Source: a virus. Taken from it: a stretch of DNA of 64,000 nt. Below are positions 1-64,000 of the stretch, one piece after another (the first letter of the stretch is position 1; each line of letters begins with the position of its first letter). Position numbers and translations under genes: made by a program. The DNA lies in IMG/VR virus record IMGVR_UViG_3300042893_000684, positions 32,001-96,000 of that record. One strand, given 5' to 3'. The notes below the pieces were generated by a model. It was given only the letters and a program-made list of their open reading frames with translations. It ran no database searches and was not told where the DNA came from.

Positions 1-2
1 GT

Positions 3-497
3 GCACATTATTATGCTCGTGAGTTGTTTTTCTATGCTAGATATAAAGAGTCGGCAGCTGAATTTAAAAGACACCTATCTTTAGAGTCCGCCCATTGGAA
101 GCCAGAAAGATGTGAATCTCTTAGGTACATTGCTAAATGTGAACCAGATAATAAAGAGTATTGGCTTAGAAAAGCTATTGAGGAATGCCCAGAAAGAAGA
201 GAGCCTTTTGTAGACCTAGCTCAACATTTTTATGAATTAGGAGATTGGTACAGAGTAAAAGAATATTCACAACTTGCTTTAAATATAAAAGAAAAGTATT
301 TAGGATATTTTTGTGAGTCAGAAGCATGGGGATGGAAGCCCCATGACCTACTAGCCCTTGCAAACTATAATCTAGGAGACTTTGAAGAGGCTTCAAAGCA
401 TGGAGAAATAGCTGTTTCTTTGTGTGAAGATCAAAGACTGCATGACAATCTTGCGTTTTATCATGATGCTCAGAATCTTAAAAGTGGTATAATTTAA
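3..497 (+). CDS. 5'-truncated TPR-containing protein, probably the C-terminus of a GT2 glycosyltransferase-TPR
   Basis: Frame is open from the window start ([11 protein letters not shown]...). TPR-like helices ([28 protein letters not shown]) match the C-termini of phage GT2-TPR proteins. The catalytic domain lies outside the window. Confidence 0.55.
485..493 (+). promoter_or_regulatory. Extended -10 promoter (TGGTATAAT) for a leaderless mRNA
   Basis: TATAAT at 488-493, ATG 6 nt downstream at 500, no Shine-Dalgarno (SD) sequence. Confidence 0.6.
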
Positions 498-499
498 AA

Positions 500-2359
500 A
501 TGCCTAGTAATTTAACTCCTAAGAATTTCAGATATCCAACACTGGATATGTCTCCTGACATTCCTAGAGACTTAGGTTATCTTGCACAAGACATTGATGA
601 TTACTTAACAGCAAACCCAGGAGCTACAGGACCTACTGGTCCTACAGGAGCAACAGGTGCTACAGGGTCGACTGGTGCTAACAGCACAGTTGCAGGACCA
701 ACAGGTGCCACAGGTGCAACAGGTCCTACTGGATCTACAGGTGCCAACAGCACAGTTGCAGGCCCTACAGGCCCAACAGGTGCCACAGGGCCAACTGGTG
801 CTAACAGTACAGTCGCTGGTCCAACAGGATCAACAGGCGCAACTGGCTCTACGGGCCCAACAGGTGCCACAGGTGCCACAGGTGCAACTGGTCAAGCTGG
901 AACTGGAATTGACATTCTAGGAACTTTTTCTTCTTTAGCTTTATTACAATCAACTCATCCAACAGGAAATCCTGGAGATGGCTACATGGTGCAAGGCAAT
1001 TTGCATGTATGGGATAGTGTAAATAGCGAATGGGATAATGCAGGACCAATTTCTGGACCAACAGGTGCCACAGGTGCAACAGGACCAACAGGTTCTACAG
1101 GTGCAACAGGCGCAGATAGCACAGTAGCAGGACCAACAGGTGCAACAGGCGCAACAGGTTCTACAGGTGCAACAGGCGCATCTGGCGCTAACAGCACAGT
1201 AGCAGGACCTACAGGCGCAACAGGAGCAACAGGCGCAACAGGCGCAACGGGCTCCACTGGTTCCCAAGCAACATTTTCTTTAACTTCTTCTACTCCCCCA
1301 CTTGATCCAATCCAAGGACAAGCGTGGTTTAATACTGAAAATGGTAAAAGTTATACTTACTACGATTCGTTCTGGATAGAAACTGGTTCTTCTTTATCTG
1401 GACCAACAGGAGCAACAGGCTCTACAGGTGTAACAGGACCAACAGGTGCCACAGGAACTCAAGGAGTTGCCGTAAACTTAAAGCCTTCAGTAGCAACAGT
1501 ACCTTCTTTACCGTCTACTGGCAATACTTTAAATGATGGAAGAATTGTTGAATCAGATGGAGATCTTTACATTTGGGACGGATCCTCATGGAGTTCAGTC
1601 GGACAAATAGTAGGACCTACAGGAGCAACAGGCGCAACAGGCGCAACAGGTTCTACAGGCGCAACAGGCGCAACTGGTGCAACAGGTTCTACAGGCGCAA
1701 CAGGCGCAGATAGTACAGTAGCGGGCCCAACAGGCCCAACTGGCGCTAACAGCACAGTTCCAGGACCTACAGGCGCAACAGGCGCAACTGGTGCTAACAG
1801 CACAGTAGCAGGTCCAACAGGCGCTACAGGACCAACAGGTGCAACAGGCGCAACAGGCGCAGATAGCACAGTAGCAGGACCAACAGGAGCAACAGGCGCA
1901 ACAGGCGCCACTGGTTTACCAGGAGCAAGCGGTGGAAAAATAGTTCAAGTTGTTAGTGCTACAACATCAAATACTACATCTTCAACAGGTGGAGCAGGAT
2001 ATGTAGATGTTAGCGGATTATCTGTAACAATTACCCCAACACTTTCAACAAGTAAAATTCTTGTAATGACATCATTTTTAATTTTAGGTACTGGTCCATC
2101 ATATCAATCTGGTTTGGTTCAACTTGTAAAAAATTCTACATCATTAACTTCAGCAGTACTAGGTACTTATTATCCAAATGGTGGGGGAGTTAATACTGGA
2201 AACTATGCTCAATATTCAATTCAGTATATAGATTCTCCAGCAACTACAAGTGCAACAACTTATAAAATTCAGATTAACAACGTCCTTAGCGCAAATAACT
2301 GGGGTGCTAATCCAAGTGGAAATCCAATTCAAATTATAGCAATGGAGATACTAGCATGA
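500..2359 (+). CDS. Collagen-like (Gly-X-Thr) tail fibre/virion protein
   Basis: Long GPT/GAT/GST triplet runs interrupted by short beta modules ([14 protein letters not shown]); C-terminal GKIVQVVS...SKILV..YKIQ head domain typical of phage fibres. Confidence 0.8.
620..1915 (+). repeat. Coding 9-nt tandem repeats (ggcgcaaca, ggaccaaca) encoding collagen triplets
   Basis: Directly visible, with a recurring (N/D)STVAGPT unit. Also present at about 2735-3070. Confidence 0.9.
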
Positions 2360-2616
2360 AAAACTTTAACGCAATACTTTATTTGTATCCAGATGCTGTA
2401 TTTAGTATGGTAAATGATGACATATCTATGATAACTTGGGTAGGTCAAGAATATCCAGTTCCAACTGCAAAGCAGTTAAGCGATGCAATTAAAGCAATAG
2501 AAGATAAAGAAGCACAAGATATTTTAGATAAAGAAGAAGCAAAAAATTCAGCTCTTAGTAAGTTGCAGGCGTTAGGCTTAACAGAAGCCGAAGCTAAAGC
2601 GATTGCGGGAGTATAG
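2356..2616 (+). CDS. Small tail-fibre-associated (assembly chaperone-like) protein
   Basis: Overlaps the fibre stop codon; ends [15 protein letters not shown], a pattern common in small genes that follow fibres. Confidence 0.5.
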
Positions 2617-2624
2617 GAGATATT

Positions 2625-3353
2625 ATGCCAATAGACTTTCCAAATAGCCCCTCATTAAATCAATTATTTACAAGTAGCCAGAACACTTGGATATGGGATG
2701 GCACAGCATGGACTCTACAAAGACTTACTACAGGTGCTACTGGTGCCACAGGTGCAACAGGAGCCACTGGCGCAACAGGCGCCGACAGCACAATTGTTGG
2801 CCCAACAGGTGCAACAGGATCAACAGGCGCTACAGGTGCCACTGGCGCAACTGGCGCTAACAGCACAGTCGCAGGACCAACAGGCGCTACGGGCGCTACA
2901 GGTGCCACTGGCGCAACAGGCGCCGACAGCACAGTCCCAGGACCTACAGGCGCAACAGGCGCAACTGGCGCTAACAGCACAGTAGTAGGTCCAACAGGCG
3001 CTACGGGCGCTACAGGTGCCACTGGCGCAACAGGCGCCGACAGCACAGTCCCAGGACCTACAGGTCCCACAGGGGAAACTTTTCCTTCACAAACTGGTAA
3101 CTCTGGAAAATTCTTAAGTACAAATGGTACTTCGACTTTATGGAATACGGTTGCACAATATTCTTTACCAGCGCAGTCTGGAAACTCTGGAAAATTTCTA
3201 ACTACAAATGGAACGGCAGAGTCATGGGCAACTGTAGCAACTACAGCATATTCAAACGGAACAAATACTGCAAACTCAAATAAAATATTCTATAACACAA
3301 CTGGAACGCCACCAACTGGCACTGCAGCTGGCGATTTATATATTTTCTACTAG
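2625..3353 (+). CDS. Second collagen-like fibre protein
   Basis: GGAG RBS; [19 protein letters not shown]-terminus; GAT/GPT repeats; two [13 protein letters not shown] repeats. Confidence 0.75.
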
Positions 3354-3361
3354 GATAACAT

Positions 3362-5191
3362 ATGACTATAAAAGCATATGATGGAACAACATGGCAAACA
3401 CAAAAATCATTAAAGATTTATAATGGTTCGTCTTGGTCAACCGCAAAGCAAGCTTGGATTTATAATGGGACAAGTTGGCTAATAAACTACCCAGAATTTC
3501 CATCTTCTTCTTCAAATCCATCTATAACAGTATCATCAGGACTCGACGGTAGACTTGGTTGTACATATAGTGCATCTGTAGGCTCATGGAATTCCAATGA
3601 TGCGTATGTTCCAACATCATATACATATCAGTGGACTAGGTCAGGTTCAGACATTTCTGGAGCGACATCTTCTACATATACAACTGTTTCGGCAGATGCA
3701 GAATCAGTGATTGGAGTTAAAGTACGAGCTACTAATCAAAGAGGTAACACAACAACTTCTTCTACTACTGGAACCCAAATGCTCCCACACGTCACATCAT
3801 TAACAGGTTCAAATACAACACAGTCAGTTTCTACACCAACAGTCTCATTTAACCCAAATGGTTTAAGCTACAGCGGATCCTGGAACTCTATATTAAATGC
3901 AACCACATATGAAACTACATCGGGAGGATCTGCAGGGTCACCAAGTGTTAATATTGGAGCACGAACATTTAACGGTACAGGAACTGCAGGTAACGCATCA
4001 TTTTCAGTAAGAGCAGTAAATACAACTAGACGGATTTCTTTGAGTTGGCCTGCAGCTATTGGCGCAGTATCTTATGATCTTTACGTTAACGGTACTTTTT
4101 TTGGAAATGTGGGTAACGTAACAAGTTATGTTTATAATCCTCCTGATGATAGTGCTAGAAACTTTACTATATACCCTAGAACTTCAGGAAATGTTCAAGG
4201 ATACGGATCATCAGTGGCATCTGCTATAGCGGCTGCAGCAACACGAAGCGATTATGGAACTGGCAGCGGAAACCTTGTTCAACCTAACGCAACATCCCCT
4301 ACATTCGCTAGCAGTTCTGCAAGTACTTCAAATTTATCCGTATCTTGGGGCGGAGCAACAAATGCAACAAAGTATAGAGTGTATTGGACTACCGCATCTT
4401 CAATTTCTTTAGACCCCGCTGTGTCCTATGATTCACCAGAATGGACAGGAACTGCTGCAAGCTATAGTATTTCAGGTAGCGAAGGAAGCACATACTATTT
4501 TTATATATCTGCTTCAGGTGACAACAATGTTTGGACACCATATGGATCATACAAAACATCAGCTACAATTGCATATACTGCTCCAGGCGCACCTAGCCCA
4601 TCTACAAGCGGAATAACTTCAAGTTCATTTACAATTTCATGGTCGGCAGTATCTGGAGCAGCTTTTTATTCTGTAAAAGTTGGAACATCTTCTGGCGGAA
4701 CAAATATAGTTAATACAACAACAACTAATACCTCATATTCTGTATCAAGTTTATCTTCAAGCACAACATACTATGTAACAATTGCTGCAAATAAAACAGG
4801 ATATGGCTATGGAGGTGACGGAACTGCATCGGCAACTACAACAGCAGCCCCCCCTTCAGTTGGTGTGCCAACTGTTCAGTTTGAAAGAACTGGAAGTCAA
4901 ATAAAATGGGGTATTGATAACCCATCATTTAGCGGTGCGTTCACACCATTTGGAATTGAGTGGGAAGTTAGAACAGCCCAAGGAGGCGGAACTGCAATTG
5001 CTAACAGTACAATAAACTATACAACATCTATGACAAGGGGTCCAGTAAATGGATATAACTGGAATTATTGGGTTAGATCAACAACAGATTTACCATACAG
5101 CGCCAACGCAAGATATCTGAGATGTAGACTTTATGGGCAAAATGACAATACTTTTGCAATATTTGACGGCCCTTGGTCCAGTTGGATATAA
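3362..5191 (+). CDS. Ser/Thr-rich virion protein with Ig/fibronectin type III-like domains
   Basis: YTYQW...ISGATSSTY motif and an FN3 pattern (SSFTISWSAV...Y.V..LSSSTTYYVTI). Confidence 0.7.
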   Translation: MTIKAYDGTTWQTQKSLKIYNGSSWSTAKQAWIYNGTSWLINYPEFPSSSSNPSITVSSGLDGRLGCTYSASVGSWNSNDAYVPTSYTYQWTRSGSDISGATSSTYTTVSADAESVIGVKVRATNQRGNTTTSSTTGTQMLPHVTSLTGSNTTQSVSTPTVSFNPNGLSYSGSWNSILNATTYETTSGGSAGSPSVNIGARTFNGTGTAGNASFSVRAVNTTRRISLSWPAAIGAVSYDLYVNGTFFGNVGNVTSYVYNPPDDSARNFTIYPRTSGNVQGYGSSVASAIAAAATRSDYGTGSGNLVQPNATSPTFASSSASTSNLSVSWGGATNATKYRVYWTTASSISLDPAVSYDSPEWTGTAASYSISGSEGSTYYFYISASGDNNVWTPYGSYKTSATIAYTAPGAPSPSTSGITSSSFTISWSAVSGAAFYSVKVGTSSGGTNIVNTTTTNTSYSVSSLSSSTTYYVTIAANKTGYGYGGDGTASATTTAAPPSVGVPTVQFERTGSQIKWGIDNPSFSGAFTPFGIEWEVRTAQGGGTAIANSTINYTTSMTRGPVNGYNWNYWVRSTTDLPYSANARYLRCRLYGQNDNTFAIFDGPWSSWI

Positions 5192-5406
5192 TGAAGGTTT
5201 ATGATATGATAACAAAAGAAGAAAAAGTTTTTATTTTAAATCAGTATATAAAAGAACTTAATTGTAACAAATATACTAGCACAAATAAAATTACTCCTGA
5301 CTTAACTCAGGAGGAGCTTGCTGAAATAAACCTCAGCATAGAGTCAATAGATCAAAAGATTCAAGCCATTGAATCCGAAAAAACAAAAATAGAAGAAGGA
5401 GAATAA
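5191..5406 (+). CDS. Small coiled-coil hypothetical protein
   Basis: ATG coupled to the upstream stop (alternative start 5206); resembles the next gene. Confidence 0.55.
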   Translation: MKVYDMITKEEKVFILNQYIKELNCNKYTSTNKITPDLTQEELAEINLSIESIDQKIQAIESEKTKIEEGE

Positions 5407-5407
5407 A

Positions 5408-5605
5408 ATGCCAACATACACAGTTCTAACAAATGACGAGAAAGCAGCAATTGCTAAAGCAGAAATTAGAAGCCTAGAGTATCAGATGTATACACTTGAA
5501 GTAAGACTTATCGCTGAAAATGCAAAGTCTGATCCAGACGATACAACTGTTGCAACTTTAAATACACTTATTGCTGAAAAGCAAACACAAATAGCAGCAC
5601 TTTAA
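5408..5605 (+). CDS. Small coiled-coil hypothetical protein
   Basis: AGGAG RBS, 65 aa, helical. Confidence 0.65.
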   Translation: MPTYTVLTNDEKAAIAKAEIRSLEYQMYTLEVRLIAENAKSDPDDTTVATLNTLIAEKQTQIAAL

Positions 5606-5623
5606 TTTAAAAAGGAGGATGGA

Positions 5624-7423
5624 ATGTCATACAAAAATACAGTCTTAAACGACTTTCCAAACTCATTTTATTTATTAGATGAAGTAGAGTCTGGGCAAAT
5701 AGCAGACTACACCGAGCTATTATCACAGTTTGCTACATATCAAGATTTAAAAGATAGCGGATTAGTTTATGCACAATTAGGTGGAATCTCTGTTTACGAC
5801 TACTCTGGAAGCTTAAATAATGGATCTGCTTCTTCGACATCTTTAAGGCAAATAATGCCCTTGGTGGCGGGAGGAATAAGAGGAACAGAAATGTTGCCAC
5901 TTACTGAAATTACCTATAGCCCAAAAGGAATAGCAAACAAAAATTATAAAGATAATACTTTTTCAATAGAGGCCTGGGTTTTGCTTCCAGCATATAATGC
6001 TACTGCAACAGTTGTGGGAGACACGGCTACAGACACTGGAATATTCTATGAAAATGGTAATATTATATTTCAAGTAGGTGCCAATAAGGCAGAACATACA
6101 GTATCTAATTCTGAAGCAATTCATGTAGTAGGTATATTCCAAAGCAATCTTTTGTCTTTGTATGTCAACGGTATTTTGGTTGACACCACATCTGTAGATA
6201 ATTATAAATTTTTAAATGACATTGCAACATTTAAAAGTGGTCCTTCTACAGGAAAATTTGTAATAGACTCAGTAGGATTTTATAGGTATGCCTTATCACC
6301 TTCTCAGATTTTAAGTCATTACAATGAGGGTACAAAGGAAGTTAATGTATCTCAAATAGCGTCTATAGATGGCGGTTACCTTTTTAGCATGAACACAGAA
6401 TCTATGCAGCGCAAATTTTCATATACATATCCTGTATCAAAATTATGGAGCGAGCTAAATATTAATGGCCAGTATTTATCAAGTGATCAGTCTTCTGTAT
6501 ATATTCCAGAGGCAGTTGGGGCCAAGTCTTTTTCTTTCACAGATCATTTTATTGTACCAAATTACCTAGGGATTACTAGCTCACAGATACACTGGGAAAA
6601 TGACGTAAAAGGAATTTTAGTAGAGGCAAGCATAGACAACATAACATGGAGAACTTGCACAAATGGATCGCCATTGCCATACTTTAATAAAAACGATAAT
6701 CAAATTTCAGATATTATTTATCTAAGGGTAACTTTATCATCTGACGATGCCACCAGATATCTACCGATTTTAAAATCCCTAGACATTGCTTTTTACGGTT
6801 CAAAGAATTTCTACAGCGACAATTCTGGATATTATATATCTTCGAATTATGACTATTCTTTGCCAAAGACAAATAGCAAGACGTTGTCATATAATAAAAA
6901 CAATGGTCTTACTATGTATGACGGACACGGATTTTCTTTAAATAACGTCCCAGCAATTTCAACAGTAGAAGTTATATTTACCCCTCAGTACGACGACAAT
7001 GTTTTAGTGAGCGGATTAGCCAGTCGGTACGAGTGGAATAATGCGGGGGTCATAACAAAAGCAGGAATATCCTCAATCTATGTAAATGGTATAAATAGGA
7101 CATCCGCAGTAAACGTATGGGACTTCATGGCTGTAAATACGCCTCACCATATAATCATTGAATTTACATCGGCAGACAGCAACCTTAAGTTTAATCAAAA
7201 TCAAAATGACTCCAAGTCTGGATCTGGGCATATGTATAACAATCTTGCCGTATATGAAAATGCATTACCGCTATCTTCTAAGCTTAATCACTACTTGCTA
7301 TATACGGGAAATATCGTAAATCAAATAAATGACACCGCTTTTGGAATTGAAGAGTCCGCCCTAGGTGAAGATTTGACCCCGTTCTTTATAACTGTGGTAG
7401 AGCCAGAGTCAGTTAGCCTATAA
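5624..7423 (+). CDS. LamG/concanavalin-A-like domain minor virion protein
   Basis: AGGAGG RBS; FSIEAWV...HVVG...LYVNG...IDSVGFYRYALS LamG signature. Confidence 0.75.
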   Translation: MSYKNTVLNDFPNSFYLLDEVESGQIADYTELLSQFATYQDLKDSGLVYAQLGGISVYDYSGSLNNGSASSTSLRQIMPLVAGGIRGTEMLPLTEITYSPKGIANKNYKDNTFSIEAWVLLPAYNATATVVGDTATDTGIFYENGNIIFQVGANKAEHTVSNSEAIHVVGIFQSNLLSLYVNGILVDTTSVDNYKFLNDIATFKSGPSTGKFVIDSVGFYRYALSPSQILSHYNEGTKEVNVSQIASIDGGYLFSMNTESMQRKFSYTYPVSKLWSELNINGQYLSSDQSSVYIPEAVGAKSFSFTDHFIVPNYLGITSSQIHWENDVKGILVEASIDNITWRTCTNGSPLPYFNKNDNQISDIIYLRVTLSSDDATRYLPILKSLDIAFYGSKNFYSDNSGYYISSNYDYSLPKTNSKTLSYNKNNGLTMYDGHGFSLNNVPAISTVEVIFTPQYDDNVLVSGLASRYEWNNAGVITKAGISSIYVNGINRTSAVNVWDFMAVNTPHHIIIEFTSADSNLKFNQNQNDSKSGSGHMYNNLAVYENALPLSSKLNHYLLYTGNIVNQINDTAFGIEESALGEDLTPFFITVVEPESVSL

Positions 7424-7479
7424 TTTTGTCCACCTCTTGTGCAAACTCTAGACTTTAGCACAGAATAATGGTATGATTT

Positions 7480-7827
7480 ATGTCTATGGATATTAATAAA
7501 GCTAAATATAACATTAATGAAGAAGAATCGATTCTAGGCATATACGTATGGGAGATGCCTGACGGTAGATGGATTGGAGACGACGATGGGAACTTTCTTT
7601 CAGTCACGTCCAAAAAAGGAAATAGATCCAACATCGATGCTTTGGCTAGAGAAGTTCGCTCATTTGGCATATATGAGGGCGGGCCTAAATTTCTTTCAGC
7701 AAGAAGAAAGATTGACGACGAAGAATTCCAGCATCAAAAGCAAAGACTTGACTGGGGACTAGTTCCTGATCCATATGATATCGGAAACTATAAAGACGAA
7801 ATGAAAAAAATAGGTGGTTTAAGATGA
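7480..7827 (+). CDS. Hypothetical protein upstream of portal (true start may be 7486)
   Basis: 115-aa ORF coupled to the portal; preceded by TAGACT-17-TATGAT. Confidence 0.7.
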   Translation: MSMDINKAKYNINEEESILGIYVWEMPDGRWIGDDDGNFLSVTSKKGNRSNIDALAREVRSFGIYEGGPKFLSARRKIDDEEFQHQKQRLDWGLVPDPYDIGNYKDEMKKIGGLR

Positions 7828-9407
7828 CAGTAGAATTTCTCGGTGAAGATAATTCAGAAAACATTATCGACATATCAAATACAGCGGATTGGTTTTCTTT
7901 TAAAAAGGATGAAAAAAACAACGACCCGTTTGCAATAGGCCTAGAAGACATCAAAAAGCTTAGAGGTCTCGGGTCATCATTTAAGCGTAGAATTAATAGA
8001 GAGTTTTCTAAATCATTCTCAGGCATTGAAGATACTGGAACACAACAAAACCTATTGGCACAAGCAATTAGCGGATACGCTATGTTTGATCTTATTGAGC
8101 CTCCATACAACCAAGAGTATCTTTCAAAGATTTATGAAATTTCAACATATAACTATGCAGCAATTAATGCAAAGGTTGCCAATATTGTTGGCCTAGGTTA
8201 TGACTTTATTGAAACAAAGAAAACAAATGATGCCTTTGATTCAATAACAGATGACAAACAGCTTGAGAGGGCACGTAGAAAGCTAAATAAGCTTCGTCAA
8301 GATCTACACGCTTGGCTAGATACAACGAATACTGAAGATACATTTACACAAACATTAATTAAGGTTTACACAGATCTTGAAGCAACAGGAAACGGTTACC
8401 TTGAAATAGGAAGAACAACAGGCGGAGACATTGGGTACATTGGGCATATCCCAGCAAAGACAATGCGTGTTCGCAGACTTAGAGATGGCTTCATTCAGCT
8501 GCTGTATGGCAAGGCTGTATTCTTTAATAACTTCGGCGAGAATGAAACAGAGAACCCAATCGCTGGTCAAGAAGATCGCCCAAATGAAATTATTCATTTT
8601 AAGAAGTACACACCAATGAATAACTATTATGGAATTCCAGACATCATTGCAGCACAGGTAGCCCTTGCTGGAAATGAATTATCTGGCCGTTACAATCTAG
8701 ACTACTTTGAAAACAAAGCGGTCCCAAGATATATTATTACAGTTAAGGGAGCAAAGCTTTCTCCAGAGTCAGAAAGAAAATTGCTTGAATTTTTCCAAGT
8801 TGGATTAAAGGGAAAGAATCACAGATCCCTATATGTTCCACTTCCAGCAGATAGCCCAGACTCAAAAGTTGAATTTAAAATGGAGCCTATTGAAGCGGGT
8901 AATCAAGAAGGATCATTTGAGAAATATCGTAAATCAAATAGAGACGAAATTCTACTTGCCCACCGTGTTCCAATTAATAAAATAGGAACTCCAGAGGGGG
9001 TTAATTTAGCGGTAGCCAGAGATGCTGATAAGACATTTAAAGAGCAGGTTTGCCGACCAGCTCAAATGACCCTGGAGAAAAAAATTAATGCAATATTTGA
9101 TGAAAAAACAGATGCCTTGACTTTAAAGTTTAATGAATTAACTTTAACTGATGAAGACACTCAATCTCAAATAGATGAAAGATATTTAAGAATGCAGGTA
9201 ATTACTCCAAATGAAGTTAGAATTAGAAAAGGAATGATACCTGTTGAAGGCGGAGATAAAATGGTTGAATTAAAGCCCCAAGAGGCTGCTGATCAAAAAG
9301 CAACCGCTGGGAAAACCAGGGCCCGAGATTCCGAAAGATCCGCATCCTCCTCAGATAAAGTGGGAGAAGGCCGAAATGCCAAAGGCGAAGGAAGACGGGT
9401 CGACTAA
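7824..9407 (+). CDS. Portal protein
   Basis: DLEATGNGYLEI, EIIHFK, YYGIP, YFENKAVP, ITPNEVR motifs of HK97/PBSX-type portals. Confidence 0.92.
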   Translation: MTVEFLGEDNSENIIDISNTADWFSFKKDEKNNDPFAIGLEDIKKLRGLGSSFKRRINREFSKSFSGIEDTGTQQNLLAQAISGYAMFDLIEPPYNQEYLSKIYEISTYNYAAINAKVANIVGLGYDFIETKKTNDAFDSITDDKQLERARRKLNKLRQDLHAWLDTTNTEDTFTQTLIKVYTDLEATGNGYLEIGRTTGGDIGYIGHIPAKTMRVRRLRDGFIQLLYGKAVFFNNFGENETENPIAGQEDRPNEIIHFKKYTPMNNYYGIPDIIAAQVALAGNELSGRYNLDYFENKAVPRYIITVKGAKLSPESERKLLEFFQVGLKGKNHRSLYVPLPADSPDSKVEFKMEPIEAGNQEGSFEKYRKSNRDEILLAHRVPINKIGTPEGVNLAVARDADKTFKEQVCRPAQMTLEKKINAIFDEKTDALTLKFNELTLTDEDTQSQIDERYLRMQVITPNEVRIRKGMIPVEGGDKMVELKPQEAADQKATAGKTRARDSERSASSSDKVGEGRNAKGEGRRVD

Positions 9408-9424
9408 GTCCACTCAACTGTTAT

Positions 9425-9453
9425 TTGCTTTATAGTCTATAACACTATAAAAT
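9425..9453 (+). promoter_or_regulatory. Promoter TTGCTT-17-TAAAAT, leaderless to the protease gene
   Basis: Identical hexamers and spacing recur at 15100-15128; ATG is 7 nt after the -10. Confidence 0.55.
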
Positions 9454-9460
9454 TAAGCAT

Positions 9461-10813
9461 ATGAACATTGAAAAGTCTTTATGGACCAGTAACGGCAACG
9501 TTATTAATTTGTCGGTTCCTTTTACTAAAGTTAACCGTGAAAAGAGAACCGTATCTGGATTCGCAACCCTAGACAATGTTGATCAGACTGGTGATGTTGT
9601 AACAGCAGAATCAAGTCTCAAGGCATTCGAAAATTTCCGTGGGAATATTCGTGAAATGCACGGATCAAATGCGGTAGGAAAGATGGTTTCATTTAAGCCA
9701 GAAACTTTTTATGATCCAAAGTCAAAAGAGTTCTTCAACGGAGTGTATGTAGATGCATACATCTCAAAGGGCGCACAAGACACCTGGGAGAAAGTTCTAG
9801 ACGGAACTCTATCTGGATTCTCAATCGGCGGAAAGATTCTTGAGTCAGACAATGAAGTTAACAAGGCAAACGGTAAGACCGTAAGATTTATTAAGAACTA
9901 TGAACTAATTGAACTTTCTATTGTTGATTCACCAGCAAATGAACTTTGTAACATTCTTTCTATTCAGAAAGTAAATGGACAATACATTGCTAAGGGAATT
10001 GCAGTAGGTGTAGTAACTGAAAACATATTTTACTGTGCAGACAGTGATTCTGTTTTTATCTCAACAGATAAAACATACGACTCTCCAGTATCTGGAAAGC
10101 CAGCAGAATTAATAGGATGGGTTGAAAGCTCAGACGTTAATAAAGCAAAAGAGATAGATAAGATTCTTGATGCATATAAGCATTCAAGATTTACGTTGCC
10201 TGAAACACAAACAATTGCAAAACAGGCAAACGCAGAAGGAGGTAATGAAATGTCAGATAATACAGAAAACGTAGTTGTCGAAGATGTTGCAGTAGAGGCA
10301 CCAGCCGAAGCAGTAGCAGAAGAAGCAGCCGTTGAAGATACAGCAGTAGTTGCAGATGATGCAGCTCCAGCTGAAGCTCCTGCAGAAGCAGTAGCAGAAG
10401 ACGTTCCTGCCGAGACTCTGGAAAAAGCAGCCGAAGTATCAGAAGATAAGGTTGATGAACCTGATTTTGCGAAGATGTTAGGCGATCTAAAAGGCTTTTT
10501 CTCAGAAACTCTAAACAAGGCATCTGAAGCAAATGCAGCACAAGTAACAACAATCCAAACGACTGTTGAAGCTTTCAGCAAGAGCGTAGATGCTAGAATT
10601 TCAGAGTTGGCAGAACAACACACAGCACTTTCAAGCGCTGTAAATAACATCAAGAGCACGATTGATGGTGTACAAAAGCGTGTCGACGCAGTAGAATCAG
10701 AGACTGCATTTAAGAAGTCTTCAGATCTTGGCCGATCAGAAGAAGCAACAACAATCAAAAAATCTAAATGGAACGGTTCTTTCCTCGGTTCCGTAAACGA
10801 AATATTCAACTAA
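9461..10813 (+). CDS. Prohead (capsid maturation) protease with C-terminal scaffold
   Basis: HK97-family protease motifs (VSGFA, D.TGDVV, IREMH, GFSIGG, ELSIVDSPAN); acidic Ala/Glu and coiled-coil C-terminal half. Confidence 0.88.
   Translation: MNIEKSLWTSNGNVINLSVPFTKVNREKRTVSGFATLDNVDQTGDVVTAESSLKAFENFRGNIREMHGSNAVGKMVSFKPETFYDPKSKEFFNGVYVDAYISKGAQDTWEKVLDGTLSGFSIGGKILESDNEVNKANGKTVRFIKNYELIELSIVDSPANELCNILSIQKVNGQYIAKGIAVGVVTENIFYCADSDSVFISTDKTYDSPVSGKPAELIGWVESSDVNKAKEIDKILDAYKHSRFTLPETQTIAKQANAEGGNEMSDNTENVVVEDVAVEAPAEAVAEEAAVEDTAVVADDAAPAEAPAEAVAEDVPAETLEKAAEVSEDKVDEPDFAKMLGDLKGFFSETLNKASEANAAQVTTIQTTVEAFSKSVDARISELAEQHTALSSAVNNIKSTIDGVQKRVDAVESETAFKKSSDLGRSEEATTIKKSKWNGSFLGSVNEIFN
10250..10813 (+). 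CDS. Nested in-frame scaffolding protein (internal start)
   Basis: GGAGGT at 10238-10243, ATG 6 nt later, in frame with the protease gene. Confidence 0.6.
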   Translation: MSDNTENVVVEDVAVEAPAEAVAEEAAVEDTAVVADDAAPAEAPAEAVAEDVPAETLEKAAEVSEDKVDEPDFAKMLGDLKGFFSETLNKASEANAAQVTTIQTTVEAFSKSVDARISELAEQHTALSSAVNNIKSTIDGVQKRVDAVESETAFKKSSDLGRSEEATTIKKSKWNGSFLGSVNEIFN

Positions 10814-10826
10814 GGTAGGTATAAAA

Positions 10827-11876
10827 ATGAGCAATGAAACATTAGAAAAGGCCGTAGCAGCTGGTACTCAGGTATCAACAGGATTCGGTTCAGCAACTGG
10901 TGGAACAGGAGTACACGTAGCGTCTGAAAATGGCAACGGTGGACTACTCAACCCAGAGCAGTCTGCTCGCTTCCTTGATTATATGTTCGACGCAACCGTT
11001 ATCGGTAAGGTCGCACGTACAGTTCGTATGAAGTCAGACACAGCCGAGATTGACCGTATGTCCGTTGGTGAGAAGCTTATGAAGCTTGCAACCGAGGCAG
11101 ACAACACTGGTGTAAATGCACCAGTAACTTTCTCAAAAATCTCTTTAACAACAAAGAAACTCCGCATGGACTGGGAGCTTTCAACAGAGTCTCTAGAAGA
11201 TAACATCGAAGGTGCAGATCTAGAAGATCACATTGCACGTTTGATGGCAACACAAGCAGGAAATGACATCGAAGATGTTATTCTTAACGGTGACACACTT
11301 CTAACAGCAGACGGTCTTTACAAGTCATTCGATGGCGTTGTAAAGAAGGCAAAGGCATCAGGCCGTGTCGTAGACGCAGCAGGAGCCGCAGTATCACGTG
11401 AAGTATTCAACAAGGCACTTAAGGCTATGCCACGTAAGTACAAGCAACGTCGTGGAGACCTTCGCTTCCTTGCTGGATCAAACTTGATTCAGGATTTCCT
11501 ATATGCTAACAGCATTGGAACAAACCAAACAATTCCACAAGATATCGCTTCAAGCGTTATCCGTGGTGGAGTTGCACCACTAGGTGGACCAGCAGGATAC
11601 GTGGCACCATTCGCATTCGGTATTCCGATTGTTGAAGTTCCACTTCTTAATGAAACACAGACTGGTACATACGCAACACCAACAGGTTCACACGGAGATA
11701 TCCACTTGACATTCCCAAATAACGTAGTTATTGGTATCAAGCGTGACGTAACCGTTTACCGCTTCTTCCAGCCACGTAAGGACACAATCGAGTACACAAT
11801 GTATACTCGTGTTGGAGTTCAAATCGAGCAGGCAGACGCTTGGGTAGTTGTAAAGAACGTTAAGGTTGCTTCTTAA
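10827..11876 (+). CDS. Major capsid protein (HK97 fold)
   Basis: Follows the protease; GGLLNPEQ, ELSTESLEDNIEG, FGIPIVEVP motifs; strong terminator downstream. Confidence 0.92.
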   Translation: MSNETLEKAVAAGTQVSTGFGSATGGTGVHVASENGNGGLLNPEQSARFLDYMFDATVIGKVARTVRMKSDTAEIDRMSVGEKLMKLATEADNTGVNAPVTFSKISLTTKKLRMDWELSTESLEDNIEGADLEDHIARLMATQAGNDIEDVILNGDTLLTADGLYKSFDGVVKKAKASGRVVDAAGAAVSREVFNKALKAMPRKYKQRRGDLRFLAGSNLIQDFLYANSIGTNQTIPQDIASSVIRGGVAPLGGPAGYVAPFAFGIPIVEVPLLNETQTGTYATPTGSHGDIHLTFPNNVVIGIKRDVTVYRFFQPRKDTIEYTMYTRVGVQIEQADAWVVVKNVKVAS

Positions 11877-11897
11877 TTAATTTAAGATAAAACCCTC

Positions 11898-11934
11898 GAA
11901 AGGCCCCTAATTAATTTTAGGGGCTTTTCATTTT
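11898..11934 (+). terminator. Intrinsic terminator after the capsid gene
   Basis: GAAAGGCCCCTAA-loop-TTAGGGGCTTTTC followed by ATTTT. Confidence 0.85.
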
Positions 11935-11978
11935 AATTTATCAATGCTATAATTGAAGAACCTAACAAAGGAGATAAT

Positions 11979-12386
11979 ATGTCATTTGAGACATTGAAGG
12001 TCGCAGAACTCAGAAAAATTGCAGAGGACTTTGCAGTTGATACTGATGGAATTAAGAGTAAGGCAGATATCGTTGCCGCCCTTGCAGAAGAGGGAGTTAC
12101 ATGGTCTGTCTATCAAAAAACTATTAAAGATATCGAAGACGCAACAGATGAATTTAACGAAGACGCAGAAGAGATTCTTCCTAGATTTAGCCTAGATGCT
12201 CAGCCAGAAGATACGGTTCTAGTTCGAATGACTAGAGAAAACTTCAGATACGATATCATTGGATTTACATTTACAAAAGAGCACCCTTTTATTGCAATGA
12301 CAGAAGAAAATGCTCAAGAAATTTTTGATAAGGAGGAGGGCTTTAGATTAGCAACTCCAAAGGAAGTTCAGGAGTATTACAACTAA
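11979..12386 (+). CDS. Hypothetical head-associated protein (Rho-N/HeH-like N-terminus)
   Basis: LKVAELRKIA...KADIVAAL pattern; TGCTATAAT promoter and AGGAG RBS upstream. Confidence 0.6.
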   Translation: MSFETLKVAELRKIAEDFAVDTDGIKSKADIVAALAEEGVTWSVYQKTIKDIEDATDEFNEDAEEILPRFSLDAQPEDTVLVRMTRENFRYDIIGFTFTKEHPFIAMTEENAQEIFDKEEGFRLATPKEVQEYYN

Positions 12387-12400
12387 TCTAAGCTTATAAA

Positions 12401-13387
12401 ATGGCAGAGATATATGTAAACAGCAATTCACCGATCAGAACAAAGATCTACTGGGAGGGTGAATTAGCATCCCCTACGGGTAACGTAACGGCAAAGGTTT
12501 ATGACATTACTCAAAACCCTGCTAACGTTATATCTTCTACCAATTTATTACTTACTCTAACAGGAACAGCCGTTGAAACAGATGTCGGCACATATCAAGT
12601 TGTGCTACCGTTTTCCTATTCTGCATATCCCAGAAAGCTAAAGCTCGTCTGGGAATACGCAGTAGCTGGATCAACAGTGGGAACTCATACAACTTATGTG
12701 AATGTTGTAACCCCATACGTTTCTATCAATGAGCAAATAGATGAATTAAACTTTGGGTCGGATCCAAGTGATCCTAACTACAAGACATACTCAGACCTCC
12801 AGATGGCTGAGAGATATGCAAGAAAATTAATTGAAGAATACACTCAGCAAGAATTCTACCTGTATCCAGACACAAAGATTATATACGGAGACGAATCAGA
12901 TACTCTACCCCTATCATCTAAAATAAATCGGATATACCAGATTTATTCTAACGATATACTTCTTGTAGATAACCTTGCTACACCAAAGGTAAACAACTGG
13001 CTATATGACCCAATTGTTTCAGAAACAGGTTTTGGAATAAGAGTTAATAGAGTAAACCTATTAGACAATTCAGTATATGTTGCAAATGGTTTAGTTCCTC
13101 CAACAATTAATGATACATATAATGGAGTCTTTTCTAAGAACGTTAAGTATAAGATCGTTGGCGAATTTGGATGGGATTTAGTTCCCGCTCAAGTGCAGAT
13201 GGCAACAGTTGAACTAATGAAAGACTATTTCTCAAAGGACAAAGTCTGGAGAAATAAGTACATTAAATCCATTAAGACATTTGACTGGAGTTTTGAATAT
13301 AACAGCTCAGCATCAAAAGGAACTGGCAATCTATATGCAGATCAATTGCTTGCTCCACATGTTATATCTCAAATGGTCCTTATCTAA
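12401..13387 (+). CDS. Head-to-tail adaptor
   Basis: Position in the module; C-terminal FGWDLVPAQVQMATVEL adaptor-like motif. Confidence 0.7.
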   Translation: MAEIYVNSNSPIRTKIYWEGELASPTGNVTAKVYDITQNPANVISSTNLLLTLTGTAVETDVGTYQVVLPFSYSAYPRKLKLVWEYAVAGSTVGTHTTYVNVVTPYVSINEQIDELNFGSDPSDPNYKTYSDLQMAERYARKLIEEYTQQEFYLYPDTKIIYGDESDTLPLSSKINRIYQIYSNDILLVDNLATPKVNNWLYDPIVSETGFGIRVNRVNLLDNSVYVANGLVPPTINDTYNGVFSKNVKYKIVGEFGWDLVPAQVQMATVELMKDYFSKDKVWRNKYIKSIKTFDWSFEYNSSASKGTGNLYADQLLAPHVISQMVLI

Positions 13388-13815
13388 TGTATGATCTTGT
13401 CGACTCCGTTCTTCCAATGCTTATTGATGTATATAGGCAATTTGAAACACAGGACCCAGCGACGGGATCTTTAAAGAAAGACTGGCAATTTAATAGAACA
13501 GTTGCATGCAGCGCAAAAGGAACTATTAGTAATTCTACAGCCAGCAGATCTGGAGACAAGCAGACCTTTTCAAACAAATATGTTAATGAGCAGATGATTC
13601 AAATAAGAACTACATCCAAATTAGTATTTAACGAAAAGGTTACAAACATTAGAAATTTAGACGGAACTGTTATTTGGGAAGAGATTAACTTTCCAAGCAA
13701 CACGCCAACAGTATTTGAAGTAATGGGAGTTACTCCAATTACAGAGCCGATGGGCGGAATTATTGGTTACAATACAACCGTTAAAAGATCGGAGAATCAG
13801 GTAATTGGACAGTAG
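13387..13815 (+). CDS. Head-to-tail stopper/closure protein
   Basis: Synteny, size and beta-rich composition. Confidence 0.6.
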   Translation: MYDLVDSVLPMLIDVYRQFETQDPATGSLKKDWQFNRTVACSAKGTISNSTASRSGDKQTFSNKYVNEQMIQIRTTSKLVFNEKVTNIRNLDGTVIWEEINFPSNTPTVFEVMGVTPITEPMGGIIGYNTTVKRSENQVIGQ

Positions 13816-14593
13816 CGTAGCATTATTACAAACAGCCAGCGGTCTTGAAAGATTGATGGCAGGATCAGTTCCAGGAGTAATAAAAGATAGCACCGTGGCT
13901 CAAGTATCTGCATTTTTGTATTATGAAGCAGCTGTTATTGCCAAGCTAACAACAAATGCTGAATTTAAAAATTTATTTAAAACAACCATATTTAATCAAA
14001 TAGAAAAAGATTTTGGTCAGTACGTTGATGCCCAAGCAAGAGTAAAGCCTAAAAGCCTTCACCATGTATACGAGTGGAATAAAACTGGCAACCCAACAGC
14101 AAGGCTTTTCAACCTATATCTAATAGATTCTGAAGGCCTTTCATTTAGAGTAGGCCGTGATTTTAAACTATCTAAATCAACAGTACCGTCTAAAAATAAA
14201 AAACAAAAGAATAGATATGTATTTGCTAATAAAGCTTCCGTAATGGAAGAAGGAATGCCCATAGTAATTCGACCAAGATCCGCAGAACGCCTAGTATTTG
14301 AATTAGATGGTGCAACAGTCTTTATGCCCAAAGGCACCTCAGTTACAGTCAAGAGGCCAGGAGGCAAGGCTGCAACAAATCAATTTGCACTCACATACGG
14401 AAGATTCTTTGGAGGTCAACCAGTAAACTCCTCAATAAAGTCTTCAGGGTTTCAAAGAATATTTAATGCTAAGATTGCAAGAGCATTGAGTGTACCAACT
14501 AATATTAAAAAGGTGCAGTATAGCTTCAGTGCTGGTAAAATAAGAGTGCAGGCAGATGCAGCATTAAGCTCATCATTTGGAGGGTCACTATGA
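13805..14593 (+). CDS. Neck/tail-completion protein (putative)
   Basis: Basic 262-aa ORF between stopper and terminator. Confidence 0.5.
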   Translation: MDSSVALLQTASGLERLMAGSVPGVIKDSTVAQVSAFLYYEAAVIAKLTTNAEFKNLFKTTIFNQIEKDFGQYVDAQARVKPKSLHHVYEWNKTGNPTARLFNLYLIDSEGLSFRVGRDFKLSKSTVPSKNKKQKNRYVFANKASVMEEGMPIVIRPRSAERLVFELDGATVFMPKGTSVTVKRPGGKAATNQFALTYGRFFGGQPVNSSIKSSGFQRIFNAKIARALSVPTNIKKVQYSFSAGKIRVQADAALSSSFGGSL

Positions 14594-15099
14594 CAGTAGA
14601 TTATAAAATAGACGCAATGTTTGAGCTTCGCAAGTTCTTGTGGACCCAATTAAAACTTACTGGACTATTTGATCCAGACGACTACTACTCAGATAATCTA
14701 GGATCTGAGATAGTACCTATTATTCCAGTTCAGCAATTACCAGAAATGGATCAATTCCTAAACGGTAAAAAGCATATCGTATATGACAAGATCGGAATGT
14801 CCTATGAAGAGAACTGGCTGATATGCTGCGAAAAGGTTTTGTTTACCATATACTCAACAGATATAACAGAGATATATGAGATAAGAAACCTAATGACTGA
14901 CCTGTTTAGAAGAATGGACGAATCTGCAAAAGATGTCAATTCTTTAAAGACCACCAACAAATTAATTTTCCACAGCATTCATATTACAGAAACTTCTCCA
15001 ATTGACCCATCCCTTGAACTTCAGGGCTTTTTGTCATCAGACGTAATACTAGAGGTCAAGTACTCCAGAGTCACCGACGGACTAGGTAGATTTGCCTAG
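14590..15099 (+). CDS. Tail terminator protein (putative)
   Basis: Directly upstream of the major tail gene; typical size. Confidence 0.55.
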   Translation: MTVDYKIDAMFELRKFLWTQLKLTGLFDPDDYYSDNLGSEIVPIIPVQQLPEMDQFLNGKKHIVYDKIGMSYEENWLICCEKVLFTIYSTDITEIYEIRNLMTDLFRRMDESAKDVNSLKTTNKLIFHSIHITETSPIDPSLELQGFLSSDVILEVKYSRVTDGLGRFA

Positions 15100-15128
15100 T
15101 TGCTTTTAAAGGGTTAATCCAGTAAAAT
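15100..15128 (+). promoter_or_regulatory. Promoter TTGCTT-17-TAAAAT for the major tail gene
   Basis: Same hexamers and spacing as 9425-9453. Confidence 0.55.
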
Positions 15129-15212
15129 TGGACATAAGAGGAAATGAGCCTAGCCAGCTTGATTTAAAGTAAGTCAATATATATATATTTATTTAACAGG
15201 AGGTTTTACAAC

Positions 15213-15950
15213 ATGGCACAAAATATTGGTAATGCTAGAAATATTCTTGTCGGTGCGTCTCCACTGTTTCTTTCAGTAACAGACATCACCAGCCCAGATT
15301 ATGTAGTTTCTGCACCAGCAGGAACACTAAACGCATTTGCAGCAAACAAGAATAAGACAGTCCCAGCATTTAAAACAGGAGAGTCTTACACAGATTCTTT
15401 GAACAAGGTTGATGTTACAACAGCAGCAACTGGTGCGGTATCACCAGCCCTTGACACAAAGGGTGCATTTTACCGTAACGTAGGTTACACAAATAACGGT
15501 CTTCAGGTTACATACAACCCATCATACGGTTCAGTAACAGTAGATCAGCTTCTTGATACAGCAAAGCTTTTCAAGGAGTCAATGGAAGTTATGATCGCAA
15601 CAGAAATGGCAGAAGGTACTCTTGAGAACGTTCTTGCCGTATTTGGTCAGAAGTCAGATACACTTACAGATTCTGGTAAGAAGCTAGGTATCGCAGGTGG
15701 AGCTCTTGGTGAAGCACCAACAGAGCGTCAGCTAATTGCAGTTGGTCAAGCACCAACTTCAACAACAGATACTGCAACTGAGCGTGTATATTATGCACGT
15801 CGTGTTCTTTCTGTACAACAGTCACAGTTCTCTTTGGCTCGTAACGCAGCATCAACATTCCCAGTAACATTCCGTTTGCTACCATCAGGTGATTCATCAC
15901 ACGTAGGTCAGGAATATGGTTTCATCGTAGACCGTGTTCTATCAGTGTAA
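15213..15950 (+). CDS. Major tail protein
   Basis: AGGAGG RBS; NVGYTNNGL.V.Y.P...V.VDQ motif; terminator follows; tail chaperone and TMP downstream. Confidence 0.85.
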   Translation: MAQNIGNARNILVGASPLFLSVTDITSPDYVVSAPAGTLNAFAANKNKTVPAFKTGESYTDSLNKVDVTTAATGAVSPALDTKGAFYRNVGYTNNGLQVTYNPSYGSVTVDQLLDTAKLFKESMEVMIATEMAEGTLENVLAVFGQKSDTLTDSGKKLGIAGGALGEAPTERQLIAVGQAPTSTTDTATERVYYARRVLSVQQSQFSLARNAASTFPVTFRLLPSGDSSHVGQEYGFIVDRVLSV

Positions 15951-15967
15951 TTAATTTAATTAATTAA

Positions 15968-16000
15968 TAGAGCCCCCCAAGAAATTGGGGGGTTTTCTAT
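15968..16000 (+). terminator. Intrinsic terminator after the major tail gene
   Basis: AGCCCCCCAA-GAAA-TTGGGGGGTT followed by TTCTAT. Confidence 0.85.
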
Positions 16001-16054
16001 TGCTCTTGTATTTTGAATATGATACAATAATTAAGACGATCCTAGGAGGATTAA

Positions 16055-16387
16055 ATGGCAACAACAGTATACGATGTTGAAGAAATTCAACTACAAAATG
16101 GCGCAACAGTTAAGCTCAAGCCTTTAACAATTAAAGAGCTACGTGAGTTTATGAAGGTCATTCAAAGAACACAAGAAGTAACATCAGAAGATGAAACACT
16201 AACAATCCTTATTGAGGCCTGTGGAGTAGCACTAAAAAAGCAGCTTCCAGATCTTGTAGCAGACAAAGACGCATTTGAAGACACACTTGACGTTCCAACC
16301 ATCAATCGCATTCTAGAAGTATGCGGAGGGATTAAGATGGACGACCCAAACCTACTAGCGGCAGCGGTTCTGGCTGGTCAGAACTAG
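16055..16387 (+). CDS. Tail assembly chaperone (gpG-like)
   Basis: Between major tail and TMP; AGGAGG RBS; slippery heptamer near the 3' end. Confidence 0.85.
   Translation: MATTVYDVEEIQLQNGATVKLKPLTIKELREFMKVIQRTQEVTSEDETLTILIEACGVALKKQLPDLVADKDAFEDTLDVPTINRILEVCGGIKMDDPNLLAAAVLAGQN
16345..16351 (+). other. -1 programmed frameshift site C CCA AAC
   Basis: X XXY YYZ heptamer in the chaperone frame; the -1 frame is open from 16336 to 16716. Confidence 0.8.
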
Positions 16388-16716
16388 ATCTAGCCGCTTT
16401 AGAGGGGGAAGTATTTCTTCTAGGTAATTGGAAAAATTACGAAGAACTAGAAGATAATCTTTCAATGCCAGAGATGGTCCAGACTTTTAAGTCAATGCAA
16501 AAAACGGAATCAGAAAAAAGGAAATTCCTAGCTTCGATTCAAGGTGTTGATTTAGATGAAAGCAGTAATAATGAGGAGGGATCATCCTTCGAAGATGTCA
16601 GAAGAAGAGCACTTGGTATAACCACATCAGCAGATGATGTTGTTTCATTACAAGGTGGTCTTGCAGCAGAAGCTGGCTTTGGCATTAACGCAGGATTAGG
16701 ATACCGAATAGAGTAA
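16351..16716 (+). CDS. Tail assembly chaperone frameshift extension (gpGT-like)
   Basis: The -1 frame reads PTSGSGSGWSELDLAALEGEVFLLGNW... into the listed 16465-16716 ORF. Confidence 0.78.
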   Translation, partial: PTSGSGSGWSELDLAALEGEVFLLGNWKNYEELEDNLSMPEMVQTFKSMQKTESEKRKFLASIQGVDLDESSNNEEGSSFEDVRRRALGITTSADDVVSLQGGLAAEAGFGINAGLGYRIE

Positions 16717-16725
16717 CATATACAT

Positions 16726-19700
16726 ATGGCAGATAATTTAATCACCACCAATATTACCGCCAACGCAGACTTCACGAGTTTAAGAACTCAGCTTGCTGCG
16801 GTTACTGCCCAACTCGTAAAATTACAAGAAACAACGGCGGGAACTAACGCCAAACTAGCAAATCAAATTGCTGTAATGAATAAGTCCTTCGCAGAAACTA
16901 TGCGATCAACGGGACAGTTTTCATCACACTTTGTATCGCTTACATCAGACGTAGAAAAATTTGGTAGGAACCTAGATAGAGGAAGACTTAAACTAGGGGA
17001 ATACTACAACGCCTGGAGTGGGCATACAAAGAAAACAAGCAGCCTGATTAGAGACCTGGCCAAGCAGCAGGTAATGCTAGAGAATGCAATCATTCAGCCT
17101 ATCGGCAAAAACGCACAAGGCCTAATGCAATACAATGTTATGGTTGCAAAGGGCCTTGATGAAATAAAGAACAAGACGGCAATTGCAAGACAAGAGCTAT
17201 CTATCATGAATAAGGTAATGCTCGATGGATCTAATCAGCTTATCAATTGGGGTAAGAACACCCAGTGGGCTGGCCGTCAGTTAACAGTAGGACTAACAGT
17301 TCCTCTTGCAGCATTTGGAATGGCTGCACAAAAAGCATTTAGAGAAGCAGATCAAGAGCTTGTAAGACTTACAAAGGTTTACGGCGGACTAAGTGCAACA
17401 TCATCTTCAGAGCTAGCAAAAGTAAGAAAAGATGTTTCCGAAACAGCAAGAGAAATTGCTGGAGCATACGGAATTGCATACAAAGAAACTATTGCATTAG
17501 CAGCTGACCTTGCTGCAACAGGACAAGAAGGCGGAAACCTTCTAGAAGCTACAAGACAGACAAGCAGACTTTCAATCCTTGGTGAAGTAGACAGACAAGA
17601 AGCAATGAAGGCAACTCTTGCTATTCAAAATGCATTTAAATCAAGTACAGATGAATTAACTCAATCTATTGACTTTCTTAACGCTGTTGAAAACCAGACA
17701 TCCACTTCTCTACAAGATTTAGTTGAAGCAATCCCTAAAGCAGGCCCTGTTGTAAAGTCTTTAGGTGGAGATGTAAAAGATTTAGCATTGTATTTAACTG
17801 CAATGAAAGAAGGCGGAGTAAACGCATCAGAAGGTGCTAACGCAATTAAGTCAGCAATGGCATCTCTTATCAACCCAACAAAGGTTGCAAAGGAAATGTT
17901 TTTTGGCTTTGGTATAGATATAGATAAGATTGTAACATCTAATGCGGGAAATTTAACTGAAACAATTACAGACCTTCAAGCAGCTTTAGACAGACTAGAT
18001 CCACTAAGCAAGTCAAGAGCAATTGAACAGTTGTTTGGTAAGTTCCAGTATGCAAGAATGTCAGCCCTATTTGAAAACCTAGGTAAAGAAGGATCTCAAA
18101 CTCTTCAGGTAATGGATTTAATGAAAGCAAGCGCTACAGATCTTGCAAATATCTCTGCTCGAGAATTAACTATGATGACAGAGTCCGCTTCAGGACAATT
18201 TAAAAGAGCATGGGCTTCAGTCCAAGCAGACCTTGCTTCAGTAGGAGAACAATTTTTAAGAATTAGCACAAAGGTTTTAAATGTAGTAGATGGGATCATT
18301 AAGTTTTTCCAAGGACTTCCAGGTCCAGTTAAAACATTCCTTAACGCTCTTGGTGGACTAACAGCATTTGCTGGACCACTAATTATGTTAACTGGTGTTA
18401 TGGCCAACTTTATTGGTTATGTTACAAAGGGAATATTCTCTTTAAGACAAATGGCTACAGGAGGACATGGGTTTAAGCTCCTTACTCCAGAAATATTAGC
18501 GGCAGATGCAGCAGCAAAAGGTCTTGCTACATCATTCTATTCAGATACAGAAGCAACAGTTGTATTAACAAATGCAGTAAATACTCTTGCAGCATCATTT
18601 GATAATCTTCAGGTAGCAGCATCTACAGCGCAAGTTGCAGTGCAACCAAGCATCTCAACAGTTGCAGGCGGAGTAATTGCAGCGGGAACTCCAGGCGGAA
18701 CGCCAAGATATGTTGATAAAAATAATCCATTAATTGGAGATTCATACTCAAGAGATATGTCTCACATGATTCCTGCTCAAACACAACAGGCGGGGACAAT
18801 ATTTGGAACAGTTCCAGGAGCAGGACCAGTAAACGTTAGAATTGGTAAAAACCCTCAAGCATATATGAACGCAGATCTTCCAAAGATTCCAGGTGTTACA
18901 TCTGTAAACGGAACATCGACTGGTATAGTTGCTCAAGAGGCAGCAAAGTGGCATGCAATGACAGCGGCAATTGCAATGCAATCAGAAGCAGAACTTAAAG
19001 TATTAAAGGCAGAGGTAAATGCTACAGGAACAATTACATCAAGTCTATCTAATTCTTATCAAGCCTTGCTTCCAGAATTTTCAGAAATTACAAGCATGGC
19101 TGCACAAGAAACTGCTTTAATCGTTAAGCAGCTACAGCAAAGCAAAATAACAGCAGACGAAGCAAGAATAAAAGTAATTCAATTAAATGCAACAGTTGAA
19201 GCAATGCTTGCTGAGACAGCTCAAAAGATTGCAGCTGGACAAGGAAGATCTGTAAACTTAACAACAGTTCCATTAACATCTCAACCTGTAGTAGACCCAG
19301 TAACTGGTAAATCAAATATGAAAGAAATGTTTCATAAGGGTTCTACAAAAACATTAGTAGATAAAATTGCTAGAGCGCTAGGCGGAGTTAGAACTTCAGG
19401 TGCAGGATATAACATTGAAACAACAAAGCCTAAGTTTAATAAAGGCGGAATAGTTCCAGGAACTGGTAACACAGACACCTATCATACAATGGCCGAGCCC
19501 GAATCATTTGTAATTAATAAAGCTGCAACACAAAGAAACATGCCTACAATTAGCAAACTTATTGGTGGCACTCCAACATTTAGAAACACTGGAGGAATGG
19601 TTCCAGTAGTTTTAACTCCTGGAGAAGCAGTAATTCCAGCAAAAATTGCTAAGCGTAATCCAGAACTAATGTTGCAATTAAATGGTGGCCCAGGTAATAC

Positions 19701-22700
19701 AACTGGTATGGGAAGACATCAAGGCGGAGGAGTTCACCCACACCCTCATGCAGGAAAGCCTATGACAGATGCTCAATACAGAAGAGCTCTTAAAATGTAT
19801 TATGAATTTATTAACGATCCAAACTATGAAGCCAATGTTCGTGCAAGATTTATTGCACTAGATGCTTCAGAGTATTTGGGAGTTGCCCCACAGATAGGAA
19901 CTAAAAAAGCTATTGAAATAGCTACTGCTAATTTTGATGCTGCTAAGGACCTTAATGGATCTCCCGAAGACTGGATTAAAACTAGAACAGCACAGCTTGC
20001 TGCTTTTGACGAAAAATATTCTATGGGAGACAAAAGATTAGTAAAAGAAGGAAGAAGCGCAACGGCTTCTGGTTTAACTAGCGATAACTTTTTAAATAGA
20101 AATATGAACAGGGTTTTAAGATCAATGAGCAGAAACCCATTATTTGCAGAAGCTCATGAAGATTTAAAGTCAATACCTAGAGCAACTGGTAAAATACAAG
20201 GCGGCGGAGGAAGATTAGTTGAAACTGCTAGAGGCCACGCATTTAGAAGATCTTTAATAGCACAACTAGGTGGAGTTGGCTCAAGAGGATTTGCAGGATT
20301 TGCTGCTATTATGCCTGCAGCATTTAATACAATTGCTGCACAACTTCAGGGCAAAAATTTTCAACCAGATGTAATTCATTTAAAGAGGGCAAGTGCAATT
20401 GCTGACTTTGAAGAAATGGTAAGAAAATCTGGAGTCCCTGGAAGCGTAGACGATGTAATACAAGCATTACAGTATGATACAAGATTTGTAGCTGCATCAG
20501 ACAAGAAACCACGAGTTGCTCCTCCATCACCAAAACAAAAAACTGCACTCAACATGTTTTTGCAAGCAATCTCTGCAGGAAAAGCTTGGATTCCAATTCG
20601 TGGAAAACTTGCTCTTGCAGGAGCGGTTAAATTAAATAAGGGTGGACAAGTACCAGGAAAGTTTGCACAAAGATTGTTTGGCGGCGGTAAAGCGTTGTTC
20701 TTAGGAATGCCAAGATCTATTAAGCAGGTTGAAGCCCAGAGAGCCGCAAAGGTTGCTATGGAAAAAGCAAGTCAAGCAGTTAAAGACTCTAGATTTAGCA
20801 AGACCCCAGTAACTGATTATGACGCTATGCTAGAGCCAACATCAGGAAGAAGTTTCCCAGTATCTGGAATTGGTGGAGTTTATAGCAAGAACGGGGAAAA
20901 GGTTTTTGTTAAGCCAGTACTAGATGAAAAAGCAGCGCTTGCTGAGATAAGAGCAACTGAAATTGCTCGTGATGTTCACGGACTACAAACACCTAATCAA
21001 AGAGTTGTTGTAATGAGAGACCCAACTGACAGAAGAGGATCTAGAACACTACTAGCTTTAGAGTCTAAGTACAATCCTGCTATAGCAAATCAAGATGGTA
21101 AATTTACAGAAGATCAATACTTTAGACAGTTAGTTGCATCATCATTACGTGGCGACAAAGATTTAGGCAGGGGTAACCTTTCTGGGAACATACTTGCCGA
21201 TGTAGGTCCAGCTGGGGTATTTTCAACAGCCTCTGGACCAAGAGATTATTCTGCAACAATGCCTTCATTTAAACAACAAGCAATGATCAACTTGCTTGGA
21301 GTAAAAGGAAGCAGTACAAAGAAATTCTTTGCTGAAGCAACTTCAGATATTCCAAGAGGTATGACACCTGATCAATACAATGATCGCATGCTGCAAGAAA
21401 TTGAATCTGCTCTCCCAAAGCTAAAACAAACAATAGGTAGATTTGATTTAAACACAGAAGAAAAAGTTATTTACAATGCAATGATCACAAGACTATCTGA
21501 TGCAAGAAGACAAACTTACAGAGATTTGCATGGAGTTCATTCATCAGTAACAATGTCTCCAGAAAAAACAATGACTCCAGCAGCAATTGCCAAAATGCTT
21601 GCAGCAGATGAATTGAAGCGCAGACAAAAGGGTCACTCTGTAAGCCTATCTGATAATGCATTTAAGACACCAGAAAATGGATTCAATATTGGCGGATTAA
21701 TTGGAAACGTTCTTAAGGGTAAAGCAATGCATAGAATTGGTGCAGGATTTGGCCCAACTGGAGCACCTAAGCCAAGTATGTATGAGTCAGCTCCATGGGG
21801 CGTGAACTCTCTATCTATTGAAATGGCCGACAAGCTATTTGCAAACACAGGTTTAAGAAAGCATACTCAAAAATTATTCTATGACAAGTTTGCGGCAGCA
21901 CTAGCAAAAGAAAAACCTTACGGATATGTAAAGATGCCAGATGGTAAATTAAAGAACGGACTCGAGCCAGACGTGCTAGACTCTGTAATAAGATCAGCCG
22001 CTTCAGATCTTGTTGGAGACAGAAACATAATTAAACAACTTTCTCCAATTGATAAAGATATTTTGCGAAACAAATATTTAAATTGGGATTCTAAAAAAGA
22101 TACTCCGCTTACAGAATCTTTAAAGAAAATTATATTTGGTTTAGAAAAAAGAGAAATGGGCGGACCAGTTAACGCAGGTCAACCATACGTTGTGGGAGAA
22201 AAAGGACCAGAGCTATTTGTACCTAGAAATTCAGGAGGCATTGTTCCAAACGGATACATGAAGGGCGGAAACATTGCAATGCTTGGAGCCTCACTAGCAC
22301 CAATGCTAATTGCGAGCAAGATTACTAATCCTTTACTTCAAACAATAATGCAGACGCTTTCATTTATCATACCTCAAATGATGATGACGGCAATGATGCA
22401 GACAAAAGCTGAAGGCGCACAAGGAAGAGTCGGTGGACTTATGTCTAAGATTCCAGCTTCTGCAAAAACTCCTATATTCTCTACAGCAAGAGGGACAAAA
22501 GTTGCTGGTGAAATGTTGGAAGATGGAACATACGCCAAGGGCGGAAGAATGCTCAATAGATACGGCGCAGCTCTTCAGAATTCTGCCAAGAGCGGGAGCG
22601 CAGTAACAAGAACCCTGGGAAGAATTGGAATGGGTCTTACAAGATTAAATGTAGGACTTGCTGTAGCAACAGGAGCTTTTATTCTTATCAATAAAAGAAT

Positions 22701-25032
22701 AAGGGATCACAACGAACATTTAAGAGTTGGGGTAACACAATACGGACTAACAGAAGAAGCTGCCAAAAAGGCGGGACTTAAGTTTACTGATTACAACTCA
22801 AAGCTTGCAGATACTGTTAAAAACATAGAAGCAATACGAGAAAGAAATCAGTTCCTTTATGAAAGCATGCAAGATGCTGGACTTCCTATATCCATGACAA
22901 TTGAAGAGTATAAGAAGCTTAAGAAGGAAGTTAAGGAAGTATATACTGATCAAATTAAATTAATTAATCAGTCTAAAGAAAGTGAACTTCCACAAGTAGC
23001 AATAGACATTAAGACTGCTCTAATGGCTGCTGGGTTATCAGCAGATGAAGCAAGCAAGAAGATATTTACAATGTTTAAGCTTTCTGAAAAGGGAGAAAAG
23101 GCTGGTGCATTTACTGTAGGTAATCGTGCATTTAGAAATATTAAAACAGGACAAGATGCAGCCGAGGCTGCAATAAACACTTATACTACTGCCTCAGATG
23201 GTAAAGAGAAAGCACAGGCAGTAAATACAGGTCTAACTGCTATCGATGCAGGAATCATTGATATGATTGAGCAAAGTAAAAAAGCTGCTAGAGAAGACAA
23301 GAGTGGAAATACAAAAGTATTAACTCAGTATCAAGCCCAAGAAGCAATGCTTCAAAAACTAAATAAGCTAGAATCTTCTAAAGCTGTTCTTACTGCAAAA
23401 ACTAGAGCGGAAATGATTAAGCAGAATCCAGAACTTAAAAAGATTATTAATCCTATGGATACAATAGTTAGCTTATTTGAAAAGATGAATCTTGCAGCAA
23501 AGGGATTTACTGGAGATCTTTCAAAGTTAGGCGCTGAGGCTGTATCTACACTATCAAAAGTTGCAGATTCCATATCAGAAGCAACCGTTGCTGCGAACAA
23601 AGAGGGTCTATTAAAACAACAGTACATAGATTTAAAGAAGCTAACAGATCAACAAAAGGCATTAATGCAAGCGGCCAAAGGACAAACTGCTCAGCAACAA
23701 ATAAACACTAGAGAGCAGCTAAAGGGTTTGCAAAAGCAAATAGATGCTAATAATAAACTTGCAGAGTCAAGACTAAAAGCATTAGATGCAGCAAAGCAAG
23801 AGGGCGATATTGCAAGACAAATTGCAAAAGCACAAGCAGCATACGAAGCAGCTTTAGCAACAGGCAATACTGCTGCAGCACAACAAGCAAGCTTAGATAT
23901 TCAAGGTCTGCAATCAGATCAGCAATACAACTCTCAAAAGAAAGCAATTGAAGATGCTCTTAAGCTAGCCAATGCTCCTCTTGAGGCTAAGATAAAATTA
24001 ATTAATGACGGACAACAAAAGATGTCAGACAATGCATCAATTGCTGCAGAAAAATTGGGCTCATTAAATGCAAGGATTGATAAGCAAAAACAAAAGATTG
24101 ATGATGTTAATCAAGCAATGGTCACCTTAGCACTAAATGCAGCTGCTGCAGGAAAAAGTATAGAGGATTATATTAAGTTTGGAACTGATGAAGACCCAAA
24201 TGCTGGTAGAGAGGCTGCTGCAGGCCTTGTTGGAGCAGTAAGAACAGCAAAGCCTGGAACAGTTCCTGAATTTAAACAACCAACTCATCCAAAGGGTGTT
24301 AAAACTCCAATTGATGTAGGTACCCAAGCCCTGGGAATAATGGGCGGGGTAGAAGGAGCTATTACAAAAGGATTAGCCTCAAAGGGTATTCAAATGGGCA
24401 GCGGAGATATTATTATTAATGGAAAGAAGATGGATGTTGGCCAATCAAATGCTACTGCTAAGATTAGTTCTGTTCCTACAACTTTAGGCGTAACCGCTGG
24501 AGCCTATGCAGGATCTACAATTATTCATCCATCTACACTTATGGCAGCAGGAGCATCTCAAATATCTGATGGCAAACGAGGCTCTACTTGGGTTGGTGTT
24601 GAGTTTGTAGATAAAAATGGTAAAAAGTGGAAGGTAACTTCTGATGCAGGGAGAGCTGGTCTTAACGTTCAAGCAGTAAAAGCTGGTTACGGAACAATGA
24701 AGCTTAATCCAAATGTTCCTACTATTGTCGGAGACCGTGGACCAGAAATGGCATTTGGCGGAATGGTTATTCCTAATATGGCTAAGGTACCATATGCTTC
24801 ACCTAGATACGATATTAAGCAAGCAGCAAAAATGTTTGAACCAATGCGTGATTCAGGGGTAGGACAAGGTGTAATTAATTATACACAACATATTCATGCC
24901 TCTCCAGGAATGAATGAGGATCAATTAATAAGTAAAGCAAAGGTTGCAGCATATGAATTCTTGCAGGCCAATATAAAAACTAATGCTAAAATGAAGGGCA
25001 ACCCAATGAATGTAGGTATTAAAAACACATGA
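16726..25032 (+). CDS. Tape measure protein (2768 aa) with internal cargo domains including a kinase-like domain
   Basis: Follows the tail chaperone; TP901-type helical core (LALYLTAMKEGGVNASEGANAIKS); hydrophobic segments; GGPV...YVVGEKGPELFVP TMP motif; kinase motifs at about 20860-21210. Confidence 0.9.
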   Translation: MADNLITTNITANADFTSLRTQLAAVTAQLVKLQETTAGTNAKLANQIAVMNKSFAETMRSTGQFSSHFVSLTSDVEKFGRNLDRGRLKLGEYYNAWSGHTKKTSSLIRDLAKQQVMLENAIIQPIGKNAQGLMQYNVMVAKGLDEIKNKTAIARQELSIMNKVMLDGSNQLINWGKNTQWAGRQLTVGLTVPLAAFGMAAQKAFREADQELVRLTKVYGGLSATSSSELAKVRKDVSETAREIAGAYGIAYKETIALAADLAATGQEGGNLLEATRQTSRLSILGEVDRQEAMKATLAIQNAFKSSTDELTQSIDFLNAVENQTSTSLQDLVEAIPKAGPVVKSLGGDVKDLALYLTAMKEGGVNASEGANAIKSAMASLINPTKVAKEMFFGFGIDIDKIVTSNAGNLTETITDLQAALDRLDPLSKSRAIEQLFGKFQYARMSALFENLGKEGSQTLQVMDLMKASATDLANISARELTMMTESASGQFKRAWASVQADLASVGEQFLRISTKVLNVVDGIIKFFQGLPGPVKTFLNALGGLTAFAGPLIMLTGVMANFIGYVTKGIFSLRQMATGGHGFKLLTPEILAADAAAKGLATSFYSDTEATVVLTNAVNTLAASFDNLQVAASTAQVAVQPSISTVAGGVIAAGTPGGTPRYVDKNNPLIGDSYSRDMSHMIPAQTQQAGTIFGTVPGAGPVNVRIGKNPQAYMNADLPKIPGVTSVNGTSTGIVAQEAAKWHAMTAAIAMQSEAELKVLKAEVNATGTITSSLSNSYQALLPEFSEITSMAAQETALIVKQLQQSKITADEARIKVIQLNATVEAMLAETAQKIAAGQGRSVNLTTVPLTSQPVVDPVTGKSNMKEMFHKGSTKTLVDKIARALGGVRTSGAGYNIETTKPKFNKGGIVPGTGNTDTYHTMAEPESFVINKAATQRNMPTISKLIGGTPTFRNTGGMVPVVLTPGEAVIPAKIAKRNPELMLQLNGGPGNTTGMGRHQGGGVHPHPHAGKPMTDAQYRRALKMYYEFINDPNYEANVRARFIALDASEYLGVAPQIGTKKAIEIATANFDAAKDLNGSPEDWIKTRTAQLAAFDEKYSMGDKRLVKEGRSATASGLTSDNFLNRNMNRVLRSMSRNPLFAEAHEDLKSIPRATGKIQGGGGRLVETARGHAFRRSLIAQLGGVGSRGFAGFAAIMPAAFNTIAAQLQGKNFQPDVIHLKRASAIADFEEMVRKSGVPGSVDDVIQALQYDTRFVAASDKKPRVAPPSPKQKTALNMFLQAISAGKAWIPIRGKLALAGAVKLNKGGQVPGKFAQRLFGGGKALFLGMPRSIKQVEAQRAAKVAMEKASQAVKDSRFSKTPVTDYDAMLEPTSGRSFPVSGIGGVYSKNGEKVFVKPVLDEKAALAEIRATEIARDVHGLQTPNQRVVVMRDPTDRRGSRTLLALESKYNPAIANQDGKFTEDQYFRQLVASSLRGDKDLGRGNLSGNILADVGPAGVFSTASGPRDYSATMPSFKQQAMINLLGVKGSSTKKFFAEATSDIPRGMTPDQYNDRMLQEIESALPKLKQTIGRFDLNTEEKVIYNAMITRLSDARRQTYRDLHGVHSSVTMSPEKTMTPAAIAKMLAADELKRRQKGHSVSLSDNAFKTPENGFNIGGLIGNVLKGKAMHRIGAGFGPTGAPKPSMYESAPWGVNSLSIEMADKLFANTGLRKHTQKLFYDKFAAALAKEKPYGYVKMPDGKLKNGLEPDVLDSVIRSAASDLVGDRNIIKQLSPIDKDILRNKYLNWDSKKDTPLTESLKKIIFGLEKREMGGPVNAGQPYVVGEKGPELFVPRNSGGIVPNGYMKGGNIAMLGASLAPMLIASKITNPLLQTIMQTLSFIIPQMMMTAMMQTKAEGAQGRVGGLMSKIPASAKTPIFSTARGTKVAGEMLEDGTYAKGGRMLNRYGAALQNSAKSGSAVTRTLGRIGMGLTRLNVGLAVATGAFILINKRIRDHNEHLRVGVTQYGLTEEAAKKAGLKFTDYNSKLADTVKNIEAIRERNQFLYESMQDAGLPISMTIEEYKKLKKEVKEVYTDQIKLINQSKESELPQVAIDIKTALMAAGLSADEASKKIFTMFKLSEKGEKAGAFTVGNRAFRNIKTGQDAAEAAINTYTTASDGKEKAQAVNTGLTAIDAGIIDMIEQSKKAAREDKSGNTKVLTQYQAQEAMLQKLNKLESSKAVLTAKTRAEMIKQNPELKKIINPMDTIVSLFEKMNLAAKGFTGDLSKLGAEAVSTLSKVADSISEATVAANKEGLLKQQYIDLKKLTDQQKALMQAAKGQTAQQQINTREQLKGLQKQIDANNKLAESRLKALDAAKQEGDIARQIAKAQAAYEAALATGNTAAAQQASLDIQGLQSDQQYNSQKKAIEDALKLANAPLEAKIKLINDGQQKMSDNASIAAEKLGSLNARIDKQKQKIDDVNQAMVTLALNAAAAGKSIEDYIKFGTDEDPNAGREAAAGLVGAVRTAKPGTVPEFKQPTHPKGVKTPIDVGTQALGIMGGVEGAITKGLASKGIQMGSGDIIINGKKMDVGQSNATAKISSVPTTLGVTAGAYAGSTIIHPSTLMAAGASQISDGKRGSTWVGVEFVDKNGKKWKVTSDAGRAGLNVQAVKAGYGTMKLNPNVPTIVGDRGPEMAFGGMVIPNMAKVPYASPRYDIKQAAKMFEPMRDSGVGQGVINYTQHIHASPGMNEDQLISKAKVAAYEFLQANIKTNAKMKGNPMNVGIKNT

Positions 25033-25496
25033 GCTATCCAATGACACTCCCAGTAGGTTCCCTATTATATTTTGATACAGGAACTGACCTTGTAAACCCA
25101 ACATGGACAAAGGTCTCTGAGCACAACAGATCTAGCGCCTCTCTAGAAATAGATAGAATAGAAAAGACTCAAAGAATGTCTAACGGATCCCTTAGAAAAA
25201 TTTGGATTGCAGATAAGAAACAATTTAGCGCAAGCTGGGGAATGCTGCCAACTGATAATACAATGACAGTAGACGGAGGCATGGGCGCCTCAGAAATTAA
25301 ATCTTTTTATTTAAATAAAGGCAAGGGTGCCTTCAAGGTAAAGATATCATACAACGGAGTAGCGGCTAGAGATGAAATTATTTTAATGTCATTTACCTCA
25401 TGTAATTTTACAGTTATGAAAAGAAACGTTAAGTCTTCTTCAGCTTCCGTCCCACAAGAATTTTGGGACGTCTCTCTCTCCTTAGAAGAGGTATAA
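25029..25496 (+). CDS. Distal tail (Dit-like) minor tail protein
   Basis: Immediately after the TMP; RMSNGSLR and WDVSLSLEEV patterns. Confidence 0.65.
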   Translation: MSYPMTLPVGSLLYFDTGTDLVNPTWTKVSEHNRSSASLEIDRIEKTQRMSNGSLRKIWIADKKQFSASWGMLPTDNTMTVDGGMGASEIKSFYLNKGKGAFKVKISYNGVAARDEIILMSFTSCNFTVMKRNVKSSSASVPQEFWDVSLSLEEV

Positions 25497-28400
25497 TGAT
25501 ACAGGTATCAGCAAATACAACGAATGCCTTAAGCAAGGCCGTAAACGTATCTGTAACTAACGGATGTCGTGTTGAGTATAATATGAACGACCTAATATCA
25601 GGAGTGGCTGTAACAGCCCCTGAAGGCGTTATAACAGCAACCCTGACTGCTCCACAGAATCAAGGCGGATATCAATATAAGCCTTTTGAAAAGCTATTTC
25701 CAATAAAAAGCATTATTGATCCAAGACGCCCAAAGGTAGCTGGGATTCAATATATGATTGCAGCAGACCCAAGCCTTAGCACAACACTTGCTGCTAGTGG
25801 GTCAGCAGATGGTAAAACATATGCGGCGGCAAAGGAATTAAATAAAAGACTATATTTTTCTGGAATAAAAACTGCTTATAAATATTGGGTAACCCCAAAG
25901 GCAGCAAGCGGAAGTACCTCTTTAACAAATTGTATATTAACTGTTTCATACCCAGCAGTAAAAACTGCTGCAGCAAATAAAATTGTTCTTAAGTTTGAAA
26001 CATCTCACTCCAAACCTACATCCTGGAACGTAAAACTTTTAAGTCTATCTGGAGTAGAGTCTACAATATATACAGGAACAACTTGCCCAGATAACGGAAT
26101 AGTAAACTTATACTACAACGGATCGGCTTGGGTAGACGTAGAACCTGCAACCGTTTCTACAGGGGTAGACCTAAGCGGGTTGAAGTTACAAGTTAATAGT
26201 ATAAGTACTGCAGGCGGGTACCTAGGAATAATTGAAATATCAGCAAGACTAGTAAAGGATGTAACAGACATTCTTCAATCATTTGATATATCTCAGAACT
26301 CATCAGACTCAATCAATGGCTTAGTCCCAGTTGGAGATGTAACAGCAAACTATTTAAGACTTAGTTTAAATGCATACGATAAGTCCTATGACAATTATGA
26401 TAAGACTAAAGCTTTTAATAAAAACAAATTAAGCCTTTATGAAAACATTACAATTAGACCACACGTTATAGTTGAATCAGAAAAAATTAATCTAGGTGTT
26501 TTTTACCTTGACTCATATGAGGTAGATGAATTTGGAGAAGTTTCTATTAATGCATTAGATGGGGCAAGAGAACTTCAGTATATTAAGCCACCAGATATTG
26601 TAACAAAGGACATGTCCACAGTTGCTATAATCAGAAGACTGTTAGATTCAGTTGGATTTTCCAATTATAAATTTAATCTAGTAGATACCGATACCTCTAT
26701 TGTTGCTCCCTACTACTGGTACACCGATCCTCAAAAGACAGTTTGGCAGCACATACAAGATTTATGTAAGGACACTCAGATGATTGCTGTTTTTGACAAC
26801 AACGATGTTCTGCAATTTTATCCAAGAGGATATATATTTAATACAGCAAAAAACCCAGACGCTTCTTTTAGATATAGCAATACAGCAGATGGAAAGCTAG
26901 CAAACATATCAGGAATATCAATTGAAAATGTTCCATCAGTAAAAGCTATTAAAGTTATGTATAGCCCACAGCTTACATCTAATTATGATGGAGATGCCGA
27001 CAACCTTTATACTTCCCCAGTAGTCACACTTGGATCAGCAGCACTAATGGCTGATTTGCCAAAGGTTGCTACAGCAGAAACAGATGCACCAAAGGGAGTA
27101 ATTAAATTAAGGCCAGTAGAAATTTCAGGAGCCGCACAGCAATTTTATTCCTACACAGGGTATTTAGTTTTAGGAAAAGAAATTATTGAGTATGACGCTA
27201 TTAAGTTTGTTTATGAGCCAGTTTCAGGAAGCCCAGCCGTTGCGTATAAGTGGATAAAGAATGAATCAGACATACAGTCTAACTTAGGTCTTGCTAAGCC
27301 TAACACCTTTAGGCCAACAGGCGAGTATAGAATTAAAGAAAGAAATGTTTTTAATGCAGTAACTGCCGATGCTGATTTAACACATAGCGCAGATATTGAT
27401 TCCCTAAGAATGGAATGGACGGGACAAAAATGGAACTCAGAGACTGGAAACTTTACTCCTGACAATACTGAATCAGCATTTACTTTAAAAGAAGTTGCTA
27501 TTAAAGATGAGAACGGTAAAGACTTAGCAAATCCAAATAATTTATTTAGTGCCATACCTAGGTCAATGATGACAATTTTTGCCCCGCTGGGAACATTAAA
27601 AGATAGTACACAAGATCCAACCATAAAAGAGCCTGTTCCAAACAAGATATATACTCTTGTAACAACAGATACGGCTAAATATCTTAAGGGGGAAAACTTT
27701 TCGATTGGAACAAATATGTATTTCCCATTGTTAAAGAATTCAAAAGGCGAAGCCACGGGAGAGCAAAGAACAATTTCGGGTATAGCATTTTCATTAAACT
27801 CAACTAACAAAAGTGGTTATTTTTTATCAGTAGCAACAACCCAAAACACAAGTGCAGATAAAGGATTTAGAGAACTTTCATTTTACAAAATTGTAGACGG
27901 AAAACTTATTAAGATGACTGACTCACAAAAAGAAGAAGACGGTAGTATCTTGACAGGAATAAGTGGAGGAAGACTATATAGAATAGATATCCGTGCAAAT
28001 TATTCTGTACCTACAGGAGGATCCGCTAAAGTTTTAACTTTAAGAATATCTATTAATAACAAAGAGTTTATTGTGGTAGACCAGTCTCCAATAACAATTA
28101 CAGAAAAAATTGGAATTGCTTCCCTTCAAGGGGTATCAGCATTTGACTATGTTTATGCTTCTGCTATAGATGAATCAGACTTTACTGCTGATAAAAAATA
28201 TAATCCTTACAAAGGATTTATGGGCGGAGAGTCTACAATTATTAAAACATTCGGAGAGTTTATTTTTAATCAAAAGGGACAAACCGAAAGCACCTCGTGG
28301 GTCAGAGAGTTTGGTCCAGTTGCAAGAGAACTTAAAAAGATTACAGCTAGGTATACTACTCCAGGCTTTCCGCTTTACCCAAGCCTAGTAAATAATCCAG

Positions 28401-28894
28401 ATGTAACAATTGCTGGAACCTCAATAGATTCTTTTGGAATGGACATCTATGTAATAAACAACACTGGAACATTTACGGATCTTGCTAATAGCGAAGAGAA
28501 ACAGTTTGTCGTGGTTGGCAACTATATCGTGCCTTCAGATCCATTTGAATATATTGACCCAGCACTTACAGATGAAGAAAAAAAGGAAATTGTAGGCTTT
28601 GACTCCACATGGATTCAGAGGGAGTCAGAAGCAATTGAGCTATCTAAGTTTATGACAAAGCAGTGGTCTAAGCAGCAAAAGGTTGTCACACTAGAAACAT
28701 TTTTTAATCCCCTAATACAAATAGGAGATATTGTGGAAATTTCTTACCCAGATAATGGACTATATTCTTCTGAAAACTCAACAATACCCGCTGGGTTTCA
28801 GGCTAATAAATTTGTTGTTCTGTCTATTGATAGTACCTACGATAAAGATTCTCCGCCTACAACAAACATAGCTTGTAGGTCAATTTATACATGA
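25496..28894 (+). CDS. Large minor tail / baseplate hub protein
   Basis: TAATG-coupled start; hub-like C-terminus (NPLIQIGDIVEI...FVVLSI). Confidence 0.7.
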   Translation: MIQVSANTTNALSKAVNVSVTNGCRVEYNMNDLISGVAVTAPEGVITATLTAPQNQGGYQYKPFEKLFPIKSIIDPRRPKVAGIQYMIAADPSLSTTLAASGSADGKTYAAAKELNKRLYFSGIKTAYKYWVTPKAASGSTSLTNCILTVSYPAVKTAAANKIVLKFETSHSKPTSWNVKLLSLSGVESTIYTGTTCPDNGIVNLYYNGSAWVDVEPATVSTGVDLSGLKLQVNSISTAGGYLGIIEISARLVKDVTDILQSFDISQNSSDSINGLVPVGDVTANYLRLSLNAYDKSYDNYDKTKAFNKNKLSLYENITIRPHVIVESEKINLGVFYLDSYEVDEFGEVSINALDGARELQYIKPPDIVTKDMSTVAIIRRLLDSVGFSNYKFNLVDTDTSIVAPYYWYTDPQKTVWQHIQDLCKDTQMIAVFDNNDVLQFYPRGYIFNTAKNPDASFRYSNTADGKLANISGISIENVPSVKAIKVMYSPQLTSNYDGDADNLYTSPVVTLGSAALMADLPKVATAETDAPKGVIKLRPVEISGAAQQFYSYTGYLVLGKEIIEYDAIKFVYEPVSGSPAVAYKWIKNESDIQSNLGLAKPNTFRPTGEYRIKERNVFNAVTADADLTHSADIDSLRMEWTGQKWNSETGNFTPDNTESAFTLKEVAIKDENGKDLANPNNLFSAIPRSMMTIFAPLGTLKDSTQDPTIKEPVPNKIYTLVTTDTAKYLKGENFSIGTNMYFPLLKNSKGEATGEQRTISGIAFSLNSTNKSGYFLSVATTQNTSADKGFRELSFYKIVDGKLIKMTDSQKEEDGSILTGISGGRLYRIDIRANYSVPTGGSAKVLTLRISINNKEFIVVDQSPITITEKIGIASLQGVSAFDYVYASAIDESDFTADKKYNPYKGFMGGESTIIKTFGEFIFNQKGQTESTSWVREFGPVARELKKITARYTTPGFPLYPSLVNNPDVTIAGTSIDSFGMDIYVINNTGTFTDLANSEEKQFVVVGNYIVPSDPFEYIDPALTDEEKKEIVGFDSTWIQRESEAIELSKFMTKQWSKQQKVVTLETFFNPLIQIGDIVEISYPDNGLYSSENSTIPAGFQANKFVVLSIDSTYDKDSPPTTNIACRSIYT

Positions 28895-28913
28895 GAAATG
28901 GTAGAATGTAAAT

Positions 28914-29273
28914 ATGAGTAATATTAAAAACCCAGCGTCCTCAACGGCAAAAGTAAAAAAGCTTTTGCTTTTTGAAGGAGACCCTTTAATTAAAACTCTT
29001 AAGCCAGACTATTATGCTATTGTTGGTAAAGACACGCTGACTGGTATTGCAGACCCTACTGGAGAAGACCCAGGAACAGACCCAGAAGATCCTGGCGAAG
29101 AGGATCCAGGTGAACCAGGTGATGGACTAAAGGCACCATCTTTGTCTGATATAACTCTTATAAGCAAGACTATGGTTACAGACAAAAACAAAAATCAATA
29201 TGTTGAGTTTGTATTTAATGTTAAAAATAGCGGCGGAGAAACAGTAGTGGGGGCAGAGGTTTATGGACAATAG
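28914..29273 (+). CDS. Minor tail hypothetical protein
   Basis: Leaderless start 6 nt after TGGTAGAAT; acidic DPGE linker. Confidence 0.6.
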   Translation: MSNIKNPASSTAKVKKLLLFEGDPLIKTLKPDYYAIVGKDTLTGIADPTGEDPGTDPEDPGEEDPGEPGDGLKAPSLSDITLISKTMVTDKNKNQYVEFVFNVKNSGGETVVGAEVYGQ

Positions 29274-30219
29274 AATAAGCTTAGTTGGAGAATATATCTT
29301 TTACGAAGACGGCAAAGAGATATGCCGTAATAAAAACCTAATAACTAAATTTGGTAAAAGATATTTAACACAGTATCTGGCTGGCCAATCAAATACAAAT
29401 TTAAAAGATATTGCAATTGGTATAGGTTCCACTGCGGCATCAGTAAATGACACACAACTGGGATTTGAATTTTATAGATCTCCAGTAACAATGAGTAGCA
29501 TTGACATACAAACTAGCTCAGTAACGGGAGTTAGCACATATGGTGTAGTTCACAAGACAACAATACCAGTAGATGTTGTAGGAGTTATTAATGAATTAGG
29601 TCTTTTCCCAACTGTATCTTTGTCAAGCACAGACTACGCAAGTAATTCTATTTCTACTTTTGAAGATAATCAAAGCTGGGTAGATTCAGGTGGGCTGTAC
29701 CCTACTGTATTAACAACACCAACTCCTAAAATTGGAACTTATTATTTGTCTATGAGTGCATCGGCCTCTGGAGTAAAACAATATTTTAACAATTTTAATA
29801 TAGACGTATCTGGATACAGCGCACTAGATAGCCTAACAATTGCATATCGTCAATCTGATTTAAACTTAGATTACGTATTTGTAAGAATGTATGACTCAAA
29901 CAATAACTACTATGAGATTAGATATGCAGGAGACGTATCAACAGGAGACAAGATTAAATCATTAACTTTAAACAATCTTTACAGCAGCGGCTACGGATCT
30001 GGCCTTCCAGATCAGACTTCTATTGTTAAAATTGGAGTAGGCGTAAAAGCAAAATCATCGGGAGCAACAACAGTTTTGTTTGATGGATTAAGAATTAATG
30101 ACGAAGATGCATTTAGAACAGACTACGGTCTTATTAGTAGATCGGTTTTAACTACTCCTATTGTAAAGACCTTTGGAAAACAAATGGTTATTGAATATAG
30201 AATTGGGTTAGATTTTTAA
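29263..30219 (+). CDS. Minor tail protein
   Basis: KNLITKFGK...IAIGIG...DTQLGFE...INELGLF fibre-anchor-like motifs. Confidence 0.65.
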   Translation: MDNRISLVGEYIFYEDGKEICRNKNLITKFGKRYLTQYLAGQSNTNLKDIAIGIGSTAASVNDTQLGFEFYRSPVTMSSIDIQTSSVTGVSTYGVVHKTTIPVDVVGVINELGLFPTVSLSSTDYASNSISTFEDNQSWVDSGGLYPTVLTTPTPKIGTYYLSMSASASGVKQYFNNFNIDVSGYSALDSLTIAYRQSDLNLDYVFVRMYDSNNNYYEIRYAGDVSTGDKIKSLTLNNLYSSGYGSGLPDQTSIVKIGVGVKAKSSGATTVLFDGLRINDEDAFRTDYGLISRSVLTTPIVKTFGKQMVIEYRIGLDF

Positions 30220-33200
30220 TGGGTGCTTACGATAGAGATGAAGTTGGTTATAGATTACCACCTGATTTAGAAATAACACCTACAGCAGCTGCTGCCTCTG
30301 CTGCCGTAGGTTCAAAAGATTCCTATACAAAAAAAATAAAGATTCCTCTTATAAAAAATAAAGAATATAGATTTTTCTTTACTTACTTGCATGAAGACCC
30401 AGAAACAAAAGAAATAAAAGAAAGCGACAGGTCTCCCGTATGGAAAGAAACTTTTACTATTCCAAATTTAACTAAGGCTGTAAAAAATTTAACATTAACT
30501 CCAGGATCACAATCTTACGGAGTTAAGTTTGATCTTGACCCTTTAAGTGAACAAGAAGATGTCGTTATATTTGAAAGCCTTACCAGTAATTTTGCTACAC
30601 AAACTATTGTTTATACAGGAACATCTACTAACGTTTCAATTCTTACAACAGGGCCAAACGCATTTGCGCCAAGATGGGTGAAGGTTAGATCCAGAGATAA
30701 ATGGGACGACTTAAATATATCAGAAGCCACTGCTGGACCAGTAACACCTTTTAGTGCAGATGTTGATACAACATATACTGTTGAAAACCCAGCTAGTTCT
30801 TCTGCATCCGCTTCTATTGATCCTAAAGATTTAAGCGGATTTAGTCTTGTTTCAACAATTAGCTGGGCGCAATCTACAAATGTTAAAACGGCGGGATATG
30901 CAATAAGATGGTCAACAGATAATCCAGCAACAGTAACAAATCCTTTATGGGAATACGCATCAGTAAGCGGAATAACAACAACCTCTTTTACCGCAACAGG
31001 ATTAATTCCAAACACAACATATTATTATCAAGTTGCATCAACAACACCATACGATGTCGTAAGTTGGACAGGTGCTGCAAGTGGAACATTTATTGCTTCA
31101 GATGCAGATGGAACAGCGGCAGGTGCATTAGCAAGACTTAAATCTTTTATAGCAATAGGCGGGGCATCGCAAGATCTATTTAAAATAGGAACAGGCATAT
31201 CTCAAAGTATTAATTTAAATACAGATCCGCTTGTAAGCCCAACATTAACTGCGGGAACCTATCATGGAATTATATTAAATAAATCAACTACCAACGTAGG
31301 TAATAACTTTTGGCTTACCACTGGTCAGTTTAGAGTTGGAAACCCAACAGAGTTTATGTACTGGAATGGAACAAACCTATATCTAACTGGAAATGTAAAT
31401 GCTACAGGCGGCAAGTTTACAGGTAATGTCCAGCTAGCGATCCCAGCTGGGGCAACTACAAGTGGTACTCTTTTTGCAGGCGCTAATCCAACATCGGGGG
31501 CAAGAGTAAGATTTAGTAGCGAGGGTATATTTGCATATGATGCTACAAGCACGGACAATGCAACGGGTCAAACATTTTCTTTAGTTCAATCAACAGGTAG
31601 ATTAAATGCCAATTTAGGTACAGTTGGCGGATGGACACTTGCAACAACAGGATTCTCATCAAGCAATACTAAAATTGAAAATGATGGAAACATCACGCTA
31701 GGAAATCAAGTAGGATCAATCTATCCAATAGTCAGACTTAGCGCAACCGATGATTTTAGATTGTGGGTTGGAAGCAACAGCTCTTCAACTGCTAAGTTTA
31801 GAGTTTCAAAAGAAGGTATTCTGTATGCTGAAGGAGCAGTAATAGGTCTAGGAGCAGGATCTACAATTGATGGATACGCAACAACAAGCTCTTTAAATAA
31901 TTACACTCTTACAACTACTACGACAGCAATTAATAGCAGGCTGCAAACCGTTGAAGGTGCTTATGTTACCAATACAACACTTAATACTAATATTGCTACA
32001 AAAAATGCTATCTTTGTTCAAGACGGTCAGCCTACGGCTACAAAAGTTGGAGATGTTTGGATAGATACTGATGAAGGAAATATCCTTAAGACTTGGACTG
32101 GGTCCACCTGGACTACCAGAACAAATTCAACATATGCTACAACAACAGCTTTAAATACAAAATTAGAAGCTGGGGGCTATGCAATTTCAACTGCTAGTAA
32201 TCAAATTACAAATATTACATCTAATGGAATTTTTATAACACCAGGAACATTTAAGATATCAAATACAAATGAAACGGCACCTACTACTGGGTCATATGTT
32301 TTATTAAACTCAGCAGGACTAACAGCCTACGATGGAACAAAAACAACTTTTGCAATATCATCATCTGGCAGCGCTTCCTTTTCTGGAAATCTAAGTGCAG
32401 CAGGTGGTACATTTGAAGGAAGATTATTTGTAAACAATGACACAGGATACATAGATACAGCAGGAACTAAATCAGTAAATGGAATAGGAGTAACAAGTCT
32501 TGTAGTAAAGGCTTTAGGATTCAGATCTACGGATGACTCTGGCTGGACAAGTACTTGCTACCCATGGACCGAAGGTCTATTTTCTTTAGGAAGCACTCAA
32601 TATTCTTGGTATAGGTTATATATGGAAGATGACGTATATTTTGCTAACGGAACAACTTATAAAATTGAACAAAATGGCGATGCCTTTCTGAATGGATATG
32701 CAGTTTCAGGAGGTTTTGGTGTATATAGTCACTGGGCTCCAAGATCTGATAATACTTATGACCTTGGAGGATGGTCTTTATCAAGCACTGGAATTCAGCA
32801 AAATAAAAGATGGAGACAGATTTATTCAAATAATTCAACAATTACAACATCTGACAGTAGATTAAAAACTGATATTTCTGATTCAGAGCTAGGACTAAAC
32901 TTTATAAATAAACTACGTCCAGTTACATACAAGTGGATAGAAGGGTCTAAGGAACCAGTTCTTGTAGATAAAGAAGTAAAGCACATAGGCATAGATGGCG
33001 TATCAGTTGAAAAAACAGATATCGTAAAAACCCAAAAAATTAGTGGGCAAGATGAAGACGGAAACGACATATATGAAACAGTATCTATTCCAGGAAAAAG
33101 AAGACACGCTGGTTTTCTAGCTCAAGAAGTAAAGCAAGTACTAGATGAGCTTGAAGTCGAAGATTTTGGCGGCTGGGTATCAGATAATATTGAGGATCCA

Positions 33201-33320
33201 GAAGCAATACAAAGTCTAAGATACGAGCAATTTGTAGCGCCTTTAACAAAGGCTGTACAAGAACTATCGGATATGGTAGAATCATTACAACAAGAAATAA
33301 ACATACTGAAGGGTATATAA
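30219..33320 (+). CDS. Tail fibre/spike with FN3 domain and C-terminal intramolecular chaperone (peptidase S74-like)
   Basis: TSDSRLKTDI...LRPVTYKW...GFLAQEV...LRYEQFVAPLTKAVQEL autocleaving chaperone motif. Confidence 0.85.
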   Translation: MGAYDRDEVGYRLPPDLEITPTAAAASAAVGSKDSYTKKIKIPLIKNKEYRFFFTYLHEDPETKEIKESDRSPVWKETFTIPNLTKAVKNLTLTPGSQSYGVKFDLDPLSEQEDVVIFESLTSNFATQTIVYTGTSTNVSILTTGPNAFAPRWVKVRSRDKWDDLNISEATAGPVTPFSADVDTTYTVENPASSSASASIDPKDLSGFSLVSTISWAQSTNVKTAGYAIRWSTDNPATVTNPLWEYASVSGITTTSFTATGLIPNTTYYYQVASTTPYDVVSWTGAASGTFIASDADGTAAGALARLKSFIAIGGASQDLFKIGTGISQSINLNTDPLVSPTLTAGTYHGIILNKSTTNVGNNFWLTTGQFRVGNPTEFMYWNGTNLYLTGNVNATGGKFTGNVQLAIPAGATTSGTLFAGANPTSGARVRFSSEGIFAYDATSTDNATGQTFSLVQSTGRLNANLGTVGGWTLATTGFSSSNTKIENDGNITLGNQVGSIYPIVRLSATDDFRLWVGSNSSSTAKFRVSKEGILYAEGAVIGLGAGSTIDGYATTSSLNNYTLTTTTTAINSRLQTVEGAYVTNTTLNTNIATKNAIFVQDGQPTATKVGDVWIDTDEGNILKTWTGSTWTTRTNSTYATTTALNTKLEAGGYAISTASNQITNITSNGIFITPGTFKISNTNETAPTTGSYVLLNSAGLTAYDGTKTTFAISSSGSASFSGNLSAAGGTFEGRLFVNNDTGYIDTAGTKSVNGIGVTSLVVKALGFRSTDDSGWTSTCYPWTEGLFSLGSTQYSWYRLYMEDDVYFANGTTYKIEQNGDAFLNGYAVSGGFGVYSHWAPRSDNTYDLGGWSLSSTGIQQNKRWRQIYSNNSTITTSDSRLKTDISDSELGLNFINKLRPVTYKWIEGSKEPVLVDKEVKHIGIDGVSVEKTDIVKTQKISGQDEDGNDIYETVSIPGKRRHAGFLAQEVKQVLDELEVEDFGGWVSDNIEDPEAIQSLRYEQFVAPLTKAVQELSDMVESLQQEINILKGI

Positions 33321-33478
33321 TGGAAAAAGTAGAACTAGTAGTTCAAGCATTGCAACAGCGTATCGGTGAGATAGTCTCACAATATGAGACGCATATAGCA
33401 ATTCTTCGTGCTGAAATTACAGAGCTGACTGATAAAAATAAATCACAGGAAGTTCCATCGGAACAACCAAAGGGGTAA
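33320..33478 (+). CDS. 52-aa coiled-coil protein (not in ORF track)
   Basis: MEKVELVVQALQQRIGE...; TAATG-coupled to the upstream gene. Confidence 0.65.
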   Translation: MEKVELVVQALQQRIGEIVSQYETHIAILRAEITELTDKNKSQEVPSEQPKG

Positions 33479-33481
33479 TAT

Positions 33482-33925
33482 ATGGCAATTTTAAAATCAA
33501 CTAATGTTAATTCTGGAGATCCAGTAACTTATGATATTATCAATAATATTATATTAGATCTAAATGAATTAAACAAAGCAACTGCAGCTAAATTTAATTT
33601 AAACTTAACTCAGACAGGCGGCAAAGATGGCAAAGATGCAGTATCTCAAACTATTTATAGCACAACAAAATTAGTTAAAATAAAAGCAAAAACTGCTGGA
33701 GGATCAGGAGCAACCTGGGACTTTTCAAAAGCAGGATTTACTAACCCGCCCAGATGCTGGGTTCAGGCCAGAAGCTCTGCCTCATTAAAAGCTTCTCAAC
33801 TTAATTTTACAACCATCATTACAAATGTTAGTACTACAAGCATGACCTTCAAAGTAAGAGGCCCAGGCGGTACAGCACAAACTGATGCAGATATTGAGTT
33901 TGATTGCTTCGCAGTCGAAGCATAA
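33482..33925 (+). CDS. Minor tail/fibre-associated protein
   Basis: 147 aa, last gene of the tail module; F..PP motif in a beta-rich C-terminus. Confidence 0.55.
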   Translation: MAILKSTNVNSGDPVTYDIINNIILDLNELNKATAAKFNLNLTQTGGKDGKDAVSQTIYSTTKLVKIKAKTAGGSGATWDFSKAGFTNPPRCWVQARSSASLKASQLNFTTIITNVSTTSMTFKVRGPGGTAQTDADIEFDCFAVEA

Positions 33926-33929
33926 CCTG

Positions 33930-33957
33930 TTGACAAGATAAACCAATATGTTACAAT
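33930..33957 (+). promoter_or_regulatory. Sigma70/SigA-like promoter TTGACA-16-TACAAT (with TG)
   Basis: Located at the boundary between structural and replication modules. Confidence 0.55.
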
Positions 33958-33969
33958 TACTGTAACACC

Positions 33970-33994
33970 AAAGTCACGTACCCGTGACTTTTTT
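33970..33994 (+). terminator. Terminator-like hairpin
   Basis: AAAGTCACG-TACC-CGTGACTTT followed by TTT. Confidence 0.65.
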
Positions 33995-34011
33995 ACATAT
34001 TAAGGTAGACA

Positions 34012-34812
34012 ATGAGTAACGATTTAAAATGGATGATCTCATCCGACCAGCAATTCCCGTATCAAGATGACAAGATGATTGCCCTTTGGTTTAAGGTAAT
34101 GAAGTGGTTTAAGCCTGACGTTGTTGACTACCTCGGTGATACAGATGATCAAGCATGCTATAGCAAGTACACAGAAGGACGCTCAGCAGAGTTCTTGAAC
34201 CTTCATAAGACTGACAGTCGAGATCTTATTGTTCCAATGATGCGCCATGAAGCAAAAGGTGCAAGAGATTTTTATACTAAGACAAGAGAGATGTTGCCAG
34301 AAGCGCAACTATTTTCAGCACTAGGAAACCACGACGTTAGAATTTTTAACTACGTAGATGCAAAACTTCCTGACTATATTAATGAGGTTACTCCAGAAGC
34401 TCTTTGGGGATTAGACTCTTTAGGCTATGAATATATTCACTATAACGAACTACCTAAGCGCCGATTCGGAGATATCCATGTACACCACGGACTATCAATT
34501 GCAGCAACTGGTTCCGTTCGCAAGGACATGGAAGACCTACAGGTATCTTTAATTAGAGGTCACTCACACAGAATTGCATCACACCTAGTTACTTATGAGT
34601 TAAGAAACGGCGGAGAAGGTGAAACACTTCGAGGCTACGAACTAGGACATATGTGTGATGAAAAGGGCCCAGGAATGAAGTACATGCAGCACCACGACTG
34701 GCAAAAAGGATTTGCTATCGCTCACATTGTCAACGATTATCCACATATACAGATGATCCACGTGGCGCCTGATTACTCATGCGTTGTTGACGGGAAGCTG
34801 TTTACCTTATAA
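34012..34812 (+). CDS. Calcineurin-like metallophosphoesterase
   Basis: SDQQ, LGDTDD, GNHD, HHG, GHSH motifs. Confidence 0.88.
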   Translation: MSNDLKWMISSDQQFPYQDDKMIALWFKVMKWFKPDVVDYLGDTDDQACYSKYTEGRSAEFLNLHKTDSRDLIVPMMRHEAKGARDFYTKTREMLPEAQLFSALGNHDVRIFNYVDAKLPDYINEVTPEALWGLDSLGYEYIHYNELPKRRFGDIHVHHGLSIAATGSVRKDMEDLQVSLIRGHSHRIASHLVTYELRNGGEGETLRGYELGHMCDEKGPGMKYMQHHDWQKGFAIAHIVNDYPHIQMIHVAPDYSCVVDGKLFTL

Positions 34813-34997
34813 TGTGGTGCGGAAAATGTGGTGGTAGAGTTTTTGTAGACAGAGTATTCTCACAAAAACTACACGTAGAGTTGTTCTGCATTCTATGCGG
34901 GAAAAGAAATATGATTAATAAAGAGACGAGTGCTTTCGGGAAATGGCTAGAAAAAAGAGAGACGTTAAACGCAAAAAACTACGGTATTTCTTCTTAA
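34812..34997 (+). CDS. Zinc-ribbon microprotein
   Basis: CGKCGG...CILCG. Confidence 0.7.
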   Translation: MWCGKCGGRVFVDRVFSQKLHVELFCILCGKRNMINKETSAFGKWLEKRETLNAKNYGISS

Positions 34998-35425
34998 ACG
35001 ATAAAGTACATAAGGTTTTGAGATCATCAAGGTCTAAAGATGAATTAGTTGCTTGGTGCTACCCTGATCGCAAAAGAGTCATGTATTCGCATTCTCAGGT
35101 TGAAAAACATATGGAGAATGCCTACACAATGAAAGATGTTTCTGGGCTTTTAAATAAGCACACAGTAACTATTCACGATTATATTTTAGAAGGAAAGATT
35201 AAAGCTCCTTCAAAGATATACCCTATCGGAGATCCAGAAAATAAACATTGGTCTAAGTATATGTTTAGCCAAAAAGATATCTTAGGCTTACATGAGTTTA
35301 TATTAGACTCAGGGCATTCTAAAAACTTGCCATCAAAGGCAGAACTGCTGGGTCTTTTCAAACACAACATTATATTGTATACTAAGACTGACTCGGGATT
35401 CGTACCAGTATGGAAGGCGGAGTAA
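34943..35425 (+). CDS. Putative DNA-binding protein (MerR/excisionase-like HTH)
   Basis: YTMKDVSGLLNKHTVTIHDYILEGKI. Confidence 0.65.
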   Translation: MARKKRDVKRKKLRYFFLNDKVHKVLRSSRSKDELVAWCYPDRKRVMYSHSQVEKHMENAYTMKDVSGLLNKHTVTIHDYILEGKIKAPSKIYPIGDPENKHWSKYMFSQKDILGLHEFILDSGHSKNLPSKAELLGLFKHNIILYTKTDSGFVPVWKAE

Positions 35426-35529
35426 TGAATAGAAGCGTTACTTGTCCTACTTGTGGAAAAGAATGGGAATTGCGATGGGGCATATTCGCCCATGATAGTT
35501 TATCTAGACATATGAAGGAGCACAAGTGA
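35425..35529 (+). CDS. 34-aa C2H2 zinc-finger-like microprotein (not in ORF track)
   Basis: MNRSVTCPTCGKEWELRWGIFAHDSLSRHMKEHK; coupled to both neighbours. Confidence 0.65.
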   Translation: MNRSVTCPTCGKEWELRWGIFAHDSLSRHMKEHK

Positions 35530-35729
35530 CAACTAGAGTTAAGGTGGACCTCTCGTTCACACGTAATTTAGGTAACTATGAAAGCATTAAGATAGGTGTT
35601 GGTGTTGAAGACGATCTTCGTTCTGGAGAAAGTGTTGATGCGGCAACAGAAAGAGTTTATAAGTTTGTCGAAGATAAGCTTATTCAAAAAACTCGTGAGG
35701 TAGAAGAAGAGCTCAAGAGTGGCAAATGA
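35526..35729 (+). CDS. Hypothetical protein
   Basis: AAGGAG RBS, GTG start, TRNLGNYESIKI motif. Confidence 0.7.
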   Translation: MTTRVKVDLSFTRNLGNYESIKIGVGVEDDLRSGESVDAATERVYKFVEDKLIQKTREVEEELKSGK

Positions 35730-36036
35730 AAAAGAGCCATACGTACTGATTGGACTTTACCTGTCTCTATACAAAGAGAAGTATAACAAGGCGCTTACTG
35801 TAAACAAGTTTAGAGAGAAGTGGGCTATGAACGATGTCATAGAGAGTGTTGGATTCCAACGTGCTCAAGAACTTTTGATATACTATTTTTCTACCAACAA
35901 GACTGGGCACCCATTAAATTTCTTCTATAACAACTTTGACAGAATTGATGCATTAAATAAAGAAATTAAGAAGGACAAGTTTAACCGTAGCATTCTTTTG
36001 AATGAGACTAAGAAGATGGTGGAGGGCGAAGAGTGA
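35719..36036 (+). CDS. Hypothetical protein upstream of helicase (possible loader)
   Basis: Coupled to dnaB; function inferred from position only. Confidence 0.55.
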   Translation: MANEKEPYVLIGLYLSLYKEKYNKALTVNKFREKWAMNDVIESVGFQRAQELLIYYFSTNKTGHPLNFFYNNFDRIDALNKEIKKDKFNRSILLNETKKMVEGEE

Positions 36037-37301
36037 ATACAGAAGCAACATTAATCTCTGCTGTATGTAAGAATAAAGATATTAGCACACTACTGGCAGA
36101 CAACGTAGATGATCTGTTTACATCGCATAGAGATATCTGGGAAAGCCTAAAGTCATACTACTATAAGTTTAAAGCAGTTCCTGAAGCAGGCGTTCTTATG
36201 GAACGACACAAAGACTTTGAGCCAGTAGAAGCAAAGGCAGAAACTGGCTACTACCTAGACATACTAAAGAATGAGTTTATATCTAACAAGCTTAAGACAA
36301 TTATTTTGCGTGGAGGCTCGGCCTTAAAAGAAGATGCAGCATCAAGAGTTCTTGCACAAATGCAGAGCGACCTTGCTGGACTAAGCCGATACACAAACAA
36401 CGTAAGAGACTTAGATATTATTGATGTTGAAAATGCTGCACGACATTATCAGGCAGTTAAAGAACGTTCATCTGTAATGGGCGGTGCACCAGGAATCCTT
36501 ACAGGGTTTGAGGCAATTGATAAAGCATATCCAACAGGTATGGCACCAGGACATTTAATTGTAGCAATTGGTTGGCCAGGAAAAGGTAAGACTTGGTTTA
36601 CTGCTTACCTTGCATGCAAGGCATGGGAGCAAGGCTTTAAGCCAATGATTGTATCTCTTGAAATGTCTCCAGAGAATATGCGTGACCGTATCTTTACGAT
36701 GCTTGGCTCAGGAATATTCCGTGCAAGTGATTTGTCAAAGGGCGACATTAACATTGATGATTTCCGTAACTGGGGAAACAAGAAGTTTGAGGGAAAGAAT
36801 AGTTTTGTTCTCATCTCAAATGAAGGTGCATCAGAAGTTACTCCCGCAACCATTCAAGGCAAGATAGATCAGCATAAACCAGATTTAGTTATCCTAGATT
36901 ACCACCAGCTATTTAATGATAACAAGCGATCTAACTCTGAAGTAGAAAGAAATAGAAACGTTTCTCGTGAGTTTAAGATGCTTGCAGTTTCTAATAACAT
37001 TCCTATTATTGATATCACCGCTGCAACTGCAGACGATATCTCTGATCAAGATAATCCGCCAATGATGAGCCAAGTTGCTTGGTCAAAGGCAATTGAGTAT
37101 GATGCTGATATGGCTCTAGCCGTTCACAGATACCCACAAACTAATATGATTGAGATTGTTTCTCGCAAGAATAGACACGGTCACGATTTTAATTTCTATC
37201 TAGACTGGGATATCAACCGTGGTATCGTCAAGGAAATTTACGAGAATCCATTCCAAAAAGATGAACCACAAACAGATAAAAAGATTTCAAGTAAGGGTTG
37301 A
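36033..37301 (+). CDS. dnaB: DnaB-like replicative helicase
   Basis: Walker A GWPGKGKT, SLEMS, ILDYHQL, IEYDAD, KNRHG. Confidence 0.93.
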   Translation: MNTEATLISAVCKNKDISTLLADNVDDLFTSHRDIWESLKSYYYKFKAVPEAGVLMERHKDFEPVEAKAETGYYLDILKNEFISNKLKTIILRGGSALKEDAASRVLAQMQSDLAGLSRYTNNVRDLDIIDVENAARHYQAVKERSSVMGGAPGILTGFEAIDKAYPTGMAPGHLIVAIGWPGKGKTWFTAYLACKAWEQGFKPMIVSLEMSPENMRDRIFTMLGSGIFRASDLSKGDINIDDFRNWGNKKFEGKNSFVLISNEGASEVTPATIQGKIDQHKPDLVILDYHQLFNDNKRSNSEVERNRNVSREFKMLAVSNNIPIIDITAATADDISDQDNPPMMSQVAWSKAIEYDADMALAVHRYPQTNMIEIVSRKNRHGHDFNFYLDWDINRGIVKEIYENPFQKDEPQTDKKISSKG

Positions 37302-37560
37302 GTTTGCTGACGACTCTGGTATACCTAGATTAAAATACCAGTACGAAAGCATGCTTACTCACGATATGAGAAGCAAAGGTTATGCTAGAGTCCTTGACAT
37401 AGACACTAGTTTCTCGGTAGAATTTGACGGACAAACGTGGGTGTTCTTAATGACACTCTACGGAGTATACGTAGGAAAGAAGAAGGCATGGCTATCAGAG
37501 GGTATAACGCAAGGAAAATTGATTCCACGCAATATGCGCCCAACCATATCAAGTCGGTAG
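37261..37560 (+). CDS. Hypothetical protein overlapping helicase and primase
   Basis: Probable start MNHKQ at 37261; open to 37560. Confidence 0.6.
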   Translation: MNHKQIKRFQVRVEFADDSGIPRLKYQYESMLTHDMRSKGYARVLDIDTSFSVEFDGQTWVFLMTLYGVYVGKKKAWLSEGITQGKLIPRNMRPTISSR

Positions 37561-38486
37561 TAAAAGCTTTAGGCTTAGATGTAGTTGCGGAACCAGGCAA
37601 TGAGGTTATGTTCTACTGCCCTTTTCATTCCAATAGACACACTGCAAGCTGTTGCATAAACAAATCATCAGGTGCATGGCTATGCTTTAATCCATCATGC
37701 GGAGAGTCTGGAACATTAACTGAGTTAGTTAGACGTGTGCTACACAAGAATGACTTTGAAGCAATTAGATTTATTGCAACACAAGAGCAAGCCGCTCTTA
37801 ATAATTTTGATGAGATTATGGCAAATATGTTTGAAGAAAAGCCAGACTTCGAAGAGTTTTCCCAAGAAACTTTAGATAGACTTCATACAGATCTTTTAGC
37901 AAGCCAAAGCGCAAAAGACTATCTTAAATCAAGAAGTATTAATGAGGATTCTATGAACCATTTTGGATTAGGATACTCTACTTCAATGAATATGGTTATT
38001 ACTCCTGTGCATAGTCCAGACGGAACACCGATAGGTTTAGTGGGAAGATCAATCGAGGGCAAGTCATTTAAAAATAGTACCAACCTGCCTAAGAGCAAAA
38101 CATTATTTAACGTTCATCGTGCAAAGAAAATTGGTGAGAATGTTATTGTAGTTGAATCCAACTTTGATGCAATTAGAATACATCAAGCTGGGTTTCCAAA
38201 TGTGGTGGCCGTCCTTGGTGGTATATTATCAACAGAACAGCAAAAGCTTTTAAATAGATATTTTAATAAAATAACTGTAATGACAGACGCAGATTTGGCT
38301 GGCAGAGAGCTAGGATTGAGCATAGCCAATAGATTAAAAAATAAAGACCTCTTGTGGGCTTCCTATGAATATGGTAAGATATATCCACATGATGCAAAAG
38401 ATGCTGGCGACATGACCGATGAGGAAATAAAGACCTGCATTAAAAATTCTGTATCCGACATCGAATACAGATCCTGGAACTCGTGA
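37488..38486 (+). CDS. dnaG: DNA primase (CHC2 zinc finger + TOPRIM)
   Basis: CPFH...C..SC zinc finger; VVESNFDA, DADLAG, KDAGD. Start refined from 37437. Confidence 0.92.
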   Translation: MAIRGYNARKIDSTQYAPNHIKSVVKALGLDVVAEPGNEVMFYCPFHSNRHTASCCINKSSGAWLCFNPSCGESGTLTELVRRVLHKNDFEAIRFIATQEQAALNNFDEIMANMFEEKPDFEEFSQETLDRLHTDLLASQSAKDYLKSRSINEDSMNHFGLGYSTSMNMVITPVHSPDGTPIGLVGRSIEGKSFKNSTNLPKSKTLFNVHRAKKIGENVIVVESNFDAIRIHQAGFPNVVAVLGGILSTEQQKLLNRYFNKITVMTDADLAGRELGLSIANRLKNKDLLWASYEYGKIYPHDAKDAGDMTDEEIKTCIKNSVSDIEYRSWNS

Positions 38487-38540
38487 TATAATAAAAATAC
38501 AGATGGATATATACCATCAACTACAAACAAGGAGATACAT

Positions 38541-39209
38541 ATGAGTATAGTAAAGGGTCTAAAGGACCTAAACAAAGCACTCGATAAGCCGTCATATTCT
38601 GGCGGAGACGAAAACAAAGGCCGTTGGCTAAAAGTTGAAGACGGCGAAAGCGTAAAGATTAGATTCCTCCAGGAACTTGATCCAGATTCACCAACATATA
38701 ATGACAAGCTTGGTTGCGGATTTATCGCATTAGAGCACACTAACCCAAAGGATTATCGTCGCAAGGCTCTAGACACAATGGAGTCAGAGGGACGTGACTG
38801 GGCAAACGAACAACATCGCAAGGATCCAAAGGCTGGCTGGAAGGCCAGGACCCGCCTATATATCAACGTCTTGGTAGACGATGGTAAAGAAGAGCCATAT
38901 GTTGCAATTCTTTCACAAGGTACAAGCGGTAAAACAATTACACCTACCTTAATTGAATACGCTGGCGAGATGGGAAGCATCACTAACTTGATGTGGAGAA
39001 TTAAGCGCAATGGTTCAAAGACAGACACAAGTTATACAATTATTCCATTGGCAAAAGACGAAACACCATTTGATTTCACTGCGCTGGAATTGTATGACCT
39101 AGAAAAAACAGCAGTACGCCACGTAACATATGCAGAGCAAGAAGCTTTCTATATGGGCGAAGGTGGAAATAATGAAGAGTCTACTTCTTCAAGTAGCATA
39201 GACTGGTAA
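38541..39209 (+). CDS. Single-stranded DNA-binding protein
   Basis: Between primase and polymerase; KIRFL...KRNG...DTSY; acidic tail ending in IDW. Confidence 0.7.
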   Translation: MSIVKGLKDLNKALDKPSYSGGDENKGRWLKVEDGESVKIRFLQELDPDSPTYNDKLGCGFIALEHTNPKDYRRKALDTMESEGRDWANEQHRKDPKAGWKARTRLYINVLVDDGKEEPYVAILSQGTSGKTITPTLIEYAGEMGSITNLMWRIKRNGSKTDTSYTIIPLAKDETPFDFTALELYDLEKTAVRHVTYAEQEAFYMGEGGNNEESTSSSSIDW

Positions 39210-39232
39210 TAGGTTAAGAGGCGGAGAGTTAA

Positions 39233-42200
39233 ATGAAATTTACACACTTACATGTGCATTCCTACTATTCTTTAATGGATGGGCTTAACTCTCCCCTCGA
39301 ACTTGTTCAAGCGGCAAAAGCGGCGGGACAAACAGCAATAGCAATTACAGATCACGGAACATTATCATCACACCGTGAAATGCAAATTGCGTGTAGAGAA
39401 GAAGGCATAAAGCCAATCCTTGGAGTAGAAGCATACATATCTCCAACAGACAGATTTGATAAGTCTTCAAAGACAGATAAGTCTATTCAAGCATACAACC
39501 ACATCATCCTATTAGCAAAGAATAAAAAGGGATTAGAAAATATTAATATTCTCCAAGAGCTTGCATGGAACGAAGGCTTTTATCATAAGCCACGTATTGA
39601 TAGGGAGATATTAAATGAATACTCGGAAGGCATTATTGTATTGTCTGGATGCCTTAATGGTCTTATCTCTAAGTGCATCGAGAAGAATGAGTTCTCTGAA
39701 GCTAAACTCCTTCTCAAAGACTTTAAGAAAATTTTCGGTGAAGATTTTTATATTGAGGTTCAGGCTCACAATCCGAAAGAAATAAATGAAGGCTTGCTAT
39801 CTCTAGCAGATGAACTTAAAATTAAAGCGGTGGCAACAGGAGATGCTCACTTTGCTAAAGAAGAAGACAGAGTATTAGAAGAGGCAATGCTTATATTATC
39901 AACATCCCCTAAGATGGATAAGGATGCTGACTTTGAAATGTCCAGACAGATTAAAGATATTAATGAAAGATTAAATTACCTATATCCAGACCGTAGAATA
40001 TCATTTCAAGACTACAATTTATTTATCCAATCACGATCTGAAATTGAGGCGGACTTTAATAAGGCTGGAATTACTCGTACAGATATATATGAGAATACAA
40101 TTGAGATATCTGACAAAATTGAAGAATACGATTTTAACAGGGGTCTAGACCTACTCCCTGTACCCAAGACCGATGCTGACCAGAAACTGGCTGAGATGGC
40201 CTTCCAGGGCCTAGAAAGGCTACGTTTAACAGACGGCTGGCTAGGAAATGATGTGTATGAGCAAAGATTAATGGAAGAATTAGAAGTAATTAGAAACAAG
40301 TCCTTTGCATCATATTTTTTAGTTGTGGCAGATATGATTAACTGGGCTAAAGAAAATAATATTATGGTTGGTCCTGGTCGTGGTTCCGCAGCTGGATCTT
40401 TAGTTTGTTATACATTAGGGATTACTGATGTGGACCCAATAGAGTATGATTTACTGTTCTTCCGTTTTATTAATCCAGAACGTAATGACTTTCCAGATAT
40501 TGATACAGACTTTGAAGACCGCCGTCGTAAAGAGGTTAAGGATTATTTAAAGAAGAAGTTTAAGCACGTTGCATCTATTTCTACATACACTTACTTTAAA
40601 GATAAGGGTGTAATTAGAGATGCTGCTCGTGTATTTATGGTTCCACTTTCAGATGTTAACCGTGCAATGAAGTCTATTGATACCTTTGAAGACTTTGTTG
40701 AGTCGCCAAATACTAAGGAGTTTAGAACCAAATACCCTGAAGTCTTGTGGCTTGCAGATAGACTTCGTGGAAGAATTAGATCTGTTGGAGTACACGCTGC
40801 AGGTGTTGTAGTTGCAAAAGATGATTTAAGAAAATATGCTCCTGTTGAATCAAGAGCGGACGCAAGTGATTTAGTATCAGGTAGAATTCCTGTCGTCGCA
40901 TACGATATGGATACGGTTGCAGATATAGGTCTTATTAAGCTAGATGCACTAGGTCTTAAGACTTTATCTGTGATCTCAGATACACTTGCTTCGATTAAAA
41001 AGCGCTCAGGCAAAGATATTAATCTTTCAGAGTTGACACTTGACGATCCCGATGTTTATAAAGTTCTAAGCGAAGGGTATACAAAGGGAGTATTTCAAGC
41101 AGAAGCAACCCCATATACTAATTTGCTAATCAAGATGGGCGTAGATAAGTTTGAAGATCTTGCTGCATCAAATGCATTAGTTCGTCCAGGAGCTATGAAT
41201 ACAGTAGGTGCTTCTTATATTAAGCGTAAACACGGTAATGAAGCAGTCCAGTTTATTCATCCAATTATGAAGCCTTTTACCGAGAATACATATGGTGTTA
41301 TTATATATCAGGAGCAGGTTATGCAGGCATGCGTACACCTGGGCGGTATGACTTGGTCAGAGGCTGATAAGGTCCGCAAGATTATTGGAAAGAAGAAAGA
41401 TGCAAAAGAGTTTGACCAATTCAAAGATAGGTTTATTGCTGGGGCTTCAAAACACATTTCTAAGAAGCAAGCCGAAACGCTCTGGCATACTTTTGAAGCG
41501 CATGCTGGTTATTCTTTTAACCGCTCCCATGCTGTTGCTTACTCTATGCTTAGTTATTATACTGCTTGGCTTAAGTTTTATTATCCACTTGAGTTCATGT
41601 TTTCGATTCTTAAAAACGAAAATGACAAGGACAAAAGAACAGAGTATCTGATTGAGGCTAAGAGATTAAAGTTAAGTATTAAGCTTCCACATATCAACGA
41701 GTCTGATGTATTCTTTTCTTTAAAGGAAGACTCGATTAGATTTGGTCTCGGAGAAGTAAAGTTTATTTCAGATAGTATTGCAAACAAAATTATTGACCAG
41801 AGACCGTTTGCTTCTTACTCAGAGTTTATTGACAAGGCTTCTAAAAAAGGTAGCGGAATAAATAGCCGTGCTATCTCTGCTTTAAATGCAATCGGTGGAG
41901 CGGCATTCCCAGACAATCCTAGAAGCGGAAATGAAAAGGATAGTTACTACGAGTATCTAGGTATACCTACATTTAACCTAGAGGGAATTCCACCACGCAT
42001 TAAATCACAGGCAAGACCTATTGAAGAGTTTGAAGACCTCGGATCATTTGTTATGTTTGGTATGGTTAAATCAATTAAGCGTGGTAATGGTTGGGCACGT
42101 ATAGAATTAGTAGATGAAACTGGATCTATTGGTCTATTCCATACGGAGCAGACTCAAATAGAGACAGGACAGATGTATTTTATCCTTGTAGGTGATAATA

Positions 42201-42514
42201 GAATTGCTCGTTATGTAAAGGTTAGCGATATGGATCCCTCTGGTTCTAATTCATTTGTAGACTACTTATATAAAAAGCAATATGATCTTGACGAAGACGA
42301 GTATGTTGTAGTAGACTTTACTCCGTATGTAACAAAAGCTGGAAAAACAATGAGCCATATAGTTCTTTCAAACGCACAAAAAGAATTAACTAGAGCAATT
42401 GCTTTCCCCACAATGTATAAAATGTCCCTTGCTAAAATGCGAGAAGGAATGAAATGTAAGGTTGTTCTATCTACTTTAGATGATGGAACTTTAATGGTAA
42501 AGGAAATAAAATGA
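39233..42514 (+). CDS. dnaE: DNA polymerase III alpha subunit (intein-free)
   Basis: PHP domain HLHVHSYYSLMDG/TDHG, GRGSAAGS, PDIDTDF, KLDALGL, YSFNRSHA. Confidence 0.97.
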   Translation: MKFTHLHVHSYYSLMDGLNSPLELVQAAKAAGQTAIAITDHGTLSSHREMQIACREEGIKPILGVEAYISPTDRFDKSSKTDKSIQAYNHIILLAKNKKGLENINILQELAWNEGFYHKPRIDREILNEYSEGIIVLSGCLNGLISKCIEKNEFSEAKLLLKDFKKIFGEDFYIEVQAHNPKEINEGLLSLADELKIKAVATGDAHFAKEEDRVLEEAMLILSTSPKMDKDADFEMSRQIKDINERLNYLYPDRRISFQDYNLFIQSRSEIEADFNKAGITRTDIYENTIEISDKIEEYDFNRGLDLLPVPKTDADQKLAEMAFQGLERLRLTDGWLGNDVYEQRLMEELEVIRNKSFASYFLVVADMINWAKENNIMVGPGRGSAAGSLVCYTLGITDVDPIEYDLLFFRFINPERNDFPDIDTDFEDRRRKEVKDYLKKKFKHVASISTYTYFKDKGVIRDAARVFMVPLSDVNRAMKSIDTFEDFVESPNTKEFRTKYPEVLWLADRLRGRIRSVGVHAAGVVVAKDDLRKYAPVESRADASDLVSGRIPVVAYDMDTVADIGLIKLDALGLKTLSVISDTLASIKKRSGKDINLSELTLDDPDVYKVLSEGYTKGVFQAEATPYTNLLIKMGVDKFEDLAASNALVRPGAMNTVGASYIKRKHGNEAVQFIHPIMKPFTENTYGVIIYQEQVMQACVHLGGMTWSEADKVRKIIGKKKDAKEFDQFKDRFIAGASKHISKKQAETLWHTFEAHAGYSFNRSHAVAYSMLSYYTAWLKFYYPLEFMFSILKNENDKDKRTEYLIEAKRLKLSIKLPHINESDVFFSLKEDSIRFGLGEVKFISDSIANKIIDQRPFASYSEFIDKASKKGSGINSRAISALNAIGGAAFPDNPRSGNEKDSYYEYLGIPTFNLEGIPPRIKSQARPIEEFEDLGSFVMFGMVKSIKRGNGWARIELVDETGSIGLFHTEQTQIETGQMYFILVGDNRIARYVKVSDMDPSGSNSFVDYLYKKQYDLDEDEYVVVDFTPYVTKAGKTMSHIVLSNAQKELTRAIAFPTMYKMSLAKMREGMKCKVVLSTLDDGTLMVKEIK

Positions 42515-42795
42515 CAGAAGAAGTGCAGCACGACATTAATCAAATACAGGCTTCACTAACTGCAAGCAAGGTTCTTGTTGCAATTCTTGAGACCCTCGGT
42601 GAAGTTAGAGTAGAAACAAAAACATTGGTAGGAGCGGAAAATAAAGACAAAGAGCTCATTGTAGATTACGATGAGAATGGACCATCTTTTATTTTTAGAC
42701 TTCCACGCCCAGGTGATTTTGAATTTAATGCAGATCTAATTGAAGAAGCAAATATAACTCAAGAAAACAAGGATCTAATTAATGACTTCGAATAA
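42511..42795 (+). CDS. Hypothetical protein
   Basis: Acidic 94-aa ORF coupled to dnaE. Confidence 0.6.
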   Translation: MTEEVQHDINQIQASLTASKVLVAILETLGEVRVETKTLVGAENKDKELIVDYDENGPSFIFRLPRPGDFEFNADLIEEANITQENKDLINDFE

Positions 42796-43129
42796 TTTAG
42801 TTACGGAATACGGACTAGACGCCCTAGCAGCCATATTACACGAAACTGCAATTGAAAAAGGATTTTGGGATGGAACAATTAGTTACGACAAAGTTGGGAA
42901 TAAGTTGGCTTTAGTTCATTCAGAAGTTACAGAGGTGCTTGAGGCAATTAGAAAGAATAAAGGTTCAGAAGAAGTTGTTGAAGAGATGGCAGATGTAATT
43001 ATCAGATTACTTGATATCTATGCAGCAATGAGAAATTCAGGAGATTTAATACATAGCCTAGATGAAGTTCTAGAAAAGAAAATTAATATAAACAAGGAGC
43101 GTCCAGCACTTCACGGCAATTTATTTTAA
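42782..43129 (+). CDS. MazG-like nucleotide pyrophosphohydrolase
   Basis: LALVHSEVTEVLEA...EEMADVIIRLLD. Confidence 0.85.
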   Translation: MTSNNLVTEYGLDALAAILHETAIEKGFWDGTISYDKVGNKLALVHSEVTEVLEAIRKNKGSEEVVEEMADVIIRLLDIYAAMRNSGDLIHSLDEVLEKKININKERPALHGNLF

Positions 43130-43158
43130 TGCTATACTATAAAAAAGAGAGAGTATAA

Positions 43159-44163
43159 ATGAGCGTAGATATTGATAACATATTAGCAAAGCTAGACCCT
43201 AAAACAAGAGCAAGAGTTCAATCTGCACAGGATGTACAAGTTGAAAAACAACTTACTCCAAGTATTGGACTAAACTTTGCATTACGTGGGGGGTTAGGAT
43301 ACGGTAGACAAGTGCTTGTATGGGGCAACAAGTCCGCTGGTAAATCTTCTTTCTGCCTACAGATGATTGCTCTTGCACAAAAAGAAGGTAAGACTTGTGC
43401 TTGGATTGATGCAGAAGCATCTTACGATCAGTCATGGGCCGAGCAACTAGGAGTAGATTCGTCTTCCCTTATTTACTCTCCTGCAAAAACCGTTAATGAT
43501 ATGGTTGATGTAGCTACCAAGTTAATGGATGCAGGTGTTGATCTTATTGTTGTAGACTCTATCTCTGCATTACTTCCTGCTATTTATTTTGAAAAAGACG
43601 GAAATGAAATGAAGGATTTGCAAGATACAAAGCAAATCGGCGCTGAAGCAAAGGATATGACCCACGCAGTCAAGATGTTAAATTATGCAAACAAAAACAC
43701 ACTACTTGTTCTCATCTCACAACAACGAAATCAGTTTGGATCTATGCATGCTAGTCACATCCCCACGGGCGGCATGGCTGTCAAGTTCTTCTCTTCCACA
43801 GTTATCAAACTCTGGTCTTCTGAAGCTGAGGCTAATGCTATCAAAGCTGGCATTAAAGTTGGCGACAAAATTATTGAACAAAGAGTTGGCAGGCCAGTTA
43901 ACTGGATTGTTGATTACAACAAGCTCGGCCCCCCAAATTTATCGGGACAATACGACTTCTACTACCAAGGGAGTGTTCTTGGTGTAGACAGTGTTGGAGA
44001 AACTTTAGACGTTGCAGAAATGTGCGGCATAGTAGAAAAGGGTGGAGCATGGTATACAGTAAATGGAGAACGTTTTCAAGGACGTGCAAAGGCTGTAGCG
44101 TATTTAAAGGAAAATCCAGATGTTGTAGACAAATTAATAGGCGAGATAAATGCCAAACATTAA
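43159..44163 (+). CDS. recA: RecA/UvsX-like recombinase
   Basis: GNKSAGKS, WIDAE, IVVDSI, TGGMAVKFFSS, GGAWY. Confidence 0.93.
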   Translation: MSVDIDNILAKLDPKTRARVQSAQDVQVEKQLTPSIGLNFALRGGLGYGRQVLVWGNKSAGKSSFCLQMIALAQKEGKTCAWIDAEASYDQSWAEQLGVDSSSLIYSPAKTVNDMVDVATKLMDAGVDLIVVDSISALLPAIYFEKDGNEMKDLQDTKQIGAEAKDMTHAVKMLNYANKNTLLVLISQQRNQFGSMHASHIPTGGMAVKFFSSTVIKLWSSEAEANAIKAGIKVGDKIIEQRVGRPVNWIVDYNKLGPPNLSGQYDFYYQGSVLGVDSVGETLDVAEMCGIVEKGGAWYTVNGERFQGRAKAVAYLKENPDVVDKLIGEINAKH

Positions 44164-44338
44164 TGAGTTTCTTAATCAACCAGAGCGTATCTTTTCTCCA
44201 GAGCTTGAGAAAATAGGCGGATCAAAGCCATGTAGTAAGTGTGAAAAGGATTCAACAGAATATTTTTGGGATGCAGTTACTACAACGATATCTTGGGAAT
44301 GTCCAGACGGACATAAGAATTCTTATTCGGTGGGATAA
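44150..44338 (+). CDS. Zinc-ribbon microprotein
   Basis: CSKC...CPDGH. Confidence 0.65.
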   Translation: MPNINEFLNQPERIFSPELEKIGGSKPCSKCEKDSTEYFWDAVTTTISWECPDGHKNSYSVG

Positions 44339-44640
44339 TGTCAGAGAGAGCAGAAGTAAAGCGTGACGGGGCTAAGGCTCAGAAGAACAGCGGAAGAGGG
44401 GATTACCAGAAAGGTGATGCTCAATGGAAGCAATTCCTTGTAGATTATAAAGAGGCTGGAACATCCTTTACTTTAAACAAAGATAACTGGGCAAAGATTT
44501 GTACAGACACCTTTAAGGTAAATAGAGATATGCATCCAGCATTAAAGATTATTATTGGGGCAGAGTCTAAGGTTAGACTAGGCATTATTGAGTGGTCAGT
44601 TCTTGAAGAGCTGATCCAGTTTTATGAGGAGAACCACTAG
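44338..44640 (+). CDS. PD-(D/E)XK Holliday-junction-resolvase-like endonuclease
   Basis: NSGRG...KGDA...LVDYKE. Confidence 0.7.
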   Translation: MSERAEVKRDGAKAQKNSGRGDYQKGDAQWKQFLVDYKEAGTSFTLNKDNWAKICTDTFKVNRDMHPALKIIIGAESKVRLGIIEWSVLEELIQFYEENH

Positions 44641-44747
44641 TGGAACTATTTTTAATTTGCGGTATTGCAATAGGATTTTTGATCGGCTACCCACTGGGTT
44701 TATTTATAGACAAACTAGATAAGGATATTAAAAATGACGCAAGATAA
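44640..44747 (+). CDS. 35-aa single-pass membrane microprotein (not in ORF track)
   Basis: GTG start with GAGGAG upstream; LFLICGIAIGFLIGYPLGLFI. Confidence 0.5.
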   Translation: MELFLICGIAIGFLIGYPLGLFIDKLDKDIKNDAR

Positions 44748-45072
44748 AAATACTCTTGAGCTAATCAGCGACATAACAGAGTTCAATGATCTTCATGAGT
44801 TTATGAAGGATGAGCACTTAGATAAAACTTTGGCTATTGTTGTAAAGCTTCTTATGAACCCCGATGTGCCTTCGGCAAAGGCTCCTATGCTTATTATGGA
44901 ACTACAGGCTATGTCAACTAAGTTTGCAGTAATGTCTTCTATCTATTCAACTATTGCTAAGGATAAAGCGGGCACAGTAAATAACAATAAAAAGAACGTG
45001 TATTATTCAGTAAAAGAGTCCATAGACAAACTTGTAGATGCACTTAAGTATGTCGTTAGGTATAACTCATAA
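44734..45072 (+). CDS. Hypothetical helical protein (possible recombination mediator)
   Basis: 112 aa within the recombination cluster. Confidence 0.55.
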   Translation: MTQDKNTLELISDITEFNDLHEFMKDEHLDKTLAIVVKLLMNPDVPSAKAPMLIMELQAMSTKFAVMSSIYSTIAKDKAGTVNNNKKNVYYSVKESIDKLVDALKYVVRYNS

Positions 45073-45864
45073 ATGGCTAGAGAAATTGTAAGAAACCTTA
45101 AATTTAAAAAGCACACAGGAAAGTTTTTTGATCCTGAGTTGTTTGCTCAGTTACTTGATGAGTCATATCGTAATACTAAACGAGCAGACGGAGAGATGAC
45201 CAAGAAGTCGTTTAGTCCAAGTTCGTTAGGTTATGGTCATGGTAAGTGTCCTAGATACTGGTACATGGCATTTTCTGGCGCAGTCTTTATTGATGATAAC
45301 GATGCAGTTGCTGTTGCTAATATGGCACAGGGAACTCAGGCGCATGAGCGACTACAGAAGCTTATTTCTACTATGCCAGAGTGGAGAGCGGAAGAAGAAG
45401 AAATTATTAATGAGTATCCACCAATCAGAGGCTTTATAGATCTTATTATGGAGTACGATGGCGAAACAGTAATTGGTGAAATTAAAACGGCAAAGCAAGA
45501 GGTGTGGGACGCCAGACAATCAGAGATGAAGCCTACAGACAACCACATGCTACAACTTCTTACCTACATGAAACTGAAGAATGCTAAAGAAGGATTCTTT
45601 CTGTATGAGAATAAGAATACTCAAGAAGTCCTAGTTATTCCAATTTCTATGAACGAAAAGAATACAAGGATTATCGAGGAGACCTTTGCCTGGATGTGCG
45701 AAGTCTGGGATAATTTTAAAGATGGGGATCTTCCAAAAAGACCTGAAGGTGCTACTAAATCAAAGATGCCTTGTACTTACTGCCCAGTTAAGAAGGAGTG
45801 CTACGCAAAGGGTGGACCTGTAGGCACTGTTGAAATTGATTTGTTTTCGGTATCTAATATATGA
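45073..45864 (+). CDS. Cas4-like/RecB-family exonuclease
   Basis: SPSS, CPRYWY, GT..H, GFIDL, EIKT, QLLTY, CTYCPVKKEC (four Cys for an Fe-S cluster). Confidence 0.88.
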   Translation: MAREIVRNLKFKKHTGKFFDPELFAQLLDESYRNTKRADGEMTKKSFSPSSLGYGHGKCPRYWYMAFSGAVFIDDNDAVAVANMAQGTQAHERLQKLISTMPEWRAEEEEIINEYPPIRGFIDLIMEYDGETVIGEIKTAKQEVWDARQSEMKPTDNHMLQLLTYMKLKNAKEGFFLYENKNTQEVLVIPISMNEKNTRIIEETFAWMCEVWDNFKDGDLPKRPEGATKSKMPCTYCPVKKECYAKGGPVGTVEIDLFSVSNI

Positions 45865-46139
45865 TTTGCGCTAACTCTGAATGTAAAAAAGATTTTGTGC
45901 CTAAGACGCACAATCAAAAATACTGTACAGATGAGTGTTGCCGTGTTGCAACCAACAGAAGAATTATGGAAAAGTATTACGAAAAGAAAGCCATTAGGGG
46001 CGGTGCTGCAAGGCCTTGCTCAAAATGTAAAGCTCAGTTAAGCAGGTATAACAATTCAATGCTATGCTCAACTTGTGAGAAAAGCATTAATATAGATATT
46101 AAAAATAAATTATTTAGGATGATTGATGACGCTAGCTAG
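45861..46139 (+). CDS. Cys-rich zinc-finger protein
   Basis: CANSEC, YCTDECC, CSKC, CSTC. Confidence 0.7.
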   Translation: MICANSECKKDFVPKTHNQKYCTDECCRVATNRRIMEKYYEKKAIRGGAARPCSKCKAQLSRYNNSMLCSTCEKSINIDIKNKLFRMIDDAS

Positions 46140-46692
46140 TTTAAAAAAGACACAAGCAGATAGAGTTCTTGGCATAGATGCTTCAACAAACTCTATTGCT
46201 TTTTGCTTGATGGAAAATGATGTCCCATTAAAGTGGGGCAAGATTGAACTGCGTGGCCTTGATATATATGAAAAGATACACGATGCAAAGAATAAAATGC
46301 ATTCAATGCTTGAAGAGTTAAGATCAGACTATATTGTCGTTGAAGGTGCTGTGTTTGTAAAATCAGCAGATGCTGTAATTAAACTATCATATGTTTATGG
46401 AGTAGTTATAGCAGAATTGATGTCTACTGGAGCAAAGGTTATTACAATAGCCCCATCCTCTTGGCAGGCATACATCGGCAATAGGAACCCAACGAAAGAA
46501 GAGAAGCAGGCAATAAGAGCACTTAACCCAGGCTATGCCGACTCCTGGTATCAAAACAAATTAAGGAACATGAGAAAGCAGAGAACTGCTGACTACTTTA
46601 ACAGGAAGTATAATTTAAATGTGGTGGATTTTGACGTTGCAGATAGCTTTGGTATTGCACATTATGCTAACAAAGTACTAACAGAGCGATGA
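46123..46692 (+). CDS. ruvC: RuvC-like Holliday junction resolvase
   Basis: VLGIDAST, IVVEG, DVADSFGIA. Confidence 0.85.
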   Translation: MMTLASLKKTQADRVLGIDASTNSIAFCLMENDVPLKWGKIELRGLDIYEKIHDAKNKMHSMLEELRSDYIVVEGAVFVKSADAVIKLSYVYGVVIAELMSTGAKVITIAPSSWQAYIGNRNPTKEEKQAIRALNPGYADSWYQNKLRNMRKQRTADYFNRKYNLNVVDFDVADSFGIAHYANKVLTER

Positions 46693-46835
46693 AGTTATAT
46701 CAAAGTAAAGATTGGCTACATAGAAGATATGTGGTTCAAAAGAAAACGGTAACTGAAATTGCCGATGAATGTAAAGTCTCTGCTATGACCATACAGAGAT
46801 ATCTAGAACAGTTTCAATTAATTAGGAGAAGATGA
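46689..46835 (+). CDS. 48-aa HTH microprotein (not in ORF track)
   Basis: KTVTEIADECKVSAMTIQRYL; ATGA overlaps at both ends. Confidence 0.7.
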   Translation: MKLYQSKDWLHRRYVVQKKTVTEIADECKVSAMTIQRYLEQFQLIRRR

Positions 46836-47164
46836 TGCTAAAGGCGGTATTTGAGGATGTCAACAATTTTAATTGCAGTGATTTATATTTAAGATCAGTA
46901 GGTGCACCAGCAGGTAATAAGATCTGGGGAGCATGCCATGAAATTGCACATATGTTAATTGAAAAGAATATCTCGTACGGCAACTCTGCCCTTGAGCCAG
47001 CAAGAATATTTTCAACGGCGGACTCAACAGAGCAATTAAAAGTTCGTATTGATGATAAATTAAATAGGGTAAAGAATAACCAAGGATATGCTGGAGACAA
47101 TGATATTGATGATTTAATTGGATATTTAGTCCTATATAAGATTGCCAGGGCTAATTCTGATTGA
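46832..47164 (+). CDS. Nucleotide-modification-associated (Nmad1/DUF1599-like) protein
   Basis: EKNISYGNS...VRIDDKLNR...DLIGYLVL. Confidence 0.65.
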   Translation: MMLKAVFEDVNNFNCSDLYLRSVGAPAGNKIWGACHEIAHMLIEKNISYGNSALEPARIFSTADSTEQLKVRIDDKLNRVKNNQGYAGDNDIDDLIGYLVLYKIARANSD

Positions 47165-47189
47165 CATTTTAGTCGACTGAAAGTATACT
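47161..47189 (+). promoter_or_regulatory. Promoter TTGACA-17-TATACT, leaderless to the terminase small subunit
   Basis: Near-consensus; ATG 6 nt after the -10. Confidence 0.75.
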
Positions 47190-47195
47190 GTATTA

Positions 47196-47732
47196 ATGAG
47201 CGAAATAGAATTGTCAGAACGTTTTGACAGAATGAATAGGGTAGTTGAAGAACTTCTAAAAGGAAGCACACCCACACAGATTTCCACAATTACAGGAATA
47301 CAGCGCAAGGAAGTCCTTGAGCTAATCGATGACTGGAAAGACGTTGTACATAATGATAGCAACATCAGAGATCGTGCCCGAGAAGCCATCTCAGGGGCGG
47401 ATCAACACTATGCCATGCTTATTAAAGAAGCGTGGAAGACTGTAGAAGATGCAGATCAATCTGGACAGTTAGCAGTCAAATCTGGTTCACTAAAGCTTAT
47501 TGCAGACATAGAGACTAAAAGAATTGCAATGCTTCAATCAATTGGCGTCCTTGAAAATAATGAAATTGCATCTCAAATTGCAGAAACAGAACGCAAGCAA
47601 GACATTCTTGTTAAGATTTTAAAAGAAACTACATCAACATGCCCTAAGTGTAAGATGGAAGTTGCAAAGAGATTATCCCAAATAACTGGAGTAATCGAGT
47701 CAGTCCCAGTAGAGGAAGCCGATGTCGTTTGA
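47196..47732 (+). CDS. Terminase small subunit (putative)
   Basis: N-terminal HTH plus coiled coil; overlaps the large subunit start. Confidence 0.65.
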   Translation: MSEIELSERFDRMNRVVEELLKGSTPTQISTITGIQRKEVLELIDDWKDVVHNDSNIRDRAREAISGADQHYAMLIKEAWKTVEDADQSGQLAVKSGSLKLIADIETKRIAMLQSIGVLENNEIASQIAETERKQDILVKILKETTSTCPKCKMEVAKRLSQITGVIESVPVEEADVV

Positions 47733-49524
47733 GTTTACCGACCTTATCGACATGCTTGATGGAGAGGAGTTCGATGAAAAACCAGTCGATCTTAAAACGT
47801 TTGTTAGAAGTCCAGAATACCTTGGGCTTCCAGAACTTTCCGACTATCAGTACACGCTTATCGAAAAAAGCTCGCAAATTTATAAAGATTCAACCCTTAT
47901 CAAATTATTTGGAGAAGAAGAAGGAAGAATAAGATTTAAACAAACTGCAAATGAAGTAGTTGCTCAGCTTGGCAAAGGTTCAGGAAAAGATTACTGCTCA
48001 ACAATTGCAGTTGCCTATATAGTATATTTATTATTGTGCTTAAAAGACCCAGCCACATATTACGGAAAGCCTCCAGGAGATAGCATTGATATCATTAATA
48101 TTGCTATTAACTCTCAGCAGGCAAGCAACGTATTCTTTAAAGGATTTAAAACAAGAATTGAAAAGTCCCCTTGGTTTGCAGGAAGATACACAGACAAAGC
48201 AGCAGAAGTTAAGTTTGATAAAGCAATAACAGTACACTCAGGCCACTCAGAGCGTGAAGCCTGGGAAGGATATAACGTTATCGTTGTTATTCTAGATGAG
48301 ATTTCTGGCTTTGCAATTGAAAATACAACAGGGCACGACCAAGCAAAAACAGGTGCGGCTATATATGACATGTATCGTGCATCAGTAGACTCTCGTTTTC
48401 CAGACTTCGGCAAAGTTATTTTGCTTTCATTCCCCAGATACAAAAACGATTATATTCAGCAAAGATACAATGCCGTCGTAGCTGACGTTGAAACAGTTGT
48501 TCGTGATCATCGGTTTAAGATGGATGAAGATCTACCAGATGGAACAGTAGGAAATGAGTTTGAGATTCAATGGGAGGAAGACCATATCCTTTCATATAAA
48601 ATTCCTAGAGTATACGCTTTAAAGAGACCAACTTGGGAAGTTAATCCAGTAAGAAAGATTGATGACTTTAAGGTTGCATTTTTTACAAACCCTATGGACG
48701 CTTTATCACGTTTTGCATGTATGCCACCTGATGCAGTTGATGCATTCTTTAAGTCAAGAGAAAAGGTTGAGAAGGCTTTTAATAAAGCCCACCTAGCAGT
48801 AGATAACTTTGGTAGATTAGAAGAATGGTTTATACCAGATCCAGATAAAGAATACTTTATACACGTTGACCTTGCTCAAAAACATGACCACTGTGCAGTT
48901 GCAATGGCTCACGTTAACAAATGGGTTAACATAAAAGTAACAGATACCTATTCACAGCCTGCACCAATTATTGAAATAGATGCAGTAAGATTTTGGACAC
49001 CAACAAAAGATAAGTCTGTAGACTTTACAGAAGTTAAAGACTATATTCTTTCATTAAAAACAAGAGGATTTAAAATTCGTGTATGTACCTTTGACAGATG
49101 GAATTCACATGATATGATGCAACAACTAAAACAATACGGCATCAATACAGAAATTCTGTCTGTCGCTAAAAAACATTACGATGATATGGCAATGGTTGTT
49201 GCCGAAGAAAGAGTAGTCGGACCACACATACCATTGCTTATAGACGAGCTATGCCAGCTTAGAATTATGAGAGACAAGGTTGACCACCCAAGAAAAGGCT
49301 CTAAGGATTTAGCGGACGCAGTGTGCGGATCAATTTATAATTCAATAAGCAGGAGCAAATTTGATTCTAATCAAGAAGTTAATATACACACCTATGAGTC
49401 AATGAGTTACGACAATGATTTTGGAACAGAGGCAGACGGAGAAACAAATTCTTATAATATGATTAGGGCTCCAAGAATGCCAGAAAATTTAAAAGACGCA
49501 ATGGACAGGATGCAAATAATATGA
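47722..49524 (+). CDS. terL: Terminase large subunit
   Basis: Walker A GKGSGKD, Walker B VILDE, nuclease motifs HVDLA and KDLADA. Confidence 0.92.
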   Translation: MSFEFTDLIDMLDGEEFDEKPVDLKTFVRSPEYLGLPELSDYQYTLIEKSSQIYKDSTLIKLFGEEEGRIRFKQTANEVVAQLGKGSGKDYCSTIAVAYIVYLLLCLKDPATYYGKPPGDSIDIINIAINSQQASNVFFKGFKTRIEKSPWFAGRYTDKAAEVKFDKAITVHSGHSEREAWEGYNVIVVILDEISGFAIENTTGHDQAKTGAAIYDMYRASVDSRFPDFGKVILLSFPRYKNDYIQQRYNAVVADVETVVRDHRFKMDEDLPDGTVGNEFEIQWEEDHILSYKIPRVYALKRPTWEVNPVRKIDDFKVAFFTNPMDALSRFACMPPDAVDAFFKSREKVEKAFNKAHLAVDNFGRLEEWFIPDPDKEYFIHVDLAQKHDHCAVAMAHVNKWVNIKVTDTYSQPAPIIEIDAVRFWTPTKDKSVDFTEVKDYILSLKTRGFKIRVCTFDRWNSHDMMQQLKQYGINTEILSVAKKHYDDMAMVVAEERVVGPHIPLLIDELCQLRIMRDKVDHPRKGSKDLADAVCGSIYNSISRSKFDSNQEVNIHTYESMSYDNDFGTEADGETNSYNMIRAPRMPENLKDAMDRMQII

Positions 49525-49769
49525 GCACGTATCAAGAAAAAGCAAAAGAATGTAAGTGCTGTGGAAAACACGTACCACTACCTACTGTATTAAAAGAATA
49601 TAATGGAATAGTTCTTTGCCCAACTACATTCTCTAATGTAATTGAGTATAAAAGAATATGGAAACTCGCTGGTCACAGACCAATGGGAAATATTAGAAAA
49701 CATTTTTCAGATTATGTTCAGCAAATAGTTGAAGCAACTATTGACAAAAATGAAGACGGCACGTTATAA
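49521..49769 (+). CDS. Hypothetical Cys-containing protein
   Basis: CKCCG...LCPT; coupled to terL. Confidence 0.6.
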   Translation: MSTYQEKAKECKCCGKHVPLPTVLKEYNGIVLCPTTFSNVIEYKRIWKLAGHRPMGNIRKHFSDYVQQIVEATIDKNEDGTL

Positions 49770-49770
49770 T
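49741..49770 (+). promoter_or_regulatory. Consensus promoter TTGACA-18-TATAAT for tRNA
   Basis: Perfect hexamers 10 nt before the tRNA, embedded in the end of the upstream CDS. Confidence 0.8.
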
Positions 49771-49780
49771 AGACTTCTAA

Positions 49781-49854
49781 GCAACAATAGCTTAGTTGGT
49801 TAAAGCCCCGAACTCATAATTCGGTAATCGTAGGTTCAAGTCCTACTTGTTGCA
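49781..49854 (+). tRNA. tRNA with CAT anticodon (elongator Met or Ile2)
   Basis: Acceptor GCAACAA/TTGTTGC, anticodon arm CCGAA-CTCATAA-TTCGG, T-loop TTCAAGT. Confidence 0.9.
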
Positions 49855-49866
49855 CAGGGAGACAAT

Positions 49867-50187
49867 ATGACAGAAGACGAAGCAAATGATGCAAGGCTTG
49901 CATACTACTTAGAAATAGGTGCCGTAAGTTTTGAAGGTGTTGATGAAAACGGAGAAATAATTTATTCAATTAGTGATAGTGCAAAAGAATTAGCTCCAGA
50001 GCTTTGGCAATCACATATAGACTATGTAGATAAGTCTTTAATGGATTTGTATGAAAAAGGTCTTGCCCATATTGAGTACAATGAAGATTTAGAAGCAATT
50101 ATTAGCTTAAGCCCAGAGGGCCAAAAGCTTGCAAAAGAAATGGGATTGATTGAAATGGATCTGGATCAAGATATTCCAAATGATTAG
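49867..50187 (+). CDS. Hypothetical acidic protein (winged-helix-like)
   Basis: GGGAG RBS; LYEKGL...LSPEG pattern. Confidence 0.65.
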   Translation: MTEDEANDARLAYYLEIGAVSFEGVDENGEIIYSISDSAKELAPELWQSHIDYVDKSLMDLYEKGLAHIEYNEDLEAIISLSPEGQKLAKEMGLIEMDLDQDIPND

Positions 50188-50192
50188 TCTAT

Positions 50193-50265
50193 GCCTTCGT
50201 AGCTCAGGGGATAGAGCGAGACTCTTCTAAGGTCTGCGTCGCAGGTTCGATTCCTGCCGAGGGCA
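50193..50265 (+). tRNA. tRNA-Arg(TCT)
   Basis: GCCTTCG/CGAGGGC acceptor, AGACT-CTTCTAA-GGTCT anticodon arm, GTTCGA. Confidence 0.93.
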
Positions 50266-50269
50266 CAAT

Positions 50270-50340
50270 GCGGATGTTGCATATTGGTAGTGCCTCTGCC
50301 TTCCAAGCAGAAGGGGTGAGTTCGATTCTCATCATCCGCT
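50270..50340 (+). tRNA. tRNA-Gly(TCC)
   Basis: GCGGATG/CATCCGC acceptor, TCTGC-CTTCCAA-GCAGA anticodon arm, GTTCGA. Confidence 0.9.
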
Positions 50341-50395
50341 CAAATAAAAAAATGCTATACTAATCATATGCAGTACAAAAAATAAGGAGAACAAG

Positions 50396-50605
50396 ATGAA
50401 CGTTTTAAAAAAGCTTAAGGATTTTTTTGGAGTTAAAGAAGATGTCTATTCTGTAAACATAGATGAGATTTTAGCACCAGCCAAGAAGGCTGCCAAGAAA
50501 GCTCCAGCAAAGAAGGTAGCCAAGAAGGCTCCTGCAAAAAAGACAGCTAAAAAGGCACCAGTCAAGAAGGTGGCTAAGAAAGCGCCAACTAAGAAGGCTA
50601 AGTAA
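50396..50605 (+). CDS. Histone-like PAKK-repeat basic protein
   Basis: PAKKAAKKAPAKKVAKK repeats; AAGGAG RBS; TGCTATACT promoter. Confidence 0.75.
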   Translation: MNVLKKLKDFFGVKEDVYSVNIDEILAPAKKAAKKAPAKKVAKKAPAKKTAKKAPVKKVAKKAPTKKAK

Positions 50606-51009
50606 TGTTTGAGTACTACGTTAAAAAGGTTACAAAGGTTGTAGACGGAGATACCATCGATGTAGATATTGATCTTGGATTTGATATCTCATTTAGCTCA
50701 CGAGTTAGGTTGGCGGGAATAGATACTCCTGAAAGCCGTACCACAGACAAAATGGAAAAAGCGCTTGGCCTTGAATCTAAAGAGTATTTAAAGAAAGCAA
50801 TTGATGCATCTAAGACTGTTGTTATTAAAACAGAAAAAATGGACTCATCAGAAAAATACGGGCGTATTCTTGGATGGCTATTCCTAGACGGATCTAAAGT
50901 ATCAGTCAATGAACAAATGATTGCCGATGGATATGCTTGGGGATACCTAGGGGATACCAAGGTAAAGGACTTTGAAGCACTTGCTAAAGTAAGGGCTAAG
51001 AAGAAATAG
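50605..51009 (+). CDS. Thermonuclease (SNase-like)
   Basis: VVDGDT, VRLAGIDTPE, KYGRILG. Confidence 0.9.
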   Translation: MFEYYVKKVTKVVDGDTIDVDIDLGFDISFSSRVRLAGIDTPESRTTDKMEKALGLESKEYLKKAIDASKTVVIKTEKMDSSEKYGRILGWLFLDGSKVSVNEQMIADGYAWGYLGDTKVKDFEALAKVRAKKK

Positions 51010-51037
51010 ACAAGATATAAATATTTTGCTATAATAG

Positions 51038-51096
51038 TATACGGACTGCTCAATAGAGGGTCCGTATATTAATTTATTCGCTTGAAAGGGGAATAA
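51038..51096 (+). promoter_or_regulatory. Two-hairpin 5' UTR, ROSE-like RNA thermometer candidate
   Basis: TATACGGAC/GTCCGTATA stem, then TTATTCGCTT-GAAA-GGGGAATAA pairing over the SD, containing a UCGCU motif. Confidence 0.55.
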
Positions 51097-51097
51097 C

Positions 51098-51514
51098 ATG
51101 GTAACACAATTCGCAATGGATCTATTTAATGATCCTTTTTTTATTGGCTTTAACAGGGACCTAGCCCGTCTAAATAGTGCACACAAAATTAACTCTCAAT
51201 CATATCCTCCATATGATCTTCTTAAATTAGATGAAGACACATATAGGCTATCACTTGCTATTGCAGGATTTACCAAAGAAGATGTAAGTGTTTCAGTGGA
51301 AGATGGAACGCTTATTATTAAGGGTGAAATTGTAGAGGTTACAGATGCAGAAATTGTTCACAAAGGTATTGCTGGTAGAAAGTTCGTAAGATCTTTTGCT
51401 CTAGGTGAATACATGGAAGTATCTGGTGCAGAGCTAAAGGACGGCATGCTACATATTAATGTTGATCGCATTGTTCCAGAAGAAAAAAAGCCTAAAGCAA
51501 TTAAAATCAAGTAA
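51098..51514 (+). CDS. Small heat shock protein (Hsp20/IbpA family)
   Basis: YPPYDL, LAIAGF, HKGIAGRKFVRSFAL, LKDGML, C-terminal IKI. Confidence 0.95.
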   Translation: MVTQFAMDLFNDPFFIGFNRDLARLNSAHKINSQSYPPYDLLKLDEDTYRLSLAIAGFTKEDVSVSVEDGTLIIKGEIVEVTDAEIVHKGIAGRKFVRSFALGEYMEVSGAELKDGMLHINVDRIVPEEKKPKAIKIK

Positions 51515-51526
51515 GGTATAATAGAA

Positions 51527-51607
51527 ATCTGCACCCCGTCACTGGGAAGTCGCAGATAGCGGGCCGTTACCCGCAGGATGGACCTGAGTATGTCCCGAAA
51601 CTGCTCA
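51527..51607 (+). ncRNA. Structured RNA candidate: two hairpins plus an H-type pseudoknot
   Basis: ATCTGC/GCAGAT, GCGGG/CCCGC and GGAC/GTCC stems; loop TGAGTA is complementary to downstream TGCTCA; starts just after GGTATAAT. Confidence 0.55.
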
Positions 51608-51627
51608 TTATAATTAAAGGATAGGTA

Positions 51628-51816
51628 ATGCCAGTATACGAATACAAGTGCTCATATGATGATGCACATCCAACAATGTCAGTACATAGATCTATTAATG
51701 ATAATGATCCAGGATACACATGCGTAGAGTGTGAAGCAAATATGACAAGACACTTTACACCGTTCGGCATACAGTTTAAAGGTAACGGGTTTTATAAAAC
51801 AGACAATCCTAAATAG
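51628..51816 (+). CDS. FmdB-family zinc-ribbon protein
   Basis: MPVYEYKC...CVEC...FKGNGFYKTD. Confidence 0.85.
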   Translation: MPVYEYKCSYDDAHPTMSVHRSINDNDPGYTCVECEANMTRHFTPFGIQFKGNGFYKTDNPK

Positions 51817-51867
51817 TTCAATGATATAATTAACTAAGCAGACATAGTGTTTGTTTAGGAGTTATAG

Positions 51868-53811
51868 TTGACTAGGACTAAAGCATGGAGATTATCATTA
51901 GCATTCATTTTAATGTTTGGATGGCTATTTCTCACACCTGCTTATAGCGATGATCCACTTTCAGTTGCCGCTGAAGAGATAGCAGAACTAAACGAAAAGG
52001 TAACAAATCTTACAGAAGAGGCAGATACTAGAGCCTTAATAAATATAGCAGAAGACAAATACGATGCAGCAGTAGCATCAAAATCTGCTAGGGATAGCGC
52101 ATATGCTGCATATAATGAGGCGGTAGAAGCAGAAACAACAGCATTGTCTGAAAAAACAACAGCTCAATCAGCAGTAGATGGGCAAACGGTAACAGTTGCT
52201 ACAGCCTTAGAAGATAAAAACGATGCTCAAGATGTATTAGATATAGCAAACATAAATCTACAAACAACGCAATCTACTGTTCAATCCGCTGGTAATCAGG
52301 GACTGGAATATACTGTTTATACCTTATTAAGAAATGGTAGCCAAGCAGTGACTGGATCTGTTATATGTACTGGTATATGGAATTCAAATTTAATGAACCT
52401 CCCAGTTTGCGGATATTACGAAGATATCATTGTTAAGTTTACTGGAAAAATTACAGTTCCTTCAGACTGGACTTCAGTATATTTTGCAGGATATACAGAT
52501 GATGGTTTTAGGATGTATGTGGACGGAAACCTTGCCGTTGATAACTGGGTAGAACAAGGATCGACATGGAGTCCTTACTCACCAGTTTATGATGTTAGTC
52601 AAGATAAAACTTTAGATGTAGAAATATGGTGGTATAACGGTGGCGGCCCAGGCTCGTATCACCTTGGCTGGTCAATTCCAGGCGGGTGGACTGGTGCGGG
52701 ATGTGCTTATACTGGAGGATGGGGTATAGGATTTAGTTGTAATTTAAATACATTTTCTTATGGCGTAGGTGCAACACAATCACAAATTGATGCATACAAT
52801 GCAGCAGTAACTGCACAGGCGACGGCACAGACAGATTACAATACTAAGCTTGCTACATACAATACAGCAAATTCTACATTAACCACATACAGTCAAACAT
52901 TAACAACTAAGACTAATACCTATAATACTGCAGTAACAAATACAGCAAATGCATTAGCTGCTAAAAATAATACACAGTCAACTTATGATCAATCTATTAT
53001 TAATTTAAATAATGCAATAGATGATGCATGGGAATTATATAATGAAACTTGGCAATTTGAAGAACAACAAAGAGTTGCTGCAGCAATAGCTGCTGCTATG
53101 GCAAATCAACCGCAACCAACTCCAGATGCAACAACTGATCCTACGCCTGAACCTTCTCCTGAGCCATCACCTGAACAAACTGAACCAGACGATTCCACTC
53201 CAACTCCAGATTCTGAAACCACAGATGAACCGACACCAGATCCAACTCCTGAGACAGAGCCCACTGATGAGCCTTCACCAGAGCCTTCACCTCAGCCATC
53301 GGATATAGATCAAGAGCCAACTCCTGAACCAGAGCCAACTCCTGCTGAACCTTCTGAAGAACCATCTACCAATACTATCACAGAAGAGACAGCAAACCTA
53401 ATTGCAGATTTAACAAGCAAAGATACATTAACTAAATTAACTCCAGAACAAAAAACGGCTGTTGCGGAAGGACTTGGAATTAGAGCATCAGAAATAGCAA
53501 AGGTGGCAGCATTAGCTGCTACTGATAAAAATTTAGCAACAGCTCTAGAAGAATTCGGTGATAGAATTAAAGAAAACGCTAGTGCTCCAATGCCATATAC
53601 ATTAGCAGATGCAACAACAGAGGTTGCCACAGAAGCATTTTTATCAGACCCAATTGGAGCTATTGCGGATATTGATTTTGAGAAATTATTTAGCCCATCA
53701 GAATGGGGTAAGGATATGACGGATGATCAAAGAGAAAAAGCACAAGAGGTTGTAGTGCCAGTAATTATTGCAGGAAATATAGTGGCAGCAGCCATGACAA
53801 GGAGGATATAA
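51868..53811 (+). CDS. Secreted/membrane protein with PA14 domain, coiled coils and Pro/Thr/Glu linker
   Basis: Signal peptide; FTGKI, TDDGFRMYVDG, WWYNGGGPG PA14 motifs; PEP(T/S) repeats; hydrophobic C-terminus followed by RR. Confidence 0.8.
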   Translation: MTRTKAWRLSLAFILMFGWLFLTPAYSDDPLSVAAEEIAELNEKVTNLTEEADTRALINIAEDKYDAAVASKSARDSAYAAYNEAVEAETTALSEKTTAQSAVDGQTVTVATALEDKNDAQDVLDIANINLQTTQSTVQSAGNQGLEYTVYTLLRNGSQAVTGSVICTGIWNSNLMNLPVCGYYEDIIVKFTGKITVPSDWTSVYFAGYTDDGFRMYVDGNLAVDNWVEQGSTWSPYSPVYDVSQDKTLDVEIWWYNGGGPGSYHLGWSIPGGWTGAGCAYTGGWGIGFSCNLNTFSYGVGATQSQIDAYNAAVTAQATAQTDYNTKLATYNTANSTLTTYSQTLTTKTNTYNTAVTNTANALAAKNNTQSTYDQSIINLNNAIDDAWELYNETWQFEEQQRVAAAIAAAMANQPQPTPDATTDPTPEPSPEPSPEQTEPDDSTPTPDSETTDEPTPDPTPETEPTDEPSPEPSPQPSDIDQEPTPEPEPTPAEPSEEPSTNTITEETANLIADLTSKDTLTKLTPEQKTAVAEGLGIRASEIAKVAALAATDKNLATALEEFGDRIKENASAPMPYTLADATTEVATEAFLSDPIGAIADIDFEKLFSPSEWGKDMTDDQREKAQEVVVPVIIAGNIVAAAMTRRI

Positions 53812-54008
53812 TGAAAATAATTAAAGGTTTCTTTAATTGGATATGGGAAGCAGTAAAGGAAAGCATAGCCCAACTATGGACCCTCCTTGGGTTCTTTATA
53901 GCCTGGCTAACCCTTACAGGGACAGCACAGGATGTAGTCGGCATAGCAACAGTAATAGTTACTGTAATTTGGCTAATTACCATACCCCTCAGAAAAGACG
54001 AGGAATAA
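53811..54008 (+). CDS. Two-TM small membrane protein (holin-like)
   Basis: Two hydrophobic helices with a charged C-terminus; close to the lysin gene. Confidence 0.55.
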   Translation: MKIIKGFFNWIWEAVKESIAQLWTLLGFFIAWLTLTGTAQDVVGIATVIVTVIWLITIPLRKDEE

Positions 54009-54022
54009 GGTATAATAGAGTT

Positions 54023-54241
54023 ATGAAAAGAATAACTGCTATTGCTTTGTCAGGTCTATTGATGCTATCATTGACTGGTTGCGGCTATCAAGGTTTTTAC
54101 AGATACCCATGCCAAGACCCTGCTAATTGGGAGAAAGCTGAATGCAATCCTCCAATTTGTGAAGCGACAGGCACATGCACTAAAGATGTAATTGGTAAAG
54201 ATCCAATTGCAGAAGACAAGACGGGTACACCAAATGGCTAA
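54023..54241 (+). CDS. Cys-rich lipoprotein
   Basis: True start 54023, leaderless after GGTATAAT; lipobox LTG-C; four further Cys. Confidence 0.75.
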   Translation: MKRITAIALSGLLMLSLTGCGYQGFYRYPCQDPANWEKAECNPPICEATGTCTKDVIGKDPIAEDKTGTPNG

Positions 54242-54644
54242 AGAAAGACTAAGTCCACAGGATCTAGATGCTAGATTAAAATTTATTTTAGGAATTACAT
54301 TAGGCACAATTCTTTTGTGCACATCATTGGGCATTCTGTATGCTCTAATTTTCGTAACACAACCAATTGGCGGACAGTCAGAGAACGATAAGATGTTCTT
54401 TAATGTGCTTGGTTCTGTTGCAACATTTATTACAGGAACACTTGCAGGCCTATTAATTGGTCAATCTGGTGCTAAGGATATTATGTCGGCACAGATAGCA
54501 AATAAAGAAGTAGATGCAAAGAATACACAGGCTGATAAAAAGCTCGAAGCAGAGATTGATGCTACTGCAGCACGACTAGCAGCAAAGCCAGACGGAGCAA
54601 TGCCAGAAGAGCAACCAGTAGACACAGATTGGGATAAAGACTAA
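54234..54644 (+). CDS. Two-TM membrane protein (holin candidate)
   Basis: Start MAKERL; two TM helices; coupled to the lysin gene. Confidence 0.65.
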   Translation: MAKERLSPQDLDARLKFILGITLGTILLCTSLGILYALIFVTQPIGGQSENDKMFFNVLGSVATFITGTLAGLLIGQSGAKDIMSAQIANKEVDAKNTQADKKLEAEIDATAARLAAKPDGAMPEEQPVDTDWDKD

Positions 54645-55228
54645 TGGCAGACCAAGGTACAGCAGCACGTTTAATTGAAGTTGCTACAGCAGAACTAGGA
54701 ACTATTGAAGGTCCTAAAGATAACGAAACTAAGTACGGTGCTTTTATGAAAGCAAACTTTCAGCCATGGTGTGGATCATTTGTTAACTGGTGTGCAAATG
54801 AAGCGGGAGTAAAGATTCCTAATACTGTATACACCCCAGGAGGAGCCGCAGCATTTAAGAAGGCTGGGGCATGGATCGATGGAGACATTGCAGATCCAGA
54901 GCCAGGAGATATTGCCTATTTTGATTTCCCATCAGATGGCGTCGATAGAATTTCTCACGTTGGAATTGTTGTAAAAGATAACGAAGACGGAACTGTCTGG
55001 TGTATCGAAGGTAACACTTCTTCAAAGAAGGCTGGAAGCCAAAGAAATGGTGGAGAAACTTGCAAGCAACTTCGTGCTTATAAAAAGAACAAAGCTGGAG
55101 TAATGATTTCAATCGTAGGATTTGGTCGCCCAAAGTTTAAGGGTTCATCTGCAGCATCTGCTCCATCTGCTTCAGCAAAAAAGACTGCTAAATCTCAGCC
55201 AAAAGTTTGCCCAACCTGCGGTAAGTAA
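54644..55228 (+). CDS. Endolysin, CHAP/NlpC-P60 peptidase
   Basis: PWCGSFVNW, PGDI, SHVGIV, IEGNT. Confidence 0.88.
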   Translation: MADQGTAARLIEVATAELGTIEGPKDNETKYGAFMKANFQPWCGSFVNWCANEAGVKIPNTVYTPGGAAAFKKAGAWIDGDIADPEPGDIAYFDFPSDGVDRISHVGIVVKDNEDGTVWCIEGNTSSKKAGSQRNGGETCKQLRAYKKNKAGVMISIVGFGRPKFKGSSAASAPSASAKKTAKSQPKVCPTCGK

Positions 55229-55377
55229 TGAATACCTACAGGGTTAAGTTAGAAGTAGAAGCAGAAGTAGAGGCTTTTAACGAAACTGATGCCAAAGACT
55301 ATGTAGCAGATATATTTAATATCGACGATGAAATTAAAAAAGTTAATATAATTAAAATAACAGAAAAAAACAAATAA
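55228..55377 (+). CDS. 49-aa hypothetical protein (not in ORF track)
   Basis: MNTYRVKLEVEAEVEAF...; TAATG-coupled. Confidence 0.6.
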   Translation: MNTYRVKLEVEAEVEAFNETDAKDYVADIFNIDDEIKKVNIIKITEKNK

Positions 55378-55382
55378 AATCC

Positions 55383-55412
55383 TTGACAGAGCCGCAGTTT
55401 TTAATGTATAAT
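55383..55412 (+). promoter_or_regulatory. Consensus promoter TTGACA-18-TATAAT (TG-extended) embedded in a long inverted repeat
   Basis: Perfect hexamers upstream of tRNA-Asn. Confidence 0.8.
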
Positions 55413-55438
55413 AATACAAGAGACTGCGGTTTCTGCTT

Positions 55439-55511
55439 TGGCTCATAGCTCAGCAGGCAGAGCGGGAAGCTGTTAACTTCTAGGTCCTAGGTTCGAGTCC
55501 TAGTGGGCCAG
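55439..55511 (+). tRNA. tRNA-Asn(GTT)
   Basis: TGGCTCA/TGGGCCA acceptor, GGAAG-CTGTTAA-CTTCT anticodon arm, GTTCGAG. Confidence 0.9.
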
Positions 55512-55548
55512 CAAAGCAATCTAGGCGGACTTACTAGATAGGAAAGAA

Positions 55549-55782
55549 ATGCTTAATCTTACACTTAAAGGTGTAGAGGTTTTTATGAAAAGATCAAAGA
55601 CAAAAAATCAAGAATCTTTTTGGGAAAACTATGATTTACTAATTTGGAAACAGTCTGCAGGCGGATTTACTGATGTAAAGGGTATGTTCCGAAAGAATCA
55701 ATGGGGAGTTACAGAGAGAATTCCTGTTAACGAAAACGGAATATGGAAGTTGCCAACAAAATATGTCAGACATTTTAAATGA
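55549..55782 (+). CDS. Hypothetical protein
   Basis: AGGAAAG RBS; Trp-rich 77 aa. Confidence 0.65.
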   Translation: MLNLTLKGVEVFMKRSKTKNQESFWENYDLLIWKQSAGGFTDVKGMFRKNQWGVTERIPVNENGIWKLPTKYVRHFK

Positions 55783-56080
55783 ATTAGGCGTAGATGAAGA
55801 TGATCTTGATTGGTTCCACCTTGGTATTTGTAGAGGTATGGACACAAACTTATTCTATGATAAATATGAAGCAGATATAAATATAGCAAAAAGTATTGAT
55901 GAGGCTTGCCTTTCTTGCCCCGTTTCAAAGATGTGTTACCAAGCTGGGATAGAAAATGATGAGCAAGGAGTATGGGGCGGGATCTACTTAAACTCTGGAG
56001 CAATAGATAAGTCAAGGAATGTACATAAGACAGCAGATGTTTGGAAAAGGATAAGGTCTAAAAATGGAATTCATAAATAA
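55763..56080 (+). CDS. whiB: WhiB-family transcription factor
   Basis: W...C, CLSCPV...C four-Cys pattern and GVWGG turn. Confidence 0.92.
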   Translation: MSDILNELGVDEDDLDWFHLGICRGMDTNLFYDKYEADINIAKSIDEACLSCPVSKMCYQAGIENDEQGVWGGIYLNSGAIDKSRNVHKTADVWKRIRSKNGIHK

Positions 56081-56396
56081 AGATAAGAATCACTTTAAGT
56101 ATGGAATAAATCAATGGACGGGTGAGCCAAATAAGCCAGTGTTTTACAATAAAGAAATGGCTATTGCTGTAAGAGGAATAAAAAAGCCAGTAATTGGTTT
56201 GCAGATGGACATCATAAAGTACCCTGAGTTTCTTTGTTTAAGGCTATATGAAGATAACTTCATTCAGTTTACTGGAAATAAAAAAGAGATGGTTATTGAT
56301 TATCTTGGAAAAGTTAAGAAAGTAATTGAATCTTACGGGGTAAGATGTGAATTAGAAGGCGTACCAAGCCAAAATGTACTAGGAAAAGGAATCTAA
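56064..56396 (+). CDS. Hypothetical protein
   Basis: 110-aa ORF overlapping the end of whiB. Confidence 0.65.
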   Translation: MEFINKDKNHFKYGINQWTGEPNKPVFYNKEMAIAVRGIKKPVIGLQMDIIKYPEFLCLRLYEDNFIQFTGNKKEMVIDYLGKVKKVIESYGVRCELEGVPSQNVLGKGI

Positions 56397-56397
56397 A

Positions 56398-56634
56398 TTG
56401 GAAAAAATATTGTGTTATTGCTGCAACAAAAGCAAGAATAAGCTTACTGTAAAGAAATCATCATTGCTGCCAATTAATCTATTTCTGTGTGAAACATGCA
56501 TAGCTAATAAATTTGAGCCACGATGGGTCATCATTCTGTCTGGCAGGCAACTGGGTCCAGAGGCAGTAAAAGAATTTATTGTTAAAAAAAGATATATTGG
56601 CTCTGATATTGCCGCTTCAGAATTGTTTGTTTAA
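56398..56634 (+). CDS. Zinc-finger protein (ClpX-ZBD-like pattern)
   Basis: CYCC...LCETC. Confidence 0.6.
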   Translation: MEKILCYCCNKSKNKLTVKKSSLLPINLFLCETCIANKFEPRWVIILSGRQLGPEAVKEFIVKKRYIGSDIAASELFV

Positions 56635-56674
56635 CTCTTAATTAGCACTTATTTCACGGTATAATTAGTTTATC

Positions 56675-56989
56675 ATGGAAATAAACTACTTGTCTGTCGT
56701 AATGGCTATATCTGCCGCTCTTGTTTCTGGTATGGGAACAGCGCTTGTGGCGGGATTCAGAGACAACAAAAAAGAAAGAATAAGGCGTTCTGAGCGTGAG
56801 CAAGACCATTTAAAATTAGACTTAAGAGATCTTAAAATAGAGTTGTATAAGATTGAAAAAGAACTAAATGAATGGAAAGATAAGTACTATAATGCTATTC
56901 AGGAATTGATTGGGATTAAGGCTGAGCTTGAAGCAACTGTAATAGAATTAGCTCATTTTGAGCACCATATGGATGAGTTGGACAGATAA
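56675..56989 (+). CDS. N-terminal TM plus coiled-coil protein
   Basis: Hydrophobic N-terminus, heptad-rich remainder. Confidence 0.7.
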   Translation: MEINYLSVVMAISAALVSGMGTALVAGFRDNKKERIRRSEREQDHLKLDLRDLKIELYKIEKELNEWKDKYYNAIQELIGIKAELEATVIELAHFEHHMDELDR

Positions 56990-57013
56990 TTTTTCATTTA
57001 GTATACTGGTAGT

Positions 57014-57571
57014 ATGACCTGTATTGTTGCTATCGCCCAAAACGGAACCGTATATATGGGTTCCGATCACGCCGCATCAGATGATAAAACTGGCTGGATC
57101 CTGTCAAGAAAAGAGCCTAAAGTTTTTAAAGTTGGGCAGTATGGCATTGCATTTACTGATTCTTTTAGAATGGGTCAGATTCTTCAATACTCGTGGACTC
57201 CACCAAAATATACTCCAACAAAAACTAATTCTGGATTAGATAAGTTTATGAGAACTAAATTTATTGATTCTGTTAAAGTTGCATTTAAAGATGGTGGATA
57301 CGGAAGTATTGGCTCATCATCAGAAGAAGACTCAGGCGGTATTTTTATAGTTGGAGTTTGCGGAAGGCTCTTTACCATAGATGAAGACTTTCATGTTGGA
57401 GAGAATGTTGTAAATTATATGGCGGAAGGCAGTGGTGGAATGATAGCGCTTGGAGCCTTGCATGCAACAAAGAAGCAAAGAAACCCTAGACTTAGACTAA
57501 AGGCTGCATTAGAAGCAGCAACTGAGTTTAATATGAGCGTAGCTGCCCCCTATACATACATCCAAGTTTAA
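57014..57571 (+). CDS. HslV/proteasome-beta-like Ntn protease
   Basis: M-T-C-I-V-A (N-terminal Thr nucleophile), GSD, KVF, AEGSGG..ALGAL. Confidence 0.8.
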   Translation: MTCIVAIAQNGTVYMGSDHAASDDKTGWILSRKEPKVFKVGQYGIAFTDSFRMGQILQYSWTPPKYTPTKTNSGLDKFMRTKFIDSVKVAFKDGGYGSIGSSSEEDSGGIFIVGVCGRLFTIDEDFHVGENVVNYMAEGSGGMIALGALHATKKQRNPRLRLKAALEAATEFNMSVAAPYTYIQV

Positions 57572-57585
57572 GGTATAATAGTAAT

Positions 57586-57945
57586 ATGAAATGGATCATA
57601 TTAATTTTGTCCCTGTTACTCTCATACTTTGTGTATGCAAGGATTAAAGATAAGATTCAACTGTTTCTGCAAACCTATGAAATATTTTTAGTAGACAAAG
57701 AAGATGTTGAGCGAGAAGGAAAACACACTGACGACATTTTAAATCTTCGTCCAGAAAGCTATGATAGGTCTATGGATATAAGAGGGACTCCGACTCATGT
57801 GTGTCCTTGTGGATCACAAATATGGAGCCTTAAGGTTATTTTTGAAGATTTTGAAATTGCTACATATTTCTTGGATATGGAATGTGTTAGTTGTGGTAGC
57901 GTTGCAACAGCGCCTACCCCTGTAGACAGAGAGGCAATGGAATGA
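57586..57945 (+). CDS. Membrane-anchored zinc-ribbon protein
   Basis: N-terminal TM; CPCG...CVSCG. Confidence 0.65.
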   Translation: MKWIILILSLLLSYFVYARIKDKIQLFLQTYEIFLVDKEDVEREGKHTDDILNLRPESYDRSMDIRGTPTHVCPCGSQIWSLKVIFEDFEIATYFLDMECVSCGSVATAPTPVDREAME

Positions 57946-58121
57946 GAAAGTCAGAAAGATTAAGATTACTTGAAATGCATATGGTAAGACTTGAAATGAT
58001 GGTTGAGTTGTATTCACAAAGCTTAACTAATCTATTAGAATCTCAAGGGATGAAGCCACCAACAGATCTTGACGCTGGTAAATGGTATAAGGCTAAATTA
58101 GATAATTTAGACAAAGAATAA
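57942..58121 (+). CDS. 59-aa hypothetical protein (not in ORF track)
   Basis: MRKSERLRLLEMHM...; ATGA overlap with the upstream gene. Confidence 0.6.
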   Translation: MRKSERLRLLEMHMVRLEMMVELYSQSLTNLLESQGMKPPTDLDAGKWYKAKLDNLDKE

Positions 58122-58123
58122 CC

Positions 58124-58153
58124 TATTGACAATCTGTCAATATTTAGTAGAAT
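58124..58153 (+). promoter_or_regulatory. Promoter TTGACA-16-TAGAAT with a perfect palindrome over the -35
   Basis: TATTGACA-ATC-TGTCAATA; ATG 7 nt after the -10. Confidence 0.6.
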
Positions 58154-58160
58154 AGGTACT

Positions 58161-59120
58161 ATGAATAAAAAAATAACTATGGCTCTAGTGGCCTTAATGC
58201 TTACTGCACCAATCACGGCAACTGCTGCTCCTAAGAGTAATCTTAAGAACACATCTTTGCCAGCACCTACAATAGCAATCCTGGATTCAGGTATTGACAT
58301 GTCACAACAAAAGATTAAAGACCGTGTAGTGTATGAGGTATGCTTAATTGAAATTATTGAAGGCTCTACATCACGTTGCCCTAATGGACAAACATCTATG
58401 GAAGGTCCTGGGTCAGCGACATTGCCTGTATCAAGACTTCTGCTTGGCGGATTTGATCATGGCACACTTATGGCAGATCAAGCTATTCAGACAAACCCTA
58501 ACGTAAAAATTGTATTTATTAGAATTGTTGGTCAACGTGAAAACGGTGCAAGAGAATATACTAATGAAGCAACTGTTTATAATGCCCTACAGTGGGTTAT
58601 TAACAATCAGTCTAAGTTTAATATTCAATCAGTTGCAATGGCACAAGGCTCACACAATGTAGGTGCTGTTGGAACAGATTACTGTCCAAAAACACCAACT
58701 ACCGTTGATAAAGTAAAGTCTTTAAACTCACTAGGTGTCGGCGTATTTTTTCCAGCAGGAAATAATAGCGACTATCAAAGAGTAAACTGGCCTGGATGTA
58801 TCCCTGAAGCAATTACAATGGGTGCAACACTGCCATCAGGATCTATTGGATTTTATTCAAACTATGACCCACTTTTGTTAGACTTCTATGCTCGTGGAAC
58901 AACAGTTTTATACGGGCTAAATGCAAAGAAAACTAATTTTGCAGGAACTTCAGCATCTGTTCTAGTCGGAGCAACTTCGTGGGCAACTGTTAAGTCTGTT
59001 AAGTCTAACTTAAGCTATTCAGAAATGTATAGTTTAATTTCAAGGACTTCTTCTATTACAAAAAGCTCAAAGATTAGCAAGGGAAATCTTATTAATCTAC
59101 AGGCGGCCTTGAATGGCTGA
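58161..59120 (+). CDS. Secreted subtilisin-like (S8) serine protease
   Basis: Signal peptide; IAILDSG (Asp), HGT (His), AGN oxyanion, GTSAS (Ser). Confidence 0.88.
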   Translation: MNKKITMALVALMLTAPITATAAPKSNLKNTSLPAPTIAILDSGIDMSQQKIKDRVVYEVCLIEIIEGSTSRCPNGQTSMEGPGSATLPVSRLLLGGFDHGTLMADQAIQTNPNVKIVFIRIVGQRENGAREYTNEATVYNALQWVINNQSKFNIQSVAMAQGSHNVGAVGTDYCPKTPTTVDKVKSLNSLGVGVFFPAGNNSDYQRVNWPGCIPEAITMGATLPSGSIGFYSNYDPLLLDFYARGTTVLYGLNAKKTNFAGTSASVLVGATSWATVKSVKSNLSYSEMYSLISRTSSITKSSKISKGNLINLQAALNG

Positions 59121-59325
59121 GGAGCAAGTAACAGTATTAGAAGGCATTGTTGCTGATTTAGCAAATGAACTGTATCAGAAATGGTATAACGCTGCTACAG
59201 AAGAGCAAAAGACAGAAGAAACTTCTAAGGCTTTAAGAGAAAATGCTACGCAAACTACATATTGGGTTGTTCAGGAATTTATGAATAGATTCAATGCCGC
59301 AGCAGAAGCCCTGAAAGATAAGTAA
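59113..59325 (+). CDS. Hypothetical protein
   Basis: 70-aa helical ORF. Confidence 0.6.
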   Translation: MAEEQVTVLEGIVADLANELYQKWYNAATEEQKTEETSKALRENATQTTYWVVQEFMNRFNAAAEALKDK

Positions 59326-59326
59326 A

Positions 59327-59629
59327 TTGATCATAACTGATAATTCATTTAATGACATAGTCTCAACAAATGATTTAGTATTGGTTGATTTCTGGGCTGA
59401 ATGGTGTGGACCATGCAAAAAGCTTTCCCCGATACTTGATGAGATATCAAGTGATACGGGCCTACTGGTTGGTAAGTTAAATGTTGATGAAAATCCATTA
59501 AAAATGGAAGAATACTCTGTACATTCAATACCAACTATGGTATTATTTAAGTCTGGTCAACCAGTTAAAACGATTGTTGGGGCAAAGCCTAAACATCTTT
59601 TATTAAAGGAGTTGTCCGAATGGATCTAG
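59327..59629 (+). CDS. trxA: Thioredoxin
   Basis: DFWAEWCGPCK, SIPT. Confidence 0.93.
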   Translation: MIITDNSFNDIVSTNDLVLVDFWAEWCGPCKKLSPILDEISSDTGLLVGKLNVDENPLKMEEYSVHSIPTMVLFKSGQPVKTIVGAKPKHLLLKELSEWI

Positions 59630-59820
59630 AATTTGATTCTACAGATGCTAATCATTTAGAGTTTGAAATATGGCTTAAGAATGGTTATGATCGTGGATGG
59701 GTATCAGATGTATTTTGTGATACACATGATGGTCCACCAATGTCAGATGAAGAAATGCAAGAATGGGAAGAAGGCGGAGATCCCTGCTCGTTTCATGTAA
59801 AGATACATGAATTACACTAA
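59620..59820 (+). CDS. Hypothetical acidic protein
   Basis: AAGGAG RBS; CDTHDG...GGDPC. Confidence 0.65.
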   Translation: MDLEFDSTDANHLEFEIWLKNGYDRGWVSDVFCDTHDGPPMSDEEMQEWEEGGDPCSFHVKIHELH

Positions 59821-59868
59821 GTTTCTGTGCTCACATAAGAGGCAGAAGAAATAAGGAGAATAAATTAA

Positions 59869-60927
59869 ATGAAGTCATTTAAGAAAATCGCTCTAGCAAT
59901 GGTTGCAGCCATTGCCATGGGTACACTAGCAACACCTGCAAGTGCTGCGCCAATGGTTGTAACTTCTGTAAAGAAGAATACAGGTACGGTAGCAAGTCCG
60001 ACATGGACAGCACAAACTGCTGGAACATCAGCAGCAACTCCAATTACAATTTCAGTTCCAACAGATAACTCTGTTGATTCACTAGATGTAGTTGAGTTTG
60101 TAGTAACAGTTGATACAGGAACAGCAGTAACTGTTTCAGCAACTAACGCAGTAGTTGTGTCAGCATTTGCTACATCTACAGCACCAGTAACAGCATCTTC
60201 AGGTTCAGCAACATGGACACAGAATGTTGGTACAGGTACAACCGCAACGTTTTATGTATATACTAAAACGACAGCAGTAAGCTCAGTAGCAGTTACTAAC
60301 TTGGGCACAACTGTAACATATTACCTACAGGGAACATCTACTCTAATCGACAAGATTGCCGTAACTGGCGTAGATTCTGCTCCTGCAGGAACATCAGTAA
60401 CAGTAACAGCAACAGCACAGGATGTATTCGGAAATAAGATTTCTGGAAAGACCCTAAATGCAATTGCTAATGGCGCAACCCTTGATACAGTAACTGTAAC
60501 AACAGGCGCAACACTAACCAATTTTGGATCAGCAGACGTTAAGTTTGTTGCCCCAGCAACTGGCCCAGTAACAATTGTATTCTATGCAGCAACAGCTGAT
60601 ATGGCAACAGCAGTAACAGGATTCAGCACACCATCTGCATCATCTGTAAAGATTATTGCAGTACGTGATTTGGCTGGAGACGTTGCAGCCTTGACAACTC
60701 AACTTGCAGCAGCAAATGCCGCTAAGGCAATTGCAGAAGCAGCATTGGCAGCCGAAAAGACTGCTCGTGCAGCAGACAAGGCAGCAGCAGATGCAGCAGC
60801 AGCAAAGGCTATCGTTGATAAGGCAGCAGCAGATATTGCTAAGGCTACCTATGTCAAGGAATACAACGCCCTTGCTACAAAGTGGAACAAGAAGTTCCCT
60901 AAGCTAAAGGTCGCACTAAAGAAGTAA
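59869..60927 (+). CDS. Secreted Thr/Ala-rich Ig-like surface protein
   Basis: Signal peptide (MKSFKKIALA...ASA); Ig-like TATAQDVFGN motif; Ala-rich coil and basic C-terminus. Confidence 0.75.
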   Translation: MKSFKKIALAMVAAIAMGTLATPASAAPMVVTSVKKNTGTVASPTWTAQTAGTSAATPITISVPTDNSVDSLDVVEFVVTVDTGTAVTVSATNAVVVSAFATSTAPVTASSGSATWTQNVGTGTTATFYVYTKTTAVSSVAVTNLGTTVTYYLQGTSTLIDKIAVTGVDSAPAGTSVTVTATAQDVFGNKISGKTLNAIANGATLDTVTVTTGATLTNFGSADVKFVAPATGPVTIVFYAATADMATAVTGFSTPSASSVKIIAVRDLAGDVAALTTQLAAANAAKAIAEAALAAEKTARAADKAAADAAAAKAIVDKAAADIAKATYVKEYNALATKWNKKFPKLKVALKK

Positions 60928-60933
60928 ATGCTT

Positions 60934-60970
60934 AAAAAGGGGGGCGGGATTAATCTTGCCCCCCTTTATT
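60934..60970 (+). terminator. Intrinsic terminator
   Basis: AAAGGGGGGCGGGAT-TA-ATCTTGCCCCCCTTT followed by ATT. Confidence 0.8.
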
Positions 60971-60985
60971 AACAGAAAGAAGTAC

Positions 60986-61753
60986 ATGAAAAAAGAAAAT
61001 AAAGGCCCGATAGTTGTTTACTGGGCTCCGCATTCAATAGCAGAAGACGACGGCCTTGTAGGAAACTGGAACATGATGTATCATGAACCTACTAATGTAT
61101 TTAAACACTGGACTCAATTTGATATAAAGTCTGAAACTAAAGAGGTCGATTCTTTTATAAAATGTCCAGCATTTAAAAATCTAAGCAAAAATATTTATTC
61201 GTGGCCTTGGCCTTTTGATTCAAGTTATTCATATAAGGCTGCATCAACTGATTTAAACCAAATAGAGATTAATCCATTATCAGAATCTTTTGTCGCATGC
61301 TACCCACCAAGAAACCAGACCATGACTGTTGGACCAAATATTGAATTCTCATATAGACTTCACATGTTTGCAGAAGAACCAGTAGAGGTTATGCTCACCA
61401 GTCCTTATCTGCAACAAGTAGAGTATATGAAGTATGGATTTTTAACAAGTGGACAGTTTGATATAGGTAAATGGTTTAGAACTTTAAATGTAGAGTTACA
61501 GCTTTACGGCAATGAAGGTGAGCTTCATTTCAAAAAAGATGAGCCAATATTTTACGTAAACTTTTTAACTGATCGTAAAATAATTCTTAAAAGATTTGAA
61601 TTAACAAAAGAGATAGACACTTATTCAAGAAAATGTATTAACGCAAAACATATGTTTGGATATAAAATGCCATTAGTTGATTCATATAAAATTTTTAGCA
61701 AAAGCAGAACTAGAGACATATTACTTAAAAAGATTAAAGAGAATTTAATTTAG
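60986..61753 (+). CDS. Hypothetical protein (KCPA motif family, possibly dUTPase-like beta fold)
   Basis: Start refined to MKKENK; distantly similar to 63065-63766. Confidence 0.65.
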   Translation: MKKENKGPIVVYWAPHSIAEDDGLVGNWNMMYHEPTNVFKHWTQFDIKSETKEVDSFIKCPAFKNLSKNIYSWPWPFDSSYSYKAASTDLNQIEINPLSESFVACYPPRNQTMTVGPNIEFSYRLHMFAEEPVEVMLTSPYLQQVEYMKYGFLTSGQFDIGKWFRTLNVELQLYGNEGELHFKKDEPIFYVNFLTDRKIILKRFELTKEIDTYSRKCINAKHMFGYKMPLVDSYKIFSKSRTRDILLKKIKENLI

Positions 61754-61893
61754 TGAGCATAGAAGAATATCAAGATGAAAGAATTAGGCGACAGATCTCT
61801 AACGAGATAAGTGGTCTAGAATTGCCTCCAGAATGGAGACCAAACGAAGTAATAAGATATATAGTAAGGATAATAGAAAAAAGTAATGGCTGA
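61753..61893 (+). CDS. 46-aa hypothetical protein
   Basis: GTG start coupled to the upstream stop. Confidence 0.5.
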   Translation: MSIEEYQDERIRRQISNEISGLELPPEWRPNEVIRYIVRIIEKSNG

Positions 61894-62032
61894 TAAAAAA
61901 GGCAAAACAAAACACCCTTTTAATAAAACAATTATTAAAGATGGCAGAATAGTTAGAATTAGAAAAGATGGGTCAATTAAGGCTGACCTAGGCCCCTATA
62001 AACAAGGCCCTGCTAAAAATGGCATTAAATAA
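61886..62032 (+). CDS. 48-aa basic hypothetical protein
   Basis: MADKKGK...IKDGRIVRIRKDG. Confidence 0.6.
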   Translation: MADKKGKTKHPFNKTIIKDGRIVRIRKDGSIKADLGPYKQGPAKNGIK

Positions 62033-62154
62033 TGTTTAGCGGATTATGTGAAATGGCGGGATGCGGTAAAAAAGCAACCAGACTTACTTCAAAGCCAGAA
62101 GGCCCTATCATAGATATATGCGATGACTGCTGGCATGAGCGATACAGGTCCTAA
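62032..62154 (+). CDS. 40-aa zinc-finger microprotein
   Basis: CEMAGC...ICDDC. Confidence 0.6.
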   Translation: MFSGLCEMAGCGKKATRLTSKPEGPIIDICDDCWHERYRS

Positions 62155-62229
62155 TCAACTAAATGCTATAATAGAGGGATGAGCGGAATACTAGTCCCGC
62201 TTAAATAAATAACCTATAGGAGAAACAAA

Positions 62230-62391
62230 ATGTCAGACGGAATTAACTTAACAGGATTTAACGAAACAAAGCCAGCAGGAAAAAACTCAATCGATGCATC
62301 TGGAGATTACTCACCAGCTACAGGATCATTCCCAGCAGCAGCAGACAAGTCATCACAAGATGGCGCAGGTCTCGGAAACAACGGTAAGTAA
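62230..62391 (+). CDS. 53-aa disordered peptide
   Basis: TGCTATAAT promoter, 5' hairpin, AGGAG RBS; MSDGINLTGFNETKPAG... Confidence 0.7.
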   Translation: MSDGINLTGFNETKPAGKNSIDASGDYSPATGSFPAAADKSSQDGAGLGNNGK

Positions 62392-62393
62392 TC

Positions 62394-62543
62394 ATGTCAG
62401 AAAAAGATATTGATCCAACACCAGTTGTTGAAACGGTAGTTGTAGAAGAAGCAAAGCCAAAGGCAGAAACACCAGCACCAGCATCAAATGCGGACGCTGT
62501 AGTAGATTACTGGGCGAACGCCTGGGCAAACCGAGGCGTCTAA
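62394..62543 (+). CDS. 49-aa acidic peptide
   Basis: MSEKDIDPTPV...DYWANAWANRGV. Confidence 0.6.
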   Translation: MSEKDIDPTPVVETVVVEEAKPKAETPAPASNADAVVDYWANAWANRGV

Positions 62544-62692
62544 TGTGTATTGAATGTGGATGCGAAGCATTCGGTAGCGAGACTGGTATTGTTCCAGTTA
62601 CTATCACTGATGTTTCAAGAGATGGTGAATCAGGTTTAACATTAAACATGACTTCAACACCTGAGCAGACAAGACAATTTATCAATGAGTGA
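62543..62692 (+). CDS. 49-aa peptide with N-terminal CxxCxC
   Basis: MCIECGC...; TAATG-coupled. Confidence 0.6.
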   Translation: MCIECGCEAFGSETGIVPVTITDVSRDGESGLTLNMTSTPEQTRQFINE

Positions 62693-62885
62693 AAACGGAA
62701 CAGGTATGGCAACACCACCAGTTTCTGAGCCATCAGGAGCGGTCACAAGTCGAGAAACACCAAGAAAGTATCCTAAACAAGGAACAAGATCTGGAATTAA
62801 GATAGACCAAAATAAGCATGGCATACGAAGAGAAACATCGCTAGACCCAAAGCCACCAAGAAAAGGCAGACCTAAAAAAGTATAA
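62685..62885 (+). CDS. 66-aa basic disordered peptide
   Basis: C-terminal PRKGRPKK (AT-hook-like). Confidence 0.65.
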   Translation: MSENGTGMATPPVSEPSGAVTSRETPRKYPKQGTRSGIKIDQNKHGIRRETSLDPKPPRKGRPKKV

Positions 62886-62893
62886 CTAAATAG

Positions 62894-62925
62894 ATATGGC
62901 CTCAGAAATGGGGCCATATTACTTT
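62894..62925 (+). terminator. Hairpin ending the peptide operon
   Basis: ATATGGCCTCA-GAAA-TGGGGCCATAT followed by TACTTT. Confidence 0.65.
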
Positions 62926-62935
62926 AAGGATAAAT

Positions 62936-63025
62936 ATGTGTAAGAATTGTGGAAACTGTTCATCAGAGCACGGCGGAAGAACGATAGATGATGCAGTAGA
63001 CGAAATATTAGATTCACCAATATAG
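62936..63025 (+). CDS. 29-aa Cys/His peptide
   Basis: AAGGA RBS; MCKNCGNCSSEH. Confidence 0.5.
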   Translation: MCKNCGNCSSEHGGRTIDDAVDEILDSPI

Positions 63026-63064
63026 TCTATTGACTATATTGCATACATTAGATAGAATAGATGC

Positions 63065-63766
63065 ATGGCTAAAAAAATATATTTTTCAATAATTGACGAC
63101 ACCGAATCTCTTTATAACCCAACTCCTGCAAGTAAGCTTATACCAGAGTGGTATAAGAATGCTAAGTCATATTTGAATAACGATAAAAAGCCAAGTATCG
63201 ATGAAGCATTTGTTACTATTAAAAAGTGTGTTCCCGTATTTGATTCGATGACAGCAGGTTATTTAATTTTATTAGGACGAGACATCTACTGCGAACAAAC
63301 AGAAACAGGACCATTCTTTCACTGGAGAACAGAAGGTGATGAAGAAAGCGGAAAAGTTCTTACTCAACATGTTGAGTTTCAAGTTCAGGGTCACCCAGAT
63401 AATACTTTAGGGCATCAGCTTAAAATTGAAAACCAGTGGATGATTAAAACAGAGCCAGGGTATTCTTGTTTGATTATACCCCCAATGCATAGAGACAATC
63501 AGATTGTAGTCCTTTCAGGAATAGTTGATACAGATAAATATTATGAAAAAATAAACTTGCCATTTAACCTAAAGAACGATAATTTTGAAGGAATGATTGA
63601 GGCTGGAACACCTATAGCCCAAGTAATTCCATTTAAGAGGGAACCTTACAAAATGGAAGTTGTCCCTATAGACAAGAAGAGAAGCGCAAATAACAAAAGA
63701 GCAGTATCTGCCAAGCTATTTGATGCCTACAGAAATATATTCTGGGCAAGGAAAGAGTACAAATGA
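63065..63766 (+). CDS. Hypothetical protein (KKC.P.FD...GY family, dUTPase-like beta fold)
   Basis: Leaderless after TTGACT-17-TAGAAT; GIVDTD and GTPIAQVIPFKRE resemble dUTPase-fold motifs. Confidence 0.7.
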   Translation: MAKKIYFSIIDDTESLYNPTPASKLIPEWYKNAKSYLNNDKKPSIDEAFVTIKKCVPVFDSMTAGYLILLGRDIYCEQTETGPFFHWRTEGDEESGKVLTQHVEFQVQGHPDNTLGHQLKIENQWMIKTEPGYSCLIIPPMHRDNQIVVLSGIVDTDKYYEKINLPFNLKNDNFEGMIEAGTPIAQVIPFKREPYKMEVVPIDKKRSANNKRAVSAKLFDAYRNIFWARKEYK

Positions 63767-64000
63767 AATCCTTTTATGTTGAAAATATATTTGATCAAGA
63801 AACGTATACGGGAATAAAAAACTATGTCTACGAACATATGGAAAAATCTAAGGACTTTAACTACGCTCCGTATTATGGTAGATATTGGAACCTGATAGAC
63901 TTCCCAGAAGATTTGCATAATAAGATTATAAACAAGGCAAGAGAAAAGACGGGTATTGAGGATTTAGACATAGCCTATACTCAATGCATTAAGTATAAAA
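63763..64000 (+). CDS. 3'-truncated protein, possibly a 2OG-Fe(II) oxygenase
   Basis: ATGA overlap; open to the window end; VENIFD N-terminus only suggestive. Confidence 0.45.
   Translation, partial: MKSFYVENIFDQETYTGIKNYVYEHMEKSKDFNYAPYYGRYWNLIDFPEDLHNKIINKAREKTGIEDLDIAYTQCIKYK

Follow-up and report, generated by a model that had tools for sequence, protein, structure and literature searches.

The window, the whole 64,000-nucleotide stretch of DNA that was analysed, comes from the 104-kb genome of an uncultured phage and contains the gene for a tape measure protein (TMP). Pfam matched PF10145 (TP901-type TMP) at aa 239-438 of the product (E 1e-26), PHROG TMP families matched aa 18-863, and the gene order runs from portal, protease, capsid, adaptor and Ig-domain tail protein through the TMP to a minor tail protein. 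By these three lines of evidence, the 2768-aa product is a genuine TMP. TMPs are commonly regarded as rulers and channel formers that carry, at most, wall-degrading domains. The main features of the gene are as follows.

16726..25032, + strand: TMP gene, a single open frame without a stop (2768 aa)
16726..18675, + strand: TMP N-terminal core, aa 1-650, common to all relatives
18334..18426, + strand: hydrophobic segment, aa 537-567 (Kyte-Doolittle 19-residue mean at least 1.5)
22633..22692, + strand: hydrophobic segment, aa 1970-1989, downstream of the kinase cassette (Kyte-Doolittle 19-residue mean at least 1.5)

In BLAST comparisons with 100+ divergent TMPs, a stretch from aa 1 to ~574-698 was matched every time, and the core was 31-34% identical to the TMPs of Streptomyces phages. 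The host is probably an actinobacterium, because the phage carries a WhiB gene. A GTDB scan with one genome per species matched the kinase-like domain described below twice, both times in giant TMPs whose contigs, from MAGs labelled Bifidobacterium and Acidimicrobiaceae, are low in GC (42% and 38%); the Bifidobacterium label resembles a binning artefact, so these matches count as no more than weak evidence on the host.

The middle of the TMP is modular, with the following parts.

20632..20691, + strand: left linker, aa 1303-1322 (LNKGGQVPG ... FGGGK)
20635-21699, + strand: cassette between the linker motifs, aa 1304-1658, a module of ~350 residues
20719..21588, + strand: kinase-fold domain, aa 1332-1621, modelled by AF2 as a long N-terminal helix, a beta-rich N-lobe and a helical C-lobe
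21604..21819, + strand: predicted disordered linker, aa 1627-1698 (pLDDT < 50 in a second AF2 model), containing GFNIGG
21817..22137, + strand: small helical 'post' module, aa ~1698-1804 (helices, AF2 pLDDT 62-83), which is also optional
22150..22275, + strand: right linker, aa 1809-1850 (REMGGPV...GEKGPELFVP..SGGIVPNG)

The kinase module is an optional cassette with breakpoints at Gly-Gly linker motifs. When presence and absence were compared among related phages, many complete TMPs had no such module, in phages with a major tail protein 69-92% identical. Homology with kinase-less TMPs ended on the left at aa 1311 (L157) or 1322 (L101), and in four of them (L101, L157, L108 and L148) it was back at aa 1808-1809. 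In L106, where the upstream module was swapped, homology resumed at aa 1304, and in L087 the breakpoint fell at aa 1647, inside the disordered linker. The 'post' module was missing from L087, had been exchanged along with the kinase in L101, and was 63-93% identical in close relatives. In its movement between TMPs, the kinase module is accompanied by other, unrelated cassettes. As close relatives do without it, neither tail assembly nor DNA entry in itself requires it. A Pfam search of three kinase-less relatives for what replaces the cassette returned PF10145 alone, and an Atlas search with the upstream module (aa 1003-1303) gave low recognition and no usable lead.

AF2 modelled the domain with confidence. 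pLDDT exceeded 90 for 238 of the 381 residues of the modelled segment, and block means were 84-98 across segment residues 21-310, which correspond to aa 1332-1621; the helices of the C-lobe lie at segment residues 204-295. An unbiased VIA-align scan of 48,161 PDB chains returned kinase-fold proteins in all of its top 50 places. CotH headed both VIA-align lists (Z 11.6-11.7, rmsd 3.8-4.0 A, 213-214 residues aligned), followed by CtkA (10.7), a margin of only ~1 Z that VIA-align treats as a tie. Legionella MavQ (9.8), PI4KIIalpha (9.6), LepB (9.0) and Vps34 (8.9) share the fold over ~210-220 residues, with HipT at 8.7, PI4KIIIbeta at 8.4 and HipA at 8.3-9.1 (180-208 residues aligned). The top Foldseek match was CtkA (probability 0.99). 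Large multidomain phage proteins, those of Mycobacterium and Gordonia phages among them, ranked first in a Foldseek search of BFVD, and the sole named cluster in an Atlas feature search was LepB_N (0.93). The predicted structure places the domain in the protein-kinase-like (PKL) fold superfamily, as an atypical member.

The candidate catalytic residues occupy canonical elements of the modelled secondary structure, with the Lys at a strand end, the Glu in the next helix, the Asp and Asn in a loop that follows a long helix, and the final Asp behind two short strands. Their conservation was counted in an HMM alignment of 298 homologues with identity down to ~30%, and is given here as residues conserved over sequences aligned.

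20866..20883, + strand: Gly-rich loop GIGGVY, aa 1381-1386, between two predicted strands (G1384 270/270, Y1386 266/270)
20911..20913, + strand: K1396, candidate ATP-binding beta3 Lys, the last residue of VFVK, in model strand E80-87 (271/271)
20944..20946, + strand: E1407, candidate alphaC Glu, the last residue of AALAE, within model helix H90-107 (276/276)
21148..21177, + strand: candidate catalytic loop RGDKDLGRGN, aa 1475-1484, after model helix H151-164 (R1475 278/286, D1477 278/286, K1478 269/286, D1479 285/286, N1484 285/285)
21199..21207, + strand: DVG, aa 1492-1494, candidate metal-binding Asp equivalent to that of DFG, after two short strands as in kinases (D1492 287/287, G1494 283/287)

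The original prediction, made from this sequence, was of a HipA/PI3K-like kinase domain buried inside the TMP. Each motif that it listed was found in the translation at the TMP residues given, including SGIGGVY (aa 1380-1386), GLQTP (aa 1419-1423), GDKDLGRGN (aa 1476-1484, with D1479 and N1484) and LADVG (aa 1490-1494). AF2, the structural matches and conservation agree on a kinase-fold domain with the full K/E/D/N/D set. The check by AlphaFold and Foldseek that accompanied it gave a confident kinase fold with CtkA as the best Foldseek match, and the check on residue conservation found K1396, E1407, N1484 and D1492 invariant among the homologues, while D1479 varied once (D1479V in homologue P0228). 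Two of its details need adjustment. The proposed range, 20810-21545 (aa 1362-1606), covers the catalytic core but is slightly short of the domain and the cassette. The reported replacement of the usual His by Gly depends on the register, as the His position becomes D1479 if D1477 is set on the D of D-R-H. The His of D-x-H-x-x-N is absent in either register of D1477-K-D1479-L-G-R-G-N1484, and HRD and APE motifs are absent from the domain sequence. The missing D-x-H His, present in HipA and PI3K, was counted against the reading of the domain that we set out below. As for 'HipA/PI3K-like', the label holds for the fold, with HipA and PI3K/PI4K among the near folds, but not for membership by sequence, and CotH and CtkA match better.

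The domain matched 167 clusters (50% identity), of which the kinase HMM recovered 147; 105 of the latter had the TMP N-terminal core and the remainder were contig-end fragments. A profile search of proteins of 79-1511 aa for a stand-alone form found none, only TMP fragments from short contigs, and tblastn did not find the domain in 50,697 GenBank phage records at E<=1e-3 or E<=10, a set from which the records closest to the window may be missing. The family was thus restricted to TMPs in the searches made. No Pfam match was obtained at E<=1 for the phage's own domain or at E<=5 for 31 members, with HipA_C, PF00454, PF08757 and Pkinase all unmatched. The one weak match to PF00454 (E 0.008, below the cut-off), in fragment P0256, lay in another, downstream domain. 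There was also no match in PHROGs or, by phmmer or profile search, among PDB sequences, and alignment of the family profile with E. coli HipA by hhalign gave a probability of 0.3. As Pfam, PHROG and PDB-sequence families are all unmatched, this is an unnamed kinase-fold family. A literature search of incomplete coverage found no description of a kinase inside a tape measure protein. dN/dS was 0.06-0.20 against eight relatives, close to the value of the essential N-terminal core; by these sequence comparisons, purifying selection on the domain is strong.

Of the known kinases, CotH, an atypical Ser/Thr kinase of the Bacillus spore coat (PDB 5jd9/5jda, PF08757), is the best structural match. Its catalytic and metal-binding residues are D228 and D251, and it phosphorylates structural coat proteins, patterning spore-coat assembly (10.1101/469122). 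CotH and the TMP domain are alike as atypical kinases of the bacterial world, with a catalytic Asp followed by a metal-binding Asp and attachment to a large protein assembly. However, aligned identity is 10-11%, PF08757 was unmatched at E<=5 in 31 members, and the spacing between the two Asp is 13 in the TMP domain versus 23 in CotH. CotH is also free-standing and acts in the mother cell, whereas the TMP domain is a cassette within a virion protein. CtkA (JHP0940) of Helicobacter pylori and HipA/HipT resemble the TMP domain in being compact, in having an Asn in the catalytic loop and in their D-x-G metal site, and CtkA is a protein that reaches another cell. Unlike HipA/HipT, the TMP domain has no HipA_C match, no D-x-H-x-x-N His and no antitoxin partner. 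The lipid-kinase-like matches include two Legionella effector enzymes that are injected into a host, MavQ and LepB; the loop reads GDKDLxxxN in the TMP domain versus GDRHxxN in PI3K/PI4K kinases, whose PF00454 profile is unmatched.

Taken together, the sequence and model evidence indicates that the module is real and probably an active kinase. The cassette at aa ~1304-1658 would be self-contained, its core (aa 1332-1621) forming an atypical kinase with a catalytic set comprising the Gly-rich loop, K1396, E1407, D1477/D1479, N1484 and D1492. As an ATP-dependent phosphotransferase built into the virion within the TMP, the domain would be kept in the tail as an extended, non-native chain. At infection, it would be driven out of the tail before the DNA and take on its fold at or inside the cytoplasmic membrane. 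Its host target, more probably a protein than a lipid, would be phosphorylated there ahead of all phage gene expression. We lean slightly towards this reading as a whole, that of an active phosphotransferase in the virion TMP which is delivered and phosphorylates a host target ahead of phage expression. Catalysis, the presence of the module in mature virions, its arrival in a compartment that contains ATP, and the target are all inferred. The chemistry could differ from phosphotransfer, since no known kinase family matches by sequence; kinase folds can also carry out AMPylation (SelO) and glutamylation (SidJ).

Injection and action on the host are proposed because of general TMP biology and the precedent of Thermus phage P23-45. 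In that phage, the TMP gp96 is fused to a virion RNA polymerase with experimentally shown activity, a cytoplasm-acting enzyme in a giant TMP that was proposed to work at the TMP pore during DNA entry (PMC10770324). The gp96 enzyme is of another class and N-terminal, whereas the kinase here is an internal cassette with predicted activity. Embedded accessory enzymes that act during entry are also found among the muralytic domains of TMPs (T5 pb2, the Rpf motif of mycobacteriophage TM4). Their substrate, peptidoglycan, lies outside the membrane, and they work without ATP; the kinase, in contrast, requires access to ATP. The module sits midway along the TMP and precedes a hydrophobic segment, and ATP is available only in the cytoplasm; these points were counted against delivery. 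We estimate that the lumen of a siphophage tail is too narrow for at least three copies of a folded ~33-kDa domain, and so storage and refolding have to be assumed.

As precedents for kinases brought in with the virion, we took two phage-encoded kinds, those of polyvalent proteins and that of T7. The T7 kinase is expressed after entry and is not carried by the virion. Polyvalent-protein kinases, in elements of Verrucomicrobia, Chlamydia and Bacteroidetes, have lost the C-terminal kinase subdomain, and together with the T7 kinase they are proposed or known to modify host proteins early, with multidomain delivery alongside the DNA; tape measure proteins are unmentioned in that work (PMC5512222). 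The TMP domain differs from polyvalent-protein kinases in keeping a helical C-lobe in the AF2 model, a distinction drawn from their description and not from sequence.

We investigated whether other functions would account for the same domain. It is unlikely, though a serious contender, that the delivered kinase has a lipid or other small-molecule substrate, such as a membrane lipid (phosphatidylinositol or its mannosides) or a cell-wall precursor, and that after insertion of the TMP into the membrane it remodels the envelope locally for channel formation or DNA entry. The Z scores of MavQ (9.8), PI4KIIalpha (9.6), LepB (9.0) and Vps34 (8.9) nearly equal those of CotH and CtkA, LepB_N was the sole named Atlas cluster, the TMP inserts into membranes and has hydrophobic segments, and the WhiB gene points to a probable actinobacterial host. 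Actinobacteria make phosphatidylinositol. However, the two best structural matches, CotH (11.7) and CtkA (10.7), are protein kinases, the domain matches neither the DRH motif nor the PF00454 profile, and Z gaps of 1-2 cannot tell substrates apart.

Somewhat less probable again is action in the producing cell, where the kinase would phosphorylate the TMP itself, tail or chaperone proteins or late host factors, and the module would then be carried along or clipped off. There, ATP is at hand and no delivery problem arises, the tail tube hardly fits a folded domain, and the flanking Gly-Gly linkers and disordered stretch could be processing sites. CotH, the nearest fold, itself acts on structural proteins in assembly (10.1101/469122). 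Against this, the tails of close relatives assemble without the module, its movement with unrelated cassettes resembles that of accessory cargo and not of an assembly device, and a late-acting kinase would have no need of fusion to the TMP.

We consider it very unlikely that the fold is catalytically silent, a pseudokinase or nucleotide-binding module serving as a spacer, plug or partner-binding domain. Characterised kinase families are unmatched by sequence and the D-x-H His is absent, and the extra residues could merely be 'ruler', given that tail length is believed to follow from the length of the TMP. It is typical of pseudokinases to have lost part of K/E/D/N/D, but this set is kept in ~290 sequences down to ~30% identity, with P0228 (D1479V) the sole exception; purifying selection is strong, and in a spacer a conserved Gly-rich loop would be superfluous. 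Short motifs can arise by chance in proteins as long as TMPs. A chance arrangement of them in a low-complexity ruler protein nevertheless has a negligible probability, being ruled out by the confident AF2 fold, the kinase-only structural matches and the invariant residues.

Returning to the delivered kinase, we tentatively suggest a wider picture, possible but rather doubtful, in which hundreds of uncultured actinobacterial siphophages deliver swappable effector cassettes via the TMP. The kinase of this unnamed family would be threaded through the tail unfolded and refold at the inner membrane face. Within seconds after adsorption, and ahead of any phage transcription, it would phosphorylate a protein or lipid of the host. 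If true, this would be a mechanism of pre-expression takeover or anti-defence not described for long-tailed phages.

A kinase in a TMP would add to the virion-carried effector enzymes already known. The family would be an unnamed new branch within the kinase-fold superfamily, without a Pfam, PHROGs or PDB-sequence entry, and it raises the biophysical question of how a narrow tail lumen can hold and then release a ~33-kDa globular enzyme. If the delivered-kinase reading is true, this would be the second enzyme class, after the P23-45 RNA polymerase, to be brought into the cell inside a siphophage tail, and the TMP would be a modular carrier of exchangeable cargo. Thus, a conserved, apparently active kinase in a TMP would widen the view of these proteins beyond ruler, channel and wall-degrading roles, and the structural model suggests that the virion may bring a ready-made kinase into its host.

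The window spans positions 32001-96000 of a 104,426-bp virus record. Its large genes all lie on the + strand, and its structural module is that of a normal siphophage, running on that strand from a collagen-like fibre through portal, head protease, capsid protein, adaptor and Ig-domain tail protein to a 2768-aa ORF, minor tail, and fibre or spike proteins. We identify the 2768-aa ORF as the tape measure protein (TMP) because aa 239-438 match PF10145 (E 1e-26) and the first ~860 residues are matched by nine PHROG TMP families.

Features in the window
500-2359, + strand: 619-aa protein upstream of the portal gene, matching many collagen-like tail fibre PHROGs
16726-25032, + strand: TMP gene (2768-aa ORF)
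19432-22300, + strand: TMP aa ~900-1850, with Gly-Gly motifs
19732-20634, + strand: TMP aa 1003-1303, module upstream of the kinase (~300 aa)
20810-21545: TMP aa 1362-1606, predicted kinase region
49781-55512, + strand: four tRNA genes (Met-CAT, Arg-TCT, Gly-TCC, Asn-GTT)
55811-55984, + strand: WhiB-family protein, within a 133-aa open frame

It was originally predicted that TMP aa 1362-1606 hold a HipA/PI3K-like kinase domain, and each of the kinase-like motifs listed was found at its given residue number. AlphaFold2, run on a 64-sequence alignment, gave a confident model (pTM 0.75; 238 residues at pLDDT ≥90), with good confidence over segment residues 21-310, or TMP aa 1332-1621. A second model (aa 1304-1860), from an independent, shallower alignment, reproduced that secondary structure. 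The elements are predicted to come in the canonical kinase order.

Predicted topology (AlphaFold2 model)
First: strand, Gly-rich loop, strand
Next: strand with K1396 at its end, then helix with E1407 inside
Middle: two strands, short helix, long helix, loop R-G-D-K-D-L-G-R-G-N
End: two short strands, D1492-V-G, helical C-lobe

Three structural searches agree that the modelled fold is that of a kinase, as had been proposed. In Foldseek against the PDB, the top hit was CtkA, a kinase of H. pylori (E 3.7e-4, probability 0.99), followed by PAN3, MAP kinases, PI3K, LegK7 and LepB. VIA-align, which is independent of Foldseek, returned exclusively kinase-fold proteins among the best 50 of 48,161 representative chains; a Z near 8 may reflect a common arrangement, and here the list is all kinases with the top 3-4 units higher. 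A second-look structural list gave CotH (Z 11.7), CtkA (10.7), HipA (9.1) and LepB (9.0).

VIA-align matches
CotH: Z 11.6 (rmsd 4.0 Å, 214 aligned)
MavQ: Z 9.8
PI4KIIalpha: Z 9.6
CtkA: Z 9.5
Fam20C-type Golgi casein kinase: Z 9.0
Vps34: Z 8.9
HipA: Z 8.9
ATM: Z 8.7
Actin-fragmin kinase: Z 8.1
Rio kinases: Z 6-7

The motif residues are conserved in homologues. K1396, E1407, N1484 and D1492 did not vary in the 64-sequence alignment, and when the family HMM was aligned to 298 matching proteins (identity down to ~30%), the only departure from the K-E-D-N-D set was D1479V in one protein, P0228. Compared pairwise with eight relatives, the domain has a dN/dS of 0.06-0.20, comparable to the TMP N-terminal core (0.05-0.12). 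Such a pattern is what an enzyme shows, and it does not fit a spacer or a decayed pseudokinase. D1477 and D1479 are both candidates for the catalytic base: D1479-x4-N1484 has classical-kinase spacing; in an alternative register, D1477-K-D1479 can be aligned with the PI3K D-R-H, the Asn then coming two residues later.

Conservation in matching proteins
G1374: 270/270
G1384: 270/270
K1396: 271/271
E1407: 276/276
P1423: 279/279
Q1468: 284/284
D1477: 278/286, remainder Asn
D1479: 285/286
N1484: 285/285
D1492: 287/287

The HipA/PI3K-like assignment held for fold and catalytic logic, which the domain has in common with the atypical kinase group of HipA, CtkA, PI3K/PI4K, CotH and Fam20, but sequence-level membership of any of these was rejected: aa 1312-1692 had no match in Pfam (E≤1), PHROGs or PDB sequences, hhalign of the family profile against E. 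coli HipA gave a probability of only 0.3, and the D-x-H histidine is absent. Neither the family profile against PDB sequences nor 31 members scanned singly against Pfam (E≤5) yielded a match to a kinase family for the domain. A protein-language-model atlas returned unnamed ~300-aa clusters and LepB_N (0.93). Exhaustive phmmer over 1.84 billion representative proteins matched 167 clusters (140 at E≤1e-30), nearly all proteins of 1500-4500 aa, and a word-indexed search gave 846 proteins of TMP length with 74-99% identity in the kinase region. Within the kinase-like superfamily, the domain is best treated as a family that has no name.

The kinase-fold module is intact, under selection and part of the TMP polypeptide, and is an accessory cassette. 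A kinase HMM found it in 147 representative clusters, 105 of which start with the TMP N-terminal core, the remainder being ORFs cut by contig ends; none of the 147 contained a two-copy protein, and a search for a stand-alone version found none. The kinase starts at aa 700-799, directly after the core, in 61/105, and the window TMP has ~600 extra residues between. What divergent TMPs have in common with it is confined to the core (aa 1 to ~650) plus the kinase block (start ~aa 1264-1309, end ~1610-1620); all else differs. Presence or absence was scored by tblastn of TMP segments in 80 related loci (major tail protein 69-92% identical to the window's). The kinase is present in many complete TMPs (39-98% identity) and absent from loci L101/L102, L108, L127/L137, L148, L149/L152, L155, L156, L157 and L161/L162, whose N-terminal cores are still 60-85% identical.

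In L101, homology covers aa 1-1322 and 1809-2767, and aa 1323-1808 are replaced by 234 unrelated residues; in L157, L108 and L148 it restarts at aa 1808-1809. The kinase is retained in L106, where the upstream module is swapped between aa 1002 and 1304, and in L087, which lacks aa 1648-1805. The replacing modules of three relatives had no Pfam match. In the second AlphaFold2 model, aa 1627-1698 are disordered and aa ~1698-1804 form a small helical module (moderate confidence). Each of these breakpoints is close to a Gly-Gly motif, at most a few residues away (QGGGV 1000, LNKGGQVPG 1303, FGGGK 1318, GFNIGG 1652, REMGGPV 1809), a coincidence that is suggestive because such motifs are frequent in that part of the TMP and BLAST ends are fuzzy, which limits its weight.

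Motifs of the type x-N-x-G-G-x-V-P occur at aa 904-912, 953-961, 1303-1311, 1834-1842 and 2675-2683 and coincide with relatives' module breakpoints; they may be flexible linkers, recombination sites or cleavage sites. The aa 1003-1303 module, bounded by QGGGV and LNKGG and exchanged for unrelated sequence in L106, had no Pfam match; an atlas search with low recognition gave sub-threshold likeness (0.88) to a cluster with the P22 gp16 ejection-protein Pfam in 18% of its members. Directly downstream of the kinase copy in P0256, a metagenomic TMP fragment, aa 265-296 form a second, different kinase-like stretch with the canonical motifs D-x-H-x-x-N ... D-x-G that weakly matches PF00454 PI3_PI4_kinase (E 0.008, below cut-off); some TMPs may carry two different kinase modules. 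Two kinase-bearing relatives, P0105 (4104 aa) and P0113 (3974 aa), have a precomputed PF00691 (OmpA-family, peptidoglycan-binding) domain.

WhiB is a marker of actinobacteria and actinophages. The window's WhiB-family match (PF02467, 43.7 bits) is above cut-off, Corynebacterium was the sole match among 14 control genomes, and this gene marks the phage as a putative actinophage. The TMP core is nearest to TMPs of Streptomyces and Gordonia phages; the domain had no match in any GenBank phage record. Across GTDB, scanned with one genome per species, the domain turned up twice, both in giant TMPs on low-GC contigs, L081 (at least 3019 aa, the ORF being still open where the locus ends; 42% GC) and L082 (2913 aa; 38% GC), from MAGs labelled Bifidobacterium and Acidimicrobiaceae. 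Judging by GC content, these look like phage contigs placed wrongly in, or simply sharing a bin with, those MAGs; as probable phage contigs in bins, they support the host only weakly.

At infection, TMPs, which fill the lumen of the tail, are the first to leave it, and they form or line the DNA path. On balance we favour a reading in which the kinase module would travel in the virion in extended form, exit together with the TMP, fold where ATP is available and phosphorylate a host component, a protein substrate being somewhat more likely than a lipid. PI3K, PI4KIIalpha and Vps34 are among the structural matches, and a lipid or small-molecule kinase working at the membrane is a minority possibility; a CotH-like part in the producer cell during assembly, CotH being the top VIA-align match, seems a little less probable again. 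A non-catalytic domain would sit poorly with the enzyme-like conservation and is improbable. Chance resemblance, set beside three concordant structural searches, can be dismissed.

Precedents exist for parts of this reading. An active virion RNA polymerase forms part of the P23-45 TMP and is proposed to act at the TMP pore (PMC10770324); multidomain "polyvalent" virion proteins have kinases among their effector domains, and the T7 kinase is a functional precedent for phosphorylation of the host (PMC5512222, which does not mention TMPs). A literature search found no description of a kinase within a TMP. Since TMP-borne enzymes and virion-delivered kinases each have known examples, a kinase in a TMP is a variation on known themes, here with a kinase of an unnamed family. 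When the kinase model was run by Foldseek against BFVD, phage proteins headed the list, both large multidomain ones and ones with a PI3K/PI4K domain. Ranks 1, 33 and 44 were A0A6B9L6W7 of Mycobacterium phage Onyinye (1340 aa, annotated as an ADP-ribosyltransferase) and A0A4D6E245 and A0A5Q2F0H9 of Gordonia phages GodonK and Sixama. These may be non-TMP virion proteins with a related kinase-like fold, a lead that such folds may recur in virion-delivered actinophage proteins.
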